Part shown: piece by piece, positions 1-64,000 of the stretch
How the letters are laid out: every line of letters starts with the position of its first letter
Position numbering within the stretch: the stretch's first letter is position 1
NCBI GenBank assembly: GCA_964473555.1
Contig: CAYYPL010000005.1
Span: 43,977 to 107,976 of the forward strand
Reading direction: 5' to 3'
Length of the DNA: 64,000 nucleotides
DNA from: an uncultured Chitinophagales bacterium
GTDB lineage: Bacteria > Bacteroidota > Rhodothermia > Balneolales > HLUCCA01
Notes under the pieces: generated by a model
The model's database searches: none
Told to the model about the DNA's origin: nothing
What the model saw: only the letters and a program-made list of their open reading frames with translations
Program-made: the position numbers and the translations under genes

Positions 1-222
1 ATCCAGTGTAATCAGAGCCAGATGGATGGCTGCGGTTCCCGAACTAAGTACCACAGCACCTTTAGTTCCGCAGTAGTCAGCCAGTTCACGCTCAAAGGCG
101 TCGACGTGCGGACCCAATGGGGCGATCCAGTTCGTGGCGAAGGCATCTGCTACCATTTCCATTTCGCGTCCGCTCATGTGCGGAGACGACATCCAGACGC
201 GTTCTTTTGTTTGGGTTTGCAT
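1..222 (-). CDS. DegT/DnrJ/EryC1/StrS-family PLP-dependent sugar aminotransferase, N-terminal fragment (gene continues past the left edge)
   Basis: Not in the ORF track because it is truncated. The reverse complement of 1..222 starts at ATG 220..222 and reads MQTQTKERVWMSSPHMSGREMEMVADAFATNWIAPLGPHVDAFERELADYCGTKGAVVLSSGTAAIHLALITLD. The pattern SSPxMxGxE...NWIAPxGPxVxxFE...SGTAAIHLAL is the conserved N-terminus of this family. Confidence 0.75.
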   Translation of the reverse strand, partial: MQTQTKERVWMSSPHMSGREMEMVADAFATNWIAPLGPHVDAFERELADYCGTKGAVVLSSGTAAIHLALITLD

Positions 223-240
223 ACGAAGAAAGATATGGTG

Positions 241-521
241 GAGCGGGCAAGCGGGCAAGCGGGTGAGCAGATTTTTGTGTACAAGGGTCAGATAGATCAC
301 AGAACAGAGTACAGAGTGCACAGTGCACAGAATACAGTACACAGAACACAGTGCACAGAACACCGAACAGAGTACACACAAAGAGTTGAACAGTTAGGTC
401 AGAGGGTAGATCAGGGGTCTCGGGTGTGTATAGTGTAATTTGGGTGTGGTAATAGGAAAGCCCTATGCGAGTTCACGGAGATTGATACCGCTAGTTTGCC
501 AGCCCGCTTGCCCGCTTATGG
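241..521. repeat. Modular simple-repeat element: GCGGGCAA arm, CACAG-heptad array, complementary CCCGCTTG arm
   Basis: 241..270 is GAGCGGGCAAGCGGGCAAGCGGGTGAGCAG. 297..380 is an array of about 12 CACAG-type heptads (ACAGAGT, GCACAGT, ACAGAAT and similar). 498..521 is GCCAGCCCGCTTGCCCGCTTATGG, the reverse-complement type of the first arm. The element lies in the divergent region between the aminotransferase start (222) and the capD-like start (849). Track ORFs 22..438(+) and 92..379(-) are read-through artefacts of it. Confidence 0.85.
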
Positions 522-848
522 CAGCTACGCTACCAGCTATTGACTAAAAACCCGTAATCCATTACTTTGGTTTGAAATGAACACGTAAACCGAGATAAAA
601 AATAATGGGCTCAATCTATTTCCATTGCAAACAAAACGGACCGATATAGTATGTCATCAAGAGAAATGGATTGCGATTTTATGCTCAGGCTTTTAATTAC
701 CACAACTAGAAAACCATTTTATTTGGATGTATCCACAGAACCAACACTAAGAAATTTTAATCTTTTTTGGACAGGTTATTCGGCGTATATTTCAAAGATG
801 TTAACGATGGATATTCAATGGCATCCAACTTACAGATAAAGCAATTAC

Positions 849-2714
849 ATGGGAATAAGACTGTTACAAAAAATTGCGATTGATAGCGTTATTTGGATCG
901 CCGCAACCTTTCTGGCTTTTATCCTCCGTCTGGATGGACTCTTCTTCGACCAGTTCGATCAAATAGCTCTTACGGCCGCTATTGTCGCGCCATTTAAAGT
1001 TGGTTTTATTTTGCTTTTCGCCCATCAAAAAGTCTCCTGGCGACACACGAGTGTGATGGATCTATTTACTCCTCTGAAGTCGGTTGGCGTATTTACGATT
1101 TTCTATCTTTCCGCGGCAATCACTTTTTCGAATCCCTCTGTCCTGCCTTATGGCATCCCCATCATTGACGGACTCATAGCCCTGGTACTCTTCGCAACTG
1201 TCCGCCTCATTGCCCGTCTGCTTCTCAAAGAACGTAAAATCATACCCTACTACAGCTCCCCGTCCAATGAGAATATGAAGCGTGTGCTCATCGCTGGAGC
1301 AGGTGAATCGGGAACCATGATCGCCAACGAAATGCTTCGTCACCCTGAAATCGGACTGGTGCCAGTTGGATTCATGGATGATGCTCCTAATAAGCAAAAA
1401 CAGAAAATATTAGGGATTCCAGTACTTGGACGGGTCAATCAACTGCGTATGGTCCTGAACAAAGTTGACGTGGAGGAACTGATCATCGCGATGCCATCGG
1501 AGGACGGCGATGTTATCCGTCGGGTAGTAAATGAGGCACAAAAGGTCAAGCTTCCCAGCCGAACCATACCCGGGTTGTATGATCTGATTTCGGGCAAGGT
1601 TTCCATCAACCAGCTGCGAAATGTGGAAGTTGAGGATTTACTTCGCCGTAAACCGGTAATCCTCGACATGCATAAAATCCGTAGTTATATTGAAGGTCGT
1701 ACGGTCTTGGTTACTGGTGCCGGCGGATCAATCGGATCTGAAATCATTCGTCAGTTATGCCGATTCAAACCGGGACGTGTGATCATGGTTGGACGTGGAG
1801 AGAATTCCATCCACAGTATTTTTCGTGAATTTCAGCACAACTATAGCCACATTCCCTACGAAGTGCGTATTACAGACGTACGCGACATTGTATCCCTGGA
1901 AAAAGTATTTCGTGAGACCCGACCGGAGGTCATTTTCCATGCTGCTGCCCATAAACATGTGAGTCTGATGGAGATGAATCCGGCTCAGGCGGTGCTCAAC
2001 AACGTTGGCGGTACCCGGAATATGGTGAATCTGGCGCTGGAATACGGAGTGAAATGTTTCGTGAACATCTCCTCCGATAAATCCGTGAATCCAAGTTCGG
2101 TGATGGGTGCCAGTAAACGAATCGCAGAATACGTGGTAGATGGTGCTTCTCAACAAGCCAATTCGGACCAGCATTTTGTGTCTGTACGGTTTGGAAATGT
2201 GCTTGGAAGCCGTGGAAGCGTGGTTCCTATTTTTAAAGAGCAGATCCGCAATGGAGGCCCTATAACGATTACCCATCCCGAGATGGTTCGTTATTTTATG
2301 ACCATTCCGGAAGCTTCCCAGCTGGTATTGCAAGCCGGAGCACTGAACATCAATGGCGCTGTTTTTGTGCTGGATATGGGAGAACCGGTCAAAATTCTGG
2401 ATATGGCTCGTGATTTGATCCGATTGTCGGGTTTCGAGCCGGACAAAGACATCAAAATCGTGTATACCGGAGTCCAAAAAGGCGAGAAACTCTTTGAAGA
2501 GCTGCTTACGGCCGAAGAGGGTACCGACATGACTCAGCACGACAAGATTCTGATAGCACGTAAAAACGGAATGCCATCCAACTTCGTTAACCTGTTGGAT
2601 GAACTATTCGATTCAGCAAATGAGGGCGATGGGGAGAAGATAAGAGAGCAAATTCAGGCAATAATTCCTACCTATGCCGGATTCAAGAGCACGGAAAAGT
2701 ACAGCGAACTGTAA
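849..2714 (+). CDS. Polysaccharide biosynthesis protein, CapD/PglF/WbpM type (membrane-anchored nucleotide-sugar 4,6-dehydratase/epimerase)
   Basis: 621 aa with an N-terminal block of about 4 hydrophobic helices. Two Rossmann glycine motifs are present (VLIAGAGESGTMI and VLVTGAGGSIGSEI). The conserved FVNISSDKSVNPSSVMGASKR and RFGNVLGSRGSV segments are typical of Polysacc_synt_2 proteins. Confidence 0.9.
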   Translation: MGIRLLQKIAIDSVIWIAATFLAFILRLDGLFFDQFDQIALTAAIVAPFKVGFILLFAHQKVSWRHTSVMDLFTPLKSVGVFTIFYLSAAITFSNPSVLPYGIPIIDGLIALVLFATVRLIARLLLKERKIIPYYSSPSNENMKRVLIAGAGESGTMIANEMLRHPEIGLVPVGFMDDAPNKQKQKILGIPVLGRVNQLRMVLNKVDVEELIIAMPSEDGDVIRRVVNEAQKVKLPSRTIPGLYDLISGKVSINQLRNVEVEDLLRRKPVILDMHKIRSYIEGRTVLVTGAGGSIGSEIIRQLCRFKPGRVIMVGRGENSIHSIFREFQHNYSHIPYEVRITDVRDIVSLEKVFRETRPEVIFHAAAHKHVSLMEMNPAQAVLNNVGGTRNMVNLALEYGVKCFVNISSDKSVNPSSVMGASKRIAEYVVDGASQQANSDQHFVSVRFGNVLGSRGSVVPIFKEQIRNGGPITITHPEMVRYFMTIPEASQLVLQAGALNINGAVFVLDMGEPVKILDMARDLIRLSGFEPDKDIKIVYTGVQKGEKLFEELLTAEEGTDMTQHDKILIARKNGMPSNFVNLLDELFDSANEGDGEKIREQIQAIIPTYAGFKSTEKYSEL

Positions 2715-2738
2715 CATTCAACGAAAACTATTTGACGT

Positions 2739-4055
2739 ATGGTAAATGACTTGATCGCACGTATAGCGGAGCGTAAATACACTGTTGGTATTGTTGGGTT
2801 AGGTTATGTAGGTCTTCCTTTAATGTGGACCTTTCACAAACACAAGATGCCGGTCATCGGATTCGACATCGATCCATATAAGGTGGAATGTGTGAATACG
2901 GGCAAATCGTACATCAAACATCTCGGCGATGAAATGATGAAGACCCTGTCCAAGAGCGATATTTGCCAGGCAACGACCGATTTTTCACGTCTTACCGAAG
3001 CAGACGCAATTCTGTTGTGTGTTCCGACTCCTTTGGATCTGCACCGGGAGCCGGATATGAGTTATGTGGTTAACACCACCGAAACGGTCTCCCGATACGT
3101 TCGGAAGGGACACCTGGTGATTTTGGAGAGTACCACTTATCCTGGTACCACAGAAGAAGTCATGATTCCGATACTGGAAAAAAACTCAGGACTTAAAGCA
3201 GGCGTAGATTTCTTTGTAGCGTATAGCCCGGAGCGTGAAGATCCGGGTAATGTGAATTTCAACACCGAGAAGATCGCCAAAGTAGTGGGCGGACACGGGG
3301 AAGAGGCGCTTCGTCTGGCAAAGGCGATGTATGATGTAGCTATTGTAAAAACCGTGCCAGTTAGCGATTGCAAGACGGCAGAAGCGGTAAAACTGACTGA
3401 AAACATATTTAGATCGGTCAATATTGCTCTGGTGAATGAGTTGAAAGTGGTTTATGCAGCTATGGGCATCGATGTGCATGAAGTGCTGGATGCAGCGGCG
3501 ACCAAACCCTTTGGATTCATGAAATTCACTCCAGGTCCAGGACTTGGCGGGCATTGTATCCCCATTGATCCATTTTATCTGACCTGGAAGGCACGGGAAT
3601 TTGGGGTACACACCCGATTTATTGAACTCGCTGGTGAAGTGAACACGGCAATGCCTCAATATGTGGTCAACCAGACCGTGGCGGGACTCAATAAAGTCAA
3701 AAAGGCCGTAAATGGTAGTAGGATTTTGTTGGTAGGATTAGCCTACAAGCCAGACGTCGACGATATGCGTGAGAGTCCGACGTTCATATTGATGGAAATG
3801 TTTGAGCATATGGGAGCGGAAATCGAATTTTATGATCCGCATATCCCTGTCATCCAACCTACACGCGAGCACGCAAACTACAACGGACGTCAGTCTGTGA
3901 TCTGGAATCAGCAGGTCGTTGAAGGATTTGATGCGGTGGTCATTGTAACCGACCATAAATCGGTTAATTACGAGGAGTTGTATCAGTGGGCCGAACTGAT
4001 CGTAGACTCACGTAATGTGTACAAAGGTATCAATGGGAAAGTTGTAAAAGCGTAG
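2739..4055 (+). CDS. Nucleotide-sugar dehydrogenase (UDP-glucose/GDP-mannose dehydrogenase family; UDP-N-acetyl-hexosamine dehydrogenase type)
   Basis: 438 aa. It has the N-terminal NAD fold VGIVGLGYVGLPL and the catalytic-Cys segment PGPGLGGHCIPIDPFYL. The C-terminal LGLAYKPDVDDMRESP motif is characteristic of the family. Confidence 0.9.
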   Translation: MVNDLIARIAERKYTVGIVGLGYVGLPLMWTFHKHKMPVIGFDIDPYKVECVNTGKSYIKHLGDEMMKTLSKSDICQATTDFSRLTEADAILLCVPTPLDLHREPDMSYVVNTTETVSRYVRKGHLVILESTTYPGTTEEVMIPILEKNSGLKAGVDFFVAYSPEREDPGNVNFNTEKIAKVVGGHGEEALRLAKAMYDVAIVKTVPVSDCKTAEAVKLTENIFRSVNIALVNELKVVYAAMGIDVHEVLDAAATKPFGFMKFTPGPGLGGHCIPIDPFYLTWKAREFGVHTRFIELAGEVNTAMPQYVVNQTVAGLNKVKKAVNGSRILLVGLAYKPDVDDMRESPTFILMEMFEHMGAEIEFYDPHIPVIQPTREHANYNGRQSVIWNQQVVEGFDAVVIVTDHKSVNYEELYQWAELIVDSRNVYKGINGKVVKA

Positions 4056-4149
4056 GTCGTGGACGTTGGGTAGTGGACGTTTGGTGGTTCACAACCCAAT
4101 TTTTTGTATATTTGAGCCTGAAACAACCACTGTAAAAACAGGCCATTTT

Positions 4150-5694
4150 GTGCGTTCAATCGCGTTTTTTTTCGTAATCTGTTTCTGGGTCACTGCGTTG
4201 CAGGCACAGATCGCCGAGTCTGTGATCTTGAATGATGCTCGTGGTGCCAAATCTGATCTCGTAATGCGTGGAGCGTCGTTCCGCGCAGGTGCACCTGGCT
4301 TGTCTGTATTACCCATTCACAGTGGATATTATTACAATTCCCGATTTGCCTGGGGACCAAATATGGGTAATCTCTGGCTCGGACGTGGATTCACCCAGGG
4401 ATTGTCGGCTGGAATCCGGTATACAAACCGATTTTTGGATATTCAGTTCAACCCGGTTCTGCTAGCCTCCGAAAACCGTTATTTTACGCAACCCACCGAT
4501 GGAGATCGGTATCAAGGCCGTGATCTGGAGTATTATGAGTATGTGCAGGGCAATATCGATGCTCCGCTCAGGATTGATGACACCTCGTTTTCAAGAGTGT
4601 TACCGGGCGATTCCTGGGTAAAAATCCACCTTTGGAAGCTAGCTGGTGGTATAAGTAACGAAAATCTGTGGTGGGGTCCGGGGAAACGAAATTCTCTGCT
4701 GATGAGTAATCATGCTCCCGGTTTCTGGCATTTATCCGGACACACCACATCGCCTCTTGATTTGTATGCATTTGACATCGAGGGACAGGTAGCCGTTGGG
4801 CTGCTGGAACCGTCTTATGCCCTGGACGACTACCGTGCTGACTATCGGGTCATTTTCAATGGGCTTGTTCTAAGTTTGAGTCCGAGATTCGACAAAAACC
4901 TCAAGCTTGGAGTCATCCGGACATTTATTCTGAATCAAAATGATATTTTGAATCATGCGGGGTACTTCCCGCTATTTCAGCCTTTTTTGAAAAATAATCT
5001 GACATTACGTGACGACAACACGACCAATGATCCCGACGACCAGCGGGCTTCGGCATTTGTATCCTGGGCGTTTCCACGAGCAAATTTCCATGTCTATGGC
5101 GAGTACGCGAGAGATGACCATAGTGCTGATCTGAAGGATTTGTACTTGCAGCCGAATCACAACCGGGCTATTTTGTTCGGCCTCCAGAAACGATGGAATA
5201 CAACTCAGGGCCTCTGGTCATTTACCTCCGAGTTTGTTCAACTCGAAACCACCAATACTAAGGTTATTCGCTGGTTTGAAACATTTTACACACACACCAG
5301 GGTCGAACGAGGTTATACCAACCGCGGTCAACATCTGGGAAGTCATTATGGTCACGGGTCTAATGGATGGTATTCCAGCGTGTATCGCATGAACGATAAA
5401 TGGACAACAGGTTTCGTGTTTGAACGCGTAGCCAGAAACAAAGATCTGTATCAGTGGATCAAAGAGAACCGTAAGCCTGCGCAACCCGAGATCGAAACTA
5501 CGTTTGGTCTGGTGGGTTGGTATCGGACAAAAAACATGGATTTCGGCCTTGAGGTCTACCAAAACTTTGTTCAAGATCGATTTATGGTAGGTATCCGTCC
5601 GGCAGAGGGGGAGCAGCGGGTGTCTTATGATCCCGTGAATTTCAACATACAGTTTACGGTGACCTATCGGCCGGGATTGCGGTGGGGTAAATGA
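4150..5694 (+). CDS. Outer-membrane beta-barrel protein, capsule-assembly Wzi-like (tentative family call)
   Basis: The track ORF is 4066..5694. The likely start is GTG 4150, which gives the signal peptide (M)RSIAFFFVICFWVTALQAQ. It is an aromatic/Gly-rich beta-strand protein with the motif LWWGPGKRNSLLMSNHAPGF, which I recall from Wzi-family proteins. It is a paralogue of the next gene. Confidence 0.55.
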   Translation: MRSIAFFFVICFWVTALQAQIAESVILNDARGAKSDLVMRGASFRAGAPGLSVLPIHSGYYYNSRFAWGPNMGNLWLGRGFTQGLSAGIRYTNRFLDIQFNPVLLASENRYFTQPTDGDRYQGRDLEYYEYVQGNIDAPLRIDDTSFSRVLPGDSWVKIHLWKLAGGISNENLWWGPGKRNSLLMSNHAPGFWHLSGHTTSPLDLYAFDIEGQVAVGLLEPSYALDDYRADYRVIFNGLVLSLSPRFDKNLKLGVIRTFILNQNDILNHAGYFPLFQPFLKNNLTLRDDNTTNDPDDQRASAFVSWAFPRANFHVYGEYARDDHSADLKDLYLQPNHNRAILFGLQKRWNTTQGLWSFTSEFVQLETTNTKVIRWFETFYTHTRVERGYTNRGQHLGSHYGHGSNGWYSSVYRMNDKWTTGFVFERVARNKDLYQWIKENRKPAQPEIETTFGLVGWYRTKNMDFGLEVYQNFVQDRFMVGIRPAEGEQRVSYDPVNFNIQFTVTYRPGLRWGK

Positions 5695-7394
5695 TCGGTG
5701 CCGTGTTGATTTACCTGGCACTGGTACTTGGGTATCAGGTACAAGCAGGGGATTCCGTTAGAGCTTCTTCGGTGGCTATGGAGAGTGTTACGGATAGTGT
5801 ACAGATTCAGCAGGTTGCCATGCCAACGGACTGGCGCGGGGAAGTACGTGCGTTTCGGGACTCTCAGACGCTTGGATTGCTGCCATTAGAGCCTTCGCTG
5901 TTGTTTTGGACGGGCACATGGGCGGTTTCGGCCAGGCAAGTGACCCCGGATGATGCAAAAAAACTGCGCATTGAGTTACAGGATGTACGTGCTACTTTCG
6001 TAGCAAACACAGAATATGGATATGCACGAAACTATGGAGCTGTGTTTCCATCCAATGGCAGAACAGGGTTGTATACTTTTCATGCCAGTGCGCGATATGG
6101 GGGTCTGTCCATCAATCTGGCTCCTGAAATGGTTGTATCTGAGAACAAACCCTTTCAATTGTATCCCTCAAAATATCCCGATTGGTTGTGGGATTTATTA
6201 TACACCAATTATCTGAACCAGATTGATCAGCCTGAACGCTACCGCGAGTACTCGTATATGCAGTTATTGTCTGGTAATTCATCAATTGGCTATGCTACGC
6301 GAGGGATGGAAGTGGCGTTAACCACCCGGTCGATGTGGTGGGGGCCAGGGCGAAGGAATAGCCTGTTGATGAGTACCAATGCACCTGGATTTGCACATAT
6401 AAGCATCAATACCGTCCGTCCGGTCAAGCTTCCCTGGGGCGGAATTGAATTTCAGTGGTTTCTCGGCAGATTGGTAGATTCGGGCAGAGAGCCTTTACCA
6501 CCACGACTGTTCGAAAATTTTCAGCCAATGCCTTATGTCCCGAAACCAGATGACTGGCGACTCTTACAAGGATTACTGGCAATTTGGCATCCGAAATGGA
6601 GTCCGGGTCTGTATATTGGGGTGGGTCGAACGGTAATGGGATACTCTGAATCGATTACACGTGTGGATCATGCGTTTTCTGTATTCAGATCATTAACCAC
6701 AGAGCTTCTGGATACCGATGAGATCCAGAATCCGGATTTACGGGAGCGTTTTGATGATAAGATTGCCGCCTATGTGCGTTATGTGATGCCTGAAGATCGG
6801 TTGGAGTTCTATGCGGAGGTGGCTAGAAATATGCGACCAGGCTCATTGCGCGACTTTCTTGCTCGTCCCGAGCATACCCTGGCTTACACGATTGGCATCA
6901 GTAAATGGTATGAGTTAGGACAAAGTGATCGGTTCTTAGGTATAGAAGCTGAGTTTACGCAGATGGAGAAGCAGAATACCTGGCAAGAACGCTATTACCA
7001 GACGTGGTACACGAGTCTGATTGTGCCGCACGGTTATACGAATCGTGGACAGATCATGGGCGCTTCAATTGGTCCCGGAAGTAATAGCCAGTATCTTGGT
7101 TTTAACTATCGTTGGAGGCAAAATAGAGTCGGTACTTTTGTTGAACGGGTGATATACAATAATGATCTGTACTACATTTTGTTCACAACGAGCATCTACA
7201 GGTTGTGGTCGGATGTAAATTTTGGGTTGTCTGGAGAATATCGTTATGGCAAGTTCGATGTGTTCTATGATGCTACCGTGATGAGGACGTTTAATTACAA
7301 ATATATTGAAACGACCACTCGTCCGGGATTTAAGTATGAGGGTAAAGACGTGTGGAATTTGAATCTCGGGCTAGGTGTCAGATACACCTTTTAG
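5691..7394 (+). CDS. Outer-membrane beta-barrel protein, Wzi-like paralogue
   Basis: 567 aa. The start overlaps the upstream stop (ATGA at 5691..5694). It shares the motifs MWWGPGRRNSLLMSTNAPGF and GYTNRGQIMGASIGPGSNS with the upstream gene. It ends ...GLGVRYTF, and a terminal aromatic residue is typical of OM barrels. Confidence 0.55.
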   Translation: MIGAVLIYLALVLGYQVQAGDSVRASSVAMESVTDSVQIQQVAMPTDWRGEVRAFRDSQTLGLLPLEPSLLFWTGTWAVSARQVTPDDAKKLRIELQDVRATFVANTEYGYARNYGAVFPSNGRTGLYTFHASARYGGLSINLAPEMVVSENKPFQLYPSKYPDWLWDLLYTNYLNQIDQPERYREYSYMQLLSGNSSIGYATRGMEVALTTRSMWWGPGRRNSLLMSTNAPGFAHISINTVRPVKLPWGGIEFQWFLGRLVDSGREPLPPRLFENFQPMPYVPKPDDWRLLQGLLAIWHPKWSPGLYIGVGRTVMGYSESITRVDHAFSVFRSLTTELLDTDEIQNPDLRERFDDKIAAYVRYVMPEDRLEFYAEVARNMRPGSLRDFLARPEHTLAYTIGISKWYELGQSDRFLGIEAEFTQMEKQNTWQERYYQTWYTSLIVPHGYTNRGQIMGASIGPGSNSQYLGFNYRWRQNRVGTFVERVIYNNDLYYILFTTSIYRLWSDVNFGLSGEYRYGKFDVFYDATVMRTFNYKYIETTTRPGFKYEGKDVWNLNLGLGVRYTF

Positions 7395-7475
7395 TCGCTT
7401 GGGTTTCGGGATGTATTGTGTTCGTTGAGTATTCCTTCGCAAAAACAGACGTCCAGCTTTAAATGCCACCACGTT

Positions 7476-7634
7476 CCCTCATCCCTCATCCCTCATCCCT
7501 CATCCCTCATCGCTCATCCCTCATCGCTCATCGCTCATCGCTCATCCCTCATCGCTCCTCCCTCGTCAAAAATCTTAGCCCTGTGTACTGCAAACTGCAT
7601 CCTGCGAACTTGTGCTCTGCATACTGTGCTCTGT
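7476..7634. repeat. Modular simple-repeat element (C-rich orientation): 13 CCCTCAT/CGCTCAT heptads plus a CTGTG/CTGCG array
   Basis: 7476..7566 is 13 consecutive 7-nt units (CCCTCAT x4, then CGCTCAT/CCCTCAT mixed, ending CGCTCCT CCCTCGT). 7579..7634 is GCCCTGTGTACTGCAAACTGCATCCTGCGAACTTGTGCTCTGCATACTGTGCTCTG. The reverse complement gives the same module order (CACAG array, then GACGAGGGA + GGGATGA heptads) seen in the intragenic blocks at 15-16.7 kb. Track ORF 7416..7661 is an artefact of this element. Confidence 0.85.
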
Positions 7635-7830
7635 AATCATTGTACTGATTACTCCGAATGAAATGAGGATTCGTTGTGAAATCTGAGCACTTTCTGCAAG
7701 GATTATCATTTTCATCACTCATATATATGATCGAGGGTTTGTCGGGTGATGAAGTGTGCCACTGAGCGAACTTGTCCCCCTCCCACCTCCCTTGATCTTC
7801 ACATTCATTTAACGATCAAGAGGTTTAACC

Positions 7831-9981
7831 ATGAAAACAATGATTCTACTGATTTTTATTCTGATCACTTCAACCGGAGTGATTTTTGGCGCCTTTCAGA
7901 GTGAAGATCCTCCACCCCGAACATTTCAGGTGCAAGTTCAGGAATTTTATAGCGAAGGGGACGTGATTGCAATCACGTTTGAGACCCCAGACACACTGAA
8001 TATTTATGCACTGGAGGCCGATGTTCTGTTCGACCCTAAATGGTTGACCTACCAGGGTGGGACTACGGTGAGTCCACATGAAGACGCAATGTTTATTGCT
8101 GAAGCACGTGGTCCCAATCATATCGGTGTTGGATTTACACGAACTTCCAGAACAGACTCATCCTGGACCGGATCTATTTTTACGCTTACTTTTCTGGCGA
8201 AAGAAGTGCTCGATTCTACGCTAACTTCCATTAGATTTTTAAACATCCTGGGATATGACAATCTGGGTAATTCACTGGCTGTCAATGCGATGAATCCCGT
8301 TTCGTTTACGATTATTAATGCATCTACCGGGGATGGGGATGATAGTGGTTCGGGTGACGGGGGTAGTGATGATGACGGAAATGACACGGGAGGAAGTGGT
8401 GGATTTGATCCGAATACCGATCCTGAAATTTTGGTAGATGCTTCCTATTTGTGGCAGGTTGTCGTGCAGTACACGTTTAAATTTGAAAACACGACTCCTG
8501 TAAGATCAAATTTTGCAAACCGGCACAGACTCTTTTCTTTGGAAAAAGGAGATTTTACGTACGTGGATGGAACCTATGGAGTGAAACTGCTTCGAAGTAC
8601 CGGTTGGAATGGGGCTTCGGATAAGTCAAAATTTTGGCATACGAGTGTGAATACCCAACATCAGGATAGTGTTCGTCTGCGATGGCAGCAGTATGGATCA
8701 TTGTCTGGTCCTCGCGATTTTTATGTAGAGTACAGACTCGATGAGGTAAACTGGATCAAAGTTCCGAATAGCGACTACTCCATCAACGATTCCAGTACCC
8801 CTGCCAATTCAACATATATTCTGAATTTACCCTCTGAATTAGCCCAAAAAGAGCAGGTTGATTTTCGATGGGTAATGGCATCAGAAGTTAGAATCGATTC
8901 TTCCGGAGCTGCTATTGCATCACAAGGAACGAATATCATGGGAGGGATTTCCATTCAAGGTATCGCAGAAGATAATACGTTCTATGTGCAACGACTCGGT
9001 GATACGAACAATGACGGAAAAACGGATCACACGGATATTTTACCTATCGGTATGTTCTGGAGGTCTGCGGGTACGTTTATGAAGAATCCCCCTCCATCTG
9101 GTTGGATACGTGTCAGCAGGCAACGGTGGTTCCCCCAGGAAGCGATGTATGCCGATACCGATGGCGATGGGTTAGTCAGTCAGTCTGACCTGGCCAGAGT
9201 GGGTCGGTACTACGGCTATACCACCTTGTCAGAACGGGCAGGACCCGATTCGTTCACCCTGATGAAATCAGATGGACTCTCATCCAAACAGAAGTTTCGC
9301 GTATCACTGGCAAAACCTACCTTAATCACGGGACTTTCCGGGCAAATCACTGTTCCGGGTATGGATCCGGATACCTATCGCCTACGTGTAACCAGTCCGG
9401 TACCGGACCTTTTAACCCAGGAAGCGGGTGATCTTGAGGTACTCGATGGTGTACGCCTGTTGGACTGGAGTAAAAAAACGGATGATGGATATGCCTTTGC
9501 ATGGGTTGACCGTTCCATATTTTCAATGAATCGAAAAACCGTAGTGAGTCATCTTCTTGACATTGAAATCGAGCGACTGGATGGTCAACCTATCGAAAAT
9601 ACCCTTGAACTATCTGGCATTTCGATTGTTGAGGCGGGTATTCATCTTAAAACGAATGCACCAATCAAGGTTGAGCAGTTACATCAACGCGGTAACGATG
9701 ATGGAACCCAGTTACCCGGTGAGTTCGACCTGTTACCGGCCTACCCGAATCCGTTTAATCCCTCAACAACGGTTACCTGGACACTTCCCGAAAGCATGAG
9801 CGTTAGATTATCGCTGGTAGACATGCTTGGTCGGGAGGTAATGGTCTTGGCGCAAGGAGAACAACAAGCAGGATATCATCGGATGCAACTCGATGCAAGC
9901 AGACTTGCCAGTGGATTCTATCTGCTTCGATTGCAGGGAGCTGGCATGCAGCGTATCCAAAAAATTGCCCTGGTGAAATAA
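7831..9981 (+). CDS. Secreted T9SS cargo protein with cohesin-like N-terminal domain, two dockerin-like EF-hand repeats and a C-terminal T9SS sorting domain
   Basis: It has a signal peptide (MKTMILLIFILITSTGVIFGA) and a G/D/S-rich linker (STGDGDDSGSGDGGSDDDGNDTGGSGG). Two Ca-binding dockerin-type loops are present (GDTNNDGKTDHTDI and ADTDGDGLVSQSDL). The C-terminus LPAYPNPFNPSTTVTWTL...GFYLLRLQGAG..QKIALVK matches the type A Por secretion tail. Confidence 0.8.
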   Translation: MKTMILLIFILITSTGVIFGAFQSEDPPPRTFQVQVQEFYSEGDVIAITFETPDTLNIYALEADVLFDPKWLTYQGGTTVSPHEDAMFIAEARGPNHIGVGFTRTSRTDSSWTGSIFTLTFLAKEVLDSTLTSIRFLNILGYDNLGNSLAVNAMNPVSFTIINASTGDGDDSGSGDGGSDDDGNDTGGSGGFDPNTDPEILVDASYLWQVVVQYTFKFENTTPVRSNFANRHRLFSLEKGDFTYVDGTYGVKLLRSTGWNGASDKSKFWHTSVNTQHQDSVRLRWQQYGSLSGPRDFYVEYRLDEVNWIKVPNSDYSINDSSTPANSTYILNLPSELAQKEQVDFRWVMASEVRIDSSGAAIASQGTNIMGGISIQGIAEDNTFYVQRLGDTNNDGKTDHTDILPIGMFWRSAGTFMKNPPPSGWIRVSRQRWFPQEAMYADTDGDGLVSQSDLARVGRYYGYTTLSERAGPDSFTLMKSDGLSSKQKFRVSLAKPTLITGLSGQITVPGMDPDTYRLRVTSPVPDLLTQEAGDLEVLDGVRLLDWSKKTDDGYAFAWVDRSIFSMNRKTVVSHLLDIEIERLDGQPIENTLELSGISIVEAGIHLKTNAPIKVEQLHQRGNDDGTQLPGEFDLLPAYPNPFNPSTTVTWTLPESMSVRLSLVDMLGREVMVLAQGEQQAGYHRMQLDASRLASGFYLLRLQGAGMQRIQKIALVK

Positions 9982-10079
9982 GGTAATACCGGGAGGCGGG
10001 CTTTTGCTCGCCTCTCAATATTTGTCTATTTTGAGCCGTTATCATGCTACAGTTTTCGAGGCTCTAAATAGTTTTTCCT

Positions 10080-13000
10080 ATGTGTTTATTTCGTTTGAAT
10101 CCGCTCTGGTTGGGAATCTTATTGGTATTCGGTGCCTGTTCCACATCAAGCAACTTGGTCTTATTTGAGGATCCCGCAACTGGTGAAGCAGTTGAATTGA
10201 CCCAGTGGGATTCGCCCTATAATTATGAAGGTATGAATGACGCTGAGGTATTGACCCACGTTGCAGTAGAGCGCTATGTACACGATCTGTCAAGCGGTGA
10301 ACTCAAAGGCAATGAAACCTTCAACGCTCAAATGCGCATCGATTCGATCCGAGTCCATGAGGGAGATTCACTGATTGTGGTCAGTTTTGATCCCCGTTTT
10401 GCAGAAAACCCGATCCGTCCGGAGACCATTTCCGTCGCCGATTCTGTGATCAGAATGTACCTGCCGGAGTCCTTCAAAGACTTCAGGATCCAGTTATACT
10501 CGATGGGCTATAAACTTGAGGAGTTGGTACCGGTCTATTACACCCGGGGAACCGAGTTAGAGGGAAAATTCAATGAAATCAATCCTATTGCTCCACAACA
10601 AGGTAACAGAGGTACCTCCCAGTCACCCAGTTTTGAGCGAGGAACGGTCTCATCAGATTCCACGGGTCCGGCAATTTTAAGCAGACTGCCAAAAGCCGAT
10701 CCCGCAAGTGACTTTACCTGGATACGCCCATTGGATCGTCCGTGGTCTGCTCCCCAAGGTCTCGACTCACGCCATATCTCTATCTGGCACAGTCATGGAT
10801 GGTACTATAACGCAGTGCTGGACCGTTGGGAATGGCAACGACCACGATTATTCGGTACTGTAGAGGATATGCTCCCTATGGCATTTGTAATTCCCTACAT
10901 CATGCCGATGTTGGAGAATGCAGGTGCGTATGTGTGGAATCCCCGCGAGCGGGACACTCAGCCCCAGGAAGTTGTGGTAGATAACGACCGCGATTTACAA
11001 TCTTTCAATGAAACGGATATACCGGTTAAGGGAAGCGTTTACACCGAAGTATCGTTGTCGGCAGACCACAGCTGGAAGCCTGGTTCTGGTATGGGATTCA
11101 ATCCTCCGGTGGGGCCGATCAACGGACAACGTAATCCATTCCGAGAGGGAACCTATCGTATAGTGACCAGCGATACCGTTGAAACAACGGTTGCACGTTG
11201 GGTGCCTGAGATTCCGGAAACCGGAGATTATGCCGTTTATATCAGTTACTCATCCACCGATAGTAGTGTCACCGATGCCCATTACCGGATATTCCATGCC
11301 GGTGGTCAGACCAACTTCCTGGTGAACCAGCGCATCGCAGGTGGAACCTGGATTTATCTGGGACACTTTAGGTTCGAAGCGGGACGCGAGAATAGAGTGG
11401 AGCTCTCGAATCGAAGTGAGACTGCCGGCCTGGTAGTGTCGGCCGATGGAGTAAGGTTCGGTGGCGGGATGGGAATTGTGGAACGTGGCGGCAGAACGTC
11501 TAACCGGCCCAGGTTTCTGGAGGGGGCACGCTACAATCTTCAGTATTCGGGGATGCCCGATTCCCTGGTCTGGAAACTCAACGAAGCGAACGATTACAAC
11601 GATGATTTTCAGGGAAGAGGGGAGTGGGTGAATTTCCTGCGTGGCGCACCCTATGGACCGAATGTGAATCGTAACTATGGACTCGGGGTGCCCGTCGAGG
11701 TTTCCGTGGCGTTTCATACCGATGCCGGGGTTACCCTCGATGACCGCATCGTCGGGACGCTCGGTATCTACTCGGTTCCAGATATGAATTTCAGCACGGG
11801 GTATCCAGATGGTCGGTCGAGATTGGCAAACCGCGATCTGACCGATCTGATGCAGACCCAGATCGTCCAGGATATTCACGCCCTATACGACACCACCTGG
11901 GTGCGCCGCCGGTTGTGGAACAGTCGCTACAGCGAAGCCGCCCGTCCAAATGTTCCGGCTGTGTTACTGGAACTGCTATCGCACCAGAACATGCGCGATA
12001 TGGAATATGCGATGGATCCGCGTTTCCGATTTGATGTGAGCCGCTCGATATATAAGTCTATAGTCCGATTTGTGGCTTCACAGCACGGACTCGACTATCA
12101 GATTCAGCCTTTACCGGTACATCAACTACGGGCCCATCTCGAAGGGAACTCCGTCCGACTGCAATGGGCGGCGGTCAACGATCCTCTGGAACCAACCGCA
12201 AATCCAGACCGCTTTGTAGTCTATACTCGTATCGAAGACGCTGGCTTCGATAACGGGATGATGGTAACCGATTCTATGGTCGTAATAAACGATCTGGAAC
12301 CAGGTGTCATGTACAGTTTTATGGTCCGTGCAGCCAACGATGGTGGAGTAAGTATGCCCTCAGAGGTCATCACAGTGTTATACCAGGGTAGTGCGTTGAA
12401 TGCAATGGTAGTCAACGGATTTACCCGGATTGGTCCACCGCAGATCATCAAAAAAGGTGATTTCCGTGGCTTTGCCAGCTTCATAGATGCGGGGGTTCCA
12501 GACCGTTACGACATCGGTCACGTGGGTGAGCAGGTAAATTTCAACCTGCACGATGAATGGATCGAAAACGACAATCCTGGTCACGGTATGAGCCTGGGTA
12601 ATATGGAAACAGAGATTTTCGCGGGCAATACCTTCGATTTTGCCCGGATTCATGTCGATGCATTGCGTCAGTCTGGTATGAATGTGGTCACGGTAAGTCA
12701 TTCAGCCGTTGAAGCCGGATTGGTGAGCCCTGCAGGCTATGCTCTCATCGATCTGATCTTAGGCAAACAACGCCAACTACCCAATCAGTCAGGTAGAATG
12801 GATGAAGTGAAAGGCCATGAATTTGAGATTTACGGTCCTGGAATGCAAACTTTACTAACATTGGCGGCCAGAAACTGTGCTGCACTGCTCGTGAGCGGAG
12901 CCCACGTGGGAACCGACCTGATCCATCGACCACAGCCAGACTCGGCAACTCACGCCTTCGCAAAAAATATCCTTCGGTATGATTTTACTGCGAACCATGC

Positions 13001-13328
13001 CTCCCGATCCGGTGTGGTGAGTATCACAGATGGGTCCCAAAATCTGACTCCCGGTGCGCTGCAACCCATTATTCGATTCAACACCCAGTTCAGTCGGGAT
13101 ATGTACCGGGTTGATGCTCCGGACGCTATCAAACCAGTGGGTAATACGGCCAAAACCTGGCTCCGGTACACCGAAAACGAATTCAGTGCAGGAGTCTATT
13201 CCGAGGCCAATAACTACAAAAGTGTGGTTCTTGGATTTCCCTTCGAGACGGTTCTTGGACAACAGGAAAGACATACTTTCATGAATGAGATTCTCACGAA
13301 GCTGGGGATCATGATCAAACAGGACTAA
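10080..13328 (+). CDS. Large surface lipoprotein: golvesin/Xly-type carbohydrate-binding-like domain, MurNAc-LAA (amidase_3)-like domain, FN3 domain
   Basis: 1082 aa with a probable lipobox (LLVFGAC). The segment ETGDYAVYISYSS..AHYRIFHAGGQTNFLVNQRIAGGTWIYLGHFRFEAG matches the golvesin C-terminal-like pattern. VSVAFHTDAG ... PAVLLELLSHQNMRDMEY resembles zinc amidase_3 ligand regions. An FN3-like segment follows (LRAHLEGNSVRLQWAAV...YSFMVRAANDGG). Confidence 0.65.
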   Translation: MCLFRLNPLWLGILLVFGACSTSSNLVLFEDPATGEAVELTQWDSPYNYEGMNDAEVLTHVAVERYVHDLSSGELKGNETFNAQMRIDSIRVHEGDSLIVVSFDPRFAENPIRPETISVADSVIRMYLPESFKDFRIQLYSMGYKLEELVPVYYTRGTELEGKFNEINPIAPQQGNRGTSQSPSFERGTVSSDSTGPAILSRLPKADPASDFTWIRPLDRPWSAPQGLDSRHISIWHSHGWYYNAVLDRWEWQRPRLFGTVEDMLPMAFVIPYIMPMLENAGAYVWNPRERDTQPQEVVVDNDRDLQSFNETDIPVKGSVYTEVSLSADHSWKPGSGMGFNPPVGPINGQRNPFREGTYRIVTSDTVETTVARWVPEIPETGDYAVYISYSSTDSSVTDAHYRIFHAGGQTNFLVNQRIAGGTWIYLGHFRFEAGRENRVELSNRSETAGLVVSADGVRFGGGMGIVERGGRTSNRPRFLEGARYNLQYSGMPDSLVWKLNEANDYNDDFQGRGEWVNFLRGAPYGPNVNRNYGLGVPVEVSVAFHTDAGVTLDDRIVGTLGIYSVPDMNFSTGYPDGRSRLANRDLTDLMQTQIVQDIHALYDTTWVRRRLWNSRYSEAARPNVPAVLLELLSHQNMRDMEYAMDPRFRFDVSRSIYKSIVRFVASQHGLDYQIQPLPVHQLRAHLEGNSVRLQWAAVNDPLEPTANPDRFVVYTRIEDAGFDNGMMVTDSMVVINDLEPGVMYSFMVRAANDGGVSMPSEVITVLYQGSALNAMVVNGFTRIGPPQIIKKGDFRGFASFIDAGVPDRYDIGHVGEQVNFNLHDEWIENDNPGHGMSLGNMETEIFAGNTFDFARIHVDALRQSGMNVVTVSHSAVEAGLVSPAGYALIDLILGKQRQLPNQSGRMDEVKGHEFEIYGPGMQTLLTLAARNCAALLVSGAHVGTDLIHRPQPDSATHAFAKNILRYDFTANHASRSGVVSITDGSQNLTPGALQPIIRFNTQFSRDMYRVDAPDAIKPVGNTAKTWLRYTENEFSAGVYSEANNYKSVVLGFPFETVLGQQERHTFMNEILTKLGIMIKQD

Positions 13329-13494
13329 ACGGATCCCTGTCGGTGGGATCACGCTTCAAAAGGTTGAGTCATCAGGGACCCGCTCAACGTGATTTGGATC
13401 CTTTTTGGTAAAAAACACTCGATAATCGTTCTCTTATCGGACGAACTTCTTATATTTTTCAGGAATCTGGAACTTAATTAAATAGACTGTATTT

Positions 13495-14508
13495 ATGAAA
13501 ATTTTGGTCACTGGAGGCCTTGGATACATCGGATCACACACCGTGGCTGAACTGTATCGAAATGGTCACGAAGCTGTAATCATCGACGATCTGTCCAACT
13601 CGACTCTGGACGTCTTGCCTGCGATCGAGAAATTGACAGGGACAAAAATTCCCTTTTATCAGATCGACATACTCCATGAATCGGGGCTGGAGCGCATCTT
13701 TGAACAGGAATTTCCGATCGATGGAATCATCCATTTTGCCGCGAAGAAATCCGTTTCAGAGTCTCTGGACGAGCCGTTGATCTACTATGAAAACAATATC
13801 AAAGGACTCCTGAATATCATGCGATTAGTAGAGGATTTCAACGTACCCTACCTCGTATTTTCCAGTAGTTGTACAGTCTATGGACAGCCTGAAAGCGTGC
13901 CGGTATCTGAGTCTACGCCAACAACCCGTTCTGTTACACCCTACGGTAACTCCAAGCTCATCGCTGAAATGATGCTGGAAGAGTACACCAGGCTTCGAAA
14001 AAATCTTGGTACCGTAATGCTCAGGTATTTCAATCCGGTAGGCGCCCATGAGTCGGCTTTGATCGGGGAGCTTCCACGCGGAGTCCCGGCCAACCTGATG
14101 CCGTTTATTACCCAAACAGCAGCGGGAGTCAGAGATACCCTGAAAGTTTTCGGATCCGATTACGATACCCGTGACGGTACCGCCATCCGTGACTACATCC
14201 ACGTGGTGGATTTGGCTGATGCCCATGTGAAAGCGATCGAATGGTTGCAAAAGCATCCCGGCGAGGTAGAATTTTTCAATATAGGCACAGGAAACGGACA
14301 GACAGTGCTTGAAGTCATTGATTCCTTTGAGCGCAGTACGGGTCAGAAGTTGAAATATGAACTGGTCGCGCGTCGTCAGGGTGACATTGAGCAGATTTGG
14401 GCCGACACCACCAAAGCTGACCAGGTTTTAGGCTGGAAAGCGAAGCGATCTCTCGACGAAATGACGAAAAGTGCATGGGAGTGGGAGAAAACGCTACGGG
14501 AAAAATAG
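13495..14508 (+). CDS. galE: UDP-glucose 4-epimerase
   Basis: 337 aa with MKILVTGGLGYIGSHT (GxxGxxG) and the YGNSK catalytic YxxxK. Full-length collinearity with GalE (..RYFNPVGAH.., ..DGTAIRDYIHVVDLA..). Confidence 0.95.
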   Translation: MKILVTGGLGYIGSHTVAELYRNGHEAVIIDDLSNSTLDVLPAIEKLTGTKIPFYQIDILHESGLERIFEQEFPIDGIIHFAAKKSVSESLDEPLIYYENNIKGLLNIMRLVEDFNVPYLVFSSSCTVYGQPESVPVSESTPTTRSVTPYGNSKLIAEMMLEEYTRLRKNLGTVMLRYFNPVGAHESALIGELPRGVPANLMPFITQTAAGVRDTLKVFGSDYDTRDGTAIRDYIHVVDLADAHVKAIEWLQKHPGEVEFFNIGTGNGQTVLEVIDSFERSTGQKLKYELVARRQGDIEQIWADTTKADQVLGWKAKRSLDEMTKSAWEWEKTLREK

Positions 14509-14532
14509 TGTCATAACTAGTTATTTTACTTA

Positions 14533-14590
14533 GCGTTTTCCGTTTTCCGTTCTCCGTTTTCCGTTCTCCGTTCTCAGTTCTCTGTTTTCC
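14533..14590. repeat. Heptanucleotide tandem array CCGTTTT/CCGTTCT (8 units)
   Basis: The sequence is GCGTTTT CCGTTTT CCGTTCT CCGTTTT CCGTTCT CCGTTCT CAGTTCT CTGTTTT. It starts 25 nt after the galE stop and ends 7 nt before the start of the GT-C gene. It is related to the CCGTTTTCTGT units at 17233..17289 on the other side of that gene. Confidence 0.85.
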
Positions 14591-14596
14591 ATATAT

Positions 14597-17005
14597 ATGA
14601 ACAAAGCATTTCCATATTTAGTAATCGGTTTTGTATGGTTGTTGATAGTAAATTTAATCGATCACACTGGTGAGTTTCCACTGATTGATGACTGGGCGTA
14701 TGCACATGGAGTGAAGGACTTTTTAGACGATGGGCTGCTGAAGATCTCCGATTGGGTAGCCATGACCCAGGTAGCTCACTTGTTCATGGGTGTAGCATGG
14801 GTGAAGGTGTTTGGATTCTCGCTGGAACATCTACGCGAGATGACCCTGTTGATCAGTTTTTTGGGATCCTTTGTATTCTACTGGCTAACCGGCTATTTCT
14901 CGACGCGTGTCACACACCGGCTTGTCGGGACCCTCATCATCACAGTGAATCCGATCTGGATGTATCTGAGTCATACGTTTATGACGGATGTGCCTTTTAC
15001 AACCTTATTCTTGGCTCTAATACTCATTTTAATCAAAATTGTATACCCTAAAAAAGAGTACTTAGCGCACAAAGCACAGGAAGTTCAGGAAGATCAGAGA
15101 GTACACAGCGCACAGGGCGCAGAACACAGTAAAGAGGTAGACGAGGGAAGAGGGATGAGGGATGAGAAAGAGCAGAGGCCAACGGGCGAGCGGGCAAGCG
15201 GGCAAGCAGAAGGGCTGTTTACTGGTTACCGTTTACCGTTTACAGATAACCGCTCACCGCTACTTCCCACTTCCTACTTCCTTCTACCATTGATTCTGGT
15301 ATTGAGCTCCATACTTGTTCTAATCCGCCAGACCGGACTGGGACTCGGATTTTCCTTCCTGCTGTGGGTCTTGTTGATGGACAGAGATCGGAGAGGCAGG
15401 TTTTGGGGTTTGGCGTTGGCGCTGGTGGGGGTTCAGGTGTCAACTTTGATTGGATACGAGTGGTTTATGGCCTCGATTGACGCCTTGTCGACCCGGTATC
15501 ACGGTGCCTCGAGTCTGAGCTGGATCCTGGGTCGGCCATGGTGGGTGGTCCGGGCTGCATATTACGTGCTGATCCAGTTGCAGTATCTGGGTATGTTCCT
15601 GCTTCCGTTATTACCGTTTGTGTGGATGAAGTGGAGGTCGGTGGGGGCAGGGAACTATTCCCGCTGGGCGTATATGGCGGCAGGTGTGGTGGTGTTGGGT
15701 ATGGGCGTTGCTGTGGGAGGGGATATACTGATGAATCCACGCTACACTCATTTGATGCAATACGATACCGTTGGACATGTCATGACGATCGACTTCACTT
15801 ATGAAAGGCTGGAGTTTAGTCGGAATTTGTATCCACTTTGGGTGGTTTTGCATGGGTTGGGACTGGTGAATGTGTTTATGATAGTGGTAGTGGGGAGTAG
15901 GAAGTGGGGAGTAGTAGCACGCAGTTCACCGTTCACAGTACACAGTGAAGGAATAGACGAGGGACGAGGGATGAGGGATGAGGGAGATAAGAGGCTAGCG
16001 GGCAAGCAGGCTAGTGGGCTAGCAGAAAGACAGAAAACAGTAAACAGTAAACGGATAACAGAAGGCCATTTTAGTGCAGAAGGGTCAGAAAGTACAGATC
16101 GTGCAGGGGGCAGAGATGGGGGATTCATGGGCCGTTTACCCTTTTCTGTTTACCGTTTACTGAAAACACAACGTGCGTTTGATCATCCCGTAACCTGGAT
16201 TATCCTTATTCTGGCTGGTTACACCGTTTTTATTTCCATCGGACAGTTCGTTTTTGACCGATATCTGATACTGCATTTACCTTTGTTCGTTCTACTGGTT
16301 TTGCATCTTGTACAAAGTTCACAAGTTCACTTCACGAAAACAGTAAACAGTAAACGGACAACGGAAGGTGAGCAAGCAGGCAAGCGGGAAAGCGGGATAA
16401 CGATAGTGTACAGTTCACTGGGCACAGATCGCAGTAGGGATGCTGACGAGGGACGAGGGACGAGGGATGAGCGGGTGAGGGGGCAAGCAGAGTTGGCGCA
16501 CAAAGATCAGGAAGATCAGGAAGATCAGGAAGTGCAGGAGACAGAAGAGAGTGCAGGGGCAAGGGATCAGAGTGCAGGGGCAAGGGAGCAGAGGTTAGAG
16601 AATGAAGTAGATGGGCCGTTTACCGTTTACCGTTTGCCGTTTACTCATTCTCTTATCCCTAATCCCTTATCCCTTATCTTTCTAACGCTATCACTCCTAT
16701 TCTCAATCACTGGCGTGCACGACAGCTTCAAATGGAATCGGGTTCGGTTCGGGGCTATCGAACAACTTGAGGCCCAAGGAATCAGTCCGCATCAAATAGA
16801 CGGTGGAGCGGAATACAATTCGTGGCAACGCACCGGTCCGATTCAACCCTTACGCCTGAATGAGAAAAGCTGGTGGTATGTAGATGGGGACGATTATGCT
16901 ATTGCACACGAAGAGATCCCTGGATACAAACGCATCGCAGCGTTTCCGTTTACAAGATATTATGGGCTGGAGAGTGACACACTTTACATCGTTCAAAGAA
17001 AGTAG
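14597..17005 (+). CDS. GT-C-fold polytopic membrane glycosyltransferase (ArnT/PMT_2-like) carrying three in-frame repeat-derived insertions
   Basis: An uninterrupted 802-aa ORF with many hydrophobic helices. An acidic DD motif sits in the first loop (FPLIDDWAYAHG), as in GT-C enzymes, and there is a soluble C-terminal domain (about aa 700-802). Three charged low-complexity loops are encoded by repeat blocks at 15065..15288, 15884..16160 and 16337..16678. The family call is by pattern only. Confidence 0.65.
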   Translation: MNKAFPYLVIGFVWLLIVNLIDHTGEFPLIDDWAYAHGVKDFLDDGLLKISDWVAMTQVAHLFMGVAWVKVFGFSLEHLREMTLLISFLGSFVFYWLTGYFSTRVTHRLVGTLIITVNPIWMYLSHTFMTDVPFTTLFLALILILIKIVYPKKEYLAHKAQEVQEDQRVHSAQGAEHSKEVDEGRGMRDEKEQRPTGERASGQAEGLFTGYRLPFTDNRSPLLPTSYFLLPLILVLSSILVLIRQTGLGLGFSFLLWVLLMDRDRRGRFWGLALALVGVQVSTLIGYEWFMASIDALSTRYHGASSLSWILGRPWWVVRAAYYVLIQLQYLGMFLLPLLPFVWMKWRSVGAGNYSRWAYMAAGVVVLGMGVAVGGDILMNPRYTHLMQYDTVGHVMTIDFTYERLEFSRNLYPLWVVLHGLGLVNVFMIVVVGSRKWGVVARSSPFTVHSEGIDEGRGMRDEGDKRLAGKQASGLAERQKTVNSKRITEGHFSAEGSESTDRAGGRDGGFMGRLPFSVYRLLKTQRAFDHPVTWIILILAGYTVFISIGQFVFDRYLILHLPLFVLLVLHLVQSSQVHFTKTVNSKRTTEGEQAGKRESGITIVYSSLGTDRSRDADEGRGTRDERVRGQAELAHKDQEDQEDQEVQETEESAGARDQSAGAREQRLENEVDGPFTVYRLPFTHSLIPNPLSLIFLTLSLLFSITGVHDSFKWNRVRFGAIEQLEAQGISPHQIDGGAEYNSWQRTGPIQPLRLNEKSWWYVDGDDYAIAHEEIPGYKRIAAFPFTRYYGLESDTLYIVQRK
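15065..15288. repeat. Intragenic repeat block 1 (CACAG / GACGAGGGA-GGGATGA / GCGGGCAA / CCGTTTA / CTACTTCC modules)
   Basis: 15065..15130 holds CACAG-type units. 15137..15166 is GTAGACGAGGGAAGAGGGATGAGGGATGAG. 15185..15209 is GGCGAGCGGGCAAGCGGGCAAGCAG. 15215..15243 is CTGTTTACTGGTTACCGTTTACCGTTTAC. 15260..15288 is CTACTTCCCACTTCCTACTTCCTTCTACC. The block translates in frame as ..AHKAQEVQEDQRVHSAQGAEHSKEVDEGRGMRDEKEQRPTGERASGQAEGLFTGYRLPFTDNRSPLLPTSYFLLP. Confidence 0.85.
15884..16160. repeat. Intragenic repeat block 2 (GGGAGT-GGAAGT / CACAG / GACGAGGGA-GGGATGA / GCGGGCAA / GTAAACA ... CCGTTTA modules)
   Basis: 15884..15917 is GTGGTAGTGGGGAGTAGGAAGTGGGGAGTAGTAG. 15917..15947 holds CACAG-type units. 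15953..15985 is ATAGACGAGGGACGAGGGATGAGGGATGAGGGA. 15992..16024 is GGCTAGCGGGCAAGCAGGCTAGTGGGCTAGCAG. 16034..16054 is AAAACAGTAAACAGTAAACGG. 16132..16160 is CCGTTTACCCTTTTCTGTTTACCGTTTAC. The block translates in frame as ..GSRKWGVVARSSPFTVHSEGIDEGRGMRDEGDKRLAGKQASGLAERQKTVNSKRITEG...GRLPFSVYRLL. Confidence 0.85.
16337..16678. repeat. Intragenic repeat block 3 (GTAAACA / GCAAGCGGG / CACAG / GACGAGGGA / 9-mer x3 / 21-mer x2 / CCGTTTA / CTTATCCC modules)
   Basis: 16337..16357 is AAAACAGTAAACAGTAAACGG. 16367..16396 is the GCAAGC/GCGGG arm. 16442..16490 is GCTGACGAGGGACGAGGGACGAGGGATGAGCGGGTGAGGGGGCAAGCAG. 16505..16533 is GATCAGGAA x3, encoding DQEDQEDQE. 16548..16589 is a 21-nt unit AGAGTGCAGGGGCAAGGGAKC x2. 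16616..16644 is CCGTTTACCGTTTACCGTTTGCCGTTTAC. 16644..16678 is CTCATTCTCTTATCCCTAATCCCTTATCCCTTATC. The frame stays open throughout. Confidence 0.85.
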
Positions 17006-17008
17006 TAA

Positions 17009-17289
17009 GTGCACAGTGCACAGTACGCAGAGCACAGTGCCACAGAACGCAGTGCACAGTGCACAGTACGCAGAACGCAGAGCACAGTGCACAGTACGCA
17101 GAGCACAGTGCACAGTACGCAGAGCACAGTGCCACAGAACGCAGTGCACAGAGCACAGTACGCAGTACGCAGAGCACAGTACGCAGTACGCAGAGCACAG
17201 TACGCAGTACGCAGAGCACAGAGCACAGACCACCGTTTTCTGTATACCGTTTTCTGTATACCGTTTTCCGTTTACCGTTTTCTGTTTAC
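17009..17289. repeat. Long CACAG-type heptad array (about 30 units) followed by CCGTTTTCTGT units
   Basis: 17009..17228 is tandem GCACAGT / ACGCAGA / GCACAGA / ACGCAGT units (consensus RCRCAGW), starting 4 nt after the stop of the GT-C gene. 17233..17289 is CCGTTTTCTGTATA x2, then CCGTTTTCCGTTTACCGTTTTCTGTTTAC. The stop codon of the convergent GT2 gene (17286..17288) lies in the last unit. Six track ORFs, one per frame, run through it. Confidence 0.9.
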
Positions 17290-18023
17290 TTCAGTATGAA
17301 ATACTTCAGAATCCCCCATTTGTGGAGACGGAAGCGAAGGGAAGTATGGAGCACTCCGAATCCGTAGGTGACCGACCGACGAAAACTGATGGAGGAGGCT
17401 TCTTCAAAGTAGCGCGTCGGACAACTGATCTCCCCAAATCGTGCTCCTTTATGGTGCAACTGGATCAATATCTGATTATCAAATACAAAATCATCGCTGT
17501 TTACCATCCATTTCCTGTCTTCCAGGATCTCGCGGCTGAACGCACGGTAACCCGTATGATACTCACTGAGTTTTTGTCCAATAAGGATGTTCTGCAGTAA
17601 AGTGAGTATCCGATTCGCCACATACTTGTATCTTGGCATGCCCCCTTTCAGGGCGCCCATCCCCAGAATTCGGGATCCCAATACCACATCATATACGCCG
17701 GATGTGATCATCGCAGCCATCGCTGTGGTGAGTTTCGGATCATACTGGTAGTCGGGATGTAACATGATGATGACATCGGCACCCGTGTCAAGCGCTACCT
17801 GGTAACAGGTTTTCTGATTGCCTCCATAACCCTGATTGGACTCGTGACGGACACAAATGAGTCCGAGTTTATTGGCCAATTCAAAGGTGTTGTCTTTGCT
17901 GAAATCATCAACCAGGATAATCTCATCTACGAAGCCGGAAGGAATGTCGGCTATGGTGCGTTCCAGAGTTTTTCCTGCATTATAGGCCGGAAGTACAATT
18001 GCGATTTTTTTGTTGTTTAACAT
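17286..18023 (-). CDS. Family 2 glycosyltransferase (polyprenyl-phosphate sugar synthase type, DPM1/ArnC-like)
   Basis: 245 aa. The N-terminus is KIAIVLPAYNAGKTLERTI...VDDFSKDNT (GT-A fold with DxD-type acidic motif). It also has ..DVIIMLHPDYQYDP.. and a size typical of the DPM1/ArnC subgroup. Confidence 0.85.
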   Translation of the reverse strand: MLNNKKIAIVLPAYNAGKTLERTIADIPSGFVDEIILVDDFSKDNTFELANKLGLICVRHESNQGYGGNQKTCYQVALDTGADVIIMLHPDYQYDPKLTTAMAAMITSGVYDVVLGSRILGMGALKGGMPRYKYVANRILTLLQNILIGQKLSEYHTGYRAFSREILEDRKWMVNSDDFVFDNQILIQLHHKGARFGEISCPTRYFEEASSISFRRSVTYGFGVLHTSLRFRLHKWGILKYFILK

Positions 18024-18058
18024 GACCGTAGATTCGGAATTCCTGACGATGATTAAGC

Positions 18059-18763
18059 TTATTGAGCAGATTTTGGGTGGGATTGAACACCATTGCCTTC
18101 AAATGGGGACATCGTTACATGACCATCCTGGCTGATTCCGTCTCGCCTGACAACTTTCGATACGGTCCTGAATAGAATGCCTGCATCCATCCAGAAACTG
18201 AGATTTTTGACATAATATACATCGAGTTCAAATCGGGTCGGCCAGTCAATCGAATTTCGTCCGCTAACTTGCGACAGCCCGGTAATGCCCGGACGAACGC
18301 CATGTCTGAGTCGCTGAAAATCGTTGTACAACGGCACGTATTCCATGAGCAAAGGACGCGGTCCGATCAGGCTCATTTCACCTCGAAGTACGTTCAAAAG
18401 CTGTGGGATTTCATCCAGGGAAAGACCTCGAATCAGGGCCCCAACACGGGTCAGACGAGCCTCGTCCGGAAGATATCTACCCTGTTCATCCTTAGCATCG
18501 TTCATGGTTTTGAACTTGATCAGCGAGAATGGTTTTTCGTGAAGTCCCGGACGTTTTTGCACAAAAAAAGGAGTTCCGCGGTTATTTAATGCTAAAATCA
18601 CTGCCAGAACTACGAAAACTGGCAAAAGTACCACGAATCCGATGAGTGCAAGTACAAAATCGATACCATGCTTGACCTTTGGATATACCCCTGATGGAGC
18701 CTGAGAGCGATAAAACTCACTGTTTCTGGTTGTTGATGTATGATTTTGTCCGGACAATGACAT
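18059..18763 (-). CDS. Polyprenyl-phosphate sugar-phosphate transferase (bacterial sugar transferase family, WbaP/PglC-like initiating enzyme)
   Basis: 234 aa with one N-terminal reentrant/TM helix (FVLALIGFVVLLPVFVVLAVILAL). Conserved motifs are PFFVQKRPGLHEKPFSLIKFKTM and SLIGPRPLL...RPGITGLSQVSGRN. Confidence 0.9.
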   Translation of the reverse strand: MSLSGQNHTSTTRNSEFYRSQAPSGVYPKVKHGIDFVLALIGFVVLLPVFVVLAVILALNNRGTPFFVQKRPGLHEKPFSLIKFKTMNDAKDEQGRYLPDEARLTRVGALIRGLSLDEIPQLLNVLRGEMSLIGPRPLLMEYVPLYNDFQRLRHGVRPGITGLSQVSGRNSIDWPTRFELDVYYVKNLSFWMDAGILFRTVSKVVRRDGISQDGHVTMSPFEGNGVQSHPKSAQ

Positions 18764-18804
18764 TTCTTATGAACTGTAGATCAAATATCTGTTAACTTTA
18801 TCAC

Positions 18805-20289
18805 ATGGTTGATTTGATGTACAAATATAAGCATTTACTGTTTACAATTATCTTGTTACGGTTTTTGGCAACTTGGTATGTGTTTCCCCATACCGATCGC
18901 CTTTATAACGGTGACTCACTGCTGTACGAACAGTATGCCATCTCAATGCTGGAAACAGGTGAGTACCTGTCGCCGGGCTATGGTAAATGGGAACATCTGT
19001 CCGATGAAAACGCCGGAACCATATCGTATGATCCGTTTGCCGATATGATTCGTCCGCCCGGCCTGCCCATGGTTTTGTGGATGGTGTACGGACTGGCAGG
19101 TCCAGACTGGGGACCTTGGGTGTTTTCGGTTTTGAATGGACTCTTAAGCGTACCTGTTTTGATCATTATCCTTGCTTTTTTTCGCCTTTTCGGGCTGGAA
19201 AAGTATGCACCGGTGTGCTGGCTTTTTGTTCTTGATCCTGGGTGGATCTTATATTCGAAGGAGATTCTGACCGAACCGATTTTTGTGCTGATACTGCTAT
19301 CTGCCTTGTACTTCGGAATTCTGGGTCTCACCCGTCTGTTCTCAGAGCATCTTCCAGGGGACTCATCGTTCACGAAACTGGAACACGTGCCTCCTGCACA
19401 CCTACTTGGTTACTCCGGATTGCTATTCGGCCTCGCGACCCTGTTTAAGCCCATCACATTGTATGTTGGCCTTGCCGGAGCCCTGCTTTTTATCCTATTG
19501 ATTGGTATTCATCGTGCAGACTTCCGGGTTTCAGGACGCTGGGACATCGCCCTGCTCAGATACGTAGTGTCGGTGATGCTGCTGTTCAGTGTTTCCGTTC
19601 AAACCGTTCATTTCAGCTGGCAAATGAGGAATTTTATGCGTCACGGGACATTCGCATTCACCTCCATCCAGGCCGAAAATCTGCTGACTGGTCATGCCGC
19701 TTTTGTCGTATCGTCTGCCGAAGGCATTACTCACCTCGAAGCCCAACAACGCATTCTTGATGACTTCAACCGGCAGCATCCAAATCATGGGGTGTACCCC
19801 TTCGAGCGGTTGTCGAAGGCAAAATCCGACATGGCACGTGCCTACATCAGGGAGCATCCGGGACATTATATTGCAGGTATTTTCAGGGGTATGGCCGTTA
19901 CTATGATGGATCCCGGCAGACTGGTCTTGAGCCGGACCCTGGGTCAACAAGAGATCTCGTCTATTGGATTAACGAATCAACTTGCCAGAGACGGTATCCT
20001 GGGTACGCTACAAACATTGTTCAGGGAGTATCCCGCATACTCCATCTTCATGACGCTACACCTGATGTGGCTGGGTTTCATTCTGATGCTCGCTGGTTGG
20101 GGATTTTGGTCCTTTTTACGCCGGTTCCCAGTCGCAGCCCTCACAATGGGACTACTCTTTTTGTATCTCTGGGGTCTCGGCGGACCATCCGGCTACGCCC
20201 GATTCAGGCTCTATTTGTTGCCTATGATGGTCATTTTTGCAGCATTTAGCCCGATTGTGGATCGCTTTACCAACCGTCGCGCCCAATAA
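18805..20289 (+). CDS. Polytopic membrane protein, probable second GT-C-type glycosyltransferase (PMT_2/ArnT-like)
   Basis: 494 aa with more than 10 hydrophobic helices. The first-loop acidic/aromatic segment is RLYNGDSLLYEQYA. It is divergent from the GT2/phosphotransferase pair. The family call is tentative. Confidence 0.55.
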   Translation: MVDLMYKYKHLLFTIILLRFLATWYVFPHTDRLYNGDSLLYEQYAISMLETGEYLSPGYGKWEHLSDENAGTISYDPFADMIRPPGLPMVLWMVYGLAGPDWGPWVFSVLNGLLSVPVLIIILAFFRLFGLEKYAPVCWLFVLDPGWILYSKEILTEPIFVLILLSALYFGILGLTRLFSEHLPGDSSFTKLEHVPPAHLLGYSGLLFGLATLFKPITLYVGLAGALLFILLIGIHRADFRVSGRWDIALLRYVVSVMLLFSVSVQTVHFSWQMRNFMRHGTFAFTSIQAENLLTGHAAFVVSSAEGITHLEAQQRILDDFNRQHPNHGVYPFERLSKAKSDMARAYIREHPGHYIAGIFRGMAVTMMDPGRLVLSRTLGQQEISSIGLTNQLARDGILGTLQTLFREYPAYSIFMTLHLMWLGFILMLAGWGFWSFLRRFPVAALTMGLLFLYLWGLGGPSGYARFRLYLLPMMVIFAAFSPIVDRFTNRRAQ

Positions 20290-20908
20290 GTGGTACAAAC
20301 TTGAATCCACCAAAAACCTGTTCGTCGTATGCTGTATCACTGACCCGAATAATTAGATGCATCTGCTGGCTGACAGAATCGCCAACTGGAATTACCAGTC
20401 GGCCTCCAATTTTGAGCTGTCGTATCAGCTCCTGCGGAATCACAGGTGCACCCGCTGTGACTACAATCCCATCGAACGGTGCGTACGCGTTCCATCCAAG
20501 TGTACCATCATCACATTTTAGCGTTGGACGATAGCCTAGCTCGCGCAGGTGGTCCCGGGAACGTTGATATAACTCGTCGTGACGCTCAATGCTGTACACT
20601 TCTGCGCCGAGTTCACATAAAATCGCGCACTGATAACCCGATCCGGTACCAATCTCCAGGATTTTTTGTCCACGCTTCACATCAAGGAGTTCAGTTTGTC
20701 TGGCAACGGTATAGGGTTGTGAAATGGTCTGCTGAAGCCCGATCGGCAAGGCAATGTCTTCGTAGGCGCGGATCCATAATGCCGAATCAACGAACGTATG
20801 CCGCGGAACAGTCCGAATAGCCCGAAGAATATTTTCGTCCTTTATCCCTTTACCAGACAATACGCTGGCCAGTTCTTCGCGTTGTTTTAAATAACGACCT
20901 GTATTCAT
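20267..20908 (-). CDS. pcm: Protein-L-isoaspartate O-methyltransferase
   Basis: The track ORF is 20267..20968. The likely start is ATG 20908 (MNTGRYLKQREELA...), giving about 213 aa. SAM motif ILEIGTGSGYQCAILCELG, plus VPRHTFVD and TISQPYTVA, which are typical of Pcm. The 3' end overlaps the convergent gene by 23 nt. Confidence 0.9.
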   Translation of the reverse strand: MNTGRYLKQREELASVLSGKGIKDENILRAIRTVPRHTFVDSALWIRAYEDIALPIGLQQTISQPYTVARQTELLDVKRGQKILEIGTGSGYQCAILCELGAEVYSIERHDELYQRSRDHLRELGYRPTLKCDDGTLGWNAYAPFDGIVVTAGAPVIPQELIRQLKIGGRLVIPVGDSVSQQMHLIIRVSDTAYDEQVFGGFKFVPLIGRDGW

Positions 20909-21042
20909 AGAGACCAAGTTACAGAATTTCATCCCATAATCTGAAATTTCTCGTTTATAAGTCGACATAAATTGTTATGTTTTACACGGCTGATTGACCT
21001 ATTTTTGATTCAGAACGTACTCTTACTTAATTCACAGGTATT

Positions 21043-22005
21043 ATGTTAAAACTCAACAGAATTTTAGTCGCCACCGATTTCTCACCCGCATCACAGAACT
21101 CCTATCCCTTTGCTGTAGCACTGAGCAGGAAATACGGTGGTCACATCGATATGCTGCACGCCATTCCGATGTTCAAGTACCTCAACGAAAGCGTGAATCG
21201 TCTGGGTCTGCCCTTTGATATGGATAAGGACGTATATCCACACCTGATCACCGAGTCAGAGTCTCGCTTGAAGTCGGAAATGACCACGAATATCCCCGAG
21301 GAGATGCGAGGTGAAACCGTTGCCCGGGTGGAACTCAAGCCCTCTGAGTGCATCATTGCCGAGGCTGCCAAGCGAAAAGTAGATCTGATCGTGATGGGTT
21401 CTACGGGTGCCAGCGGCCGCGATATCCTATGGGGATCAACTACTGAAAAAGTCGTACGAGGATCCAAAATTCCGGTTTTGTCAATCCCGCTGGGCTTCGA
21501 ACCCAAAGAAATCAATCGCATTCTGGTGCCTACCGACTATTCCGAACTATCATTTAATTCCCTCCGGGGAGCTGCATCTCTGGCTGACTCATTGTCAGCT
21601 GAAATCACGTTATTCCACGTTGTCGAATTGCACGGATCCCTGTCGGAAAATGAACCCCACGAGGCCGGTAAAGGTGAAATAGAGTCAATCAAAGAAAAAC
21701 TGGTCAAACGCGTCGATAGCTGGATGCAGAAGTTTCCTGAGTTCCAGTTGTCTCTAAAACGAACCGACGATAGACTCTTCCTCGGATCCAAGCGATTTGG
21801 AACAGAAAAAACGGTCAAAATGAATGTGGTGGTCACTAAAGGAATCTCGGCTCACTACGAAATCGCCGATTACGCCAGCGATAACGCTGACATGATCGTC
21901 TTGACCACTCATGGTCGTTCCGGACTAAGTCATCTGTTCCTTGGTTCCACCACCGAAAAAGTTGTCCAGGCTACCAATAAACCCACATTGACCTGGAGAC
22001 CATAA
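21043..22005 (+). CDS. Universal stress protein, tandem UspA domains
   Basis: 320 aa with two Usp repeats. Each begins ILV(A/P)TD(F/Y)S and ends with the ATP-binding-type G-(S/R)-x-G...GS(T)TEKVV motif (MGSTGASGRD..GSTTEKVVRGS and THGRSGLSHLFLGSTTEKVVQ). Confidence 0.85.
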   Translation: MLKLNRILVATDFSPASQNSYPFAVALSRKYGGHIDMLHAIPMFKYLNESVNRLGLPFDMDKDVYPHLITESESRLKSEMTTNIPEEMRGETVARVELKPSECIIAEAAKRKVDLIVMGSTGASGRDILWGSTTEKVVRGSKIPVLSIPLGFEPKEINRILVPTDYSELSFNSLRGAASLADSLSAEITLFHVVELHGSLSENEPHEAGKGEIESIKEKLVKRVDSWMQKFPEFQLSLKRTDDRLFLGSKRFGTEKTVKMNVVVTKGISAHYEIADYASDNADMIVLTTHGRSGLSHLFLGSTTEKVVQATNKPTLTWRP

Positions 22006-22010
22006 CCCGT

Positions 22011-23168
22011 ATGTCGATGATAGCTAACGAGCAGAACGATACCACCACACCCTCTGAAATTCCGTCTCTGTTCGCTAAAGGATTCCTGATGGGCTCTGCC
22101 GATGTGGTCCCTGGGGTGAGTGGTGGGACTATGGCGCTGATCACAGGAATCTATGAGCGCCTGATTAACGCCATAAAAAGTGCCGATTTGAACGTGATCG
22201 GAGCTCTGCTACGATTCAGGTTTACTGAAGTATTCAGCAGAGTTCACTGGTTTTTCTTGTTAGTGCTGCTTACGGGTGTATTATCAGCAATTTTATTTGT
22301 CACACGGGTCATAAAGCTGCCCGAACTGATGTTCACCCATCCAGAGCCAGTATATGGACTGTTCTTTGGGCTTATCGTAGGATCGGTTTGGTATGTTTTA
22401 CGTGGAATCGATACACATCACTGGTCCAGTGTTCTTTGGGTTGCCCTGGGAACTGCAATTGGTTTCTGGGTGGTCACTCTGGTACCCACAGACACCCCTG
22501 AAGATATCTGGTTTATCTTTTTCAGCGGAGCAATAGCCATAACCGCCATGATATTGCCCGGTATTTCCGGCTCATTTATCCTGCTTATTCTGCGCAAATA
22601 CGATTACATTCTGGGACAGTTTGGCAAACTGGGCGGTCCCGAAACCGTGGATGCGCTGTGGGTATTGGTTCCTTTCGCATTTGGACTCGTCGTCGGCATC
22701 ATGCTCTTTTCCAGGGTATTGTCGTGGCTGTTGAGTCGGTATTACAAAGCCACGTTGTACGTTCTGGTTGGATTCATGATTGGATCTCTGTATGTAATCT
22801 GGCCTTTTCAGCACAGAACCTACGCTGAATCAGTACGCACGGAAATGGTACCGGCTCAGGATCCGTTAATTGGCCAGCTCACATCGAAACCCGAATCTGA
22901 TCGTTTGCCCGAATATCGCCGGATTGGTTCTTCATCTGCGGATGGTTCCCTGGTTGAAATGGTAACCATCAAGCAAAAACTCATTGGCAGTGAACCATTT
23001 CTGCCGCGGTTATCCATAGCAGACACCGATAGTCGGCTACACGATGGCCGTCAGTCTATCTGGTACGCTGTTGGAATGATGTTCGTGGGACTTGCGTTGA
23101 TTTATCTGATCCATTTTATGGAGCAGCGTAAATTAAAACAACGATTTTCTCACGACATAACAACATGA
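22011..23168 (+). CDS. DUF368-family membrane protein (family recently assigned as undecaprenyl-phosphate translocase)
   Basis: 385 aa and polytopic. The N-terminal signature is GFLMGSADVVPGVSGGTMALITGIYERLI, and the second repeat is ILPGISGSFILLILRKY. It has an extra C-terminal extension of about 80 aa compared with what I recall as the typical length. Confidence 0.8.
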   Translation: MSMIANEQNDTTTPSEIPSLFAKGFLMGSADVVPGVSGGTMALITGIYERLINAIKSADLNVIGALLRFRFTEVFSRVHWFFLLVLLTGVLSAILFVTRVIKLPELMFTHPEPVYGLFFGLIVGSVWYVLRGIDTHHWSSVLWVALGTAIGFWVVTLVPTDTPEDIWFIFFSGAIAITAMILPGISGSFILLILRKYDYILGQFGKLGGPETVDALWVLVPFAFGLVVGIMLFSRVLSWLLSRYYKATLYVLVGFMIGSLYVIWPFQHRTYAESVRTEMVPAQDPLIGQLTSKPESDRLPEYRRIGSSSADGSLVEMVTIKQKLIGSEPFLPRLSIADTDSRLHDGRQSIWYAVGMMFVGLALIYLIHFMEQRKLKQRFSHDITT

Positions 23169-23926
23169 TAGCTAGACGGTTAGTATGCTCGATTGGCCTC
23201 CTGCTTTTTTCTGTGAACCTGTTGATTGCACAGAGGGATAAAGCCCGTGAAACCTTTGAAGAGTTCGATGCACGCAGGTCTGCAATCACCTTCGAAACTG
23301 CTACCCTACAGATGAGAATTGTGGATCCACGTGGTCGAGTGAGAGAGCGAGAATTACAATCCTGGTCGCATCAGAAAGGGGATGACAGCAAGTCCCTGGT
23401 TCGATTTCTGGCTCCTGCTGATGTGCGTGGTACCGGATTTCTGACCATTCGGGAAGCCGGAAAAGAAGTTCAGCGATTGTATTTGCCAGCACTGAACCGA
23501 ATCCAGACAATCGCATCCGCTCAGCGCGGAGACCGCTTTATGGGAAGCGATTTCACCTATGAAGACATGGGGGATCAGAGTCCGGATGACTTTACTTTCA
23601 GTACACTGGAAGAAAACACCTCAGCAGGCACCATACTCATCAAGGCTGACAGGAAAGAGTCCACCACCTACGCCTATGCGCACTTCCTGATCGACACCAA
23701 ACGCTACGTTCTACTTGAGGCGGAGTATTTTTCTAAGTCAGATCAACTACTGAGGAAACTGGAATCTGAAGATTTGGTTGAGATACGCCAGGGGATCTGG
23801 AGAGCCAACAAACTCACGATGCGTGATGTCAAAGCCAACCGGTTCACTGAGCTCATCTGGAAGTCACGGACGTTAGATGAACCGATACAAGCTAGTATGT
23901 TTACTGAGCGAAGCCTAAGACAGTAG
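23165..23926 (+). CDS. Outer-membrane lipoprotein-sorting protein (LolA-like family)
   Basis: 253 aa with a signal peptide. The start overlaps the DUF368 stop (ATGA). The conserved core is SLVRFLAPADVRGTGFLTI...QRLYLPALNRIQTIASAQRGDRFMGSDFTYEDM. Confidence 0.7.
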   Translation: MIARRLVCSIGLLLFSVNLLIAQRDKARETFEEFDARRSAITFETATLQMRIVDPRGRVRERELQSWSHQKGDDSKSLVRFLAPADVRGTGFLTIREAGKEVQRLYLPALNRIQTIASAQRGDRFMGSDFTYEDMGDQSPDDFTFSTLEENTSAGTILIKADRKESTTYAYAHFLIDTKRYVLLEAEYFSKSDQLLRKLESEDLVEIRQGIWRANKLTMRDVKANRFTELIWKSRTLDEPIQASMFTERSLRQ

Positions 23927-24049
23927 CGCACGAAGCACACATACCTTTGCACACAAGGTGCACTAAGAGCCCAAAGTTCAGATAAATCAGTTAATACAGG
24001 AAGCATAAAACTGCACTTCTCCTGCACTTTCTCACTCTGTGCGCTTCTG
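23926..24049. repeat. Degenerate CACAG-type element (both orientations)
   Basis: 23926..23963 is AGCGCACGAAGCACACATACCTTTGCACACAAGGTGCAC. 24011..24049 is CTGCACTTCTCCTGCACTTTCTCACTCTGTGCGCTTCTG. The ends AGCGCAC and GTGCGCT are complementary. It is much less regular than the other copies. Confidence 0.35.
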
Positions 24050-24077
24050 AAATCCCTAATCTATTATCATCTAAACT

Positions 24078-24106
24078 AAAAAAGGCGCCTTTCAGCGCCT
24101 TTTTTA
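24078..24106. terminator. Bidirectional rho-independent terminator
   Basis: The sequence is AAAAAAGGCGCCTTTCAGCGCCTTTTTT. It forms a GC stem (AAAGGCGC / GCGCCTTT) with a 6-nt loop, flanked by an A-run and a T-run. It lies between the convergent genes 23165..23926(+) and 24109..26328(-). Confidence 0.8.
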
Positions 24107-24108
24107 GT

Positions 24109-26340
<2,232 letters not shown>

Positions 26341-26433
26341 TTAGAAAGTGAATATAAATGCAAGAACGTCGAACGAGATCGTATGAAATTGAATGGGTAA
26401 AATAGTTTTTTTTCGGGATTGACACTAATAAAA

Positions 26434-26540
26434 GAGGGAGTGGGTAGTAGGTAATAGGAAATGAAAAGTGTGAATCAACACAAGCGCCCTGGGGCGAAGT
26501 CTTTGTTCTTAGATCGTGAGCGAAATGGGGAGTGGGAAAT
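26434..26540. repeat. Degenerate GGGAGTG/GGTAGTA-type fragments
   Basis: 26434..26463 is GAGGGAGTGGGTAGTAGGTAATAGGAAATG and 26527..26540 is GGGGAGTGGGAAAT. These are short relatives of the 59035..59093 array, located in the icd / nucleotidyltransferase divergent region. Confidence 0.35.
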
Positions 26541-26670
26541 TATGCTTTTGAAACTTAGTTGCATTTAGTATATTTGGACACCTTGTTCCGGAACGGTGTC
26601 ATTAAACAACATGGTACACGCATTGGTTGGCATCCGGCTCAAAAATGATAATCGATCTAAGAGTTTTGCC

Positions 26671-27423
26671 ATGGGCAACAATACATTACAGACTGCCGTT
26701 ATTTTAGCTGCCGGACTTGGAACCAGGCTGCTTCCACTCACCAGCGACCGTCCAAAATGTTTGGTAGAAGTGGATGGAAAACCCATGCTACAGCGGATGC
26801 TTGAAGAAGTGATTCGGGTTGGATTTACCAAAGTTATATTGGTAACCGGGTACCGCTCAGATAAGCTGAAGCAGTGGCTGGATGCTAATCCCCAGCCCAT
26901 ATCCATAGAATTCATCCACAACGAGGTATTTGATACCACAAACAATATCTATTCTGTCTACAAATTGATTCCAGTATTAAAGGAAGGATTTGTTCTGATC
27001 GAGGCTGATTTACTGCTTCAAAACGATGCATTGGAAGCATTCAGGACTTCAGACCGGATTGCTCTTGCGGCATTCAATCCCAACATCCACTCGGGTACAA
27101 CGGCAGATATAGATGTTCAAGGTAATGTAGCCTCTTTGTATGTGAAAGCCCAAACTGACTATACGGGCGCGTACAAAACCGTTAACATCACCTCCTTTTC
27201 CAGCACATCCTGGAACAAACTGGGAATGCATATAACCTCACTTGTTGAAAGTGGCAGAGACCACATTTTCTATGAACAAGCCATGCAGGACTTGATAGGA
27301 CGGGGTGAATTGTGCTTTGAATGTATCGATTTTACCCGGATTTGGTGGGACGAAGTCGATTCTGTTGAGGATTTGGATCGTGTCACCTCCAGTTTGCGTC
27401 AACTGGATGCCGTAGAGTCGTGA
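26671..27423 (+). CDS. Nucleotidyltransferase (MobA-like NTP_transf_3 / LicC-type cytidylyltransferase-like)
   Basis: The track ORF is 26596..27423. The likely start is ATG 26671 (MGNNTLQTAVILAAGLGTRLLPLTSDRPKCLVEVDGKPMLQR), which is the canonical N-terminal nucleotide-binding loop. Confidence 0.75.
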   Translation: MGNNTLQTAVILAAGLGTRLLPLTSDRPKCLVEVDGKPMLQRMLEEVIRVGFTKVILVTGYRSDKLKQWLDANPQPISIEFIHNEVFDTTNNIYSVYKLIPVLKEGFVLIEADLLLQNDALEAFRTSDRIALAAFNPNIHSGTTADIDVQGNVASLYVKAQTDYTGAYKTVNITSFSSTSWNKLGMHITSLVESGRDHIFYEQAMQDLIGRGELCFECIDFTRIWWDEVDSVEDLDRVTSSLRQLDAVES

Positions 27424-27430
27424 GTAAGGG

Positions 27431-28639
27431 ATGGGCACTCTTCGTAATCCCAAATGGACGTATCCCGGGCAGTGGATATTCTGGCCATTGTCCTGGTTGA
27501 TGGCTAAATGCGTAGCACAGGATCCCGACCTGGTTGTTCTCACGTCATTTCATGGGGATGGATACAGGGGAAATACACGACGCTTGTTCGAATGGCTTCA
27601 CGCCAGAAAATGCGAAGGTGACTGTTCCGGGAAAAGAGTAGTCTGGTTGTCCAGAAACAAGCGCGTCGTAGCCGAATTACAGTCCAGGTTCGGTTCCGAT
27701 TGCGCAGTATATCTTCACAGCCTGCACGGAGCGCTGTTGTTGGTGAAAAGTAAAGTGGCTTTACTTACCCATGGAACGTCCGATTATCCGTTTATGTACA
27801 TTCCGGCCCGGACTCATGTCATCCAGACCTACCACGGATTTCCAACCAAACGGGGAGAGTTTATGCGTCTTGAGGGAGAAGATGCCCCTGGTCCGGTTGA
27901 GTCCTTTTACCTGAACCGAAGATTTCAGCCCATTGATACGTTTTTGTCCACTTCAGACTTTGTCACACAGATATTCTCACAGCGATTCGGACTACCCATA
28001 GAGCGATTTCTCAAGATAGGCTTTCCAGTTAATGATGAGCTCTTGGAGCGAAGTCCGGACCCGGAATGGATCAAACAGATATATCCGCACGCCGATGCCA
28101 AGACAAAGTTGATTCTATATGCACCCACGTTCAGATATAAGTCTGCCACACAACTTTTCCCCTTTAAAGACTTCGACCCTGGTGATTTGTTGCGGTTTCT
28201 GGAGCTTAATAATCTTGTTTTGGCCGTAAGGATCCATCCCAACGATTCGGTCCGGTTACCCTGGTGGGTTGAGGGGATCGATCGTATGGTACGTGCATCC
28301 GACAAGGAAATCGAGCAAGTAAACGAGCTGATTGTCAATGCTGCTGTAATACTAACAGATTACAGTAGTATCTATATCGAAGGATTAGTGCGGGATATCC
28401 CACCTGTATTTATACCCTATGATTTGCACGAATATGAACGAGGGTTTCCCTTTGAATACGCACAGGTAACTCCGGGTCCACAGGTAGACAGCTACGCGAA
28501 TTTGAAGGTGTCAATTCTTGATGCAATAGCAGGTGCGCAAGGGTTCAAGAAACGTCGACAGGAAGTCATGGCCTTGTTTTATGGGCAGGTCGATGCCCAC
28601 TCAACTTTTCGGCTTTGGCAGTATATCTCCCGTATTTGA
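27431..28639 (+). CDS. CDP-glycerol (or CDP-alditol) glycerophosphotransferase family protein (TagB/TagF-like)
   Basis: 402 aa. It has the hallmark KLILYAPTFR motif, followed by ..HPN.. and ..LITDYSSIYIE.. segments collinear with the Glyphos_transf family. Confidence 0.8.
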   Translation: MGTLRNPKWTYPGQWIFWPLSWLMAKCVAQDPDLVVLTSFHGDGYRGNTRRLFEWLHARKCEGDCSGKRVVWLSRNKRVVAELQSRFGSDCAVYLHSLHGALLLVKSKVALLTHGTSDYPFMYIPARTHVIQTYHGFPTKRGEFMRLEGEDAPGPVESFYLNRRFQPIDTFLSTSDFVTQIFSQRFGLPIERFLKIGFPVNDELLERSPDPEWIKQIYPHADAKTKLILYAPTFRYKSATQLFPFKDFDPGDLLRFLELNNLVLAVRIHPNDSVRLPWWVEGIDRMVRASDKEIEQVNELIVNAAVILTDYSSIYIEGLVRDIPPVFIPYDLHEYERGFPFEYAQVTPGPQVDSYANLKVSILDAIAGAQGFKKRRQEVMALFYGQVDAHSTFRLWQYISRI

Positions 28640-29602
28640 TCTTGTGAGCGTCAGGTAAATCAACAGATTGGCTACTCTAGACATCGCACTCGACACGATG
28701 AACATCCCCGCGAGTCCGGCAGTAGCAACGTCTAAAGATCCGGATAACTGAATTCCGATCCATACGAAAACAAGGTCTTTGGCAGGCAGGAACGGAATTC
28801 GATTCAGAACAATACTTGTAGACAAATAGATCAACCACACATAAATCGGGGTCTCGGGTAAAACCACTGCCCACTGAACCACTAACAAGGCATTTTGCAG
28901 CAAAAATCGAAGCAAATAAGTCCAAAAAATATGAAATGCGGTGTTGAAGGGAAGAGAGAAGATATGTCGACGAAACTGTACAGCCAGAGAAATGATCACA
29001 ATCACCGTAAAGATCCCTAAAGCCACGTACAGTAAATTTGCCTGTACCAAAAGTTGCTCAACTGGAATAAATCCAAAGATAATGAGGATCACTACAAGGG
29101 TAATGGCAACTACATTTGAAACAATAGCTGAGATAATGTTTGTATCGCGTACATCCCTCATCAGTTCAAGTTCAGGTTTCTTGGTTACCTTTCTCATTTT
29201 CGAGAACAGATAGAATTCACCCGAGTACCCTAAAATCTCTTCGTTATAGACCCTTTTTATCAAAAACGTACGAAATAATGTACGTTTCTTCACGCTCCAT
29301 AACCTCGTGTATATCAGTAGTTCGGTTGTAGGAAGCATCACATATAAAACGGCAGCAATGAGATAAAACCAAGGGGTAGAAGGAAGGTTTTCTAACACCT
29401 CGCTCCAGCCAATATTCCAGACCTGCCAAACAATCAGAGCAGATACCAGTAAAATCAACATCCTGCGCACAACATCTGGTGCCCATTGTGGAATCTTGGA
29501 TCGAATTACGGTAAATAGTTGGCGAAAGTCGCTGAATTGCATGGAAAAAAATCTACAAAATGGAAGAATCAAAGATAGAAAATAACTCAGAGTTGTGTTC
29601 AC
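28601..29602 (-). CDS. Polytopic membrane protein, flippase-like / LPG-synthase-TM (UPF0104)-like
   Basis: 333 aa with about 8 helices. The N-terminal region LLVSALIVWQVWNIGWSEVLENLPSTPWFYLIAAVLYVM resembles the UPF0104 family. It is convergent with the TagF-like gene and overlaps it by 39 nt. Tentative call. Confidence 0.45.
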   Translation of the reverse strand: MNTTLSYFLSLILPFCRFFSMQFSDFRQLFTVIRSKIPQWAPDVVRRMLILLVSALIVWQVWNIGWSEVLENLPSTPWFYLIAAVLYVMLPTTELLIYTRLWSVKKRTLFRTFLIKRVYNEEILGYSGEFYLFSKMRKVTKKPELELMRDVRDTNIISAIVSNVVAITLVVILIIFGFIPVEQLLVQANLLYVALGIFTVIVIISLAVQFRRHIFSLPFNTAFHIFWTYLLRFLLQNALLVVQWAVVLPETPIYVWLIYLSTSIVLNRIPFLPAKDLVFVWIGIQLSGSLDVATAGLAGMFIVSSAMSRVANLLIYLTLTRSNTGDILPKPKS

Positions 29603-29680
29603 CCTAATAATGGGATCATTCAGATAAGGGAAATCTTAGATTCAGTATGAAACTCTCGACATGTTCTGTAATTTGTGTCT

Positions 29681-30763
29681 ATGTTACAACCCACTATCTA
29701 TACCCTGACGCGTCCTTTTTTGGTGCTGATTCTTCTGAGTCTTCTGAAGACTACCGGCACATTCGCCCAGACCTTTAATCCGTACGGTCCGATGCAACAC
29801 GCGTCCCCTGGATCGATTTTGCCACAATCTGTCGGAGAAAAAGGCTTCAATGAGTTCTGGAACTACCATGTCTATCTGGAACAGGATATCAGAATCCACA
29901 TCACCTTTTCTGCCGTTGATTTTGGATCGATAAAGGCACCTATCGTTGGACTTCGCATGTCCATACAAAACTTCGATGGCAAAACCTGGCACGTATCCCG
30001 GGAATATCCCATTGAGCTTCTTACGGTTCACAAGGACCAGTACAAAGTGATGATGCATCCGGAACGGGAATTGTACTTTGCGGGAAGATTGCCTGACCAG
30101 CACAACGTCGTAGTTTATCTCATCAAAGACGAAATTGAATATCGGGTTGAGCTCAATTTTTCTCAGATGGAACCCTCACTGGTCTGGGGTGACGGGAAAT
30201 ATGGGATAAAAGACACGGGAATCCATGTGATCACACACATTCCCTATGCACGGGTACGTGGATTTATTGAAATCAATGGAAAACGGCAGAATGTATCCGG
30301 TACTGCCTACATGGACCATAGCTGGCAATACGAATCCAGTGTGAAGCTCATACATAGTGCATATAAGTTTGTATCCCACAAAGACCGCAATAACTGGGAA
30401 ATCATCTATATGGTATTACCTCAGGCAAAAGGAGATTATCAGACTATTGGACACCGCATTTCGAGCCACGACGGGAGTATCCGGCATCATGGAATCAACC
30501 GGATAGACTCGCACGAGAACGGAACCATTGAGGGAAATCGCGTATTCAAATTACTCAAACTTAACCTGGGATCTGAAACAGTAACTCTGCATCGAACATC
30601 CGATCGTGAAATCCACACCACATTCGGGGAGTTGAACTGGATTTCACGTAGAAGCGTCCGGACACTTTTGGGTGGAGAGATCATAGATTACAGGGGTCGG
30701 GGTGAGCTGCGGGTTAATGGCAGCGTACATCAAGGCGAATATTCGTTTTTGGTGATCGATTGA
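29681..30763 (+). CDS. Secreted hypothetical protein (weak AttH/CrtC lipocalin-like resemblance)
   Basis: The track ORF starts at GTG 29675, and ATG 29681 is more likely. Signal peptide MLQPTIYTLTRPFLVLILLSLLKTTGTFAQ. It is beta-rich. The GTAYMDHSWQY segment is reminiscent of the DHxWG motif of AttH/CrtC-type proteins. Function unknown. Confidence 0.5.
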   Translation: MLQPTIYTLTRPFLVLILLSLLKTTGTFAQTFNPYGPMQHASPGSILPQSVGEKGFNEFWNYHVYLEQDIRIHITFSAVDFGSIKAPIVGLRMSIQNFDGKTWHVSREYPIELLTVHKDQYKVMMHPERELYFAGRLPDQHNVVVYLIKDEIEYRVELNFSQMEPSLVWGDGKYGIKDTGIHVITHIPYARVRGFIEINGKRQNVSGTAYMDHSWQYESSVKLIHSAYKFVSHKDRNNWEIIYMVLPQAKGDYQTIGHRISSHDGSIRHHGINRIDSHENGTIEGNRVFKLLKLNLGSETVTLHRTSDREIHTTFGELNWISRRSVRTLLGGEIIDYRGRGELRVNGSVHQGEYSFLVID

Positions 30764-30788
30764 TTTGCAGCGGGGCCGCAAATCAATC
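30758..30788 (+). terminator. Perfect 11-bp hairpin overlapping the stop codon
   Basis: GATTGATTTGC (30758..30768) pairs with GCAAATCAATC (30778..30788), with a 9-nt GC-rich loop. The TGA stop at 30761..30763 lies inside the left arm. There is no T-run, so its function as a terminator is uncertain. Confidence 0.45.
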
Positions 30789-30797
30789 TACAGAAAA

Positions 30798-31089
30798 GGG
30801 ATAACAGAAAAGGGAAATGAGTATGGCGAGCGGTTAGGCAGTGGGGAATTGAGGGATTTGAATTTTGGACTCCTATTTTTTTCGAAGAAAAAAACTCATC
30901 AGACAATATATTTCACAAAACGAAGAAAAGATTAAATTGGTGAGCTGAAAGCGGCGAGAAGTGGAGCAGGCTAGCGGTCAGGAAATGGGGAATGAGAAGT
31001 TCACTTACGAGCAACGTTCTCAAACTTCATTCTAGACCCTTATATATGATTTCCGCTTGCAATTCGAACCCTCAACCCAACTCCCATTT
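30798..31089. repeat. Degenerate modular element (G-rich left arms, complementary C-rich right arm)
   Basis: 30798..30860 is GGGATAACAGAAAAGGGAAATGAGTATGGCGAGCGGTTAGGCAGTGGGGAATTGAGGGATTTG. 30951..31000 is GCGGCGAGAAGTGGAGCAGGCTAGCGGTCAGGAAATGGGGAATGAGAAGT. 31051..31089 is TTCCGCTTGCAATTCGAACCCTCAACCCAACTCCCATTT, which is complementary in type to the left arm. Confidence 0.4.
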
Positions 31090-31113
31090 GAAATCTTAAA
31101 CCTATAATCACAG

Positions 31114-32343
31114 ATGATGAATAAGCTTACCCAGCTGCTTAAGTCATCTTTCCTGGAGGTCCTGAAGGACTCAGATCCTGCTAAACGTGTGTTTTCAACA
31201 TTCAAGCTTGAAAACAACGCTCTATTATTCAAGGACTATCGGGTACCTCTCGATGAGTTTCACAACATCTATGTTTTTGGTGCCGGTAAGGCTGCCGGAC
31301 AGGTAGCATTGGGTCTGCAAGACCTTCTGGGAGATAAAATTACCAGAGGATGTGTCATCACTTCGGTGGAAAAACCCGATGTATATGGAAACATTGTGAT
31401 CTTACCCGGAGACCATCCATTACCTGCACTGAGGAGTCATAGTAGTTCGACAGTGCTGGTCAATGAACTTCAACAAGTCACTTCAAATGATCTGGTACTC
31501 TTCATTACCACTGGTGGAGCATCGTCAATGTTTTGTGTCCCTGAGGACGGACTCGATTGGCAGGATTTACGAACTCGTACGGCTGAATTGCTTCGTTCCG
31601 GGAAAAATATCGATCAGATGAACCGGATCCGATCCAATTGGGATAAAGTAAAAGCAGGAAAAACATTGCGTTATGCAAAACCAAAAAGCTGGATTAATCT
31701 GCTGATCTCTGATGTGCCCGGAGATGATCCATCCGTTATTGGAAGCGGTCCGGCCATAGCAACCAAATCAACACCTAAATCCTGGCTGCCGGAAAAATAC
31801 GCTGTGGTTTTTCTGGACAGGCCGTATGAGTTTGCGTTTTCGTTGGGAGCACATCTCAACGTGCGCTCCCCGGACCTGGAATTGATCGTGGAAGAGCATG
31901 CATACAACCAGGATGTAAATCAAGTAGCGCAGGTAATGGTAAAAAACGCCATTTTTGCACATATAAGTTTGAATAAAGGTCAAGGACTCATGGTTGTGTA
32001 TCATGGCGAGAGTACGGTTAAGGTGACCGGTGATGGAAACGGTGGCCGAAACCATCATCTCGGATTGCTGGTTATGTCGCAAATGGATGCATTACTGCCT
32101 AATAGCGCACAATTTTTTATGTTAAGTGCCGGCACGGATGGGATGGACGGGACAACCAATGCCTCAGGAATCGTCTGCGACAGGAAGGCATTCCAGGAAT
32201 TGGTCAGATCAAAGGGCGACCCGCAAGCGTATATCTCAACGTTCGATTCCGGATCGTTCTTCGAGGGATCGGAATGCGTCATTAATACCGGTCCCACCGG
32301 CACGAATTTGATGGATGTTCAGGTTATTGTCATTCAAGCATAG
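31114..32343 (+). CDS. Glycerate 2-kinase / hydroxypyruvate reductase-like protein (DUF4147 + MOFRL family)
   Basis: 409 aa. The N-terminal domain has IYVFGAGKAAGQVALGL. The C-terminal MOFRL domain has FMLSAGTDGMDGTTNASG and INTGPTGTNLMD. Confidence 0.8.
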   Translation: MMNKLTQLLKSSFLEVLKDSDPAKRVFSTFKLENNALLFKDYRVPLDEFHNIYVFGAGKAAGQVALGLQDLLGDKITRGCVITSVEKPDVYGNIVILPGDHPLPALRSHSSSTVLVNELQQVTSNDLVLFITTGGASSMFCVPEDGLDWQDLRTRTAELLRSGKNIDQMNRIRSNWDKVKAGKTLRYAKPKSWINLLISDVPGDDPSVIGSGPAIATKSTPKSWLPEKYAVVFLDRPYEFAFSLGAHLNVRSPDLELIVEEHAYNQDVNQVAQVMVKNAIFAHISLNKGQGLMVVYHGESTVKVTGDGNGGRNHHLGLLVMSQMDALLPNSAQFFMLSAGTDGMDGTTNASGIVCDRKAFQELVRSKGDPQAYISTFDSGSFFEGSECVINTGPTGTNLMDVQVIVIQA

Positions 32344-32534
32344 CTCGAAGTACAAAAGTAGTCAACAGACAGTGATGCAACCGACTAGACACATACCACC
32401 TAAATAAAGACAGAATAGTCTTAATCGTTATTTTTAATGAATCTGTGCCAACTTTTAATCACTTTTAATAACTGGGGATCGAGTTTGTTGCGATTTTTAG
32501 GCCGTTCGTTATACGTAGTAACACCTTGAAAACC

Positions 32535-34727
32535 ATGAGAATTCTTCTACTGTCAGGTTTGTTTCTTTTCGGCGCTTCAGTTCATACCCTTGCTCAGGAT
32601 AATCCCTCTGAATATCATTTAAAGGCACATCGGATTCCATTAGGTACCCAAATCGAGCTCAACGGGGTTCTGGATGAGTCTATTTGGATCCAGTCTGAAG
32701 GGATATCAAATTTTAGACAACAGGTTCCGGTAGAAGGTGGGGAACCAAGTGAACGTACTGTAGTCAAGGTGCTCTATGATGACGAATATCTATACATTGG
32801 TGCATGGTTATATGATAGTGATCCATCTGGCATAATGGCATTTCAGAAGCGATGGGACCAAGGACTTAGAGCCGATGACCGATTCATGTGGATTCTGGAT
32901 ACGTTCAATGACCAGCGTAGTGCGTACTTTTTTGAGATTAATCCAGCTGGACTCATGGGCGATGGCCTGCTTACCGTAGGTCAAGAACGAAACGTGAACA
33001 AAGCCTGGAATGGAATTTGGTTATCGAAAGTAAGTAAGTCCGAGGAAGGTTGGTTTGCTGAAATCCGGATTCCATTTAAAACATTGGACTTTGACACCGA
33101 TGCCTCCGTGTGGGGAATCAACTTTCAGAGAACAGTACGGCGTAAAAGTGAAGAGATTTTATGGTCCGGTTGGAGATTGAACCAGGGATTATTTCGGCCA
33201 CAAGATGCGGGTACTCTTAGTGGTCTAGAGGGATTGAGTCAAGGACTGGGACTAGAGGTCAAGCCGTATGCCATGACGAAATTCACAAGAAGCTGGCCAT
33301 CAGGTGTAAGCAGGAAAGATAGCTACGACGGTGATGCTGGATTTGATGTATCCTATAGTTTAACACCTGGAATTCGTACTTCACTATCTGTAAACACGGA
33401 TTTTGCGGAAGCGGAAGTTGATGAAAGGCGAGTTAATCTTACCCGATTTTCGTTAGTTTTTCCGGAGCAACGTTCTTTTTTTATCGAAGGGTCTTCGGTT
33501 TTTAACTTTGCTCCATCTAGTGGAGTAAATCCCTTTTTCAGTCGAAGAATTGGCCTTGTTGACGGTGCTCCTGTTCCAATTCTGTTCGGCGCCAGGGCAA
33601 TCGGAAGAGCTGGCAACACAAACTTTGGATTTTATCAGATTCGTACAGCCAAAAGCGATGTTAATGAAGAGGATTTTACGGTTGCCAGAGTCACGCAAAA
33701 TATATTCGCTGAAAGTAAACTTGGAATAATCTACACGCGAAGAGCAACCCTGGAGACCGATAGTATTCCTACCAGAGAGACCTTAGGGGCGGATTTAGAG
33801 CTTGGTACGTCACGGTTTTTGGGTGATAAAAACCTCCAGTTCCAGCTGTTTTTTGTGACTCACTCTAAAAATCAACTAGGAGAGTCTACTGATCTATTCG
33901 ATCGTTCAACCCGTGGATTCCGACTGTCGTTTCCCAATTTCCCGTTCTTTTGGCACGCATCGTATCGTGAATTCGGCACGGATTTTAATCCAGCGGTTGG
34001 TATTGCTCCGCGTGTCGGATTCAGAAGGTTTCAACCATCTGCTGGATATACCAAGATTTTATCATCAAATAAGTTTTTGAGATCCTTTACATCAGAAGTT
34101 CGCTATGAGCACTTGATGGATATGGATTGGAAGCTTGAGACAATGGAATTGATCTTACAACCCATGGAGCTGGTCTTTGAATCCGGTGACGGGGTTGAAT
34201 TCCAGACAGGAACCTATTATGAACGTCTGGTTGAAGACTTTGACATCAGAAGAAATGGGACAATCATGATTCCAGCCGGATCGTATCAGCACGAGTTCAT
34301 TCGGGTAGCGTTTGAAACCGCAAGTTTCAGACGTCTTGTGGGTGAGTTAGCGGTAATTTATGAAGGGTTTTGGACAGGAACCCGCACCGCGGTTGAGTCC
34401 CAGGTGGTTTTTCGTGCTTATCCCGGTATCAATCTGATTTCGGAATGGAACCGGGAAGATGTGAAGTTATCTGAAGGCGCCTTCCACGCAGATGTATTCC
34501 GATTCAGGGGTAATTTCGACATTACTCCGCTGCTGGCATTGACATCCATTGTGCAGTACGACAATCTGAGTCGATTGATGGGATACTATCAGCGGCTACA
34601 CTGGATCGTCACCCCTGGAACTGATCTGTACCTGGTCTACACGTGGAATTGGAGGAATGTTGAAAATCGTTTTTCTCCACTTGAAAATAACGGGTCGATC
34701 AAATTCAGTATAACCAAACGGTTTTAA
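32535..34727 (+). CDS. DUF5916-family outer-membrane protein with N-terminal CBM9-like domain
   Basis: The track ORF starts at TTG 32526, and ATG 32535 gives the signal peptide MRILLLSGLFLFGASVHTLAQ. The N-terminal LNGVLDESIWIQSEGISNFRQQVP...DRFMWILDTFNDQRSAYFFEINPAGL pattern is what I recall for CBM9-like/DUF5916 proteins. The rest is beta-barrel-like. Confidence 0.7.
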   Translation: MRILLLSGLFLFGASVHTLAQDNPSEYHLKAHRIPLGTQIELNGVLDESIWIQSEGISNFRQQVPVEGGEPSERTVVKVLYDDEYLYIGAWLYDSDPSGIMAFQKRWDQGLRADDRFMWILDTFNDQRSAYFFEINPAGLMGDGLLTVGQERNVNKAWNGIWLSKVSKSEEGWFAEIRIPFKTLDFDTDASVWGINFQRTVRRKSEEILWSGWRLNQGLFRPQDAGTLSGLEGLSQGLGLEVKPYAMTKFTRSWPSGVSRKDSYDGDAGFDVSYSLTPGIRTSLSVNTDFAEAEVDERRVNLTRFSLVFPEQRSFFIEGSSVFNFAPSSGVNPFFSRRIGLVDGAPVPILFGARAIGRAGNTNFGFYQIRTAKSDVNEEDFTVARVTQNIFAESKLGIIYTRRATLETDSIPTRETLGADLELGTSRFLGDKNLQFQLFFVTHSKNQLGESTDLFDRSTRGFRLSFPNFPFFWHASYREFGTDFNPAVGIAPRVGFRRFQPSAGYTKILSSNKFLRSFTSEVRYEHLMDMDWKLETMELILQPMELVFESGDGVEFQTGTYYERLVEDFDIRRNGTIMIPAGSYQHEFIRVAFETASFRRLVGELAVIYEGFWTGTRTAVESQVVFRAYPGINLISEWNREDVKLSEGAFHADVFRFRGNFDITPLLALTSIVQYDNLSRLMGYYQRLHWIVTPGTDLYLVYTWNWRNVENRFSPLENNGSIKFSITKRF

Positions 34728-34730
34728 ACG

Positions 34731-34765
34731 AAAAAAGCCACTCAGCGTTAACTGAGAGGCTTTTT
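34731..34765. terminator. Bidirectional rho-independent terminator (copy 1 of a duplicated hairpin)
   Basis: The sequence is AAAAAAGCCACTCAGCGTTAACTGAGAGGCTTTTT. It forms a 9-bp stem with one mismatch, flanked by an A-run and a T-run, between the convergent genes 32535..34727(+) and 34810..35310(-). Confidence 0.8.
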
Positions 34766-34809
34766 AAAGTACTAGATGTTAATGAGATTTACTGAATATT
34801 AGCGAGCTC

Positions 34810-35310
34810 TCACGCTTTGGTTTCTGCCACTACAACTGGTTCAGTGCTTGCTGGCTTTACAGGATTACCTTTGACATCATCTAATTTCATTTCACAGGTA
34901 CCGGAAAGTTTGGCGCCATCTTCAACATTCAGAATGGCAGTGGTAACTTTTCCGATGACACGTGCTGTTTCACGCAAAACGAGTTTGTTACTGACTTTGA
35001 TTTCTCCACTGACCTGACCGGAAATATCCGCATCAACAGCCTTCACATCTCCCTCAACTTCAGCAGTTGATGCGATCACACATTTTCCATTTGATCGAAC
35101 CGTGCCCTTAACTTTACCCGAAATACGGATCCCATGGTCTGAGATGATATCACCGACTACAGTTGTTCCTTCACTGATCAGATAGACCGGTGAGGAATCC
35201 TTACCACCTTCGTTTTTATCTTTGATATGTGCTTTAAGGTCATCAAGGTTAGGTAGTGCAGACGCCATAGTTCCTTTTTGTTGAGGTGAATTGTTTTTGT
35301 TGTTGAACAT
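34810..35310 (-). CDS. Bactofilin (polymer-forming cytoskeletal protein)
   Basis: The track ORF is 34810..35334, and ATG 35310 (MFNNKNNSPQQ) is more likely. The core is a typical beta-helical bactofilin repeat: GTTVVGDIISDHGIRISGKVKGTVRSNGKCVIASTAEVEGDVKAVDADISGQVSGEIKVSNKLVLRETARVIGKVTTAILNVEDGAKLSG. Confidence 0.9.
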   Translation of the reverse strand: MFNNKNNSPQQKGTMASALPNLDDLKAHIKDKNEGGKDSSPVYLISEGTTVVGDIISDHGIRISGKVKGTVRSNGKCVIASTAEVEGDVKAVDADISGQVSGEIKVSNKLVLRETARVIGKVTTAILNVEDGAKLSGTCEMKLDDVKGNPVKPASTEPVVVAETKA

Positions 35311-35359
35311 GGATGAAACTCCTGTGTAAGGCAATTAGTTTTGATTTTTTAGAATCAAA

Positions 35360-35998
35360 TCAATTGGGTAGATGAAATTCGATTCTAAATGGAATGACTA
35401 AAGCTGACTGCTTGGAAACTAAAGCCTCGTTCCGTGTTAACTTCTCTGGCATCAATGAAGCCACAGCTTTAGGTTCAGTTTCAGAAACACGACTTTCTGA
35501 TGCATATAATAATAAATTATCTTCAGTAAAGAAATCGGTTGCTACAAAAGAATCAGTGAATTCTTCGTTATCATACTCGGAGCTGTTAGCGAGGTAGTCG
35601 GATTGATCGGCCGGAGCGTTCTTGTTTGAGGTACGCAGAGCCAGTTTGAACTGTTCAAGCTGGTAGTTGCTCGAACTCAGTGAGTCACTGAGAACCTGAA
35701 CCCTTTGTGCCACAAGAGTGAAATCATCTTCGAGTGGGTGCTTCTGGTGGCTTAATAGGGCATAGCCAATCGGTGTTACCTGAATGATAAGCATCGTGAA
35801 CATGACCAGAAGACTGCCGGCCAAACCCCCAATCACAAATATCATACTGGGTGAAAAGGTGAACTCACCGATTTTTCTGGCCTCATTGAAAGAGTACGTC
35901 TCAAAAATCAGGAAATCTTTTTTATGTTTGACTGAAACTATTAACAGCTGGAAAACACTTTTCAACTGTTGGGTAAATAGTCTTATAGTGTTGATCAT
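35360..35998 (-). CDS. Single-pass membrane protein with coiled-coil segment, co-oriented directly upstream of bactofilin
   Basis: 212 aa with one TM helix (IFVIGGLAGSLLVMFTMLIIQV). This is followed by a predicted helical/coiled segment (VAQRVQVLSDSLSSSNYQLEQFKLALR) and an acidic tail. I recognise no catalytic domain. Confidence 0.5.
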   Translation of the reverse strand: MINTIRLFTQQLKSVFQLLIVSVKHKKDFLIFETYSFNEARKIGEFTFSPSMIFVIGGLAGSLLVMFTMLIIQVTPIGYALLSHQKHPLEDDFTLVAQRVQVLSDSLSSSNYQLEQFKLALRTSNKNAPADQSDYLANSSEYDNEEFTDSFVATDFFTEDNLLLYASESRVSETEPKAVASLMPEKLTRNEALVSKQSALVIPFRIEFHLPN

Positions 35999-36221
35999 GG
36001 TACCTCGATATGTTCAAAAAAGCGTCACACAAATCTGCCTACAACTTCGTTATAATCAGAGTATTTGTTTCTGCACCTACGTTACGATTCAAGAATAAAC
36101 TAAATATGTACAATATAGACACTTAATCATTAATTACGAATTAAGTGATACTAAATATAAAAGAATTTTAATAATTAAACCTCAAACTATCATTTTAAAT
36201 ATAGTAATCCGACTATTTCAC

Positions 36222-36252
36222 AAAAAAAGCCCCCCAGCGTTAACTGAGAGGC
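36222..36252 (-). terminator. Rho-independent terminator of the tRNA gene (copy 2 of the duplicated hairpin)
   Basis: The minus strand reads GCCTCTCAGTTAACGCTGGGGGGCTTTTTTT. The 9-bp stem includes two G-U pairs and is followed by 7 T. It begins 14 nt downstream of the tRNA 3' end. Confidence 0.75.
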
Positions 36253-36265
36253 TTTATTACTCAAG

Positions 36266-36338
36266 TGGGCCCAGAGGGATTTGAACCCCCGACCAATCGA
36301 TTATGAGTCGACTGCTCTAACCGCTGAGCTATGGGCCC
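36266..36338 (-). tRNA. tRNA with CAT anticodon (elongator Met, or Ile2 if lysidine-modified)
   Basis: The reverse complement is GGGCCCA TA GCTC AGCGGTTA GAGC A GTCGA CTCATAA TCGAT TGGTC GGGGG TTCAAAT CCCTC TGGGCCC A. This is a 73-nt cloverleaf with a 7-bp acceptor stem and a TTCAAAT T-loop. It has a G1-C72 pair and lacks the three G-C anticodon-stem pairs, so it is not an initiator. CCA is not encoded. Confidence 0.93.
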
Positions 36339-36511
36339 GCAATATTAAATACAGACCCCAAAATAAGACTATTTAACTCCGATGACAACTAAAAATCATT
36401 ACCTAACCCGCATTACAATCATGGTCATGTCGACAGAAGTCAACCTTTCTCCAATGAAAGACCGGACGTCGTTATTGATGGCTGACTTCAGCGGTCATAA
36501 TCTTCTATTCC

Positions 36512-36736
36512 TTAACCAATTTTTCTGTGAAAAGCATTGGTGAGTTTTGTAATCTCAGTGTCACTAATACGCGTGTTTAGCTCAGTTTGATTTCGTGTGA
36601 GAGGAGTAAGAGCAATGATCAGTAAAAACGAAAAAAGAGCCTCAACAACGAGAAGTATGTCTTGTCGTGTGAAGAAACGCTTTAGTGCGTCTTTTACCGA
36701 TAACCACTGAGTGCTTTCGTCCATAGTGAGGCACAA
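36512..36736 (-). CDS. Small hypothetical membrane protein
   Basis: 74-aa ORF with one hydrophobic helix (LLVVEALFSFLLIIALTPL). It lies between the RND-operon terminator and the tRNA promoter region. No recognisable family, and it could be non-coding. Confidence 0.3.
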   Translation of the reverse strand: MCLTMDESTQWLSVKDALKRFFTRQDILLVVEALFSFLLIIALTPLTRNQTELNTRISDTEITKLTNAFHRKIG

Positions 36737-36786
36737 GATACGAAAGACAGATTAAGTGTTGCCCCATTCGATAAGCATATAACAAT

Positions 36787-36815
36787 AAAGGGGAAACGAA
36801 ATTTGCTTCCCCTTT
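36787..36815 (-). terminator. Rho-independent terminator of the RND efflux operon
   Basis: AAAGGGGAA (36787..36795) pairs perfectly with TTCCCCTTT (36807..36815). On the minus strand the hairpin is followed by TTATTGTT. It lies 28 nt downstream of the RND permease stop. Confidence 0.6.
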
Positions 36816-36842
36816 GAGTTGAATATTATGATTGGAACCAGA

Positions 36843-39800
36843 TTATTCGCTTGTTACAAGTGCGGGGGCTTCTTCTGATTCGGTTTTGAACTTGGACACC
36901 CAAACTTTGATGCGTTCCATGGCTATATTGGCACTTACATAGACCACGGGGATGAACACGAGAGTGACTAAGGTAGATGCCGTTAGTCCACCGATTACCA
37001 CCCGGGCTAATGAGGCCTGGATTTCCCCTCCGGATCCCATTCCGAAGCTCATGGGTAGTAGTCCCAGTACCGTGGTAGACGTGGTAAGCAAAATCGGACG
37101 AAGACGCAGTTTTCCGGCTTCAATCACCGATTGTCTGAGATCATACCCTTGTTCGCGTCGCATCATGTTGATGTAGTCTACCAAAAGAATCGCATTATTG
37201 ACCACAATACCAATCAACATCACGACTCCCATCAAGCTTTGAAGGTTCAGTGTGGTTCCGGTCAACAACATAACGGGCATCACTCCAATCAAAGCAAGCG
37301 GAACCGAAAACATCACAATCAATGGATCCAGGAATCGCTCGAACTGTGCGGCCATTACCATATAAATCAGGATCAAGGCCATTAAAATCGCCATATTGAA
37401 ATCGCGAGCAGCCTTTTGTTGCTCTTCATACTCGCCCCCGAAATAGATTGAATATCCTTCGGGTAAAGGAAATCCGGCAAGCTCTTCGCTGATACGTTCA
37501 ACAGCTTGTCCAAGCGGAACACCTTGCTCGAGGTTTGCTGTGATGCTGGTCACTCGTTGTCCGTTTTCTCTACGGATGCTGTTAGGTCCACGCTCTGCGT
37601 TCAGTGTTACAAGAGCCGATACCGGAACGATGGTACCATCTGCCGCCCTGACACTGATATTGTCGATATCCAGTGAGCTCAGGCGATCTTCAGGACGAAG
37701 TCGGACCATGATCGGAATTTCTTCTCCATCACGGCGAAAGTATCCGGCTCTTGAGCCCCCTACATTAGTCTGTATGGCAGATGCAACATCCCGGGTGCTG
37801 ATACCCAGTTGCGAGATTCTATCACGATCGATGCGGACACGCTGCTCCGGACGACCCTCGCGCTCGGGTACCCGTACATCTACGATGCCCGGAAGCTCCC
37901 TGATACGGGTAGCGATATCCTGAGCTATATTGGCTGCAATGTCGAGGTTATAGCCCCGGATTTGAATGTCGAGCGCGGTGTTTTGGTCACCACTTCCGAA
38001 AATTCGACGCAGAATCCACAACCCGGACTGTGCACTTACATCGATACTCGCACCAGGAACCGAACCCTGAAGTTTTTGACGAAGCTCATCAGCCAGATCA
38101 TCTGTTTTGATGTTACGTTGATCCGGTGGAGTCAATGCCAGTTCAATCTCGCCTCGTCCGTTCTGTGCTTCACGGGTGTAGAAAAGAATATCGTTCTGTG
38201 GGATAACCTGTTTGGCGATGGCATCCAGTTGATCCATATATTGATCGACAATCGCAATGTTGGTTCCCGAGTCCATACGTAGATTGATATCAATCTGATC
38301 TGACTCAGTTGCAGGTGTCAACTCCATCGGAATATCCTGTATTCCCCAGTATGAAAACGCCAAAAGCGAAACCGTGATGGTGGCTACGATGATTTTTTTA
38401 CCAAGTACATACTCAATTACACGTGCATATCTGTTTTCTAATCTGTAAAAGAAACGCTCGTGGCTTTTCTGTTTGGTGATATCGTCACTCATTCTTTTGA
38501 CGGTCAAAAAGCGGCTTGAGAGCATCGGAACGATGGTCAGAGCTACCAATAGCGAACATAACAGTGAGAAAACGATAACCAGTGCCATTTGCTGGAACAT
38601 CACACCGGTGATGGTGTTCATAAATACCACGGGCAAAAATATAACGGAAGTCGTTAGCGTGGAAGCAATTACCGCTCCCGTGACTTCCCTGGTACCCGCA
38701 TTCGCCGCTTCTTTGGCCTCTACGCCGCGTTGGCGCTTTCGTACTATATTTTCCAGTACCACAATCGCATTATCAACGATCATACCAACCCCCAGCGCCA
38801 GACCTCCGAAACTCATCTGGTTGAGTGTCAGTCCGTTGAAATAAAGTAGCGCGAACGTTGCGATGATCGAAATCGGAATCGCAATTCCGATGATCATGGT
38901 TGTGGATCCGTTTCGCAGAAATGCAAATAACACGATAATGGCCAGAATTCCACCCCAGACGGCCGAGTTTCGCACATTATCGATTGAGTCCTGGATAAAC
39001 TGACTCTGATCGCGCATGACCAGAAGATCTACATCGTCTCGGATTCCGTTCAATCGCTCCACTTCCTTACGGATGTCGGCAGCAACCTGAACTGTATTGG
39101 CTCCGGATTGTTTTCTTATTCCAAAACGCAACATGGGCAGTCCGTCCACCTCGATGTAACGGTCGAGGTCTTCGTAGTCGAAAGTAACCGTCGCAACGTC
39201 TTTGACACGGATTGGTGCCCCGTTTTCGATTCGAATGATCGTATTACCGATTTGTTCGACATCGGTGTACTCACCCATGGTCCGGACGTAAAGATCACTT
39301 AACCCATCTTTGACATTACCACCTGGCAGGTTTGCATTCTCACTGTTTATAGCCGATATCACATCCTGGGCGGTAATGTTACTGGATGCCATGCGGTCTC
39401 GGAGCAAATCTATGCGGATTTCCCGGTATACTCCACCCCAGATATCGATCGATCCCACACCGGGAATCTGTTCGAAATACTTGGACAGGTCGTTTTCAAT
39501 GGTTCGGGTTACCTCTGCCATATCCCGACGGGATCTAACGCCGATGGTTACGATTGGAGCATCGTTCGGATCAAACTTCCAGATACCAGGCGGATCGACT
39601 TCCTCTGGCAGGGAGCGTCTGAGCCGGTCGATGGCAGCTCTGAGATCATTGCTGGCTTCATCCAGGTTGGTACCCTGGGCAAAATTGAGTGTGACCCGAG
39701 TGCTTCCTTCACTCGAGTTTGAAGTGATCCGTTCGATGTTTGGAACCGTTGCGATGGCATTTTCGACCTGCTCGGTAACAATTTTCTCCATTTCTTCCGG

Positions 39801-39965
39801 TCCGACATTGTCGTAGTTGACATATACGGTGAGCTGCGGGAACTCAATGGGAGGCAGAAGATCAACGGGCAGGTACCTGAATCCGATCGTGCCCAACGTA
39901 ATGATGATCAAAAAGACCATGGTTGTAGCGATCGGGCGTTTTATGGATGTACTTGTAAGTGACAC
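36843..39965 (-). CDS. RND efflux transporter permease (AcrB/HAE1-type)
   Basis: 1040 aa. The N-terminus SIKRPIATTMVFLIIITLGTIGFRYLPVDLLP is typical of ACR_tran. It has a 12-TM architecture with two large periplasmic loops. Confidence 0.95.
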   Translation of the reverse strand: MSLTSTSIKRPIATTMVFLIIITLGTIGFRYLPVDLLPPIEFPQLTVYVNYDNVGPEEMEKIVTEQVENAIATVPNIERITSNSSEGSTRVTLNFAQGTNLDEASNDLRAAIDRLRRSLPEEVDPPGIWKFDPNDAPIVTIGVRSRRDMAEVTRTIENDLSKYFEQIPGVGSIDIWGGVYREIRIDLLRDRMASSNITAQDVISAINSENANLPGGNVKDGLSDLYVRTMGEYTDVEQIGNTIIRIENGAPIRVKDVATVTFDYEDLDRYIEVDGLPMLRFGIRKQSGANTVQVAADIRKEVERLNGIRDDVDLLVMRDQSQFIQDSIDNVRNSAVWGGILAIIVLFAFLRNGSTTMIIGIAIPISIIATFALLYFNGLTLNQMSFGGLALGVGMIVDNAIVVLENIVRKRQRGVEAKEAANAGTREVTGAVIASTLTTSVIFLPVVFMNTITGVMFQQMALVIVFSLLCSLLVALTIVPMLSSRFLTVKRMSDDITKQKSHERFFYRLENRYARVIEYVLGKKIIVATITVSLLAFSYWGIQDIPMELTPATESDQIDINLRMDSGTNIAIVDQYMDQLDAIAKQVIPQNDILFYTREAQNGRGEIELALTPPDQRNIKTDDLADELRQKLQGSVPGASIDVSAQSGLWILRRIFGSGDQNTALDIQIRGYNLDIAANIAQDIATRIRELPGIVDVRVPEREGRPEQRVRIDRDRISQLGISTRDVASAIQTNVGGSRAGYFRRDGEEIPIMVRLRPEDRLSSLDIDNISVRAADGTIVPVSALVTLNAERGPNSIRRENGQRVTSITANLEQGVPLGQAVERISEELAGFPLPEGYSIYFGGEYEEQQKAARDFNMAILMALILIYMVMAAQFERFLDPLIVMFSVPLALIGVMPVMLLTGTTLNLQSLMGVVMLIGIVVNNAILLVDYINMMRREQGYDLRQSVIEAGKLRLRPILLTTSTTVLGLLPMSFGMGSGGEIQASLARVVIGGLTASTLVTLVFIPVVYVSANIAMERIKVWVSKFKTESEEAPALVTSE

Positions 39966-40015
39966 GGTGGTATTGTTTTGATTGATCCTGGATTTTCCTG
40001 GCTGACTTCGAAAAG

Positions 40016-41311
40016 TTATAGTCCACTCGTATTTAATGGACTATTCACTCCGGTGCGTTCCTGTATCAATTTGATAAGATCCCGGCTTTGCATCTGCTGA
40101 AGATTCAGAATGTGGCTCCAGTCCATGGTCTTGACCCTGGTTCCAGCGGTTCCCTCTATCAATAAACTATGTCCCAGGGTAACGACATGGGTTTGTGGGT
40201 CAATCCCCCGGACTGCAGTAACTTCACGTCCTCGGGCAACGATTTCAACTCTGCGAAACTCGTAGGGTACCGGACCAACGATCTGTGGGGTTTTGTTGTC
40301 ATCATTGTCTTCGGAGCTAAAATTCAACTCTTGAGAGAGCGAGGGAGTGATGAAGATGCCTTCAAAACCCTGCTGGGGATGGCGATAGATTGCATTGTTA
40401 GGTACCAATGTGGCCTGCTGGCTGTCTCCGTAAAAAATATCTACTGCGATGAACATCCCAGGGCGAAGTATTCCGCCCGGATTGTCCACCTCGATGTCGG
40501 CGACTGCAGTTTGGGATGTTGGATTCAGGAATGGAGAAATTCGATTGACCGAAGCCAAAATGACAGTGTCCGGAGCAGCGGGTGTACTCAACTGGACTCG
40601 CATCCCTTCACGGATTCGTGCCAGCATACCCTCAGTGAGCGCAACCTCAACCTTCATTCGTTGCATATTTCCGATCGTAAATAAGCGTGTGTTGGTGGTT
40701 ACATATTGGCCCAATTCCACATTTCTGTCACCCACAACCCCTTGAATCGGGGCTTTGATGACAAACTTATTCAGTTCATTGCGTCTTTCCTGAACACCAG
40801 ACTGTGCCGATGATTGCTGGGCGACACTCAGATTCAATGCTGCCCGCGCACTGATCACCTGTGCCTGAAGCTCTTCAAACTCGGCCTCGCTCGATAAGTT
40901 CCTGTCCCGAAGTGCGATCGCCCGGTTCAACTGATTCTCCAGTCGGGTCAGATTTGCCTGCGCCTGTTCAACCTGGGCTGTGGCAACACGTAAACTGGCT
41001 TCTGCCTGTGCTAATTGCTCGGAGGCTTCGGTATCGCGAAGTCGCATCAAACGTTGTCCGGCCGATACTCGTTCACCGTTGTTCACAAAAATCTCAACCA
41101 CAGGTGAAGATACTTCCGGATAAATCTCAGTCTGGTTGAACGCCCTGACGGAACCACTCAAACGCTCCTCCAGGGGTAATGAACCGAACTGCGCCACAAC
41201 GGCTTCTACCGTTGGTATTCCGCGGTCTCGTCTGCCTTGTTGTCCTTTGTCTTCATTCGAGCAGGACATAAACATGAACAGGATAGATACAGTTAAAAGA
41301 AGGTTACGCAC
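40016..41311 (-). CDS. RND efflux periplasmic adaptor (membrane fusion protein)
   Basis: 431 aa with a lipobox (LFMFMSCS). It has a coiled-coil hairpin (EASLRVATAQVEQAQANLTRLENQLNRA...) flanked by lipoyl/beta-barrel segments. It lies directly upstream of the RND permease. Confidence 0.9.
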   Translation of the reverse strand: MRNLLLTVSILFMFMSCSNEDKGQQGRRDRGIPTVEAVVAQFGSLPLEERLSGSVRAFNQTEIYPEVSSPVVEIFVNNGERVSAGQRLMRLRDTEASEQLAQAEASLRVATAQVEQAQANLTRLENQLNRAIALRDRNLSSEAEFEELQAQVISARAALNLSVAQQSSAQSGVQERRNELNKFVIKAPIQGVVGDRNVELGQYVTTNTRLFTIGNMQRMKVEVALTEGMLARIREGMRVQLSTPAAPDTVILASVNRISPFLNPTSQTAVADIEVDNPGGILRPGMFIAVDIFYGDSQQATLVPNNAIYRHPQQGFEGIFITPSLSQELNFSSEDNDDNKTPQIVGPVPYEFRRVEIVARGREVTAVRGIDPQTHVVTLGHSLLIEGTAGTRVKTMDWSHILNLQQMQSRDLIKLIQERTGVNSPLNTSGL

Positions 41312-41606
41312 GATATTTCCTGAGATTTAGTGTTGTCACAAACTAATCATTAAACGAGTGAAATCGTTTCCTGGGGGTGTAAAAAGCAGTTAAAACTAGC
41401 TAAATACGGCTATTTTCATCCAATTCCTGGAATCTGATGTTTACGCAACTACGTGAAATGAAATGAGGTCTGCCTGGTCTGAATCGCGTACTTTTACCTT
41501 AGCTGGGTCTCTGGAATACAGATTCCCTGGAATAAAATTGATAAGCGGGAAAAACGATTCGCGTTGTTTCTACCAGATTTGATTAGCGGTAGTGGTTAAT
41601 GAAAGG

Positions 41607-42902
41607 TCACTTCACTGGCCGACCGTCTCTGACCCTGAACAGATACTTCAGCATCATCTTATAAGACTCGGTCAATTCAATTCCACGACGTGCCATCACT
41701 ACACGGGCCGTATCTACTGCTTTATCGTAGTCGAACACATCCGTACCCGTATCTGTAACCCAGGCATAGGATGGAATGTACTTTGGAGGGAAGTTATTTG
41801 TTAAGACCGAACTACTTACTCCACAAACCGTTCCGGAATTCAACATGGAGTTAATGGCTGTTTTGGAATGATCAGCCATGAAAAGTCCACAGAACTGTAG
41901 TCCGGAGTCTTTCAGTTCGCCGGTTTCCCAGTCGTACACTTTGACCGATGAATAGTTGTTTTTCAGGTTAGAGTTATTGGTATCCGCTCCAATGTTGACC
42001 CATTCACCGATGAGTGAATTCCCAATATACCCATCGTGAGCTTTGTTCGAAAAACTCTGGAAAATTGCGGTACTGACTTCGCCACCCAGCTTACAGTGCG
42101 GACCAGCAGTTGTTCCGGAATAGATTTTAGCCCCCATCCGTACGGTCGAATACTCGCATATCGCAACCGGGCCTTTGATCAGTGCCCCGGCCATGATGTG
42201 AGCACCTTCTCCAATAAAAATTGGACCCTCGCTAGCATCCAGCACGATACCTGGATCGAGTCGAGCTCCTGACCCCACATAGACATCATCTGCATTGACA
42301 TAAAAGAAATTCTTATTCGGCCAGTGGTTCAATGTACGTGATGGTCTGATCAGCCGGATGTCAGCTTCAATCTGGGATGCATTGTGATGAAATATGTCCC
42401 AAGGATGATCCAGCAACAGACCCCGTTCGGTGTTTTCGTAGGTAACCTCATCGAACCTGATGGTCTGCATTGGATAAGCCGCTCCGTCGTTCGCCAGATG
42501 TTCTTCAAACCCAAGAACCCGTTCCTGCATTTTCTCAAATTCCCGGATCGTCTGATCGCCACGCAGACGTACCACAACCGGAACATCACAGCACGACAAC
42601 CCCTGACCAGGTTTCAGTGCAGCGACATCTGCAGCAAGTTTCAGATGGGGAACAAAACGGGAGTTGATCCAGATGTAGTCTTCTCCAGGAAGCGGTTTAT
42701 CGGAATCGAACAGCCCGTTCAGCCAGGGCCGAAGTGTCCGCGTGGAATGATGAATATCCAGGATGTATTCCCATTTTTCGGCCAGTGTCAGGATGCCCAT
42801 ACGCATCTGGTCTAGCGGACGTGTTAATGCAAGCGGATAAAAACGGACCACTTTGGGATCCTCAAAGAAACATAAATGTACACCCATGTAATAATAACGC
42901 AA
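41607..42902 (-). CDS. Putative sugar nucleotidyltransferase with left-handed beta-helix C-terminus (GlmU-family protein)
   Basis: 431 aa. The N-terminus is FFEDPKVVRFYPLALTRPLDQMRMGILTLAEKWEY (NTP_transf_4-like). The C-terminal half has hexapeptide-repeat character (IGEGAHIMAGALIKGPVAICEYSTVRMGAKIYSGTTAGPHCKLGGEV). Confidence 0.7.
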   Translation of the reverse strand: MRYYYMGVHLCFFEDPKVVRFYPLALTRPLDQMRMGILTLAEKWEYILDIHHSTRTLRPWLNGLFDSDKPLPGEDYIWINSRFVPHLKLAADVAALKPGQGLSCCDVPVVVRLRGDQTIREFEKMQERVLGFEEHLANDGAAYPMQTIRFDEVTYENTERGLLLDHPWDIFHHNASQIEADIRLIRPSRTLNHWPNKNFFYVNADDVYVGSGARLDPGIVLDASEGPIFIGEGAHIMAGALIKGPVAICEYSTVRMGAKIYSGTTAGPHCKLGGEVSTAIFQSFSNKAHDGYIGNSLIGEWVNIGADTNNSNLKNNYSSVKVYDWETGELKDSGLQFCGLFMADHSKTAINSMLNSGTVCGVSSSVLTNNFPPKYIPSYAWVTDTGTDVFDYDKAVDTARVVMARRGIELTESYKMMLKYLFRVRDGRPVK

Positions 42903-43148
42903 TGATTAATCAGTAAACTCTCTCTGTGTCTCAAATGATAGCTTAATTTCAGCTTAGTATAATCAGTATAAATACGTAAAAATGTCTCATATCGTAGATT
43001 TTGTTGCTGTGTCATCCAAAAACACCTACTTTAAAACAACTTCTTTGTTGAGAAGTCCGGAATGGAGTGGTGAGAGACTCTCATTCCGCACGTTTTGATG
43101 ATGCAGGCAGCTGAAGCGTTATTTATGGATTAAAATTTACTTTAGACT

Positions 43149-44984
43149 ATGTGTGGAATAGTAGGATACATCGGGCAGCGTCCCGCGAGAGAGATTATTA
43201 TCAAAGGTCTGAAACGACTCGAATACCGCGGATATGATTCGGCCGGAATTGCTCAGATAAATGGTTCCCTGGACATCAAAAAGGCCAAGGGGAAAGTGAG
43301 TATACTCGAAAAACTGTTGGATATGGATCCGGTGGATTCCACTCTGGCCGTGGGACACACACGCTGGGCGACCCACGGTGAACCCAACGATGTAAATGCC
43401 CATCCCCATACCGGCGGAGATCGAAGATTTGCGCTGGTTCACAATGGGATCATCGAAAATTATGATGTGCTTCGAGCTGAACTCAGTAAAAAAGGACATG
43501 TGTTTACTGGAGAGACCGATACAGAGGTGCTGGCGCACCTTATCGAAGAAATCGATAAGGTCATAGAAGGGGACTTCGTAGATGCCGTCCAGCAGGCGCT
43601 TCAACAAGTCATTGGCACCTATGGGATTGTAATCGTGCATCGCGACTTCCCGGATCGACTTATTTGTGCCAGAAAAGGATCCCCTTTGCTTATTGGAGTC
43701 GGAGAGGGTGAGTATTTCGTTGCCTCCGATGCCTCACCAATCGTTGAATATACGCAGCAGGTTGTTTATCTGGATGATGATGAAATCGCTGTGATCCATC
43801 GAAGTGGCTATACCGTCATGACTACGCGAAATGTACCAATCCATAAGGATGTGCACGAAATCGCGTTGTCACTCGAGCAGATTGAAAAAGGTGGCTTTCC
43901 TCACTTTATGCTCAAGGAAATCTTTGAACAGCCACGCGCATTATCTGATTGTATGCGTGGCAGGCTTGTTCTGGATGAAAACAGGGTTGTTTTAGGTGGT
44001 TTGACCCCGGTGATGGATAAACTGCTGGCTGCCCGCAAAATTATCATTGCAGCTTGTGGAACCAGCTGGCATTCGGGTCTGGTAGGACAATACCTGATCG
44101 AATCCCTGGCTCGTATCCCCGTTGAGGTTGAATACGCTTCTGAGTTTCGATATGCAGACCCTTTGATCGATGACCAGGATGTGCTGATCGTGATTTCACA
44201 AAGCGGGGAAACGGCCGACACGCTTGCTGCGCTTCGGGAAGCCAAGTCCCGTGGTGCGACAGTTATAGGGATCTGTAACGTGGTGGGATCTACCATCGCC
44301 CGGGAAACCGATGCAGGCGTTTACAGCCATGCCGGACCAGAAATAGGAGTGGCATCTACCAAAGCATTTACAGCGCAGGTAACGGTACTCACTATGATCG
44401 CCATTCACCTGGCGCAATACCGTAAGACCATACCTGACGCCGAAATCGCCCGACTCATTCACGAGTTGCACCAGATACCGAAGAAAATTGCGGAGATTCT
44501 CAGGCAAGACGATACCATCAGAGAAATTGCAAAGATCTTTACCTACGCTCCCAATTTCTTGTATCTGGGAAGGAGTTTCAATTTTCCCGTTGCCCTGGAA
44601 GGTGCTCTCAAGCTAAAGGAAATCAGTTATATACATGCAGAAGGGTATCCCGCAGCTGAAATGAAGCACGGTCCAATTGCCCTGATAGACCAACATATGC
44701 CGGTTGTTGTTCTGGCTACCTCCGATCATACCAATGAAAAGATGATCAGTAATATCGAGGAAGTCAGGGCCAGAAAAGGGCGAATAATTTCAGTAACCAC
44801 CGAGAGCAACACCTCTGTAGCGGGATTAAGCGAGTATGTGATCACGATTCCTGATACCATCGACTGCCTGACTCCCTTGTTGACAGTCATCCCGTTGCAG
44901 CTATTGTCGTATCATATCGCCATCAATCGTAAATGTGACGTCGATCAACCCAGGAATCTGGCCAAAAGTGTAACCGTCGAATAA
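43149..44984 (+). CDS. glmS: Glutamine--fructose-6-phosphate aminotransferase (isomerizing)
   Basis: 611 aa. It has MCGIVGYIG (N-terminal catalytic Cys2), two SIS domains and the C-terminal ...DQPRNLAKSVTVE. Confidence 0.97.
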   Translation: MCGIVGYIGQRPAREIIIKGLKRLEYRGYDSAGIAQINGSLDIKKAKGKVSILEKLLDMDPVDSTLAVGHTRWATHGEPNDVNAHPHTGGDRRFALVHNGIIENYDVLRAELSKKGHVFTGETDTEVLAHLIEEIDKVIEGDFVDAVQQALQQVIGTYGIVIVHRDFPDRLICARKGSPLLIGVGEGEYFVASDASPIVEYTQQVVYLDDDEIAVIHRSGYTVMTTRNVPIHKDVHEIALSLEQIEKGGFPHFMLKEIFEQPRALSDCMRGRLVLDENRVVLGGLTPVMDKLLAARKIIIAACGTSWHSGLVGQYLIESLARIPVEVEYASEFRYADPLIDDQDVLIVISQSGETADTLAALREAKSRGATVIGICNVVGSTIARETDAGVYSHAGPEIGVASTKAFTAQVTVLTMIAIHLAQYRKTIPDAEIARLIHELHQIPKKIAEILRQDDTIREIAKIFTYAPNFLYLGRSFNFPVALEGALKLKEISYIHAEGYPAAEMKHGPIALIDQHMPVVVLATSDHTNEKMISNIEEVRARKGRIISVTTESNTSVAGLSEYVITIPDTIDCLTPLLTVIPLQLLSYHIAINRKCDVDQPRNLAKSVTVE

Positions 44985-45204
44985 GAAATATTGTGAATAT
45001 TAAAATATTCTAATAAATAAATCCAGCTTCAAAGTGTAGTCGGATTTTAGTAAAAACAACTTAGTGTATTGAGTAGCAATAAGTTAATCATTTGCTCCTA
45101 ACTAATTAAAAAATAGTAATAAAAGCGCTTCCATTGGAACTGCAGGTTATATTGGTGTGGTTAGTTAACCTAGCCTTGATAAACCATAACACAATTCTAG
45201 CAAT

Positions 45205-45915
45205 ATGATGTATTCACTTATTCTACTTGCGTCAACGATTCAGCCAGGTGACGTTGTCGGGTTTACTTTTTTCATCGGTACAATGGCCATGTTGGCAGCT
45301 ACCGTATTTTTCTTTCTGGAGAGAAATTCGGTGTCTGAAAAATGGAGATTATCGCTGACCGTTTCTGGATTGATCACAGGTATTGCCGCTGTGCATTACT
45401 ACTACATGCGTGATTACTACCTGACGATGGGTTCTAGTCCGACAGAACTTCGTTACATCGACTGGACACTTACAGTTCCGCTGATGTGTATTGAGTTCTA
45501 CTTACTTACCCGACCATACGGTGCTAAGGCTCAGACTCTTTTCGCATTGATCCTTGCGTCTGTAGGTATGTTGGTAACAGGTTACATCGGAGAAGCGATA
45601 CAGCCAGATCAGACGATTCTTTGGGGAACAGTATCTACTGCGTTCTATCTGTACATCGTTTATGAAGTATTCTTCGGTAGCGTTGCCAAACTTTCTGAAG
45701 GCTCAGACAATCCAGCGCTCAAGCATGCCATGTTCCTCATGAAGATTTTCATCACGCTGGGCTGGTCTATTTATCCAATCGGATACATGACGATGCCTGG
45801 AAACCTGCTTGATGGAATGGGTAACATCGATGTGTTCTACAACATCGCTGATGCGATCAACAAGATCGGATTCGGACTTGTTGTGTATTCTGTAGCGGTT
45901 TCTTCTTCTAAGTAA
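45205..45915 (+). CDS. Proteorhodopsin-family light-driven proton pump (DTE motif)
   Basis: 236 aa with 7 TM helices. Helix C is RYIDWTLTVPLMCIEF, giving D86/T90/E97, equivalent to D97/T101/E108 of green proteorhodopsin. Met94 sits at the spectral-tuning position (105). His64 corresponds to H75. Helix G is FYNIADAINKIGFGL, with counter-ion D216 and Schiff-base K220. Confidence 0.93.
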   Translation: MMYSLILLASTIQPGDVVGFTFFIGTMAMLAATVFFFLERNSVSEKWRLSLTVSGLITGIAAVHYYYMRDYYLTMGSSPTELRYIDWTLTVPLMCIEFYLLTRPYGAKAQTLFALILASVGMLVTGYIGEAIQPDQTILWGTVSTAFYLYIVYEVFFGSVAKLSEGSDNPALKHAMFLMKIFITLGWSIYPIGYMTMPGNLLDGMGNIDVFYNIADAINKIGFGLVVYSVAVSSSK

Positions 45916-45975
45916 TTAGTCCGAAGTACTACACTTTGATTTTAGGGGCGTCTCTGCAAAGAGAAGCCCCTTTTT

Positions 45976-46902
45976 TTATTTGCGGTAGGTGGTGTAAAGT
46001 TTCTGAACAACATACATGTGTGGCAATGTGAGCACACTGATAGCAGCAAATAGAAGCGACACCAGATACTTTTCCTGCCCAAAGGCATTCGTCATATTAT
46101 ACACCAGCAGAATTCCCAGATAGGATAACAGGGAGTAGATAAAGGATTCCCTGTAGAACCACCCGAAATTCAACCGGGTTGTTTCATCACTGAGATAGGA
46201 AAGCATGACTCGTACATGGTTGAAGGAATGCCAGAGTCCGAAGTAGATTGAAAATGCCCAGACAGGGTCGGCGAACATAAACAGGACTGAAACACTGACA
46301 GCATCCAGGAAAAAAACGATAACATGTTTCCATCCAAAAGAATGAAACGAAGCAATTCCTAGAAACACGATCGGATAAAAAGCCGCGATTCCCCAGGTGA
46401 TCCACTCTGGATTTATCCGCTGGATCGTAAAATCCAGGAGTGAAAATCCAGTAATAGACTCAATTACGGCAGACGAATAGGCCAAATCTCCGTAAGCGAT
46501 AAGTCCAACAACGGTAAACCCACGGGAAAAATGGATGAGATGCTTCTTCCAGCCCGACAACTCAAATCGTTCTGCATCCGCTTGTCCAAAATGATACCAG
46601 GTTATCACCATAAAAAAAGCGAACGAGAACAGCGGATACCAGACCCACATCAAGGAATACATGCCCACCAACCCAAGGTACCAGCTATAAAACCAAACTT
46701 TCTTGCGTAGATCACCCTGCCATTGATCCATCTTTTCCGAAATGATGTGATCTATCGCTCCGTGAGGCATGCCAACTAGGAGAATGACCAGGGCGAGTAG
46801 GTAATACCGGCTGTTATAGGTGAAATCCGGTGCAAACAAGCTGATTAAAACGACCAGTAGACCGACTGCGGATTGTAATAAAAGACGAGAGTAAAGTGCC
46901 AT
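45976..46902 (-). CDS. blh: Brp/Blh-family beta-carotene 15,15'-dioxygenase (retinal synthesis)
   Basis: 308 aa, polytopic. It has conserved His-containing motifs (LVGMPHGAIDH, WYHFGQAD, GLWHSFNH, LTLPHM). It is convergent with and adjacent to the rhodopsin gene. Confidence 0.85.
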   Translation of the reverse strand: MALYSRLLLQSAVGLLVVLISLFAPDFTYNSRYYLLALVILLVGMPHGAIDHIISEKMDQWQGDLRKKVWFYSWYLGLVGMYSLMWVWYPLFSFAFFMVITWYHFGQADAERFELSGWKKHLIHFSRGFTVVGLIAYGDLAYSSAVIESITGFSLLDFTIQRINPEWITWGIAAFYPIVFLGIASFHSFGWKHVIVFFLDAVSVSVLFMFADPVWAFSIYFGLWHSFNHVRVMLSYLSDETTRLNFGWFYRESFIYSLLSYLGILLVYNMTNAFGQEKYLVSLLFAAISVLTLPHMYVVQKLYTTYRK

Positions 46903-47027
46903 AGGTGCCTAAATTGTGGATGAGTAACTGCCACAATTACGGCATAATTCATCAAAAAAAAAACACATTAGTGATGGTCTGTTCTTTCGGTATCCCAATG
47001 ATACCGTTGCGGGTATATCGGGCCGCT

Positions 47028-47636
47028 TCAGACAAAGGATTCAGTGCGAATCACTCTCGCTGGATTCCCCACAACTACAGCTCCATCGGGAACATCTTCT
47101 ATCACTACGGCTCCAGCTCCCACCGTGCACCACTTCCCGAGTGTGATGCCTTGAATGACCACGGCTCCTGCACCGATATAGGCCCCTTCGCCAACAGTAA
47201 CGTTTCCACACAACGTAGCGTTGGGAGCCACGTGGACGAAATCGCCCAGGTGACACTCATGATCTACGCAGGCTCCCGTATTTACAATGACATGTTGTCC
47301 AGCTATTGAGCCTATATTCACAACAGCTCCGGGCATGACCACGGTTCCGGGTCCCAGATGGGCTTTCTTCGACACCACACTCTGTGGATGCGTGGCGGTC
47401 AGATAATCCACCACCCACGCCGCAGACACACGTTTCCTGTTTTTGTTTACCCCGATCCCAATAATCATCTGATCGCCCGGTTTTGGATCAAAATCGCGTG
47501 AATGCATCACCCAAATGCCATGTTGAGTAGCTTCCTGTGGATGATCATCCACATAGGCATCCAGCTGGATGTTGTTGCATTCCAGAATGTCGTGAATGAC
47601 CAGTCCGTGTCCCGAGGCTCCGAATACATAAATCAT
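47028..47636 (-). CDS. Sugar O-acyl/N-acetyltransferase, NeuD/PglD family (left-handed beta-helix)
   Basis: 202 aa. The N-terminal Rossmann-like MIYVFGASGHGLVIHDILE is followed by hexapeptide repeats (IGSIAGQHVIVNTGACVDHECHLGDFVHVAPNATLCGNVTVGEGAYIGAGAVV). Confidence 0.85.
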   Translation of the reverse strand: MIYVFGASGHGLVIHDILECNNIQLDAYVDDHPQEATQHGIWVMHSRDFDPKPGDQMIIGIGVNKNRKRVSAAWVVDYLTATHPQSVVSKKAHLGPGTVVMPGAVVNIGSIAGQHVIVNTGACVDHECHLGDFVHVAPNATLCGNVTVGEGAYIGAGAVVIQGITLGKWCTVGAGAVVIEDVPDGAVVVGNPARVIRTESFV

Positions 47637-47825
47637 AGCGAGAAGTTTTGGGTGCGATTTACCGGATTAGGTTGTTTCTGTGTGCCGGCTCCATCAAGAT
47701 AGTGAAGAGTTTACTATTTGAGAAAAATCAGGATGGTCCAGTTTGGGTCGATTCGCGGAAGTCCGAAATTCTTCTGCGACAATTTGTGTCAAAAGTATGC
47801 TTTTCTACTTGCCACTGTCCCGAAA

Positions 47826-47861
47826 TTTACACAGATTATATATGTACAAAATATGTGTAAA
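47826..47861. promoter_or_regulatory. Inverted repeat TTTACACA-N20-TGTGTAAA immediately upstream of the polymerase start (candidate operator)
   Basis: 47826..47833 is TTTACACA and 47854..47861 is TGTGTAAA, a perfect 8-bp inverted repeat. The AT-rich spacer contains the TGTACA palindrome. The repeat ends 5 nt before ATG 47866. The cognate regulator is unknown. Confidence 0.3.
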
Positions 47862-47865
47862 TACT

Positions 47866-49182
47866 ATGACTCTTGCCTATGATCTTAGCCGAAATGTACA
47901 TCGAATTACGTTGTACAACACCATTGCTGCTGACCAGCAGCACACCAGCGTGCGTCCGCGTTTGTACCTGCATCTGGACATGAACTGTTTTTATGCGCAG
48001 GTTGAGCAGGTTTCGTATGGACTTTTTGGCCTTCCGGTGATTGTGGGAGGATGGCGCAAGGAAGACGGTACGGCGCGGGGTATTGTGGCCACGTCCAGCT
48101 ATGAAGCCCGGAAACTGGGTATCAAAACCGCGATGAGTGCCTTCGAAGCCACCCAGATTTGTCCGTATATCGTGTTTATGCAGGTCCATTACGAGAAGTA
48201 TCAGGCCATATCGAAGGAAATCCGGGCTATACTCGACCGGTATTCTCCGGATGTGGAAAGTTACTCGATGGATGAGTTTTTTATGGACATCACCTTCATG
48301 CTGAAACGTCCCAGGGCCGAGATCGAAGCCATGGCCATGCGCCTGAAAAACGAGGTGTATGCGGGCACGGGACTCCTGTGCTCGGTTGGGGTGTCGTATT
48401 CGAAAACCTATGCCAAGTTGTGTTCAGATCTGCAGAAACCCAACGGCCTCACCTGTGTGTTCGACCAGGACATGGCCCGTGAGCGGTTGTATCCGTTACC
48501 GCTCAAAGAAGTATGGGGCATTGGAAGTCGGCGCTACGTAAAGTTGCAGTCCCGTGGGTTGCATACCATTGGTGACGCCATCCAACGGGGGCGTGGTGCG
48601 TTCAGGGAGTTGTTCGGAGACTATTTTGGCAAAATGCTGTTCGAGACAGTCACCGGACAAGATCGTGCCAAAGTTACGGACACCACGCTGCACACCCCCA
48701 GGGAAGTCAGTTATATGCACACGTTTTCGGACTGGAGTGATGATCCGCTGGCCATAGAAGGAGAGATTTCCAAGGCGGTGAGTCAGTTATGTTACCGCAT
48801 GCGTGGATACCGGCGCAAGGCGGTCAAGTATGCGGGATATATCCGGTTTCAGGACGTAGACTGGAAAGGGATTTCGTTCGTGTTCAACACCCCGGGCGAG
48901 ACCAACCTCGACGACTACGTGCTGGAAGCATGTCTGCAAACAGCCATGCCGTTGCTGCATAAGTTTTTGCGTGAGGGACACAAGATCCGGGGTATTGGTC
49001 TGCACACCATTGCTCTGACCGAAGGCAACCAGATGGATCTGTTCTTCCGTGAAGACGAGAAAATATCCGGCCTCTATCAGGCCATCGATCACTTAAACAA
49101 CCGCTTCGGGCTGGACACCGTTTTGCCCGCGGCCAAACAACACGACGTAAAAGGGAAAACGCACTTTCTTGAACGCAACTGA
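47866..49182 (+). CDS. dinB: Y-family DNA polymerase (DNA polymerase IV-like)
   Basis: The track ORF is 47743..49182, and ATG 47866 (MTLAYDL...) is more likely. Conserved motifs are LHLDMNCFYAQVEQ, VATSSYEARKLGIKTAM and SMDEFFMDIT (catalytic acidic residues). Little-finger region: VGVSYSKTYAKLCSDLQKPNG. Confidence 0.88.
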   Translation: MTLAYDLSRNVHRITLYNTIAADQQHTSVRPRLYLHLDMNCFYAQVEQVSYGLFGLPVIVGGWRKEDGTARGIVATSSYEARKLGIKTAMSAFEATQICPYIVFMQVHYEKYQAISKEIRAILDRYSPDVESYSMDEFFMDITFMLKRPRAEIEAMAMRLKNEVYAGTGLLCSVGVSYSKTYAKLCSDLQKPNGLTCVFDQDMARERLYPLPLKEVWGIGSRRYVKLQSRGLHTIGDAIQRGRGAFRELFGDYFGKMLFETVTGQDRAKVTDTTLHTPREVSYMHTFSDWSDDPLAIEGEISKAVSQLCYRMRGYRRKAVKYAGYIRFQDVDWKGISFVFNTPGETNLDDYVLEACLQTAMPLLHKFLREGHKIRGIGLHTIALTEGNQMDLFFREDEKISGLYQAIDHLNNRFGLDTVLPAAKQHDVKGKTHFLERN

Positions 49183-49224
49183 CCGACGCGACGCTTGCGT
49201 CTCGCATCAGTTGCGTTCAAGAAA
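49165..49224. other. Long perfect hairpin (18-bp stem plus inner stem) spanning the polymerase stop codon
   Basis: TTTCTTGAACGCAACTGA (49165..49182, including the TGA stop at 49180..49182) is the exact reverse complement of TCAGTTGCGTTCAAGAAA (49207..49224). The 24-nt loop CCGACGCGACGCTTGCGTCTCGCA can itself pair (GCGACGC / GCGTCTCGC). No T-run follows. Confidence 0.8.
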
Positions 49225-49345
49225 AGTAAACAGAAACCGGTAAACAGTAAACAGCCCATCGGGGTGGTGAGTGAATGTACCGCTCGCTGCTTGCCGCTCA
49301 CAGCTTACTGCATGGTCGTTTACTGTTTACTGTTTACTGTTTACG
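49225..49345. repeat. Modular element: GTAAACA arm / core with CTTGCCGC fragment / CTGTTTA arm
   Basis: 49225..49255 is AAGTAAACAGAAACCGGTAAACAGTAAACAG. 49280..49300 is CCGCTCGCTGCTTGCCGCTCAC. 49316..49345 is GTCGTTTACTGTTTACTGTTTACTGTTTACG. The two outer arms are complementary heptad arrays about 60 nt apart. Confidence 0.85.
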
Positions 49346-49363
49346 CTCGCGGAGCGAGCTCAT

Positions 49364-49624
49364 ATGCAACCAGAAAAAATTAATGTCATAGCCTCTTTTG
49401 CCGGATTCACCACGCCCAAGCAGAAGAACCGAATCGTGCCGCACCGGTTTCTGACCCGGAAAGGGGATACGCATGTCATTGCCACGGTGCGACGCACCTA
49501 CACCGAGCGGGTGGGAGACAGTCAGCACGTGCATTTCGTGGTCCAGACCCGCGAGGGACGCCTCTTCGACATCGTCTACGACAGTAAACAGATCTGCTGG
49601 TTGATGGTTTTGGAGTTGGAATGA
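49364..49624 (+). CDS. Small hypothetical protein downstream of the Y-family polymerase
   Basis: 86 aa from ATG 49364: MQPEKINVIASFAGFTTPKQKNRIVPHRFLTRKGDTHVIATVRRTYTERVGDSQHVHFVVQTREGRLFDIVYDSKQICWLMVLELE. The track ORF 49271..49624 begins inside the repeat. It is beta-rich and bracketed by repeat elements. It vaguely recalls small proteins or domains found next to Y-family polymerases, but this is an unverified recollection. Confidence 0.4.
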   Translation: MQPEKINVIASFAGFTTPKQKNRIVPHRFLTRKGDTHVIATVRRTYTERVGDSQHVHFVVQTREGRLFDIVYDSKQICWLMVLELE

Positions 49625-49627
49625 ACC

Positions 49628-49758
49628 GTGAGCGGCGAGCAGGTAGCAAACAAGCGGGCTAGCAGGTGAGCCGTAAATACTTGTGCACGGAGGTCAGAAA
49701 GAACAGAAAGTGCAGATGTGTAGGGGGCAGGGTACCGCTTGCCTGCTTGCCCGCTTGC
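49628..49758. repeat. Modular element: GCGRGCAAG-type arm / CACAG-like core / CTTGCCCGC arm
   Basis: 49628..49671 is GTGAGCGGCGAGCAGGTAGCAAACAAGCGGGCTAGCAGGTGAGC. The core is GTGCACGGAGGTCAGAAAGAACAGAAAGTGCAGATGTG. 49735..49758 is CCGCTTGCCTGCTTGCCCGCTTGC, the complementary type. The element starts 4 nt after the small-ORF stop and lies upstream of tRNA-Leu. Confidence 0.85.
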
Positions 49759-49832
49759 AAAGACATAGATAGGTATTAACGCAGATCAGATATTGCGAGC
49801 GTTGAGTATTTATCCGTATATTTTAGCTCTAC

Positions 49833-49916
49833 GCCGAAGTGGTGGAATTGGTAGACGCGCACGTTTCAGGGGCGTGTGAGGGCAACCTCCTGTGGGTTCG
49901 AGTCCCACCTTCGGCA
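49833..49916 (+). tRNA. tRNA-Leu (CAG)
   Basis: The sequence is GCCGAAG TG GTGGAATTGGTAGACGCG CACGT TTCAGGG GCGTG TGAGGGCAACCTCCTGT GTGGG TTCGAGT CCCAC CTTCGGC A. It is an 84-nt class II tRNA with a long variable arm (GAGG-GCAA-CCTC) and anticodon CAG. Confidence 0.93.
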
Positions 49917-49924
49917 CTTGAAAG

Positions 49925-49961
49925 AAGTCCTTGTAGTATAATAGCTTACGAGGACTTTTTT
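49925..49961. terminator. Rho-independent terminator after tRNA-Leu (also abuts the convergent kinase gene)
   Basis: The sequence is AAGTCCTTGTAG-TATAATAG-CTTACGAGGACTTTTTT. The stem includes G-U pairs and is followed by a T-run. The stop of the minus-strand kinase gene (49960..49962) overlaps the T-run. Confidence 0.7.
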
Positions 49962-52044
49962 ATTTATATACGTGTTCGCCCGACCGACTAACTATCGACT
50001 TGACTAACGTCAACAGATCCTCGGGGATGAACGGTTTACTGATATAGTGGTCAAACAGTCCTTTACCACCATCCTCATCAATCTGGTCAAGTGAATATGC
50101 CGTTATCGCAACGAGCCTGGCCGACTCGTACTTCGGATGCTCCCGGAGTATCCGGGCAAACTCGATGCCATTCATGCCAGTTCCCAGGTTAATATCGATC
50201 AAAAACAGTCCAACGTCATTGGTATCAAGAAATTTCAACGCATTTTCCGCATTCGGAACACAAACTAAATCATAGTGTCCAAGTATGGATGTTGCTAATT
50301 TTCTAAGAACCGGATTGTCTTCTACATATAGAATGGTCGATATTTCAGGTGTTCGAATCGATGGCATGGCAACACTGTTACCTGATTCCTTTGCGAGCAG
50401 TCTGGGAATGCTGACCGTGAATACACTGCCACGATGTGCACTGGAATCAATATGAATGGTACCATTGAGGTTTTCAACCAGTCTTTTGACGATGGGTAAT
50501 CCTAGTCCCGAACCCTCAAATCCCCGTCCAACTCCACCACTACCCTGTACAAATGGTTCAAATAAGTAGGAATGCTGATCATCTGAAATCCCGATCCCTG
50601 TATCCGTTACCGTCATGACGAAGGAGTTTTCGTTGACCCTAAACTCGAATGTTACACGGCCTTTTTCAGTAAATTTCAATGCATTGTTGAGTAGTTGCCG
50701 GGCAATGGTTTTTAAATAGCGTTCATCGCAAAAAACTACATCATCACCAATGAAATCGTAGCTGAATTCAAGTAGTTTGTCATTGGCGTGTTCTCTGGTT
50801 TCTTCTAAAACTGCGCGCAAAGCAGCACTCAATACAATGTGCTTGGGACGATATTCAATGGCATTACTGTCCAGATACGAATATTCAAGTAACGATTCCA
50901 GGGTATGATGGAGCCTGTTCGCACTTTGACCAATAGAGCGGGCCGCATCCAGAATGTTTGGATCCTCAGACTGATCCGATATCAGATTCGCAAATCCCAT
51001 GATACCGGTTATAGGCGTGCGAAACTCATGGCCAATGTTTGCTATGATACTGGACTTGAGTTTACTCACGTCTTCTGCGATTTTTTTTGCTTTCTTGACT
51101 TGCTGTTCTTGCAGGATCAAGCTGGTGATGTCGCGAAAAATGACAAACACTCCCAGTAGTTTTCCGTTGGTTTTGTCCACATCGGGAATGGAAATAATTG
51201 AAATCCACCGGTAATCATGATGATGATCATCAAAAATACCCATGGTTACACCCGTCACAGGTTCACCCGTCCGTAAGGTTATCATGGCCGGATGTTCTTC
51301 TCCGCCAAAGTCACTCCCATCTTCACGGATGGCACGCCAGCGTTTATCCAATGACGTCTTTCCCAATAATTGATCGGGTGTCATTCCAAGTATCGTACAG
51401 GCTGCCTGATTAAAATGAACAATTTCTCCGCTTGATGCATGATACACCACACCATCAGACATTCTTGCAAACAGTTCCGTATATTTGAGCTCATCAGAGA
51501 CGATTTTCTTTTCCTGTCGTCGCCGTAATAACATAGTCCCGATAAGTACAGACGATTCGATCAACAATTCAACCTCATCATCCCGCCATTCCCGCTTGCT
51601 GGTGGTCGAGTCAAATCCCATAAATCCCACCAGATTATTTTCCACTTTTACTGGAATCACGAGTATCGTTAATATACCCTGAGAGGATAGGATTTCTTTT
51701 TCAAACTCCGGGAATAAAGATATGTCGCCACTGATCCAGGAATTGGTATTGAAATGTTCCATCCAACGCGTAAAACCGGGTTCCATTTCAAAATCAATCA
51801 ATTCTGGATTGTCGATCTGAGGTTCCACTCCAGTTGCACAGTATTCGAAAACCTGGCGCCCTACATAACCCCGTTTTTCTTCCTGCCATAGTTCAAAAAT
51901 ATAGACACGATCTACCTTGGTCGCTCCTTGAAGTACTTCAAGTGATCGGTTGACTCCCTTGTCTATGTCGTTCTCGCTCAATAAAATGCGGGTAATATGT
52001 CGAATCGTTTCGTGAATCGGTATACTACCGTTGGCAGATTCCAT
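49960..52044 (-). CDS. Hybrid sensor histidine kinase/response regulator (GAF-PAS-HisKA-HATPase-REC)
   Basis: 694 aa. It has the H-box IGHEFRTPITGIMGF and an ATPase N/G boxes region (LLNNALKFT..., DTGIGI..., GSGLGLPIV). The C-terminal receiver is ILYVEDNPV...LFLIDINLG.. with a conserved Asp. The N-terminal half has GAF-like and PAS-like segments. Confidence 0.9.
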   Translation of the reverse strand: MESANGSIPIHETIRHITRILLSENDIDKGVNRSLEVLQGATKVDRVYIFELWQEEKRGYVGRQVFEYCATGVEPQIDNPELIDFEMEPGFTRWMEHFNTNSWISGDISLFPEFEKEILSSQGILTILVIPVKVENNLVGFMGFDSTTSKREWRDDEVELLIESSVLIGTMLLRRRQEKKIVSDELKYTELFARMSDGVVYHASSGEIVHFNQAACTILGMTPDQLLGKTSLDKRWRAIREDGSDFGGEEHPAMITLRTGEPVTGVTMGIFDDHHHDYRWISIISIPDVDKTNGKLLGVFVIFRDITSLILQEQQVKKAKKIAEDVSKLKSSIIANIGHEFRTPITGIMGFANLISDQSEDPNILDAARSIGQSANRLHHTLESLLEYSYLDSNAIEYRPKHIVLSAALRAVLEETREHANDKLLEFSYDFIGDDVVFCDERYLKTIARQLLNNALKFTEKGRVTFEFRVNENSFVMTVTDTGIGISDDQHSYLFEPFVQGSGGVGRGFEGSGLGLPIVKRLVENLNGTIHIDSSAHRGSVFTVSIPRLLAKESGNSVAMPSIRTPEISTILYVEDNPVLRKLATSILGHYDLVCVPNAENALKFLDTNDVGLFLIDINLGTGMNGIEFARILREHPKYESARLVAITAYSLDQIDEDGGKGLFDHYISKPFIPEDLLTLVKSIVSRSGEHVYK

Positions 52045-52255
52045 GTACAGCCGCGATGATTAGTAGAACAGAATGTCTTTGATTTGATAGGAATGTAACA
52101 GGATTTCCATCAAACGACAACCCAACTTTGTTTTCAGTTCAGGGATGCAGCGCACATCAGATTGATTTGTGCATCATTCGTGATGGAGAAGTATATTGAT
52201 GCACTCGCAGTTTCATCCCTATTTTTCAGCTATCCATGTTAACCAATCTATTATC

Positions 52256-52714
52256 ATGAAAGTATACTTCTTTATCGTCTTTTCTGCCTTGTTGTTGTTG
52301 TCTGAATCAAAACCGGTATGTGCACAGGAGTCTAATGATGAACAGCTACTTACCGAACTGCTTCATTGGTTTATGGATGGAGCTTCACGCAACGACAGGC
52401 AGGTCCACGACCGGTTCTGGGCCGATGATCTGATCTATACCAGCTCAGCCGGACTCCGTTTCGGAAAAGACCAAATTATGTCCGGATTCGAGGTGTCCCA
52501 ACAACTTCAGGAGGTTGCCCCTGCCATCACCTACACCGCCCATGATATCCAGATCAACGTGTACCATGATGTCGCCGTTGTGGCATTTCAAATGAAGGGA
52601 GAAACATTGAATACGGAAGGCACTTCCGTTGCCTGGTATCTGAATAGCGGCACCTTTTTGAAGCGAAACAACGAATGGCGCGTCGTCAACTGGCAAGCGA
52701 CCAGGGTTCCTTAA
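52256..52714 (+). CDS. Secreted SnoaL-like / DUF4440 (NTF2-fold) protein
   Basis: The track ORF starts at TTG 52196, and ATG 52256 gives the signal peptide MKVYFFIVFSALLLLSESKPVCAQ. The pattern ..FWADDLIYTSSAG.........WRVVNWQAT is typical of NTF2-like DUF4440 proteins. Confidence 0.65.
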   Translation: MKVYFFIVFSALLLLSESKPVCAQESNDEQLLTELLHWFMDGASRNDRQVHDRFWADDLIYTSSAGLRFGKDQIMSGFEVSQQLQEVAPAITYTAHDIQINVYHDVAVVAFQMKGETLNTEGTSVAWYLNSGTFLKRNNEWRVVNWQATRVP

Positions 52715-52786
52715 AAAAAGCACTTCGGAGGTTGGGTGAGTCCCTGGTCCGAAGTGCTTTAAATACGAAGCTATATTGATTATGGA

Positions 52787-55700
52787 CTACTCTTCGAGAT
52801 TGTCAATAGCGACTTGTACAGCGCGCTCCAGCTGCTCATCATGTCCCGAATCAATCACGCCCGGCATGTTTTTGACCCTTACATCCGGATCAGTCTGATT
52901 GTTTTCCATCCATTTATTGTGGTAGTTGCGGGCACTGACGGGGACAACACCCCAGCGGGTTCCATCAGGCAGACCTTCCCAGCCAGCGTAGCTACAGGTT
53001 CCGGGAACCGGCATACCGATAGAAGTTCCGAGTTTCAGTTCATTGTAGGCCGCCGCGTAACAATGTCCATCAGAGTACATACTTTCGTTGAACAAGGTAA
53101 CGGTCGGTTTTGTCCAACGTGCGGTTGGTTCACCACCCACATCTTTGGCAGCTGTTGCGTAAGTGCTGAATTTTCTCCCGGTGAAGAACATGGCAAGGTC
53201 GGCCACAAGGTCGCCACCACCGTTGAATCGCACATCAACCACCATCGATTCACGGTCGTAATATTTACCCAGCATCGCATCGATCACGGTACGATAAGGA
53301 CCGTCGCCCATGCCTGGAATATGGACATAACCCAGGCGCCCGTTACTGAGTCGGTTGACTTCTTCCTCATTGATGCGGATGAAACGTTGATACAATAATG
53401 CACGCTCGGCACCCAGTGAAACAGGCTTCACGGTTACCTGTCGTCGATTTTTGCCATCGGCACTCACTACTTCCAGCAGGACAAAGTTACCCGTCTTGCG
53501 GTTCAGGTAGCTGGCTATGTCACGGTCTGTTGTAATGATCTCACCATCAATGTTCTCAATTACCATTCCAGCAGTGATGTTCATCCCGGCTTTGTCCAAC
53601 GGACCACCTTGGATTACTTCAGTAATCTTAATTCCATTGCCACGGTACCCGTAATCGAAGAAAATGCCAAGCGAGGCAGTGGCGTCAGCATTCTCGATGC
53701 TGGAGCTGTATCGGGCTCCCGAGTGTGATACATTCAACTCACCGAGCAACTCGGATAACAGTTCAGCAAATTCGTACGAGTTGCCCAGATGCGGCAGAAA
53801 TTTGCGGTACTCCCGAGCCATGAAATCCCAGTCAATTCCATGGAACGTAGGTTCATAGAAGATGTTTTTGGTTCGGATATACACGTGTTCGAACATTTCA
53901 GCGCGTTCTTTACCAGCATCATAGGTCATTTCACCCGCAATTCGTATCCCCGATGAGCTTCCGGCTGACACATTGAGCTTGGATATCGTACCTCTACTTA
54001 GCAAATACAGATTTTCCATGTCCTTGTCCCAAACAAGGCTTCCACCTCCCGTATTAAGGCGGATCACCTGCTTGGTATCACGAGTACGCAGATTGGTTTC
54101 CCAAAGATTGTAATTTCCTTCAAAACTGGTAAGGTAGTACAGCTTTTCTCCATCTTTTGATAAGGTCGCATCGCTCAGAGAACTTGAATGGATGGTAAGG
54201 CGTGCTTTACGATCCCTGACTCCGTCCAGATCAAATTGAAGTGGTGGAATCACCTTGGAATCTTCTTTTTTTGCATCGTCTTTTTTGTCCTTTTCCTTAA
54301 GTTTATCGAGTTCTTTCTTGAGTTTGAATTCGTCTTCACTCAGGTTAAAGGTGTCCCAGCCTTCCTGGGTAAAAAACATGCTGTACACATCCCGTTCGGT
54401 TTGACCACTGGTTGCATAGCTACGTAGTCCGTCGCGATTGGAGAACCAGAGCATTTGCTTGCCTCCCATAACCCACTTCGGACGCATTTCCTCAAAGCCG
54501 CTTTCAGTCAGGTTGATCCGTTGGGATCCATCTGCAGCCAGTAACAATACGTCACTGTTCGTCAGTCTGGAACTGAAATCGTGCAATAACCAACGACTAT
54601 CAGGACTCCACGAGAAGTACTTGTCACCATCACTCATGTGGAACAGATCTTCGGGTGTGAGCAGATCTACGGTGTTGCCTGTAGCCAGATCTAAAACACG
54701 AAGCGTGCGTCGGCCGGCGATATAAGCAAGTTTCCTGCCATCGGGACTGTACTCGGGAAGGTAATTGTCTTCGCGATTTTGAACCACAATGGATTCCTTC
54801 AACAAGGTTGAAGCATAGAAAAACGGCTCTTCAGCACGAACTTTCTCAGTCTTGAAAATACTCCATCTTCCATCACGCTCACTGGCGTAGACTACCCCTT
54901 TTCCGTCCGGAGTAAACATCACAAAACGCTCGCGTTCAGGGGTGTTTGTAATGCGCTTGGTCATAGCTCCGTCTACTGAAGTCACAAAAACTTCACCACG
55001 GGCAATGAATGCGATTTCTTTTCCATCCGGGGATATGGCCATTTCCTGAACGCCACCATTGATCGTGATAAACTTGTCGGTATTCGCTTTGTCCTGAGTT
55101 CGGATGCGCACCTGTACTTTTCTCGGCTCCTGACCGTCGCGCAGGGTATACAGATCACCGTCATATCCGAATGCCAGCACGCCGTTACCCTGACTCAAGA
55201 ACCGAACCGGGTGGGTCCCGAATCGGGTGACCTGTGTACGCTCGGAAGGATTCGAAACAGGCATTTTGTGCACATTGAACGTGCCACTTTCTTCGCTCAG
55301 AAAATAAATGGTCTGCTCGTCCTGACTCAATACTGGCTGACGATCTTCTCCGAGCCAGTTAGTCAGCATCGTATGCGTGTTTGAATCCGCATCGTACATC
55401 CAGATATCTCTGGTGATATCAGAGCGATGGTGTTTTCGCCATTCATTTTCGCCCCCTTTTTTGTCGTGATAGATCAGTTTGGAGCCATCCCGGCTGGTTT
55501 GCACAAATTCGGCTGGAATGGTGAAAATCTGGGTCACTCGTCCACCAGAAACTGGAACGCTGTACAATTCAGGTTGAGAAGCAGTTGGGAACTGACGATG
55601 CTCGGCAGTATCCATACGCTGTGCGCCGAATAAAATCGAGTTACCATCAGCAGAAAAGGTGTACGGACTTTCGTCATTGGAATGGAACGTGACACGGGTA

Positions 55701-55999
55701 GCGGGTCCTCCCATTGCATCCATTACGTATACATCGAAGTTACCGTATCTGTCGGATGCGAATGCGATTTTAGACCCATCCGGACTCCAGACGGGCATAT
55801 AATCATGTGCTTCGTGGAAAGTCAGCTGTGTTGCATCGCCACCGCTGGCAGGAACGCGATATAAGTCACCCAGATAGGTGAAAACAATGTGATTTCCATC
55901 GGGAGAAATGGATGGATATCGAATCCATTGAGCATTGATCTGGGCAACGGCCGCAGAAGACAGCGCAGTCAGGATCAACGTGAGTAAAAGTTTTTTCAT
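52787..55999 (-). CDS. Tricorn-like S41 peptidase (TolB-type beta-propellers + PDZ + S41 core)
   Basis: 1070 aa with a signal peptide. It has repeated propeller motifs (ISPDGNHIVF, WSPDGSKIAF, ISPDGKEIAF, FTPDGKGVVY, YSPDGRKLAY, WSPDSRWLL) and a PDZ-like segment (GGPLDKAGMNITAGMVIENIDGE). The C-terminal S41 region is VVDVRFNGGGDL... Confidence 0.88.
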   Translation of the reverse strand: MKKLLLTLILTALSSAAVAQINAQWIRYPSISPDGNHIVFTYLGDLYRVPASGGDATQLTFHEAHDYMPVWSPDGSKIAFASDRYGNFDVYVMDAMGGPATRVTFHSNDESPYTFSADGNSILFGAQRMDTAEHRQFPTASQPELYSVPVSGGRVTQIFTIPAEFVQTSRDGSKLIYHDKKGGENEWRKHHRSDITRDIWMYDADSNTHTMLTNWLGEDRQPVLSQDEQTIYFLSEESGTFNVHKMPVSNPSERTQVTRFGTHPVRFLSQGNGVLAFGYDGDLYTLRDGQEPRKVQVRIRTQDKANTDKFITINGGVQEMAISPDGKEIAFIARGEVFVTSVDGAMTKRITNTPERERFVMFTPDGKGVVYASERDGRWSIFKTEKVRAEEPFFYASTLLKESIVVQNREDNYLPEYSPDGRKLAYIAGRRTLRVLDLATGNTVDLLTPEDLFHMSDGDKYFSWSPDSRWLLHDFSSRLTNSDVLLLAADGSQRINLTESGFEEMRPKWVMGGKQMLWFSNRDGLRSYATSGQTERDVYSMFFTQEGWDTFNLSEDEFKLKKELDKLKEKDKKDDAKKEDSKVIPPLQFDLDGVRDRKARLTIHSSSLSDATLSKDGEKLYYLTSFEGNYNLWETNLRTRDTKQVIRLNTGGGSLVWDKDMENLYLLSRGTISKLNVSAGSSSGIRIAGEMTYDAGKERAEMFEHVYIRTKNIFYEPTFHGIDWDFMAREYRKFLPHLGNSYEFAELLSELLGELNVSHSGARYSSSIENADATASLGIFFDYGYRGNGIKITEVIQGGPLDKAGMNITAGMVIENIDGEIITTDRDIASYLNRKTGNFVLLEVVSADGKNRRQVTVKPVSLGAERALLYQRFIRINEEEVNRLSNGRLGYVHIPGMGDGPYRTVIDAMLGKYYDRESMVVDVRFNGGGDLVADLAMFFTGRKFSTYATAAKDVGGEPTARWTKPTVTLFNESMYSDGHCYAAAYNELKLGTSIGMPVPGTCSYAGWEGLPDGTRWGVVPVSARNYHNKWMENNQTDPDVRVKNMPGVIDSGHDEQLERAVQVAIDNLEE

Positions 56000-56241
56000 G
56001 ATGTAGAAAAGTTTGATTGATATACCTGAAACTGATTATCAGGAAACGTTGAGCAAATAGCAGGAATCTAAGCTAAAAATCGCTTGAAAACAGGTGCTTA
56101 GTATTTTTTAACATTGAATAGGCTCAACATACGTGTGATAAACGTGTACGGATCGGCCAAGATGACTCTATTGCGGAAAGTAGGCAAGGTCTAATTCCAG
56201 GTTCTCGGAACTTATTCTCTCCAGCCTGTCGTTACACCACC

Positions 56242-57027
56242 ATGGAAAATGAAGAATTATATCGGGTAGACGGGTCCACTGCTGTGGTTACGGGCGCAGG
56301 ATCAGGCATTGGCCGGGCATGTGCCATCCAACTGGCTGAAGCAGGCGCGATGCGGCTCTTCCTCACCGGACGACGAAAAGAACTCCTGGACGAAACTGCA
56401 CTCATTATTTCATCTTTAGCTCCTCAAACGATGGTCGTGGTAGCATCGGGGGATGTAAATGATGCTAAATGGCGAAAAGAACTGGTTTCTGAAATCTTTG
56501 TGAATGGTCCGCTCGATATCCTGGTGAACAACGCAGGTGTGTACCACGCCACCCAGTTCGAAGACACCACCGATGCTGAGCTTACGTCGGTGATACAGAC
56601 GAATCTGGCGTCCGTATTTTCATTGACCCGAGATCTGCTACCCTTGCTGGAAAGAAGTACCTATCCGTCGGTGATCAATATCGGGAGCACACTGAGTATT
56701 CGTCCCATCGCGCAGGGAGCCAGCTATAACATGTCCAAAGCAGCTATCGATCACCTGACCCGAAGCTTGGCGCTGGAGTTGGGTCCGCGTAGAATCAGAG
56801 TGAACTGTGTGTCGCCTGGAATCGTGGAAACACCGATGTACCGTGGACGATTCTCATCTGAGAAAGCCTATCGTGATGCCATCGACCAAGCCACATTGTG
56901 GCATCCCTTAGGCCGTGTTGGTGCGCCGGAAGATATTGCAAGATCGGTGTTATTTTTGGCAAGCAGGGCATCATCTTGGATCACCGGAGTGGTGTTACCT
57001 GTAGATGGTGGATTACTCACGACCTGA
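56242..57027 (+). CDS. SDR-family oxidoreductase
   Basis: 261 aa with TGAGSGIGRA (TGxxxGxG), NNAG and the catalytic YNMSKAA (YxxxK). Substrate unknown. Confidence 0.9.
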   Translation: MENEELYRVDGSTAVVTGAGSGIGRACAIQLAEAGAMRLFLTGRRKELLDETALIISSLAPQTMVVVASGDVNDAKWRKELVSEIFVNGPLDILVNNAGVYHATQFEDTTDAELTSVIQTNLASVFSLTRDLLPLLERSTYPSVINIGSTLSIRPIAQGASYNMSKAAIDHLTRSLALELGPRRIRVNCVSPGIVETPMYRGRFSSEKAYRDAIDQATLWHPLGRVGAPEDIARSVLFLASRASSWITGVVLPVDGGLLTT

Positions 57028-57051
57028 CCAACCTCAAATTGAGTTCTTATT

Positions 57052-57681
57052 ATGATGATTAATGTGATGGCATCGTCGGTGGATGGATTTGTGGCTGCGT
57101 ACAGTGGTCAGACAGACGCCGAGCGCCACGAACGGGGATTTTCGTCCGATGCCGACTGGCAGCGACTCAAGGAACGGTTGAAAGGTGCAGATGCTGTGGT
57201 TCTGGGCGCAAAGACGATGTCGACGGCCAATGGAGCTGTCGATCAGCCGCGAGAGGATGGTACGTATCCGGTTTGGTTTACGTTTACTAACTCCGGAATT
57301 CCAGCTGATAACGCTTTTTGGAGGCAGTCTCATATTCCGCGGGTCGTTGTGTCGAAAGCTAAGTTGACAATGCACGACGATTTGGTCGAGAATCTGGTGT
57401 ACGGGGATGAAGACCCGGTAGCGTTTGTGGTCAGGATCCTGAGGGAGCGGGGTATGGAGCAGGTGTTGTTGTTTGGGGGAGGGACGATGAACAGGATGTT
57501 TTATGAGGCGGGTATGGTCGATGAGCTGCATGTTACGATCTGTCCGTTGTTGGTTGGGAGTGCGGAAGGAGTACCGCTGATTGAGCCTGGATTATCTAAA
57601 GTTACCAAGTTGACGCTGAAGTCGGTTGAGCCGCATGGAGATCTGCTGTTTGTCCGGTATCTTGTGAGTAAAATAGAGTAG
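57052..57681 (+). CDS. RibD C-terminal domain / dihydrofolate-reductase-like family protein
   Basis: 209 aa with NVMASSVDGFVA..., GADAVVLGAKT and VLLFGGGTMNRMFYEAGMVDELHVTICPLLVG. These are typical of the RibD_C (DHFR-fold) family. Confidence 0.8.
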   Translation: MMINVMASSVDGFVAAYSGQTDAERHERGFSSDADWQRLKERLKGADAVVLGAKTMSTANGAVDQPREDGTYPVWFTFTNSGIPADNAFWRQSHIPRVVVSKAKLTMHDDLVENLVYGDEDPVAFVVRILRERGMEQVLLFGGGTMNRMFYEAGMVDELHVTICPLLVGSAEGVPLIEPGLSKVTKLTLKSVEPHGDLLFVRYLVSKIE

Positions 57682-57705
57682 TTGAACGTACATAGATTGT
57701 AGATT

Positions 57706-58266
57706 ATGCCTGAAGCCATGTCATCTGAAGCGAAGTTTAAAGAGTTCGAGCACAAGTACCTGCTCGATGGATCAGAGTCGGTGGGATCGATTTTTAAGGC
57801 GCTTCGGGGTGTCAGTGGGGGGGAGGAAAAAGCCCTTGAGGTGACGGATATCTATTTTTATGAAGGAGCTGCACCGAAGTTCGTGTACCGCCATCGCCGG
57901 GACCGCGAAATCCAGCAACTTACAGTTAAATCGTTGGGTACCGACGCCAGAGACCGCACCGAGATCAATCTGCTTCTCTTAAACGAAGAAGATCAGTTTG
58001 AGGCGGTTGACCGATTCATGGCAACGCTTGGTGATTTCAGGAAACGCATCATTCGAAAATCCATTCAGGTTATTGATTTTCCCGATTGTGAGTGTGTGTA
58101 CTATGAAGCCACTAACGGTACTAAAACCGTTCAGTGCTTCGAGTTTGAGGCATTGGGAGCAGAAAACCTAGAGCAGGCGTTACGCATCATTTCAAAATAC
58201 GAGACATTGGCGGGATTCATACCAGAGACCCGCTGTCATCAGAGTTTATTTGAACTATTGAGCTGA
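57706..58266 (+). CDS. CYTH-domain (triphosphate tunnel metalloenzyme) protein
   Basis: 186 aa. The N-terminal EFEHKYLL gives the ExExK signature of CYTH domains. Alternating charged beta-strand segments follow (YRHRRDREIQQLTVK, DRTEINL). Moderate confidence. Confidence 0.6.
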   Translation: MPEAMSSEAKFKEFEHKYLLDGSESVGSIFKALRGVSGGEEKALEVTDIYFYEGAAPKFVYRHRRDREIQQLTVKSLGTDARDRTEINLLLLNEEDQFEAVDRFMATLGDFRKRIIRKSIQVIDFPDCECVYYEATNGTKTVQCFEFEALGAENLEQALRIISKYETLAGFIPETRCHQSLFELLS

Positions 58267-58269
58267 GTT

Positions 58270-59013
58270 ATGAAACAGGACATCATTCGCATCCAGCAAA
58301 TGCACGTTCAGTGCTACATCGGCATCCACCGACACGAGCGTCACGAGCGTCAAACGTTGCTTGTTGATGTGGAAATGTTTCTGGATCCGATTGCTGTATC
58401 TGAAAAGATCACATTGTCCAGCTCGGTCGATTATTCAAAGATTTATGGAGAGCTGAAATTTCTACTCGAGGCATCCCAATTCCGATTACTCGAAACAGCT
58501 GCTCAGGCACTGTGTGCTTATTTATTGGCACCATCAGTTTCCGATCGCCCACAGGCTACCATCAATGCGGTCAAACTAACGTTGAGCAAACCCAGTGCGT
58601 TGAAGTCTGAAGCGGTTCCCAGTCTCACGGTCTATCGTGAAGCCAGTGATTTCAAGCCCGGGCATGAAGTCAATCATTTTGGCGAGGTCGATATCATTCA
58701 TGAGAGTAATGATTGCGGAGTATATCGGCTTAGGATTCCGGCTGGGGGAGCCATTCCAGCGCACTATCACGACGTGATGTCGGAGGGGGAGATGGCGATG
58801 AGCGACGGACTTTTACTTCAAAACAAGCCTCTATCTGCCGGATTAGCCCACTATTGGCCTCAAAAGTTCGTGCATGAGTACAACAATCCAACTGAAATTA
58901 CCCGAACGGTGCTATGCGTTAATCGTCCCGCGTTTATTCCATCGGATGAGATTTTAAGTCCCGAAGCGCCATTGCATGATCCACCGCCGGGCTCTATGGT
59001 CAGGTATTATTGA
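58270..59013 (+). CDS. Dihydroneopterin-aldolase (FolB)-like domain fused to a cupin domain
   Basis: 247 aa. Residues 1 to about 125 (IRIQQMHVQCYIGIHRHERHERQTLLVDVEM...VDYSKIYGELKFLL...FRLLETAAQALCAYLL...VKLTLSKPSA) are collinear with FolB-family proteins. Residues from about 135 to 235 look like a cupin (YRLRIPAGGAIPAHYHDVMSEGEMAMSDGLLL...HEYNNP). Confidence 0.65.
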   Translation: MKQDIIRIQQMHVQCYIGIHRHERHERQTLLVDVEMFLDPIAVSEKITLSSSVDYSKIYGELKFLLEASQFRLLETAAQALCAYLLAPSVSDRPQATINAVKLTLSKPSALKSEAVPSLTVYREASDFKPGHEVNHFGEVDIIHESNDCGVYRLRIPAGGAIPAHYHDVMSEGEMAMSDGLLLQNKPLSAGLAHYWPQKFVHEYNNPTEITRTVLCVNRPAFIPSDEILSPEAPLHDPPPGSMVRYY

Positions 59014-59034
59014 GAAGCGGGGAGCAGTATTTTA

Positions 59035-59206
59035 GGGAGTGGGAAGTAGGGAGTGGGAAGTAGGAAGTAGGGAGTGGGGAGTGGGGAGTCGGAATGATTT
59101 TCTACTTCACTGAATTTTACAGATATTAAGACAATGTGGTTGGTTATTTCTATCGTATGGGATTATTGTCATAAATCTACTACCCATTTCCTACTTCCAA
59201 CTACCC
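59035..59206. repeat. Modular element: GGGAGTG/GGAAGTA heptad arm (8 units) / AT-rich core / complementary CTACTTCC arm
   Basis: 59035..59093 is GGGAGTG GGAAGTA GGGAGTG GGAAGTA GGAAGTA GGGAGTG GGGAGTG GGGAGTC GG. 59177..59206 is CTACTACCCATTTCCTACTTCCAACTACCC. It contains TTCCTACTTCC, the exact complement of GGAAGTAGGAA in the left arm. The element starts 22 nt after the FolB-cupin stop and ends 42 nt before the peptidase ATG. Confidence 0.88.
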
Positions 59207-59247
59207 AAAGTTTAATTGACTTAACCCAAAATCTAAACGTATCTACT

Positions 59248-61281
59248 ATGAATCTATTCCAAAAATCATTGCGGAGTCTGTTACCCTTACTGGTGCTCAT
59301 AACGCTGGTTGTGTTCCCGGCTTTCGCCCAGCGCCCAATGACGGCCGATGATATCGCGGCAGTCAAAAACGTTGGATTCACTCAGATCTCGCCCGACGGA
59401 CAATACGTGGCTTACACCTTGGTGGTTCCGGCAGATCCAAAGGTTGAGAATCGATCCGCTTCCAGTCACTTGTATGTGTATAATGTGGCATCAGGTCAGA
59501 GTACAGCCCTACTCACTTCGGGAGCTATTGGAAACATCCAGTTCAGACCAGAAAAAGGTACCCTATCATTTATATCACGTCGTGATGGGGATCAAACTAC
59601 ATCACTTTACGAAATGCCTGTAACCGGAGGTGATCCTGTAAAACTGTACTCCCATGAAACCAACATTCTGATGTACAGCTGGGCTGCGGACGGGAATCAT
59701 ATTCTGTATACCGCCAATGAGATTGTTGAAAAACCAAAAACCGGGTTACCGTATGAACCCGAAATCTATGAAGAGTTCATCCCAAATCGGAGGTTGTTCA
59801 TCACCAATGTGAACATGGAAGACCATCCCCCTCATCGCGTAGACTTACCGGGGACCGTTTACCTGGCCGAATTCAGCCCTGACAAAAGTAAGATCGCAGT
59901 ATCTGTAGCGCCAACACCACACGTTGACGATCAGTATATGGCGCAGCGTATCCATGTGCTCGATTATAAGACTCGTGAAGTCATTGCAACGATCGACAAT
60001 GCCGGAAAACTTGGTGAGATTCACTGGAGTCCGGATGGTACTCAGCTGGCTCTTCGTGCAGCGAATGATTTGAATGATCCTACAGACGGGCGGTTGATGG
60101 TGGTTTCTGCAAGCGGAGGTACACCATTAAATATTGCTCCGGCATTCAAAGGGAAATTTGAGCAACTTCGCTGGAGTGATGCCAATACCATTCATTTCAT
60201 TGCCAGTGAGGGAGTTCATAGCACTTTTGGGACTATTCGTCCGGACGGTAGCGCATTCACAAGAGTCATCGAGCCGGGCGGACCGATATTGACCCGATTT
60301 ACGGTCTCAAAAAACGGACTGATCGCCTTTACGGCAAATACCCCAACACACCCGGCAGAACTATATCTGTATCGTGAAGTCAGGCGGAACATCAGGGAAT
60401 TGGTTCGTGCTACCGATTCGAATCCTGAATTGAAATCCATCCGTATGGCTCGGATTGAAGTGATTCGCTACGCAGCCCGTGACAACGAATATGAAATCGA
60501 GGGCATGCTGTATTATCCGTTGAACTACACAGAAGGTCAACGTTATCCCCTGATCACCGTGGTTCATGGTGGACCAGAAGCGCATTATAGCAATGGATGG
60601 TTAACCGGATACTCGACCGCCGGACACCAGGGAGCTGGTGAGGGATACTTCGTATTTTATCCGAACTATCGTGGTAGCACGGGGCGTGGTATCGATTTTG
60701 CTTACTCCAGCCAAGCCGATATGGCAGGCAAGGAGTTTGATGATATCGTAGATGGGGTAGATTACCTGATTGCACGAGGGCTCGTTGACCGTGACAAAGT
60801 TGGAGTAACCGGTGGATCGTATGGTGGATATGCTACTGCATGGATGAGTACCTATTATTCCGATCGTTTTGCTGCTGGAGTCATGTTCGTTGGGATCAGC
60901 AACAATGTGTCTAAATGGGGAACCAGTGACATTCCCGAGGAATTGTACCATGTCCATGCCCGTAAGCGTATTTGGGATGATTGGGAGGGTAAACTGAAAT
61001 CTTCTCCAATTTATTATGTAGACCGTGCACAGACTCCATTGTTAATTATGCACGGTAAAGAAGACACCCGTGTGCATCCAGCTCAGTCCATGGAATTGTA
61101 CCGCCACATTAAAGTTCGTAAGCCGGATCTGCCACTTCGTTTGGTGTATTATCCAGGTGAAGGTCATGGAAATACCCGAAGCACTTCCCGTTACGACTAC
61201 AATCTTCGTGCAATGGAATGGTTCAACAGACATCTCAAAGGGGAAGAAATCCAGCGTCAACGAGATTTGGAAGGCCAGTGA
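59248..61281 (+). CDS. S9-family serine peptidase (prolyl oligopeptidase / acylaminoacyl-peptidase type)
   Basis: The track ORF starts at 59134, inside the repeat. ATG 59248 gives the signal peptide MNLFQKSLRSLLPLLVLITLVVFPAFAQ. It has N-terminal beta-propeller SPDG repeats, the catalytic GxSxGG (VTGGSYGGY), an Asp (HGKEDTRV) and a His (YPGEGHG). Confidence 0.9.
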   Translation: MNLFQKSLRSLLPLLVLITLVVFPAFAQRPMTADDIAAVKNVGFTQISPDGQYVAYTLVVPADPKVENRSASSHLYVYNVASGQSTALLTSGAIGNIQFRPEKGTLSFISRRDGDQTTSLYEMPVTGGDPVKLYSHETNILMYSWAADGNHILYTANEIVEKPKTGLPYEPEIYEEFIPNRRLFITNVNMEDHPPHRVDLPGTVYLAEFSPDKSKIAVSVAPTPHVDDQYMAQRIHVLDYKTREVIATIDNAGKLGEIHWSPDGTQLALRAANDLNDPTDGRLMVVSASGGTPLNIAPAFKGKFEQLRWSDANTIHFIASEGVHSTFGTIRPDGSAFTRVIEPGGPILTRFTVSKNGLIAFTANTPTHPAELYLYREVRRNIRELVRATDSNPELKSIRMARIEVIRYAARDNEYEIEGMLYYPLNYTEGQRYPLITVVHGGPEAHYSNGWLTGYSTAGHQGAGEGYFVFYPNYRGSTGRGIDFAYSSQADMAGKEFDDIVDGVDYLIARGLVDRDKVGVTGGSYGGYATAWMSTYYSDRFAAGVMFVGISNNVSKWGTSDIPEELYHVHARKRIWDDWEGKLKSSPIYYVDRAQTPLLIMHGKEDTRVHPAQSMELYRHIKVRKPDLPLRLVYYPGEGHGNTRSTSRYDYNLRAMEWFNRHLKGEEIQRQRDLEGQ

Positions 61282-61310
61282 TCTACCTTCTTTCTGAATA
61301 CCAAGCGCAT

Positions 61311-61346
61311 AAAAAAAGGCCGACTCCTAACGGAGCCGGCCTTTTT
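61311..61346. terminator. Bidirectional rho-independent terminator
   Basis: The sequence is AAAAAAAGGCCGACTCCTAACGGAGCCGGCCTTTTT. It forms a 10-bp GC-rich stem with one mismatch, flanked by an A-run and a T-run, between the convergent peptidase and SusD-like genes. Confidence 0.8.
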
Positions 61347-61365
61347 AGTTTTAGCGGAACAACGA

Positions 61366-62760
61366 TTAGCTTCCGTAACCTGGATTTTGGGTCAGGTTAG
61401 TATTCACTTTCATTTCACGATCGGGGATCGGGAATACCAGTGCATTATCGTTCCATGGGATGGATTGACGAGTCAATGATTGTGTAGAGCCCTGCAGACG
61501 TTTCAGGTCAGTGAGTAGCAAGCCTTCGAACATCATTTCGTTACGGCGTTCTTTAAGAACATCAGCAAGTGTGACACTTTCCAATGGAGCCAATCCAGCA
61601 CGTGCTCTGATTGCGTTGATTTCTGCGACCGGGGCAACACCTCCAACGTTAGAACCTGTGCGGACACTGGCTTCTGCACGAATGAGGTGCATTTCAGCCA
61701 GACGGATCAGGGTGATATTTCTGCGTCGTGGGTCAACGGATGGGTCGCTTGAAGCATACTTCATCGACATACGACCGCGGCCGGTGGTGGTAAACAACGT
61801 GGCACGGGCATCGCCAACCTCGTAGTTGCTCAGATGTGCATCCAGTACCTGAATATCGGCACGTCCATAAGGAGTTGGGGCATAGAATACCGCCATATCG
61901 TTACTGAACGTAGTTGCTGTGTTTTGTACAGCAAAGATGGTTTCAGCACCGTTAACTGAACGGACGTAGTTGTCACGGATATTGCTGAACAGAGCATATC
62001 TGCCGGAGGAAATAACGCGATCTGCTTCTGCCCCTGCTGCTGCGTAGTTACCCATGACCAGGTGGACACGAGCCAGCATGGCGCTTGCAACATAGGTATT
62101 AGCGAAGAAACTGTTATTGGCAGGGAGCCCTGCTTTTGCATCCTGAAGGTCAGCAATGATCTGGGCAAATACTGCCGCTACAGAGCTTCTTTGTACCTGA
62201 AGACTCTCATCCACAACACGGGTAGGAGTGAGAATCAGAGGTACACCTGGATTACTGGATGGATTTCCATCGTTATAGGCTTTTCCGAAAACGGTGACCA
62301 GGTTAAAGTAAGCAGCCGCACGAAGGAACTTCGCTTCTGCTTCAGCTTTGGCCGCACCACTTGCGTCATTACCGAATACTCCCAAAGCATCAAGCACGTT
62401 ATTTGCGCGGTTGATTACGTTGTAGGAAGAACTCCAGTAGCCTGTAATAAAGCTGTTAGTAGTTAAGATAGCTTTGTCATTGACTTCACGTGGCTGGATG
62501 AAGGTACCGTTGAAGTACACTTCGTTCACGGGAACCGCGTAGATGTCTGTCAGGTACACGTAGCTACCTGCCCATGTATTCGCTCCTGTAAGAGCTGCAT
62601 ATCCACCCACGATCGCCGTTTGAATGTTTGCCGGGGAGGACAATGCCACGACATCGGAGATCGATGCCTGTGGCTCAAGTTCCAAGAGGTCGTCACAACC
62701 AGTAGCCATAACGCCTATCAGAAGAGCCATGAAAATTTTGTTCAATGTTTTCATATTCAT
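61366..62760 (-). CDS. RagB/SusD-family nutrient-uptake outer-membrane lipoprotein
   Basis: 464 aa with a lipoprotein signal (LLIGVMATGCDD). It has TPR-like helical segments typical of SusD (NRANNVLDAL, FLRAAAYFNLVTVFG, IRAEA). It lies immediately downstream of the SusC-like gene. Confidence 0.9.
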   Translation of the reverse strand: MNMKTLNKIFMALLIGVMATGCDDLLELEPQASISDVVALSSPANIQTAIVGGYAALTGANTWAGSYVYLTDIYAVPVNEVYFNGTFIQPREVNDKAILTTNSFITGYWSSSYNVINRANNVLDALGVFGNDASGAAKAEAEAKFLRAAAYFNLVTVFGKAYNDGNPSSNPGVPLILTPTRVVDESLQVQRSSVAAVFAQIIADLQDAKAGLPANNSFFANTYVASAMLARVHLVMGNYAAAGAEADRVISSGRYALFSNIRDNYVRSVNGAETIFAVQNTATTFSNDMAVFYAPTPYGRADIQVLDAHLSNYEVGDARATLFTTTGRGRMSMKYASSDPSVDPRRRNITLIRLAEMHLIRAEASVRTGSNVGGVAPVAEINAIRARAGLAPLESVTLADVLKERRNEMMFEGLLLTDLKRLQGSTQSLTRQSIPWNDNALVFPIPDREMKVNTNLTQNPGYGS

Positions 62761-62793
62761 GTGTTAATTCCTTGTTTACGATTGAGCTCTGGT

Positions 62794-64000
62794 TTAGAAA
62801 CCGATGTCAAAACCAAATGTGATGGTTCTGGACTGCGGAGCTGTATAGAACTCTGTACCCAGACCGATGTTACCGGCAAGGAAGTCAGTGTTCATTTCAG
62901 GATCATACCCTTCAAAGTTGGTCCATGTAAACAAGTTGACTCCTGTTACATAGATGCGCATTTTGGTAAGACCAACTGCATTCAGACGTGCAGAAGGAAC
63001 TGAATAACCGAAGGTTACATTTTTCAGTCGAACATATGATGCGTCCGTGATGTAACGGCTTGAATGCTGGTTACCATTGGTAATCAAATAACGTGCTTCA
63101 GGAACTCGTGTATTTGGATTTTGTGGGGTCCATGAATTCAATTGATCAGTGAAAGAGTTGTCTTCGAATACACCATTACCACGGCTCCATCGACCACTAC
63201 CACCGATATAGGCATCGTTACCCTCAACGAACTGGAACAATACGTTCAGTTCGAATCCTTTGTAGGTTAGGGTGTTACCGAAACCACCAATGAACTCGGG
63301 ATTTGGATTACCGATTACGCATTGAGTTGCAGCGTTGTAACTTGTGGTAGTTTGTTTAAACTCAGTACAAGCATCATCGTTATAGACATTGAACAAGGCA
63401 TTTCCGTTAGCTGGATCTACACCGGCGAATTCAGGAGCAAAGAATACCCCAATTGGTTGACCTTCGATGGCGCGGTTGACCTGACCACCAGTAAGGACCT
63501 GACCATCCAGGTTGGTTACTTTGTTCTGGTTTCTGGAAATGTTGAAGTTTGAAGTCCAGCGCAGATCACCGTTGAAGTTAATGGTATTCAATCCAAGCTC
63601 CCAACCTTTATTTTCCATATTACCTACGTTACGCAAAGAAGTGGTGAATCCGGAAGTAGCAGGAATCTGAACGCTTAACAACAGATCTTCGGTGTCTTTG
63701 ATATAGTAATCGAACTCACCAGTGATTCGGTTATTAAGTAAACCGAAATCAAATCCGATGTCGGTTTGAGCGGTTGTTTCCCAGGTAAGATTCGGGTTTG
63801 GAATCTGTGAAGGTGCAATACCTGATTGTCCACCGTAGGAGGTACCACCCCAAAGACCAAGTGATCCAAAGTTTCCGATACCCGCGTTACCGGTGATCCC
63901 GTAGCTGGCACGAAGTTTGAAGTAGGGCAGATACTCGTTCAGACCTGACATGAAACTTTCTTCGGTCAGAATCCATCCAACAGAAGCTGCCGGGAAGAAT
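62794..64000 (-). CDS. SusC/RagA-family TonB-dependent outer-membrane transporter, C-terminal part (gene continues past the right edge)
   Basis: The reading frame is open from the window edge. The track lists 62794..63951 from an internal Met. It is a beta-barrel sequence with NLFTWTNFEGYDPE and the terminal ...TITFGFDIGF (C-terminal Phe), paired with the SusD-like gene. Confidence 0.9.
   Translation of the reverse strand, partial: FFPAASVGWILTEESFMSGLNEYLPYFKLRASYGITGNAGIGNFGSLGLWGGTSYGGQSGIAPSQIPNPNLTWETTAQTDIGFDFGLLNNRITGEFDYYIKDTEDLLLSVQIPATSGFTTSLRNVGNMENKGWELGLNTINFNGDLRWTSNFNISRNQNKVTNLDGQVLTGGQVNRAIEGQPIGVFFAPEFAGVDPANGNALFNVYNDDACTEFKQTTTSYNAATQCVIGNPNPEFIGGFGNTLTYKGFELNVLFQFVEGNDAYIGGSGRWSRGNGVFEDNSFTDQLNSWTPQNPNTRVPEARYLITNGNQHSSRYITDASYVRLKNVTFGYSVPSARLNAVGLTKMRIYVTGVNLFTWTNFEGYDPEMNTDFLAGNIGLGTEFYTAPQSRTITFGFDIGF

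What the first reader, a model, noticed from the sequence alone, without database searches (positions are those of the whole stretch)
17009..17228. A 210-nt heptad array with all six reading frames open
Six ORFs from the supplied track run through the CACAG-type array, one per frame. On the plus strand they are 16884..17600, 17009..17299 and 17059..17367. On the minus strand they are 16850..17233, 16950..17219 and 16993..17226. All six frames are therefore stop-free over at least 17059..17219. The units (GCACAGT, ACGCAGA and similar) contain none of TAA, TAG, TGA or their complements TTA, CTA, TCA. A smaller version occurs at 297..380, where ORFs 22..438(+) and 92..379(-) overlap. A sequence with no stop codon in any frame or orientation can land in a coding region without truncating it. 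That property fits the intragenic copies in the neighbouring gene. It may be selected, or it may be a by-product of the unit composition.
Basis: seen in the sequence. Interest (0 to 1): 0.6.

Follow-up and report, generated by a model that had tools for sequence, protein, structure and literature searches.

The report
Stop-free heptanucleotide repeat between two genes
The 220-base stretch is a simple tandem repeat of 7-base units filling the gap between two convergent genes, and its lack of stop codons in all six frames is an ordinary side effect of repeating a few T-poor units, not a designed property.

Summary
None of TAA/TAG/TGA/TTA/CTA/TCA occurs from 17009 to 17271. That is the longest such gap in the window (266 nt; the next is 95), and all six listed ORFs exist.

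The array is about 31 CACAG-type heptads (GCACAGT, ACGCAGA, ACGCAGT, GCACAGA). With a (CCGTTTTCTGTAT)x4 array it fills the whole spacer between a GT39-like gene and a convergent GT2 gene.

Composition shuffles are never open (0/200,000). That is the wrong null, because the array uses only 18 trinucleotides. Nulls that keep the repeat structure are open in 17-35% of cases, and random heptads in 46-52%. Among real non-CACAG heptad arrays, 27-32% are open.

The three intragenic repeat inserts next door are open only in the frame in use. Arrays are 12-fold denser in non-coding DNA. CACAG-type arrays sit inside long ORFs no more often than other arrays, and many carry stops.

Five syntenic loci from relatives hold a different repeat or none in this spacer.

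Verdict: a heptanucleotide simple-sequence repeat of the known LSSR/STRR kind, most likely made by slippage, in an uncultured Bacteroidota/Balneolia-like bacterium. Six-frame openness is a by-product. Interest is low.

The parts
17009..17228 (.). CACAG-type heptanucleotide tandem array of about 31 units: GCACAGT x12-13, ACGCAGA x8, ACGCAGT x5, GCACAGA x2 and the 8-mer GCCACAGA x2. It has a 92-nt segmental duplication and a terminal (GCACAGT ACGCAGT ACGCAGA)x3 block. T content is 19/220.
   Evidence: unit parse, 18 trinucleotides; 22 pattern matches here vs 0 expected
17232..17289 (.). Second array, (ACCGTTTTCTGTAT)x4.1, which is two alternating heptads. Its last unit contains the stop codon of the minus-strand GT2 gene (TTA at 17286-17288).
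17003..17008 (+). Tandem in-frame stop codons TAG TAA of the GT39-like gene. The array starts at the next base.
   Evidence: the C-terminus aligns with orthologues
14597..17005 (+). Upstream gene: an 802-aa multi-pass membrane protein. Its distant homologues carry PF13231 (GT39/ArnT/PMT-like). It holds three in-frame composite repeat inserts (about 15044-15285, 15905-16165, 16316-16680) that are absent from 537-575-aa orthologues.
17286..18023 (-). Convergent downstream gene: a family 2 glycosyltransferase (PF00535, E 1.2e-21).
298..378 (.). Smaller CACAG-type array (11.6 units, also free of stop-type trinucleotides). It lies in a divergent intergenic region, in the loop between (AGCGGGCA)x3 at 242-263 and the complementary (GCCCGCTT)x2 at 502-517.

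Best explanation
The feature is a heptanucleotide simple-sequence repeat. It belongs to the known class of prokaryotic long SSRs with 5-11-nt units, of which cyanobacterial STRR heptamers are the classic example. It has expanded to fill the entire 3' spacer between two convergent glycosyltransferase genes. The host is an uncultured member of the Bacteroidota/Balneolia-like (FCB) group whose genome carries many heptad and octad arrays. Shown: it is a tandem array with nested higher-order duplications; it runs from stop codon to stop codon; and the same spacer in relatives holds different repeats or none. Inferred: it grew by slipped-strand mispairing or unequal recombination of single units and multi-unit blocks, and it needs no sequence-specific function. 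Six-frame openness follows arithmetically. Because 7 is not a multiple of 3, each unit is read in all three frames within 21 nt. An array is therefore open in a strand if and only if its few units and junctions lack the three stop words for that strand. These T-poor units place T only in AGT-G and AGT-A contexts (GTG, TGC, GTA, TAC), so none of the six stop words can arise.
For: Anatomy: period 7/21/92 with 93% matches at period 92, and a shared 8-mer variant (GCCACAGA) 13 units apart that marks a block duplication. The two arrays span the spacer from the TAA at 17006-17008 to the stop at 17286-17288. Nulls that keep repeat structure are open in 17-35% of cases, and random heptads in 46-52%. 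Base rate in real data: 28-32% of 276 non-CACAG period-7 arrays, and 18 of 66 in the same lineage. Turnover: the orthologous GT39/GT2 spacer is 252 nt of an unrelated 84-nt composite repeat in L121, 48 nt without repeats in L122, (GGTGAGCA)x13 plus an inserted gene in L123, 37 nt in L125, and (AAGGGGCAG)x4 in L126. Arrays are 12-fold denser in non-coding DNA. There is no Rfam family, promoter-like site or terminator-like site. CAG-type heptad arrays of 100-400 nt occur intergenically in many phyla. Literature: heptanucleotides are the most abundant long-SSR class in most genomes, and polymerase slippage has been proposed (Mrazek et al. 2007, as summarised in PMC4679880). Stop content of a heptamer has already been described as a major factor controlling where such repeats can sit relative to ORFs (PMC4679880).
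Against: Length polymorphism between strains, the direct signature of slippage, could not be shown. Short-read contigs break inside the array, and two metagenome scans found no further copies. As minus-strand RNA the spacer folds better than shuffles (z -4.0 to -4.9, against -0.6 to -1.3 for the plus strand), so some RNA-level role is not excluded. Among CACAG-type arrays, stop-creating single-base unit variants are fewer than expected (22 observed vs 34-38). That sample was selected with a stop-free search pattern, so it is biased. In the unbiased non-CACAG set the deficit is not significant (15 vs 18.5-20.4).
Confidence: 0.8

Rival explanations
1. One reading: the CACAG module is selected to lack stops in every frame and orientation, so copies can insert into coding regions without truncating them, as in the neighbouring gene.
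For: The array and its smaller copy are completely stop-free. The neighbouring gene does carry in-frame repeat inserts that include short CACAG-like runs. Stop-creating variants are apparently depleted in CACAG-type arrays, 22 observed vs 34-38 expected, though the sample is biased.
Against: The intragenic inserts are open in one frame only. Long CACAG arrays in the window are all intergenic. CACAG-type arrays are embedded in long ORFs no more often than other arrays (25% vs 22%) and less often than random positions (50%). Relatives have CACAG-family arrays with stops. Openness is expected in 17-52% of heptad arrays anyway. 220 nt is not a multiple of 3. The array has no terminal inverted repeats or other mobile-element boundaries. 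The insert peptide matches no other protein cluster among 1.84 billion representatives.
Confidence: 0.04
2. The spacer acts at the RNA level as a structured 3' UTR for the minus-strand GT2 operon, serving as a stabiliser, a terminator substitute or an insulator between convergent transcripts. The (ACAGAAAACGG)n array would pair with the (CUGUGC/CUGCGU)n array through G-U wobble pairs.
For: Minus-strand RNA of 16995-17300 has MFE -116.6 kcal/mol, z -4.0, and 0 of 100 shuffles fold as well. The plus strand gives z -0.6. This was reproduced at z -4.4 to -4.9 vs -1.2 to -1.3. STRR heptamer hairpins in cyanobacteria have been proposed to stabilise transcripts (PMC2670836).
Against: The orthologous spacers show no consistent strand-specific structure: z about 0 in L122, L123 and L125, and a modest value equal on both strands in L121 and L126. 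There is no terminator-like hairpin with a U tract and no Rfam match. GU-rich tandem arrays containing GTGCAC and GTAC palindromes fold well for trivial reasons. Covariation cannot be tested because the sequence is not conserved.
Confidence: 0.1
3. One of the six overlapping ORFs is a real gene encoding a 7-residue-periodic (coiled-coil-like) peptide.
For: ORF 17009..17299 gives a borderline Pfam Alanine_zipper hit (E 7.9e-5, 23.3 bits against a cut-off of 23.1).
Against: Three heptads of DNA necessarily encode a 7-residue period, so a match to a heptad-repeat profile is expected from periodicity alone. The other five ORFs have no hits. The ORFs overlap each other and the ends of two well-supported genes. 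The sequence is absent from orthologous loci. The same pseudo-zipper effect was noted for TAACTGA repeats (PMC4679880).
Confidence: 0.02
4. The length or internal order of the array is an assembly artefact (a collapsed or expanded repeat).
For: Independent short-read contigs L001 and L002 end about 40 nt into the array. A relative's assembly has an N gap inside an in-gene array.
Against: The array start and both flanks are reproduced exactly in two other samples. The internal structure, with its marked 92-nt duplication and variant units, is not what a collapsed assembly typically gives. Either way this affects only copy number, not the nature of the feature or its stop-free property.
Confidence: 0.04

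Closest known systems
Prokaryotic long simple sequence repeats with 5-11-nt units (LSSR; Mrazek, Guo & Shah 2007, as summarised in PMC4679880)
   Same: Head-to-tail copies of a short unit far longer than chance allows. The heptanucleotide unit is the commonest class. Location is mostly non-coding, distribution among lineages is sporadic, and slippage is the proposed origin.
   Different: This unit family (GCACAGT/ACGCAGA) and this host lineage are not among those described in the papers read. Here several related units alternate in higher-order 21-nt and 92-nt blocks.
Cyanobacterial STRR (short tandemly repeated repetitive) heptamers (Mazel et al. 1990, from my own knowledge; PMC2670836; Vioque 1997, cited in PMC2858038)
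   Same: 7-bp tandem units occur in many arrays per genome and often form hairpins with a complementary array. They are found between genes and even inside functional genes (the RNase P RNA gene). Their function is unknown.
   Different: The host is not a cyanobacterium. The units differ from CCCCAGT/TTGGTCA/CAACAGT. The CACAG array has no complementary partner array nearby.
TAACTGA heptamer direct repeats of Beggiatoaceae, cyanobacteria and some Bacteroidetes (MacGregor 2015, PMC4679880)
   Same: Intergenic heptamer arrays, some immediately next to stop or start codons, with long arrays in some Bacteroidetes. That paper already analyses how the stop content of a heptamer, per orientation, limits overlap with ORFs, and notes the pseudo-zipper 7-residue translation.
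   Different: TAACTGA has stops in all three forward frames, the opposite extreme. Those sets are mostly 2-6 copies just upstream of start codons. Here there are 31 copies in a 3' spacer between convergent genes.
GGGNATC G-quadruplex-forming heptamer repeats of Xanthomonas and Nostoc (Rehm et al. 2015, PMC4692102)
   Same: Genome-wide heptameric SSRs over-represented in non-coding DNA, often within 50 bp of a stop codon, with variable unit number.
   Different: The CACAG units have no G tracts, so G4 formation is not expected. That family prefers four units. The window's (TGAGGGA)n array at 7475-7564 resembles that family more closely than the array under study does.
Rickettsia palindromic elements (RPE): repeats inserted in frame in protein genes (Ogata et al. 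2000; from my own knowledge, not checked here)
   Same: This is a precedent for repeat DNA tolerated and translated inside genes at permissive surface sites, as with the three inserts in the neighbouring gene.
   Different: RPEs are discrete palindromic elements of fixed length dispersed through many genes. Here the inserts are variable tandem arrays confined to one gene family, and the array under study is intergenic.

Membership tests
Long simple sequence repeat (LSSR) / heptanucleotide SSR | Uninterrupted head-to-tail copies of a 5-11-nt unit | tested here: met
   TRF: period 7, 31.3 copies over 17008-17228. Unit parse.
Long simple sequence repeat (LSSR) / heptanucleotide SSR | Length well beyond chance for the genome | tested here: met
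   23 matches to a 24-nt degenerate 3.4-unit pattern in the window (22 of them in this array), against 0.00 expected in 100 shuffles.
Long simple sequence repeat (LSSR) / heptanucleotide SSR | Units not a multiple of 3 lie mostly outside coding regions | tested here: met
   Array density is 9.2% of non-coding bases against 0.77% of coding bases, and 90% of the coding share lies in one gene.
Long simple sequence repeat (LSSR) / heptanucleotide SSR | Rapid gain, loss and copy-number change between strains (slippage) | tested here: inconclusive
   Orthologous spacers in five relatives hold different repeats or none. Within-species copy-number variation could not be measured.
Cyanobacterial STRR | Host is a filamentous (heterocystous) cyanobacterium | tested here: not met
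   The nearest named IDH homologues (74-75% identity) are Balneolaceae, Balneolia, Cyclonatronaceae and a Bacteroidetes MAG. A syntenic relative has a T9SS Por_Secre_tail protein.
Cyanobacterial STRR | Unit is one of the STRR consensus heptamers (CCCCAGT, TTGGTCA, CAACAGT; recalled, not checked) | tested here: not met
   The units are GCACAGT, ACGCAGA, ACGCAGT and GCACAGA.
MITE / RPE-like insertion element | Defined ends (terminal inverted repeats, target-site duplication) | tested here: not met
   The inverted-repeat search over 14400-17400 finds no arms flanking the array. The array abuts stop codons on both sides.
MITE / RPE-like insertion element | Dispersed, near-identical copies in many unrelated genes | tested here: not met
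   phmmer of an insert peptide against 1.84 billion representatives hits only the gene's own cluster. No exact 28-mer of the array was found in JGI metagenomes.
Phase-variable contingency SSR | The repeat lies in a promoter, 5' region or reading frame, so a unit change switches expression | tested here: not met
   The array lies downstream of both stop codons (17003-17008 and 17286-17288) of convergent genes. This was not assessed for the in-gene arrays.
Intrinsic terminator | GC-rich hairpin followed by a T/U run | tested here: not met
   0 terminator-like sites in 16800-17500 on either strand.
Known structured RNA (Rfam 15) | Match at the gathering score to a curated covariance model | tested here: not met
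   Only two tRNAs match in the whole window.
G4-forming GGGNATC heptamer repeats | G3 tract in every unit | tested here: not met
   No GGG occurs among the 18 trinucleotides of the array.

The most novel reading that the evidence does not exclude
The array may be one visible piece of a lineage-specific, modular system of roughly eight heptad and octad module types (CACAG, GACGAGG, GCGGGCAA, GTAAACA/CCGTTTA, GGGAGTA and others). These modules recur in preferred orders, pair with complementary arrays to form slippage-tolerant hairpins, and are copied as composite blocks. One example is the 92-nt CACAG-GACGAGG-GCGGGCAA block shared by two insertion sites. The modules remodel both intergenic spacers and permissive loops of membrane proteins. 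On this reading the arrays are spread or maintained by a dedicated mechanism or have an RNA-level role, rather than arising by independent neutral slippage. Six-frame openness would still be incidental.
Probability: 0.1. Interest if true: 0.5.

Novelty: new member of a known kind. Interest (0 to 1): 0.15.

Why it matters
The value is mainly as a caution. A tandem array whose unit length is not a multiple of three is either closed or open in all three frames of a strand at once. Long all-frames-open stretches are therefore common in repeat-rich genomes: about three in ten real heptad arrays here. Such stretches produce stacks of spurious overlapping ORFs. One even gave a borderline Pfam coiled-coil-type hit, because 3 x 7 nt equals a 7-residue period. 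The arrays also break short-read assemblies exactly there. Composition-matched shuffling is the wrong null for low-complexity DNA and would have wrongly labelled this feature as highly significant. Biologically, the result adds an uncultured Bacteroidota/Balneolia-like lineage to the taxa with abundant heptanucleotide repeats. It also shows that CAG-type heptad arrays occur in many phyla. The more interesting lead is the neighbouring gene, where such arrays are translated in three loops and turn over quickly between relatives.

Tried and rejected
(1) Mono- and dinucleotide shuffles as a significance test were run. I rejected them as the relevant null because the array has only 18 trinucleotides, and replaced them with relabelling, column-permutation and empirical base-rate nulls.
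(2) An exact look-up of the 802-aa protein found nothing on record. The GT2 look-up gave only contigs that break in the array.
(4) Two metagenome scans, one for the left junction and one for a 28-mer of the array, gave 0 hits.
(5) The cluster look-up gave no organism names. Taxonomy rests on IDH neighbours only.
(6) The word-index protein search with the insert peptide returned nothing, not even the source protein, so it is uninformative. The exhaustive phmmer search hit only the gene's own cluster.
(7) Rfam and promoter/terminator scans found nothing in the spacer.
(8) The Pfam Alanine_zipper hit of the translated array was judged a periodicity artefact.
(9) A conserved 3'-UTR structure was considered because of the minus-strand z of -4 to -5, but orthologous spacers do not support it.
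(10) The test for depletion of stop-creating unit variants was not significant in the unbiased set and is confounded by ascertainment in the CACAG set.
(11) The apparent gene break in L125 is an N gap in an array, not a frameshift.
(12) The resemblance of CACAGTG to the V(D)J/Transib heptamer was considered coincidental: the units are tandem, with no nonamer and no element ends. It was not pursued.

Full report
**1. Observation**

The sequence at 17009-17228 is a tandem array of about 31 seven-base units. TRF gives period 7 with 31.3 copies. It also gives higher-order periods of 21 nt and 92 nt, the latter at 93% matches with no indels. Parsed on the CAG anchor, the units are GCACAGT (12-13 copies), ACGCAGA (8), ACGCAGT (5), GCACAGA (2) and an 8-mer GCCACAGA (2). 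The two 8-mers lie 13 units apart, which marks a 92-nt block duplication.

None of TAA, TAG, TGA, TTA, CTA or TCA occurs between the TAA at 17006 and the TTA at 17272. This 266-nt gap is by far the longest in the window; the next are 95 and 90 nt. The smaller array at 298-378 is also confirmed as stop-free (gap 297-387).

**2. Is it more than chance?**

Against composition-matched shuffles the answer looks like yes. None of 200,000 mononucleotide shuffles and none of 20,000 dinucleotide shuffles is free of stop words. That null is inappropriate, because the array contains only 18 distinct trinucleotides.

Seven is not a multiple of three, so every unit is read in all three frames within 21 nt. 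An array is therefore open in a strand exactly when its few units and their junctions lack the three stop words for that strand. Nulls that keep the repeat structure are often six-frame open:
- 4 of 24 relabelings of the alphabet;
- 18.8% of 120,960 column-permuted and relabelled arrays;
- 35% of column permutations that keep the real composition;
- 46-52% of random pure heptads.

Real arrays behave the same way. Of 276 period-7 arrays that are not of the CACAG type, 28-32% are six-frame open whatever the copy-number cut-off. These came from 118 loci of diverse bacteria, the window and syntenic relatives. Within this lineage the figure is 18 of 66. The property is common and follows from low complexity.

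**3. Context**

The array begins one base after the tandem stops TAG TAA (17003-17008) of an 802-aa membrane protein gene (14597-17005). The distant homologues of that protein carry PF13231, the GT39/ArnT/PMT-like family. The array is followed by (ACCGTTTTCTGTAT)x4 at 17232-17289. The last unit of that second array contains the stop codon of a convergent family-2 glycosyltransferase gene (17286-18023, minus strand; PF00535). The whole spacer, from stop codon to stop codon, is therefore made of heptads.

The region is a polysaccharide-synthesis cluster containing GalE-like, Bac_transf and GT2 genes. There is no Rfam match, promoter-like site or terminator-like site in the spacer.

The closest named relatives of the window's isocitrate dehydrogenase (74-75% identity) are Balneolaceae, Balneolia and Cyclonatronaceae, plus a Bacteroidetes MAG. 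Closer relatives are all unnamed metagenomic sequences. A syntenic relative encodes a T9SS-tail protein.

**4. The intragenic copies do not share the property**

An alignment of 18 orthologues shows that the neighbouring gene carries three inserts in loops, at about 15044-15285, 15905-16165 and 16316-16680. Orthologues of 537-575 aa lack these inserts.

Each insert has 7-15 stop trinucleotides in the two unused sense frames and 11-17 on the antisense strand. These densities are similar to those of the non-repeat parts of the gene. The GACGAGG/GATGAGG module is read as DEGRGMRDE at all three sites, because the other two frames run into TGA (translations).

In the relative L121, an in-gene (GCAGGGA)x19 array has 0 sense and 6 antisense stop words. 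In-gene arrays are thus simply those that happen to be open in the frame in use. Six-frame openness plays no part. In any case a 220-nt insert would shift the downstream frame.

**5. Other copies and ORF association**

In the window, tandem arrays cover 9.2% of non-coding bases but only 0.77% of coding bases. Ninety percent of the coding share lies in the single GT39-like gene. All CACAG arrays of at least 3.5 units are intergenic.

Examples are about 400 nt of AGAGCGC/AGAGCAC units in an acidobacterial MAG and (ACGCAGT)x31 in a Chloroflexia MAG.

The search pattern was itself stop-free, yet 18-42% of these arrays contain stop words, and the share rises with array length. A Bacteroidetes MAG has CATAG variants. 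The relative L121 has (AACTGTG)x17 with 12 stop words.

Arrays lie inside a frame that stays open at least 300 nt on both sides in 25% (CACAG type) and 22% (other types) of cases. Random 50-nt intervals do so in 50% of cases. CACAG arrays are therefore not favoured inside ORFs.

A test for depletion of stop-creating single-base unit variants was not significant in the unbiased set (15 observed, 18.5-20.4 expected). It showed a deficit only in the pattern-ascertained CACAG set (22 observed, 34-38 expected), where the ascertainment confounds it.

**6. Evolution at this locus**

Five syntenic loci from relatives (IDH 89-92% identical in L121, L123, L125 and L126; GT39-like protein 52-67% identical in L122 and L121) were compared at the same convergent spacer:

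| Locus | Spacer content |
|---|---|
| L121 | 252 nt of an unrelated 84-nt composite repeat |
| L122 | 48 nt with no repeat |
| L123 | (GGTGAGCA)x13, an inserted 23S-rRNA-IVP-family gene and inverted octads |
| L125 | 37 nt |
| L126 | (AAGGGGCAG)x4 |

The spacer is a site of rapid repeat turnover. Neither the CACAG sequence nor the spacer length is conserved.

Two short-read metagenome contigs reproduce the flank and the first 40 nt or so of the array exactly and then end. The array is therefore real, but its copy number is unverified. Metagenome scans for the junction and for a 28-mer of the array found nothing.

**7. Possible RNA role**

As minus-strand RNA, the sense of the GT2 transcript, the spacer folds better than shuffles (z -4.0 to -4.9). 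The plus strand gives z -0.6 to -1.3. The orthologous spacers show no consistent or strand-specific excess of structure.

GU-rich arrays containing GTGCAC and GTAC palindromes fold well for trivial reasons. I keep this as a minor rival.

Other elements in the window are true paired-array hairpins: 242-517, 49220-49350, 49635-49765 and 59028-59210. They give z -2.6 to -6.3 on both strands. The CACAG array has no complementary partner array.

**8. Comparison with what is known**

The feature fits the known class of prokaryotic long simple-sequence repeats with 5-11-nt units. In that class heptanucleotides are the most abundant, and polymerase slippage has been proposed as the origin (Mrazek et al. 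2007, as summarised in PMC4679880).

It works like cyanobacterial STRR heptamers (PMC2670836; Vioque 1997, cited in PMC2858038). It is not a member of that family, because both the host and the units differ.

MacGregor (2015) already analysed how the stop content of a heptamer, per orientation, governs where arrays can overlap ORFs. That paper also noted the zipper-like 7-residue translation. The same effect explains the borderline Pfam Alanine_zipper hit of the translated array here. Rehm et al. (2015) describe G-rich heptamer repeats enriched near stop codons.

**9. Verdict**

The feature is a new member of a known kind. Six-frame openness is a by-product of repeating a few T-poor units and not an adaptation for insertion into genes. 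The interest of this finding is low. The translated, fast-evolving repeat inserts in the neighbouring gene and the modular paired-array hairpins are the more promising leads.

Noticed in passing
window 14597-17005 (inserts at about 15044-15285, 15905-16165, 16316-16680): The GT39/PMT_2-like membrane protein gene carries three in-frame composite inserts built from heptad and octad arrays, at loops where 537-575-aa orthologues have nothing. Other orthologues have different repeat-derived inserts at the same three sites, so these loops are permissive hot spots with fast turnover.
   Followed up: partly
window 15120-15211 and 15936-16027: Two of the inserts share a collinear 92-nt composite (CACAG module, linker, GACGAGG module, linker, GCGGGCAA module) at 81.5% identity and in the same reading frame. 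This suggests copying of multi-module blocks within the gene rather than independent slippage. The insert peptide matches no other protein cluster.
   Followed up: partly
window 242-517, 49220-49350, 49635-49765, 59028-59210: Intergenic hairpins whose two arms are complementary tandem arrays, for example (AGCGGGCA)n with (GCCCGCTT)n, (GTAAACA)n with (TGTTTAC)n, and (TAGGGAG)n with its complement. Folding z-scores are -2.6 to -6.3 on both strands. They resemble STRR hairpins of cyanobacteria.
   Followed up: partly
window 7475-7564: (TCCCTCA/TCGCTCA)x13, which is (TGAGGGA)n on the minus strand, with a G3 tract every 7 nt. It recalls the G-quadruplex-forming GGGNATC heptamer repeats of Xanthomonas and Nostoc (PMC4692102). 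It is followed at about 7580-7640 by a degenerate complement of the CACAG module.
   Followed up: no
L123 19041-19640: In one relative, the orthologous convergent spacer contains a small 23S_rRNA_IVP-family (PF05635) gene lying between (GGTGAGCA)x13 and inverted copies of the same octad, as if it were a cassette flanked by array arms.
   Followed up: no
L003-L120 (e.g. L082 2200-2590, L037 3512-3731, L045 1620-1695): CAG-type heptad arrays of up to about 400 nt occur in intergenic DNA of many phyla (Nitrospirota, Acidobacteriota, Chloroflexota, Gemmatimonadota, Actinomycetota, Bacteroidota). Those 8-kb blocks are rich in other period-7 arrays too: 445 TRF rows in total.
   Followed up: partly
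L001 10739-10832, L002 8153-8246, L125 about 15290-15390: Short-read contigs end about 40 nt into the CACAG array, and a MAG has an N gap inside an in-gene heptad array that splits the gene call. These arrays systematically break assemblies and gene predictions.
   Followed up: yes
window 17009-17299 (+): The translated array gives a Pfam Alanine_zipper hit just above the gathering score (23.3 vs 23.1 bits). Three DNA heptads encode a 7-residue period, which mimics coiled-coil heptads. This is a likely source of false annotations.
   Followed up: yes
window 17006-17289, minus strand: The spacer folds far better than shuffles only as minus-strand RNA (z about -4.4 to -4.9, against -1.2 to -1.3 for the plus strand). 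Orthologous spacers do not show this asymmetry.
   Followed up: partly

What the first reader, a model, noticed from the sequence alone, without database searches (positions are those of the whole stretch)
49225..49758. Simple-repeat arms occur as inverted pairs flanking a unique core (long imperfect hairpins)
In 49225..49345 a (GTAAACA)n arm faces a (CTGTTTA)n arm about 60 nt away. In 49628..49758 a GCGRGCAAG-type arm faces CCGCTTGCCTGCTTGCCCGCTTGC about 60 nt away. The same architecture is seen at 241-270 versus 498-521 (GCGGGCAAGCGGGCAAGCGGG / CCCGCTTGCCCGCTT). It is seen at 59035-59093 versus 59177-59206, with an exact 11-nt complement GGAAGTAGGAA / TTCCTACTTCC. It is seen in intragenic block 2 (16034-16054 versus 16132-16160), block 3 (16337-16357 versus 16616-16644) and, more weakly, at 30826-30860 versus 31051-31089. 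Because the arms are tandem repeats, pairing can slide into several registers. That feature is unusual compared with classical REP or MITE terminal inverted repeats. Such structures could act as RNA 3' stabilisers, protein-binding sites, recombination substrates or replication-slippage hotspots.
Basis: seen in the sequence. Interest (0 to 1): 0.62.

Follow-up and report, generated by a model that had tools for sequence, protein, structure and literature searches.

The report
Hairpins whose arms are tandem repeats
The gaps between genes in this soda-lake bacterium (order Balneolales) hold 7-8-base tandem repeats arranged as mirror-image pairs that fold into long, slidable hairpins; the pattern is real and non-random, but the same layout was already described in Xanthomonas and its function is still unknown.

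Summary
At 49226-49252/49318-49344, (GTAAACA)n faces (GTTTACT)n (27 nt, 89% complementary). At 49651-49675/49733-49757, a GCGGGCAA-type arm faces (TTGCCCGC)n (25 nt, 84%). Both fold better than shuffles as RNA and as DNA. Five of the six other claimed pairs are confirmed; 30826/31051 is not.

These are islands of 7-9-nt simple-sequence repeats. Across 247 arrays, inverted partners outnumber direct ones 48 to 9. The 5' arm is purine-rich in 35 of 53 hairpins and pyrimidine-rich in 7. Related genomes keep a hairpin at the same site but use different repeat units.

Three islands lie in frame inside a GT39-like glycosyltransferase gene and encode disordered loops that homologs lack.

No conserved core, transposase or T-tract terminator was found.

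Most likely origin: replication slippage plus inverted-copy template switching, in transcribed spacers where a stem-loop is tolerated or useful. This is inferred, not shown.

Convergent inverted pairs of heptamer repeats are already reported for Xanthomonas GGGAATC repeats (PMC4692102). So this is a new member of a known kind. The polarity rule and the mosaic of repeat families are the less ordinary parts.

The parts
49165..49224 (.). Perfect 18-bp hairpin. The 5' arm (49165-49182) is the last five codons plus the stop codon of the Pol IV-like gene. The 3' arm (49207-49224) is its inverted copy. It sits directly before the first simple-repeat arm.
   Evidence: I5: 18 nt, 100%. Compared with L001, five synonymous differences in the coding arm (GAACGCAACTGA vs GAGAGGAATTAA) are all mirrored in the 3' arm.
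49225..49254 (.). Purine-rich 5' arm, (GTAAACA)n with one variant unit.
   Evidence: period 7, 4.3 copies; I1.
49255..49317 (.). Core of hairpin 1. It holds a nested stem (GGTGGTGAGTG/CGCTCAC) and a pyrimidine-rich CCGCTCACAGCTTG-type array at 49280-49306.
   Evidence: (I2) pairs 49282-49312 with 49617-49647 across the small ORF.
49318..49344 (.). Pyrimidine-rich 3' arm, (GTTTACT)x3.9, perfect repeat.
   Evidence: 100% matches; I1.
49345..49359 (.). Mini-hairpin GCTCGCGGAGCGAGC, 4 nt before the start codon of the small ORF. It is conserved in all strains examined.
49364..49624 (+). Conserved 86-aa ORF bracketed by the two hairpins. It has no known family.
   Evidence: the identical protein on 14 contigs; no Pfam or NCBIfam hit.
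49628..49675 (.). Purine-rich 5' arm of hairpin 2 (GTGAGCGGCGAGCAGGTAGCAAACAAGCGGGCTAGCAGGTGAGC; degenerate GCGGGCAA family). It starts 4 nt after the ORF stop codon.
   Evidence: I3, I13.
49676..49732 (.). Core of hairpin 2. It carries the shared purine-rich module GGTCAGAAAGAACAGAAAGTGCAG..GGGGGCAGGG.
   Evidence: compared with 16085-16115 and with L002/L004.
49733..49758 (.). Pyrimidine-rich 3' arm, (CCGCTTGC)x3.
   Evidence: (I3).
242..517 (.). Island in a divergent spacer: (AGCGGGCA)2.8, then a (CACAGTA)-family array at 298-378, a core, then (GCCCGCTT)2.
   Evidence: Fold z -4.0/-4.5.
59031..59209 (.). Island between the FolB-like and peptidase S9 genes: (GGGAGTG/GGAAGTA)n arm at 59031-59089 facing a CTACTACCCATTTCCTACTTCC arm at 59177-59209.
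   Evidence: 33 nt, 82%. Fold z -5.0 on the + strand.
15053..15290 (+). In-frame repeat block 1 inside the GT39-like gene. Purine-rich arrays (CAGGAAGAT, CACAGNG, GAGGGAT, GCGGGCAA) are followed by pyrimidine-rich arrays (GTTTACC, CTACTTC).
   Evidence: Only the gene's own frame is open. Residues 182-224 have pLDDT <50.
15870..16162 (+). In-frame repeat block 2, with arms 16031-16059 and 16134-16162.
   Evidence: Residues 440-514 have pLDDT <50.
16315..16690 (+). In-frame repeat block 3, with arms 16338-16364 and 16616-16642 plus an inner pair 16576-16605/16645-16674.
   Evidence: Residues 578-684 have pLDDT <50.
17008..17289 (.). Convergent spacer made entirely of repeats: a 220-nt (GCACAGT/ACGCAGA)n purine-rich array, then a (CCGTTTT/CTGTTTA)n pyrimidine-rich array. 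The two belong to different unit families.
   Evidence: Fold z -1.2 (+) and -5.4 (-).
14534..14590 (.). (CGTTCTC/CGTTTTC)x8 array ending 7 nt before the GT39-like start codon. A weak purine-rich partner (GGGAGAAAACG) lies in the 3' end of the upstream gene.
7475..7640 (.). Pyrimidine-rich island: (TCCCTCA/TCGCTCA)x13, then a degenerate TACTGTG-type tract. It has no clear partner.

Best explanation
The two arm pairs at 49225-49345 and 49628-49758 belong to a genome-wide population of islands of 7-9-nt simple-sequence repeats. Each island has purine-rich arrays first and pyrimidine-rich arrays second. Where the same unit family sits on both sides, either strand, as RNA or as single-stranded DNA, folds into a long imperfect hairpin whose register can slip by whole units.

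Proposed mechanism. The islands are written and continually rewritten by replication errors.
- Slipped-strand mispairing adds and removes units.
- Template switching of the growing strand lays down an inverted copy of what was just made, and copies modules between islands.

The islands persist where extra sequence is tolerated. That means transcribed spacers that start a few bases after a stop codon and end a few bases before the next start codon, and three disordered loops of one membrane glycosyltransferase. At gene ends they probably act as, or replace, the stem-loop that marks or protects an mRNA 3' end.

Shown: the structures exist and exceed chance; orientation and polarity are biased; unit families turn over between relatives while the architecture is kept; modules are shared between islands; the intragenic islands stay in frame.

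Inferred: the slippage and template-switch mechanism, and any role in RNA.
For: 1. Period 7 dominates the tandem repeats: 19 period-7, 7 period-8 and 5 period-9 arrays among the window's 39 merged arrays, and 398 of about 800 arrays in 794 kb of metagenome loci.

2. Inverted partners outnumber direct partners 48 to 9.

3. The architecture is kept while the units are replaced.
- In the dinB-ORF86 spacer, the window, L004 and L009 use GTAAACA/TGTTTAC. L001, L006 and L011 use GATAAGA-GAGAAGG/CTTATCC. L002, L005, L007 and L008 use GAAAGTG units mixed with mini-hairpins.
- In more distant relatives the convergent spacer after dinB is a hairpin of (GGAATCG)n/(CGATTCC)n in L016 and of (GTAGACC)n/(GGTCTAC)n in L018 and L040.
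- All of these fold at z -2.5 to -9.4.

4. Growth in place. L001 has the same layout as L011 but with both arms and the centre expanded. L004, whose flanks are 98% identical to the window, differs by the same T-to-C change in several right-arm units.

5. An inverted copy of unique sequence sits next door. The 3' arm of 49165-49224 mirrors the dinB coding end and tracks five synonymous changes in it.

6. Modules are copied between islands. Blocks 1 and 2 share 147 nt at 72%. Blocks 2 and 3 share 33 nt at 94% and 35 nt at 89%. The junction TTACTGCATGGYCGTTTAC occurs at 49300-49323 and also upstream of the GT39 homolog in L093.

7. Arrays with inverted partners are enriched in convergent spacers and depleted in divergent ones: 10, 9 and 2 for convergent, tandem and divergent, against 20%, 53% and 27% of spacer bases.

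8. The same layout and the same between-species behaviour were reported for Xanthomonas GGGAATC repeats.
Against: - No step of the mechanism was observed. No within-population copy-number variation was seen, because the only near-identical contigs come from the same strain.
- Slippage plus template switching does not by itself predict why the purine-rich arm is 5' in 35 hairpins against 7.
- The shared repeat vocabulary and the three paralogous blocks in one gene could equally reflect a mobile element.
- Keeping a hairpin at one site over genus-level divergence could be selection rather than mutation bias.
- Gene contexts rest on crude ORF maps, and two arrays were counted per hairpin, so the context enrichment rests on few independent cases.
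Confidence: 0.5

Rival explanations
1. The hairpins are selected RNA elements. They would be stem-loops in 3' untranslated or intra-operon spacers that block 3' exonucleases, end or insulate transcripts in both directions, and are built from repeats so their length can be tuned. The origin by slippage is the same as in the best explanation. The difference is that the structure is kept by selection rather than regenerated by mutation.
For: - A hairpin is kept at the same gene boundary across about 75-98% flank identity even though the units are replaced.
- The neighbouring hairpin 49165-49224 shows five compensated changes.
- Arms start 0-20 nt after stop codons.
- Arrays with inverted partners are enriched in convergent spacers and depleted in divergent ones.
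- Purine-rich 5' and pyrimidine-rich 3' is also the layout of the canonical A-tract/T-tract bidirectional terminators in this window.
Against: - There is no T-tract, and no terminator-like site is called at the hairpins.
- Islands also lie in a divergent spacer (242-517) and inside a coding gene.
- Many purine-then-pyrimidine neighbours belong to non-complementary unit families.
- Arms drift by within-array homogenisation without compensation in the other arm (L004).
- The + and - strand RNAs fold equally well on average.
- About 80% of (GTAAACA)n arrays in metagenomes have no partner.
Confidence: 0.3
2. The islands are non-autonomous mobile palindromic elements, comparable to MITE, REPIN or Rickettsia palindromic elements. 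Their terminal inverted repeats happen to be tandem repeats, and they are moved by an enzyme encoded elsewhere in the genome.
For: - The same repeat vocabulary and some unique junctions recur at unrelated loci and in different strains.
- Three paralogous composite blocks sit in frame in one gene.
- Empty sites exist in relatives L012-L014.
- In L149, two hairpins share about 35-nt arms including the same variant unit but have different loops.
- The distribution across lineages is patchy.
Against: - Cores are unrelated between copies.
- Module order differs between islands.
- No target-site duplications or fixed termini were noticed, although this was not searched systematically.
- Orthologous sites are filled with different content rather than being either full or empty.
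- L001 compared with L011 shows growth from within.
- No transposase or HUH nuclease appears among the 32 window proteins scanned directly or in the gene tables of related contigs.
Confidence: 0.12
3. The islands are scars of break repair. Both 3' ends of a double-strand break are lengthened by repeated addition of a purine-rich unit, either by iterative slippage of a repair polymerase or by a templated, telomerase-like activity. The ends are then joined. This automatically gives purine-rich repeats on the left, pyrimidine-rich repeats on the right, and an inverted pair whenever both ends used the same unit.
For: - It is the only model considered that predicts the polarity directly: 35 against 7 hairpins, and 48 against 16 adjacent-array transitions.
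- It also predicts polarity for non-complementary neighbours, such as 17008-17228 followed by 17232-17289 and 15183-15207 followed by 15217-15259.
- It fits insertions into coding loops and nested layouts.
Against: - No such enzyme is known or was found here.
- Two identical purine-rich 3' tails cannot anneal to each other, so the joining step is ad hoc.
- Purine-rich halves are often far longer than pyrimidine-rich halves (17008-17289; L093 downstream spacer).
- The polarity is a strong bias, not a rule (7 of 53 hairpins are reversed).
Confidence: 0.06
4. The arrays are contingency loci. Gain or loss of a 7- or 8-nt unit would switch or tune expression of surface-polysaccharide genes (phase variation).
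For: - Five islands plus the three intragenic blocks lie in the polysaccharide biosynthesis cluster at 1-20 kb.
- One array ends 7 nt before the GT39-like start codon, and the L093 ortholog has a very different array at that position.
- Units that are not multiples of three would shift the reading frame.
Against: - The hairpins named in the finding flank a Pol IV-like gene, a small ORF, a tRNA and a FolB-like gene. None of these is a surface gene.
- The intragenic arrays are short (2-4 units), imperfect, and kept in frame in two diverged strains.
- Phase variation needs no inverted partner and no polarity.
- Rehm et al. reached the same negative view for Xanthomonas.
Confidence: 0.07

Closest known systems
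GGGAATC heptamer repeats of Xanthomonas campestris and X. axonopodis, including their 'convergent' inverted pairs (Rehm et al. 2015, PLoS One, PMC4692102)
   Same: - Tandem 7-nt units spread over the genome, mostly in non-coding DNA.
- 70-75 cases per genome of two arrays close together on opposite strands in convergent orientation, able to form stem-loops or cruciforms.
- Between species, pair versus single status is kept while length and sequence vary.
- Under-represented between divergent genes.
- Function unknown.
- Relatives L016 and L017 even use the same unit.
   Different: - Xanthomonas has essentially one G-tract unit, which was studied as a G-quadruplex former.
- This genome uses at least seven unit families (GTAAACA, GCGGGCAA, CACAGTA, GAGGGAT, GGAAGTA, CAGGAAGAT, GAGAACG), most without G-tracts.
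- The families are combined into mosaics, sometimes with non-complementary halves, and three islands are translated.
Short tandemly repeated repetitive (STRR) heptamers of heterocystous cyanobacteria, and TAACTGA repeats of Beggiatoaceae, cyanobacteria and some Bacteroidetes (MacGregor 2015, PMC4679880); long simple sequence repeats in the sense of Mrazek et al. 2007
   Same: - Lineage-specific bursts of 7-nt tandem arrays in intergenic DNA.
- Several unit families per genome.
- Patchy phylogenetic distribution with no known spreading mechanism (STRR from my own knowledge).
- Metagenome loci retrieved here mix (CAGTAAA)n with (CTGATAA)n arrays.
   Different: - TAACTGA arrays are mostly single, oriented with the downstream gene and placed just before start codons. 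Only one inverted case was reported.
- Inverted pairing and purine/pyrimidine polarity were not described for these repeats.
REP/BIME and REPIN elements with their RAYT transposases
   Same: Imperfect palindromes in transcribed spacers and at gene ends. They are abundant per genome and able to stabilise upstream mRNA.
   Different: - REPs are fixed 20-40-nt units with a conserved head and many near-identical copies.
- They are tied to a RAYT gene.
- Here the arms are variable tandem arrays, the cores are unrelated, and no RAYT was seen.
Rickettsia palindromic elements, and tandem repeats of Borg elements that create disordered protein regions (PMC9879509, seen)
   Same: Repeat-derived DNA inserted in frame into protein-coding genes and tolerated as surface or disordered segments. 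Here that means three loops of the GT39-like protein.
   Different: - Rickettsia palindromic elements are discrete consensus elements of 100-150 bp.
- Borg repeats have unit lengths that are multiples of three.
- Here the inserts are mosaics of 7-9-nt arrays and only the gene's own frame is open.
Quasipalindrome correction and inverted duplication by replication template switching
   Same: This process makes one arm a copy of the other. It would explain the inverted copy of the dinB coding end and arms that mirror variant units, as in L149.
   Different: It is a mutational process, not a sequence family. It was not observed here and it does not predict the polarity.

Membership tests
Long simple-sequence repeats / heptamer SSR inverted pairs (Xanthomonas type) | Head-to-tail tandem copies of a 5-11-nt unit (here 7-9 nt), at least 2-3 copies | tested here: met
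   for example 49318-49344 has period 7, 3.9 copies, 100% matches; 49735-49758 has period 8, 3 copies; 7475-7564 has 12.9 copies; 17008-17228 has 31 copies.
Long simple-sequence repeats / heptamer SSR inverted pairs (Xanthomonas type) | Period 7 over-represented among tandem repeats, with a bias to non-coding DNA | tested here: met
   Searches give the period spectra; in about 1.4 Mb sampled, the only true intragenic islands are in one gene.
Long simple-sequence repeats / heptamer SSR inverted pairs (Xanthomonas type) | Two arrays of the same unit close together on opposite strands in convergent orientation | tested here: met
   Inverted against direct partners 48 to 9. Purine-rich arm 5' in 35 hairpins against 7.
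Long simple-sequence repeats / heptamer SSR inverted pairs (Xanthomonas type) | Same site occupied in related genomes, with length and sequence variable | tested here: met
Long simple-sequence repeats / heptamer SSR inverted pairs (Xanthomonas type) | G-tract unit able to form a G-quadruplex (four or more G3 runs) | tested here: not met
   GTAAACA has no G-tract, and 49628-49675 has a single GGG. Some other families (GAGGGAT, GGGAGTG) do have G3 runs. Nothing was tested biophysically.
REP / REPIN with RAYT | A fixed 20-40-nt imperfect palindrome present in many near-identical copies | tested here: not met
   the repeat families are arrays and modules at 60-94% identity, with no fixed unit. Arms differ in unit and copy number.
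REP / REPIN with RAYT | A cognate HUH (Y1) transposase gene | tested here: inconclusive
   None among the 32 window proteins scanned directly or in the gene tables. Only 64 kb of the genome was available, and not every window protein was covered.
MITE | Conserved internal sequence and fixed terminal inverted repeats within a family | tested here: not met
   Cores of (GTAAACA)n hairpins are unrelated. Module order varies between islands.
MITE | Target-site duplications flanking the insertion | not tested
   None was noticed at the dinB spacer or the gene blocks, but no systematic search was made. The empty-site relatives are too diverged.
Rickettsia-palindromic-element-like in-frame inserts | Repeat element inserted in frame in a protein-coding gene and absent from homologs | tested here: met
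   homologs of 537-575 aa lack all three blocks; 0 stops in the gene's frame against 3.6-6.7 expected; the blocks are low-confidence coil.
Rickettsia-palindromic-element-like in-frame inserts | Discrete consensus element of about 100-150 bp with strong palindromic folding | tested here: not met
   The blocks are 238-376 nt mosaics sharing 72-94% only in parts. Fold z is only -1.2 to -3.4.
Intrinsic (Rho-independent) terminator | G+C-rich stem followed directly by a T-tract | tested here: not met
   One search finds no terminator-like site at 49225-49344 or 49628-49758. Canonical terminators exist elsewhere in the window, for example 24072-24108 and 61310-61345.
Phase-variation (contingency) repeats | Unit-number polymorphism within a population that switches a reading frame or promoter | not testable with these tools
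   Only same-strain contigs were recovered. Read-level data would be needed.
Known RNA families (Rfam) | Match to a curated covariance model | tested here: not met
   only two tRNAs reach gathering score in the 64-kb window.

The most novel reading that the evidence does not exclude
The purine-first, pyrimidine-second polarity cannot come from the direction of replication or transcription, because the reverse complement of such a palindrome has the same polarity. It also holds for neighbouring arrays that are not complementary. It could therefore be the signature of a specific, still unknown DNA-synthesis process active in scattered bacterial lineages (Balneolales, the organism of L149, Xanthomonas, perhaps cyanobacteria). 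Candidates are template switching triggered after a purine-rich repeat has been made, or repeat addition to both 3' ends of a break. Such a process would write mosaic repeat palindromes into spacers and occasionally into protein loops.
Probability: 0.15. Interest if true: 0.75.

Novelty: new member of a known kind. Interest (0 to 1): 0.4.

Why it matters
Heptamer repeat arrays are among the commonest unexplained repeats in bacterial genomes. This window shows them in Balneolota, where my literature searches found no report. The set here is unusually rich: several unit families, paired as hairpins at orthologous gene boundaries, and three translated copies inside one membrane enzyme.

If the hairpins act on RNA, they are a terminator or stabiliser class that standard predictors miss. 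If they are mutational by-products, the strand-symmetric polarity is a measurable fingerprint that could identify the enzyme or repair defect responsible. That question has been open for cyanobacteria and Xanthomonas since the 1990s and 2000s.

On the practical side, these arrays break short-read assemblies (L214 ends at one) and generate spurious ORFs such as 22-438 and 17009-17299.

Tried and rejected
- Rfam at gathering thresholds returned only tRNAs.
- A partner test based on exact 9-mers was too strict for imperfect arms. I replaced it with ungapped local scores.
- I looked for unit-number differences between near-identical strains at three islands. All recovered contigs were the same strain and identical.
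- I compared + and - strand folding energies of 53 hairpins to look for selection on one transcript. There was no consistent asymmetry.
- The terminator and promoter scan found no T-tract terminator at the hairpins. It found only a promoter-like site before tRNA-Leu.
- RAYT/transposase idea: no such domain among the 32 window proteins scanned directly, nor in the gene tables of related contigs.
- MITE idea: cores are unrelated.
- Frame-neutral-element idea for the gene blocks: rejected, because only the gene's own frame is open.
- A literature search for the cyanobacterial 'small dispersed repeats' paper found nothing searchable in the library.
- The intrastrand-triplex paper was not pursued.
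- The 30826/31051 pair was rejected.
Full report
**What is at the coordinates**

The finding lies downstream of a Y-family (Pol IV-like) polymerase gene at 47866-49182. After its stop codon come, in order:
- a perfect 18-bp hairpin whose 5' arm is the end of the coding sequence (49165-49224);
- a (GTAAACA)n arm (49225-49254);
- a 63-nt core;
- a perfect (GTTTACT)x3.9 arm (49318-49344);
- a mini-hairpin;
- a conserved 86-aa ORF (49364-49624);
- a degenerate GCGGGCAA-type arm (49628-49675);
- a 57-nt core;
- a (CCGCTTGC)3 arm (49733-49758);
- tRNA-Leu (49833-49917).

The two arm pairs are 27 nt at 89% and 25 nt at 84% complementary. The first pair is reported in five registers, so pairing does slide.

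**Is it more than chance?**

Yes.
- RNA folds give z -5.7 for 49184-49363 and -2.7 for 49625-49770.
- DNA-parameter folds of the arms alone, on both strands, give z -4.0, -4.0, -3.1 and -2.7, with 0 of 200 shuffles as good.
- The window has 6 strong inverted-repeat loci against 0.1 expected from dinucleotide shuffles.

The pair at 30826/31051 is not: no inverted repeat is found there and the spacer folds at z about 0.

**Orientation test**

Across 247 arrays in the window and 90 related loci, 48 have an inverted partner within 350 nt and 9 have a direct one.

I also scanned metagenomes for (GTAAACA)~3 on either strand, which is a strand-symmetric sample. Of 96 arrays with full flanks, 14 have the inverted partner downstream, 2 have it upstream, and about 80% have none.

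**Polarity**

The 5' arm is purine-rich in 35 of 53 hairpins, pyrimidine-rich in 7, and intermediate in 11. Adjacent arrays go purine-to-pyrimidine 48 times and the reverse 16 times. These counts include pairs of unrelated unit families.

The reverse complement of such a palindrome has the same polarity. So the direction of replication or transcription cannot be the cause, and hairpin stability alone does not predict it. This is the main unexplained point.

**Organism and relatives**

The best genome matches are Balneolales metagenome-assembled genomes from soda or saline lakes. The closest has 95% Pol IV protein identity. Bacteroidetes bacterium HLUCCA01 has 87%.

The density of period-7 arrays is patchy across lineages:
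- about 3 per 10 kb in the window, in strains sharing the 86-aa protein, and in L016-L018 and L040;
- 0 in 90 kb of L011-L015;
- 0.4 per 10 kb in the remaining 1 Mb.

**Cross-strain evidence**

In genomes encoding the identical 86-aa protein, the same spacer carries different unit families, always as an inverted pair:
- GTAAACA in the window, L004 and L009;
- GATAAGA/GAGAAGG in L001 and L006 (and in L011, whose ORF is a diverged ortholog);
- GAAAGTG mixed with mini-hairpins in L002, L005, L007 and L008.

In relatives at about 75% protein identity, where the next gene is convergent, the spacer is a hairpin of (GGAATCG)n in L016 or of (GTAGACC)n in L018 and L040. All of these fold at z -2.5 to -9.4.

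Flank identity puts the rate in context. L004 has 98% identical flanks; its spacer 1 is 97% identical and its spacer 2 is 83%. In L001 and L002, at 86-88% flank identity, the spacers are replaced outright. Turnover is therefore by replacement, by expansion (L001 compared with L011), and by within-array homogenisation (L004). It is not by classic compensatory point changes.

The neighbouring unique hairpin does show covariation. Five synonymous differences at the dinB end between the window and L001 are all mirrored in the 3' arm.

**Intragenic blocks**

ORF 14597-17005 is a GT39-like membrane protein. Its distant homologs carry PF13231. The three repeat blocks are insertions that are absent from homologs of 537-575 aa. 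In nearer relatives the same three loop sites hold inserts of other lengths and sequences (L093).

Only the gene's own frame is free of stop codons through each block: 0 stops against 3.6-6.7 expected, while the other frames have 1-11. AlphaFold2 gives pLDDT below 50 and no secondary structure at residues 182-224, 440-514 and 578-684. The rest of the protein is mostly confident helices.

The blocks are partly paralogous to one another, at 72-94% identity over 33-147 nt. In about 1.4 Mb sampled, this is the only gene with such islands.

**What it is not**

- No Rfam family matches.
- The hairpins have no T-tract terminator, although canonical bidirectional terminators exist elsewhere in the window.
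- There is no fixed REP unit and no conserved MITE core.
- No transposase or HUH nuclease appears among the 32 window proteins scanned directly or in the gene tables of related contigs.
- No strand preference is seen in RNA folding.

**What it is like**

Rehm et al. (PMC4692102) described GGGAATC heptamer repeats in Xanthomonas. They found 70-75 convergent inverted pairs per genome, preservation of pair type between species despite changes in length and sequence, depletion between divergent genes, and no known function. MacGregor (PMC4679880) described TAACTGA arrays in other phyla. The architecture is therefore known.

What is new here:
- the lineage;
- the many unit families combined into mosaics;
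- the quantified polarity;
- the translated copies.

**Mechanism**

The best reading, at confidence about 0.5, is replication slippage plus inverted-copy template switching, acting in transcribed spacers and tolerant protein loops. A stem-loop role at mRNA ends is probable but unproven.

Rivals:
- selected RNA elements (0.3; this overlaps with the best reading);
- mobile palindromic elements (0.12);
- phase-variation repeats (0.07);
- break healing by repeat addition (0.06).

**Caveats**

- Gene maps outside the window are crude ORF maps.
- Hairpins contribute two arrays each to some counts.
- Several loci are the same site in different strains.
- Array lengths in short-read assemblies may be collapsed, although three islands are identical in independent assemblies.

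Noticed in passing
window 49165-49224: The stop codon of the Pol IV-like gene sits inside a perfect 18-bp hairpin whose 3' arm is an inverted copy of the last five codons. Compared with L001, five synonymous differences (GAA>GAG, CGC>AGG, AAC>AAT, TGA>TAA) are all compensated in the 3' arm.
   Followed up: partly
window 49364-49624: An 86-aa ORF directly downstream of the Pol IV-like gene. It is identical on 14 metagenome contigs and syntenic in L011-L015. It has no Pfam or NCBIfam match, so it may be an unrecognised partner of the polymerase.
   Followed up: partly
L001 10262-10410 (also L006 and L009, downstream of the 86-aa ORF): Arrays with a period of about 21 nt. Each period is a heptamer (GAGAACG-like) plus a 12-14-nt mini-hairpin (for example GCGGCGATGCCGC or ATGGCTAACGCCAT). 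They are followed by (TTGCCCGC)7 or (GTTCTCC)n. Similar mini-hairpins are interleaved in both arms of the L002/L005/L007 spacer.
   Followed up: no
window 1-20300: A surface-polysaccharide gene cluster (Polysacc_synt_2, UDP-glucose dehydrogenase, two Wzi-like proteins, epimerase, GT39-like, GT2, Bac_transf). It holds most of the repeat islands in the window: 242-517, 7475-7640, 14534-14590, three intragenic blocks, and 17008-17289.
   Followed up: partly
L093 2650-3000 compared with window 14509-14596: The spacer before the GT39-like gene is 88 nt with (CGTTCTC)8 in the window. In the related strain it is about 360 nt with (ACTGTGA)13(ACTGTGT)5 and an outer GTAAACA/GTTTAC pair. The downstream spacers also differ completely.
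   Followed up: partly
L016 11308-11378 and 13103-13145; L017 3310-3340 and 5007-5049: These Balneolales relatives use GGGAATC/GGAATCG arrays. This is the same heptamer as the Xanthomonas repeat of Rehm et al.
   Followed up: no
L149 (Ga0206902_10019) 1161-13699: An unidentified metagenome contig with at least seven repeat-arm hairpins in 13.7 kb. They use several unit families (GTAAACA, CACAAAGAT, AAATCTG, CGCAAAGG) and all have the purine-rich arm first. Two share about 35-nt arms including the same variant unit but have unrelated loops.
   Followed up: partly
L011-L015: The closest genome-database relatives (84-95% Pol IV protein identity) have no period-7 array of >=18 nt in 90 kb. The window and L016-L018 have about 3 per 10 kb. 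Repeat proliferation is therefore lineage-specific and patchy.
   Followed up: partly
L214, end of contig (corresponds to window ~14570): A short-read contig of the same strain stops 60 nt after the epimerase gene, inside the (CGTTCTC)n array. These repeats fragment assemblies. They also create spurious ORFs such as window 22-438, 92-379 and 17009-17299.
   Followed up: partly
window 34728-34763 and 36220-36255: Two 36-nt A-tract/stem/T-tract terminator-like hairpins are 92% identical to each other although 1.5 kb apart.
   Followed up: no
window 45205-46902: A rhodopsin gene (Bac_rhodopsin, 236 aa) lies next to a convergent beta-carotene dioxygenase-like gene (BCD). This suggests a light-driven pump with its own retinal supply.
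   Followed up: no
L028, L036-L038, L042, L045, L046: Records labelled Opitutales or Cerasicoccus (Verrucomicrobiota) carry a Pol IV-like gene 61-65% identical to this Balneolales one. Several Balneolales-like MAGs are labelled Chitinophagales. This points to gene transfer or to doubtful bin labels.
   Followed up: no
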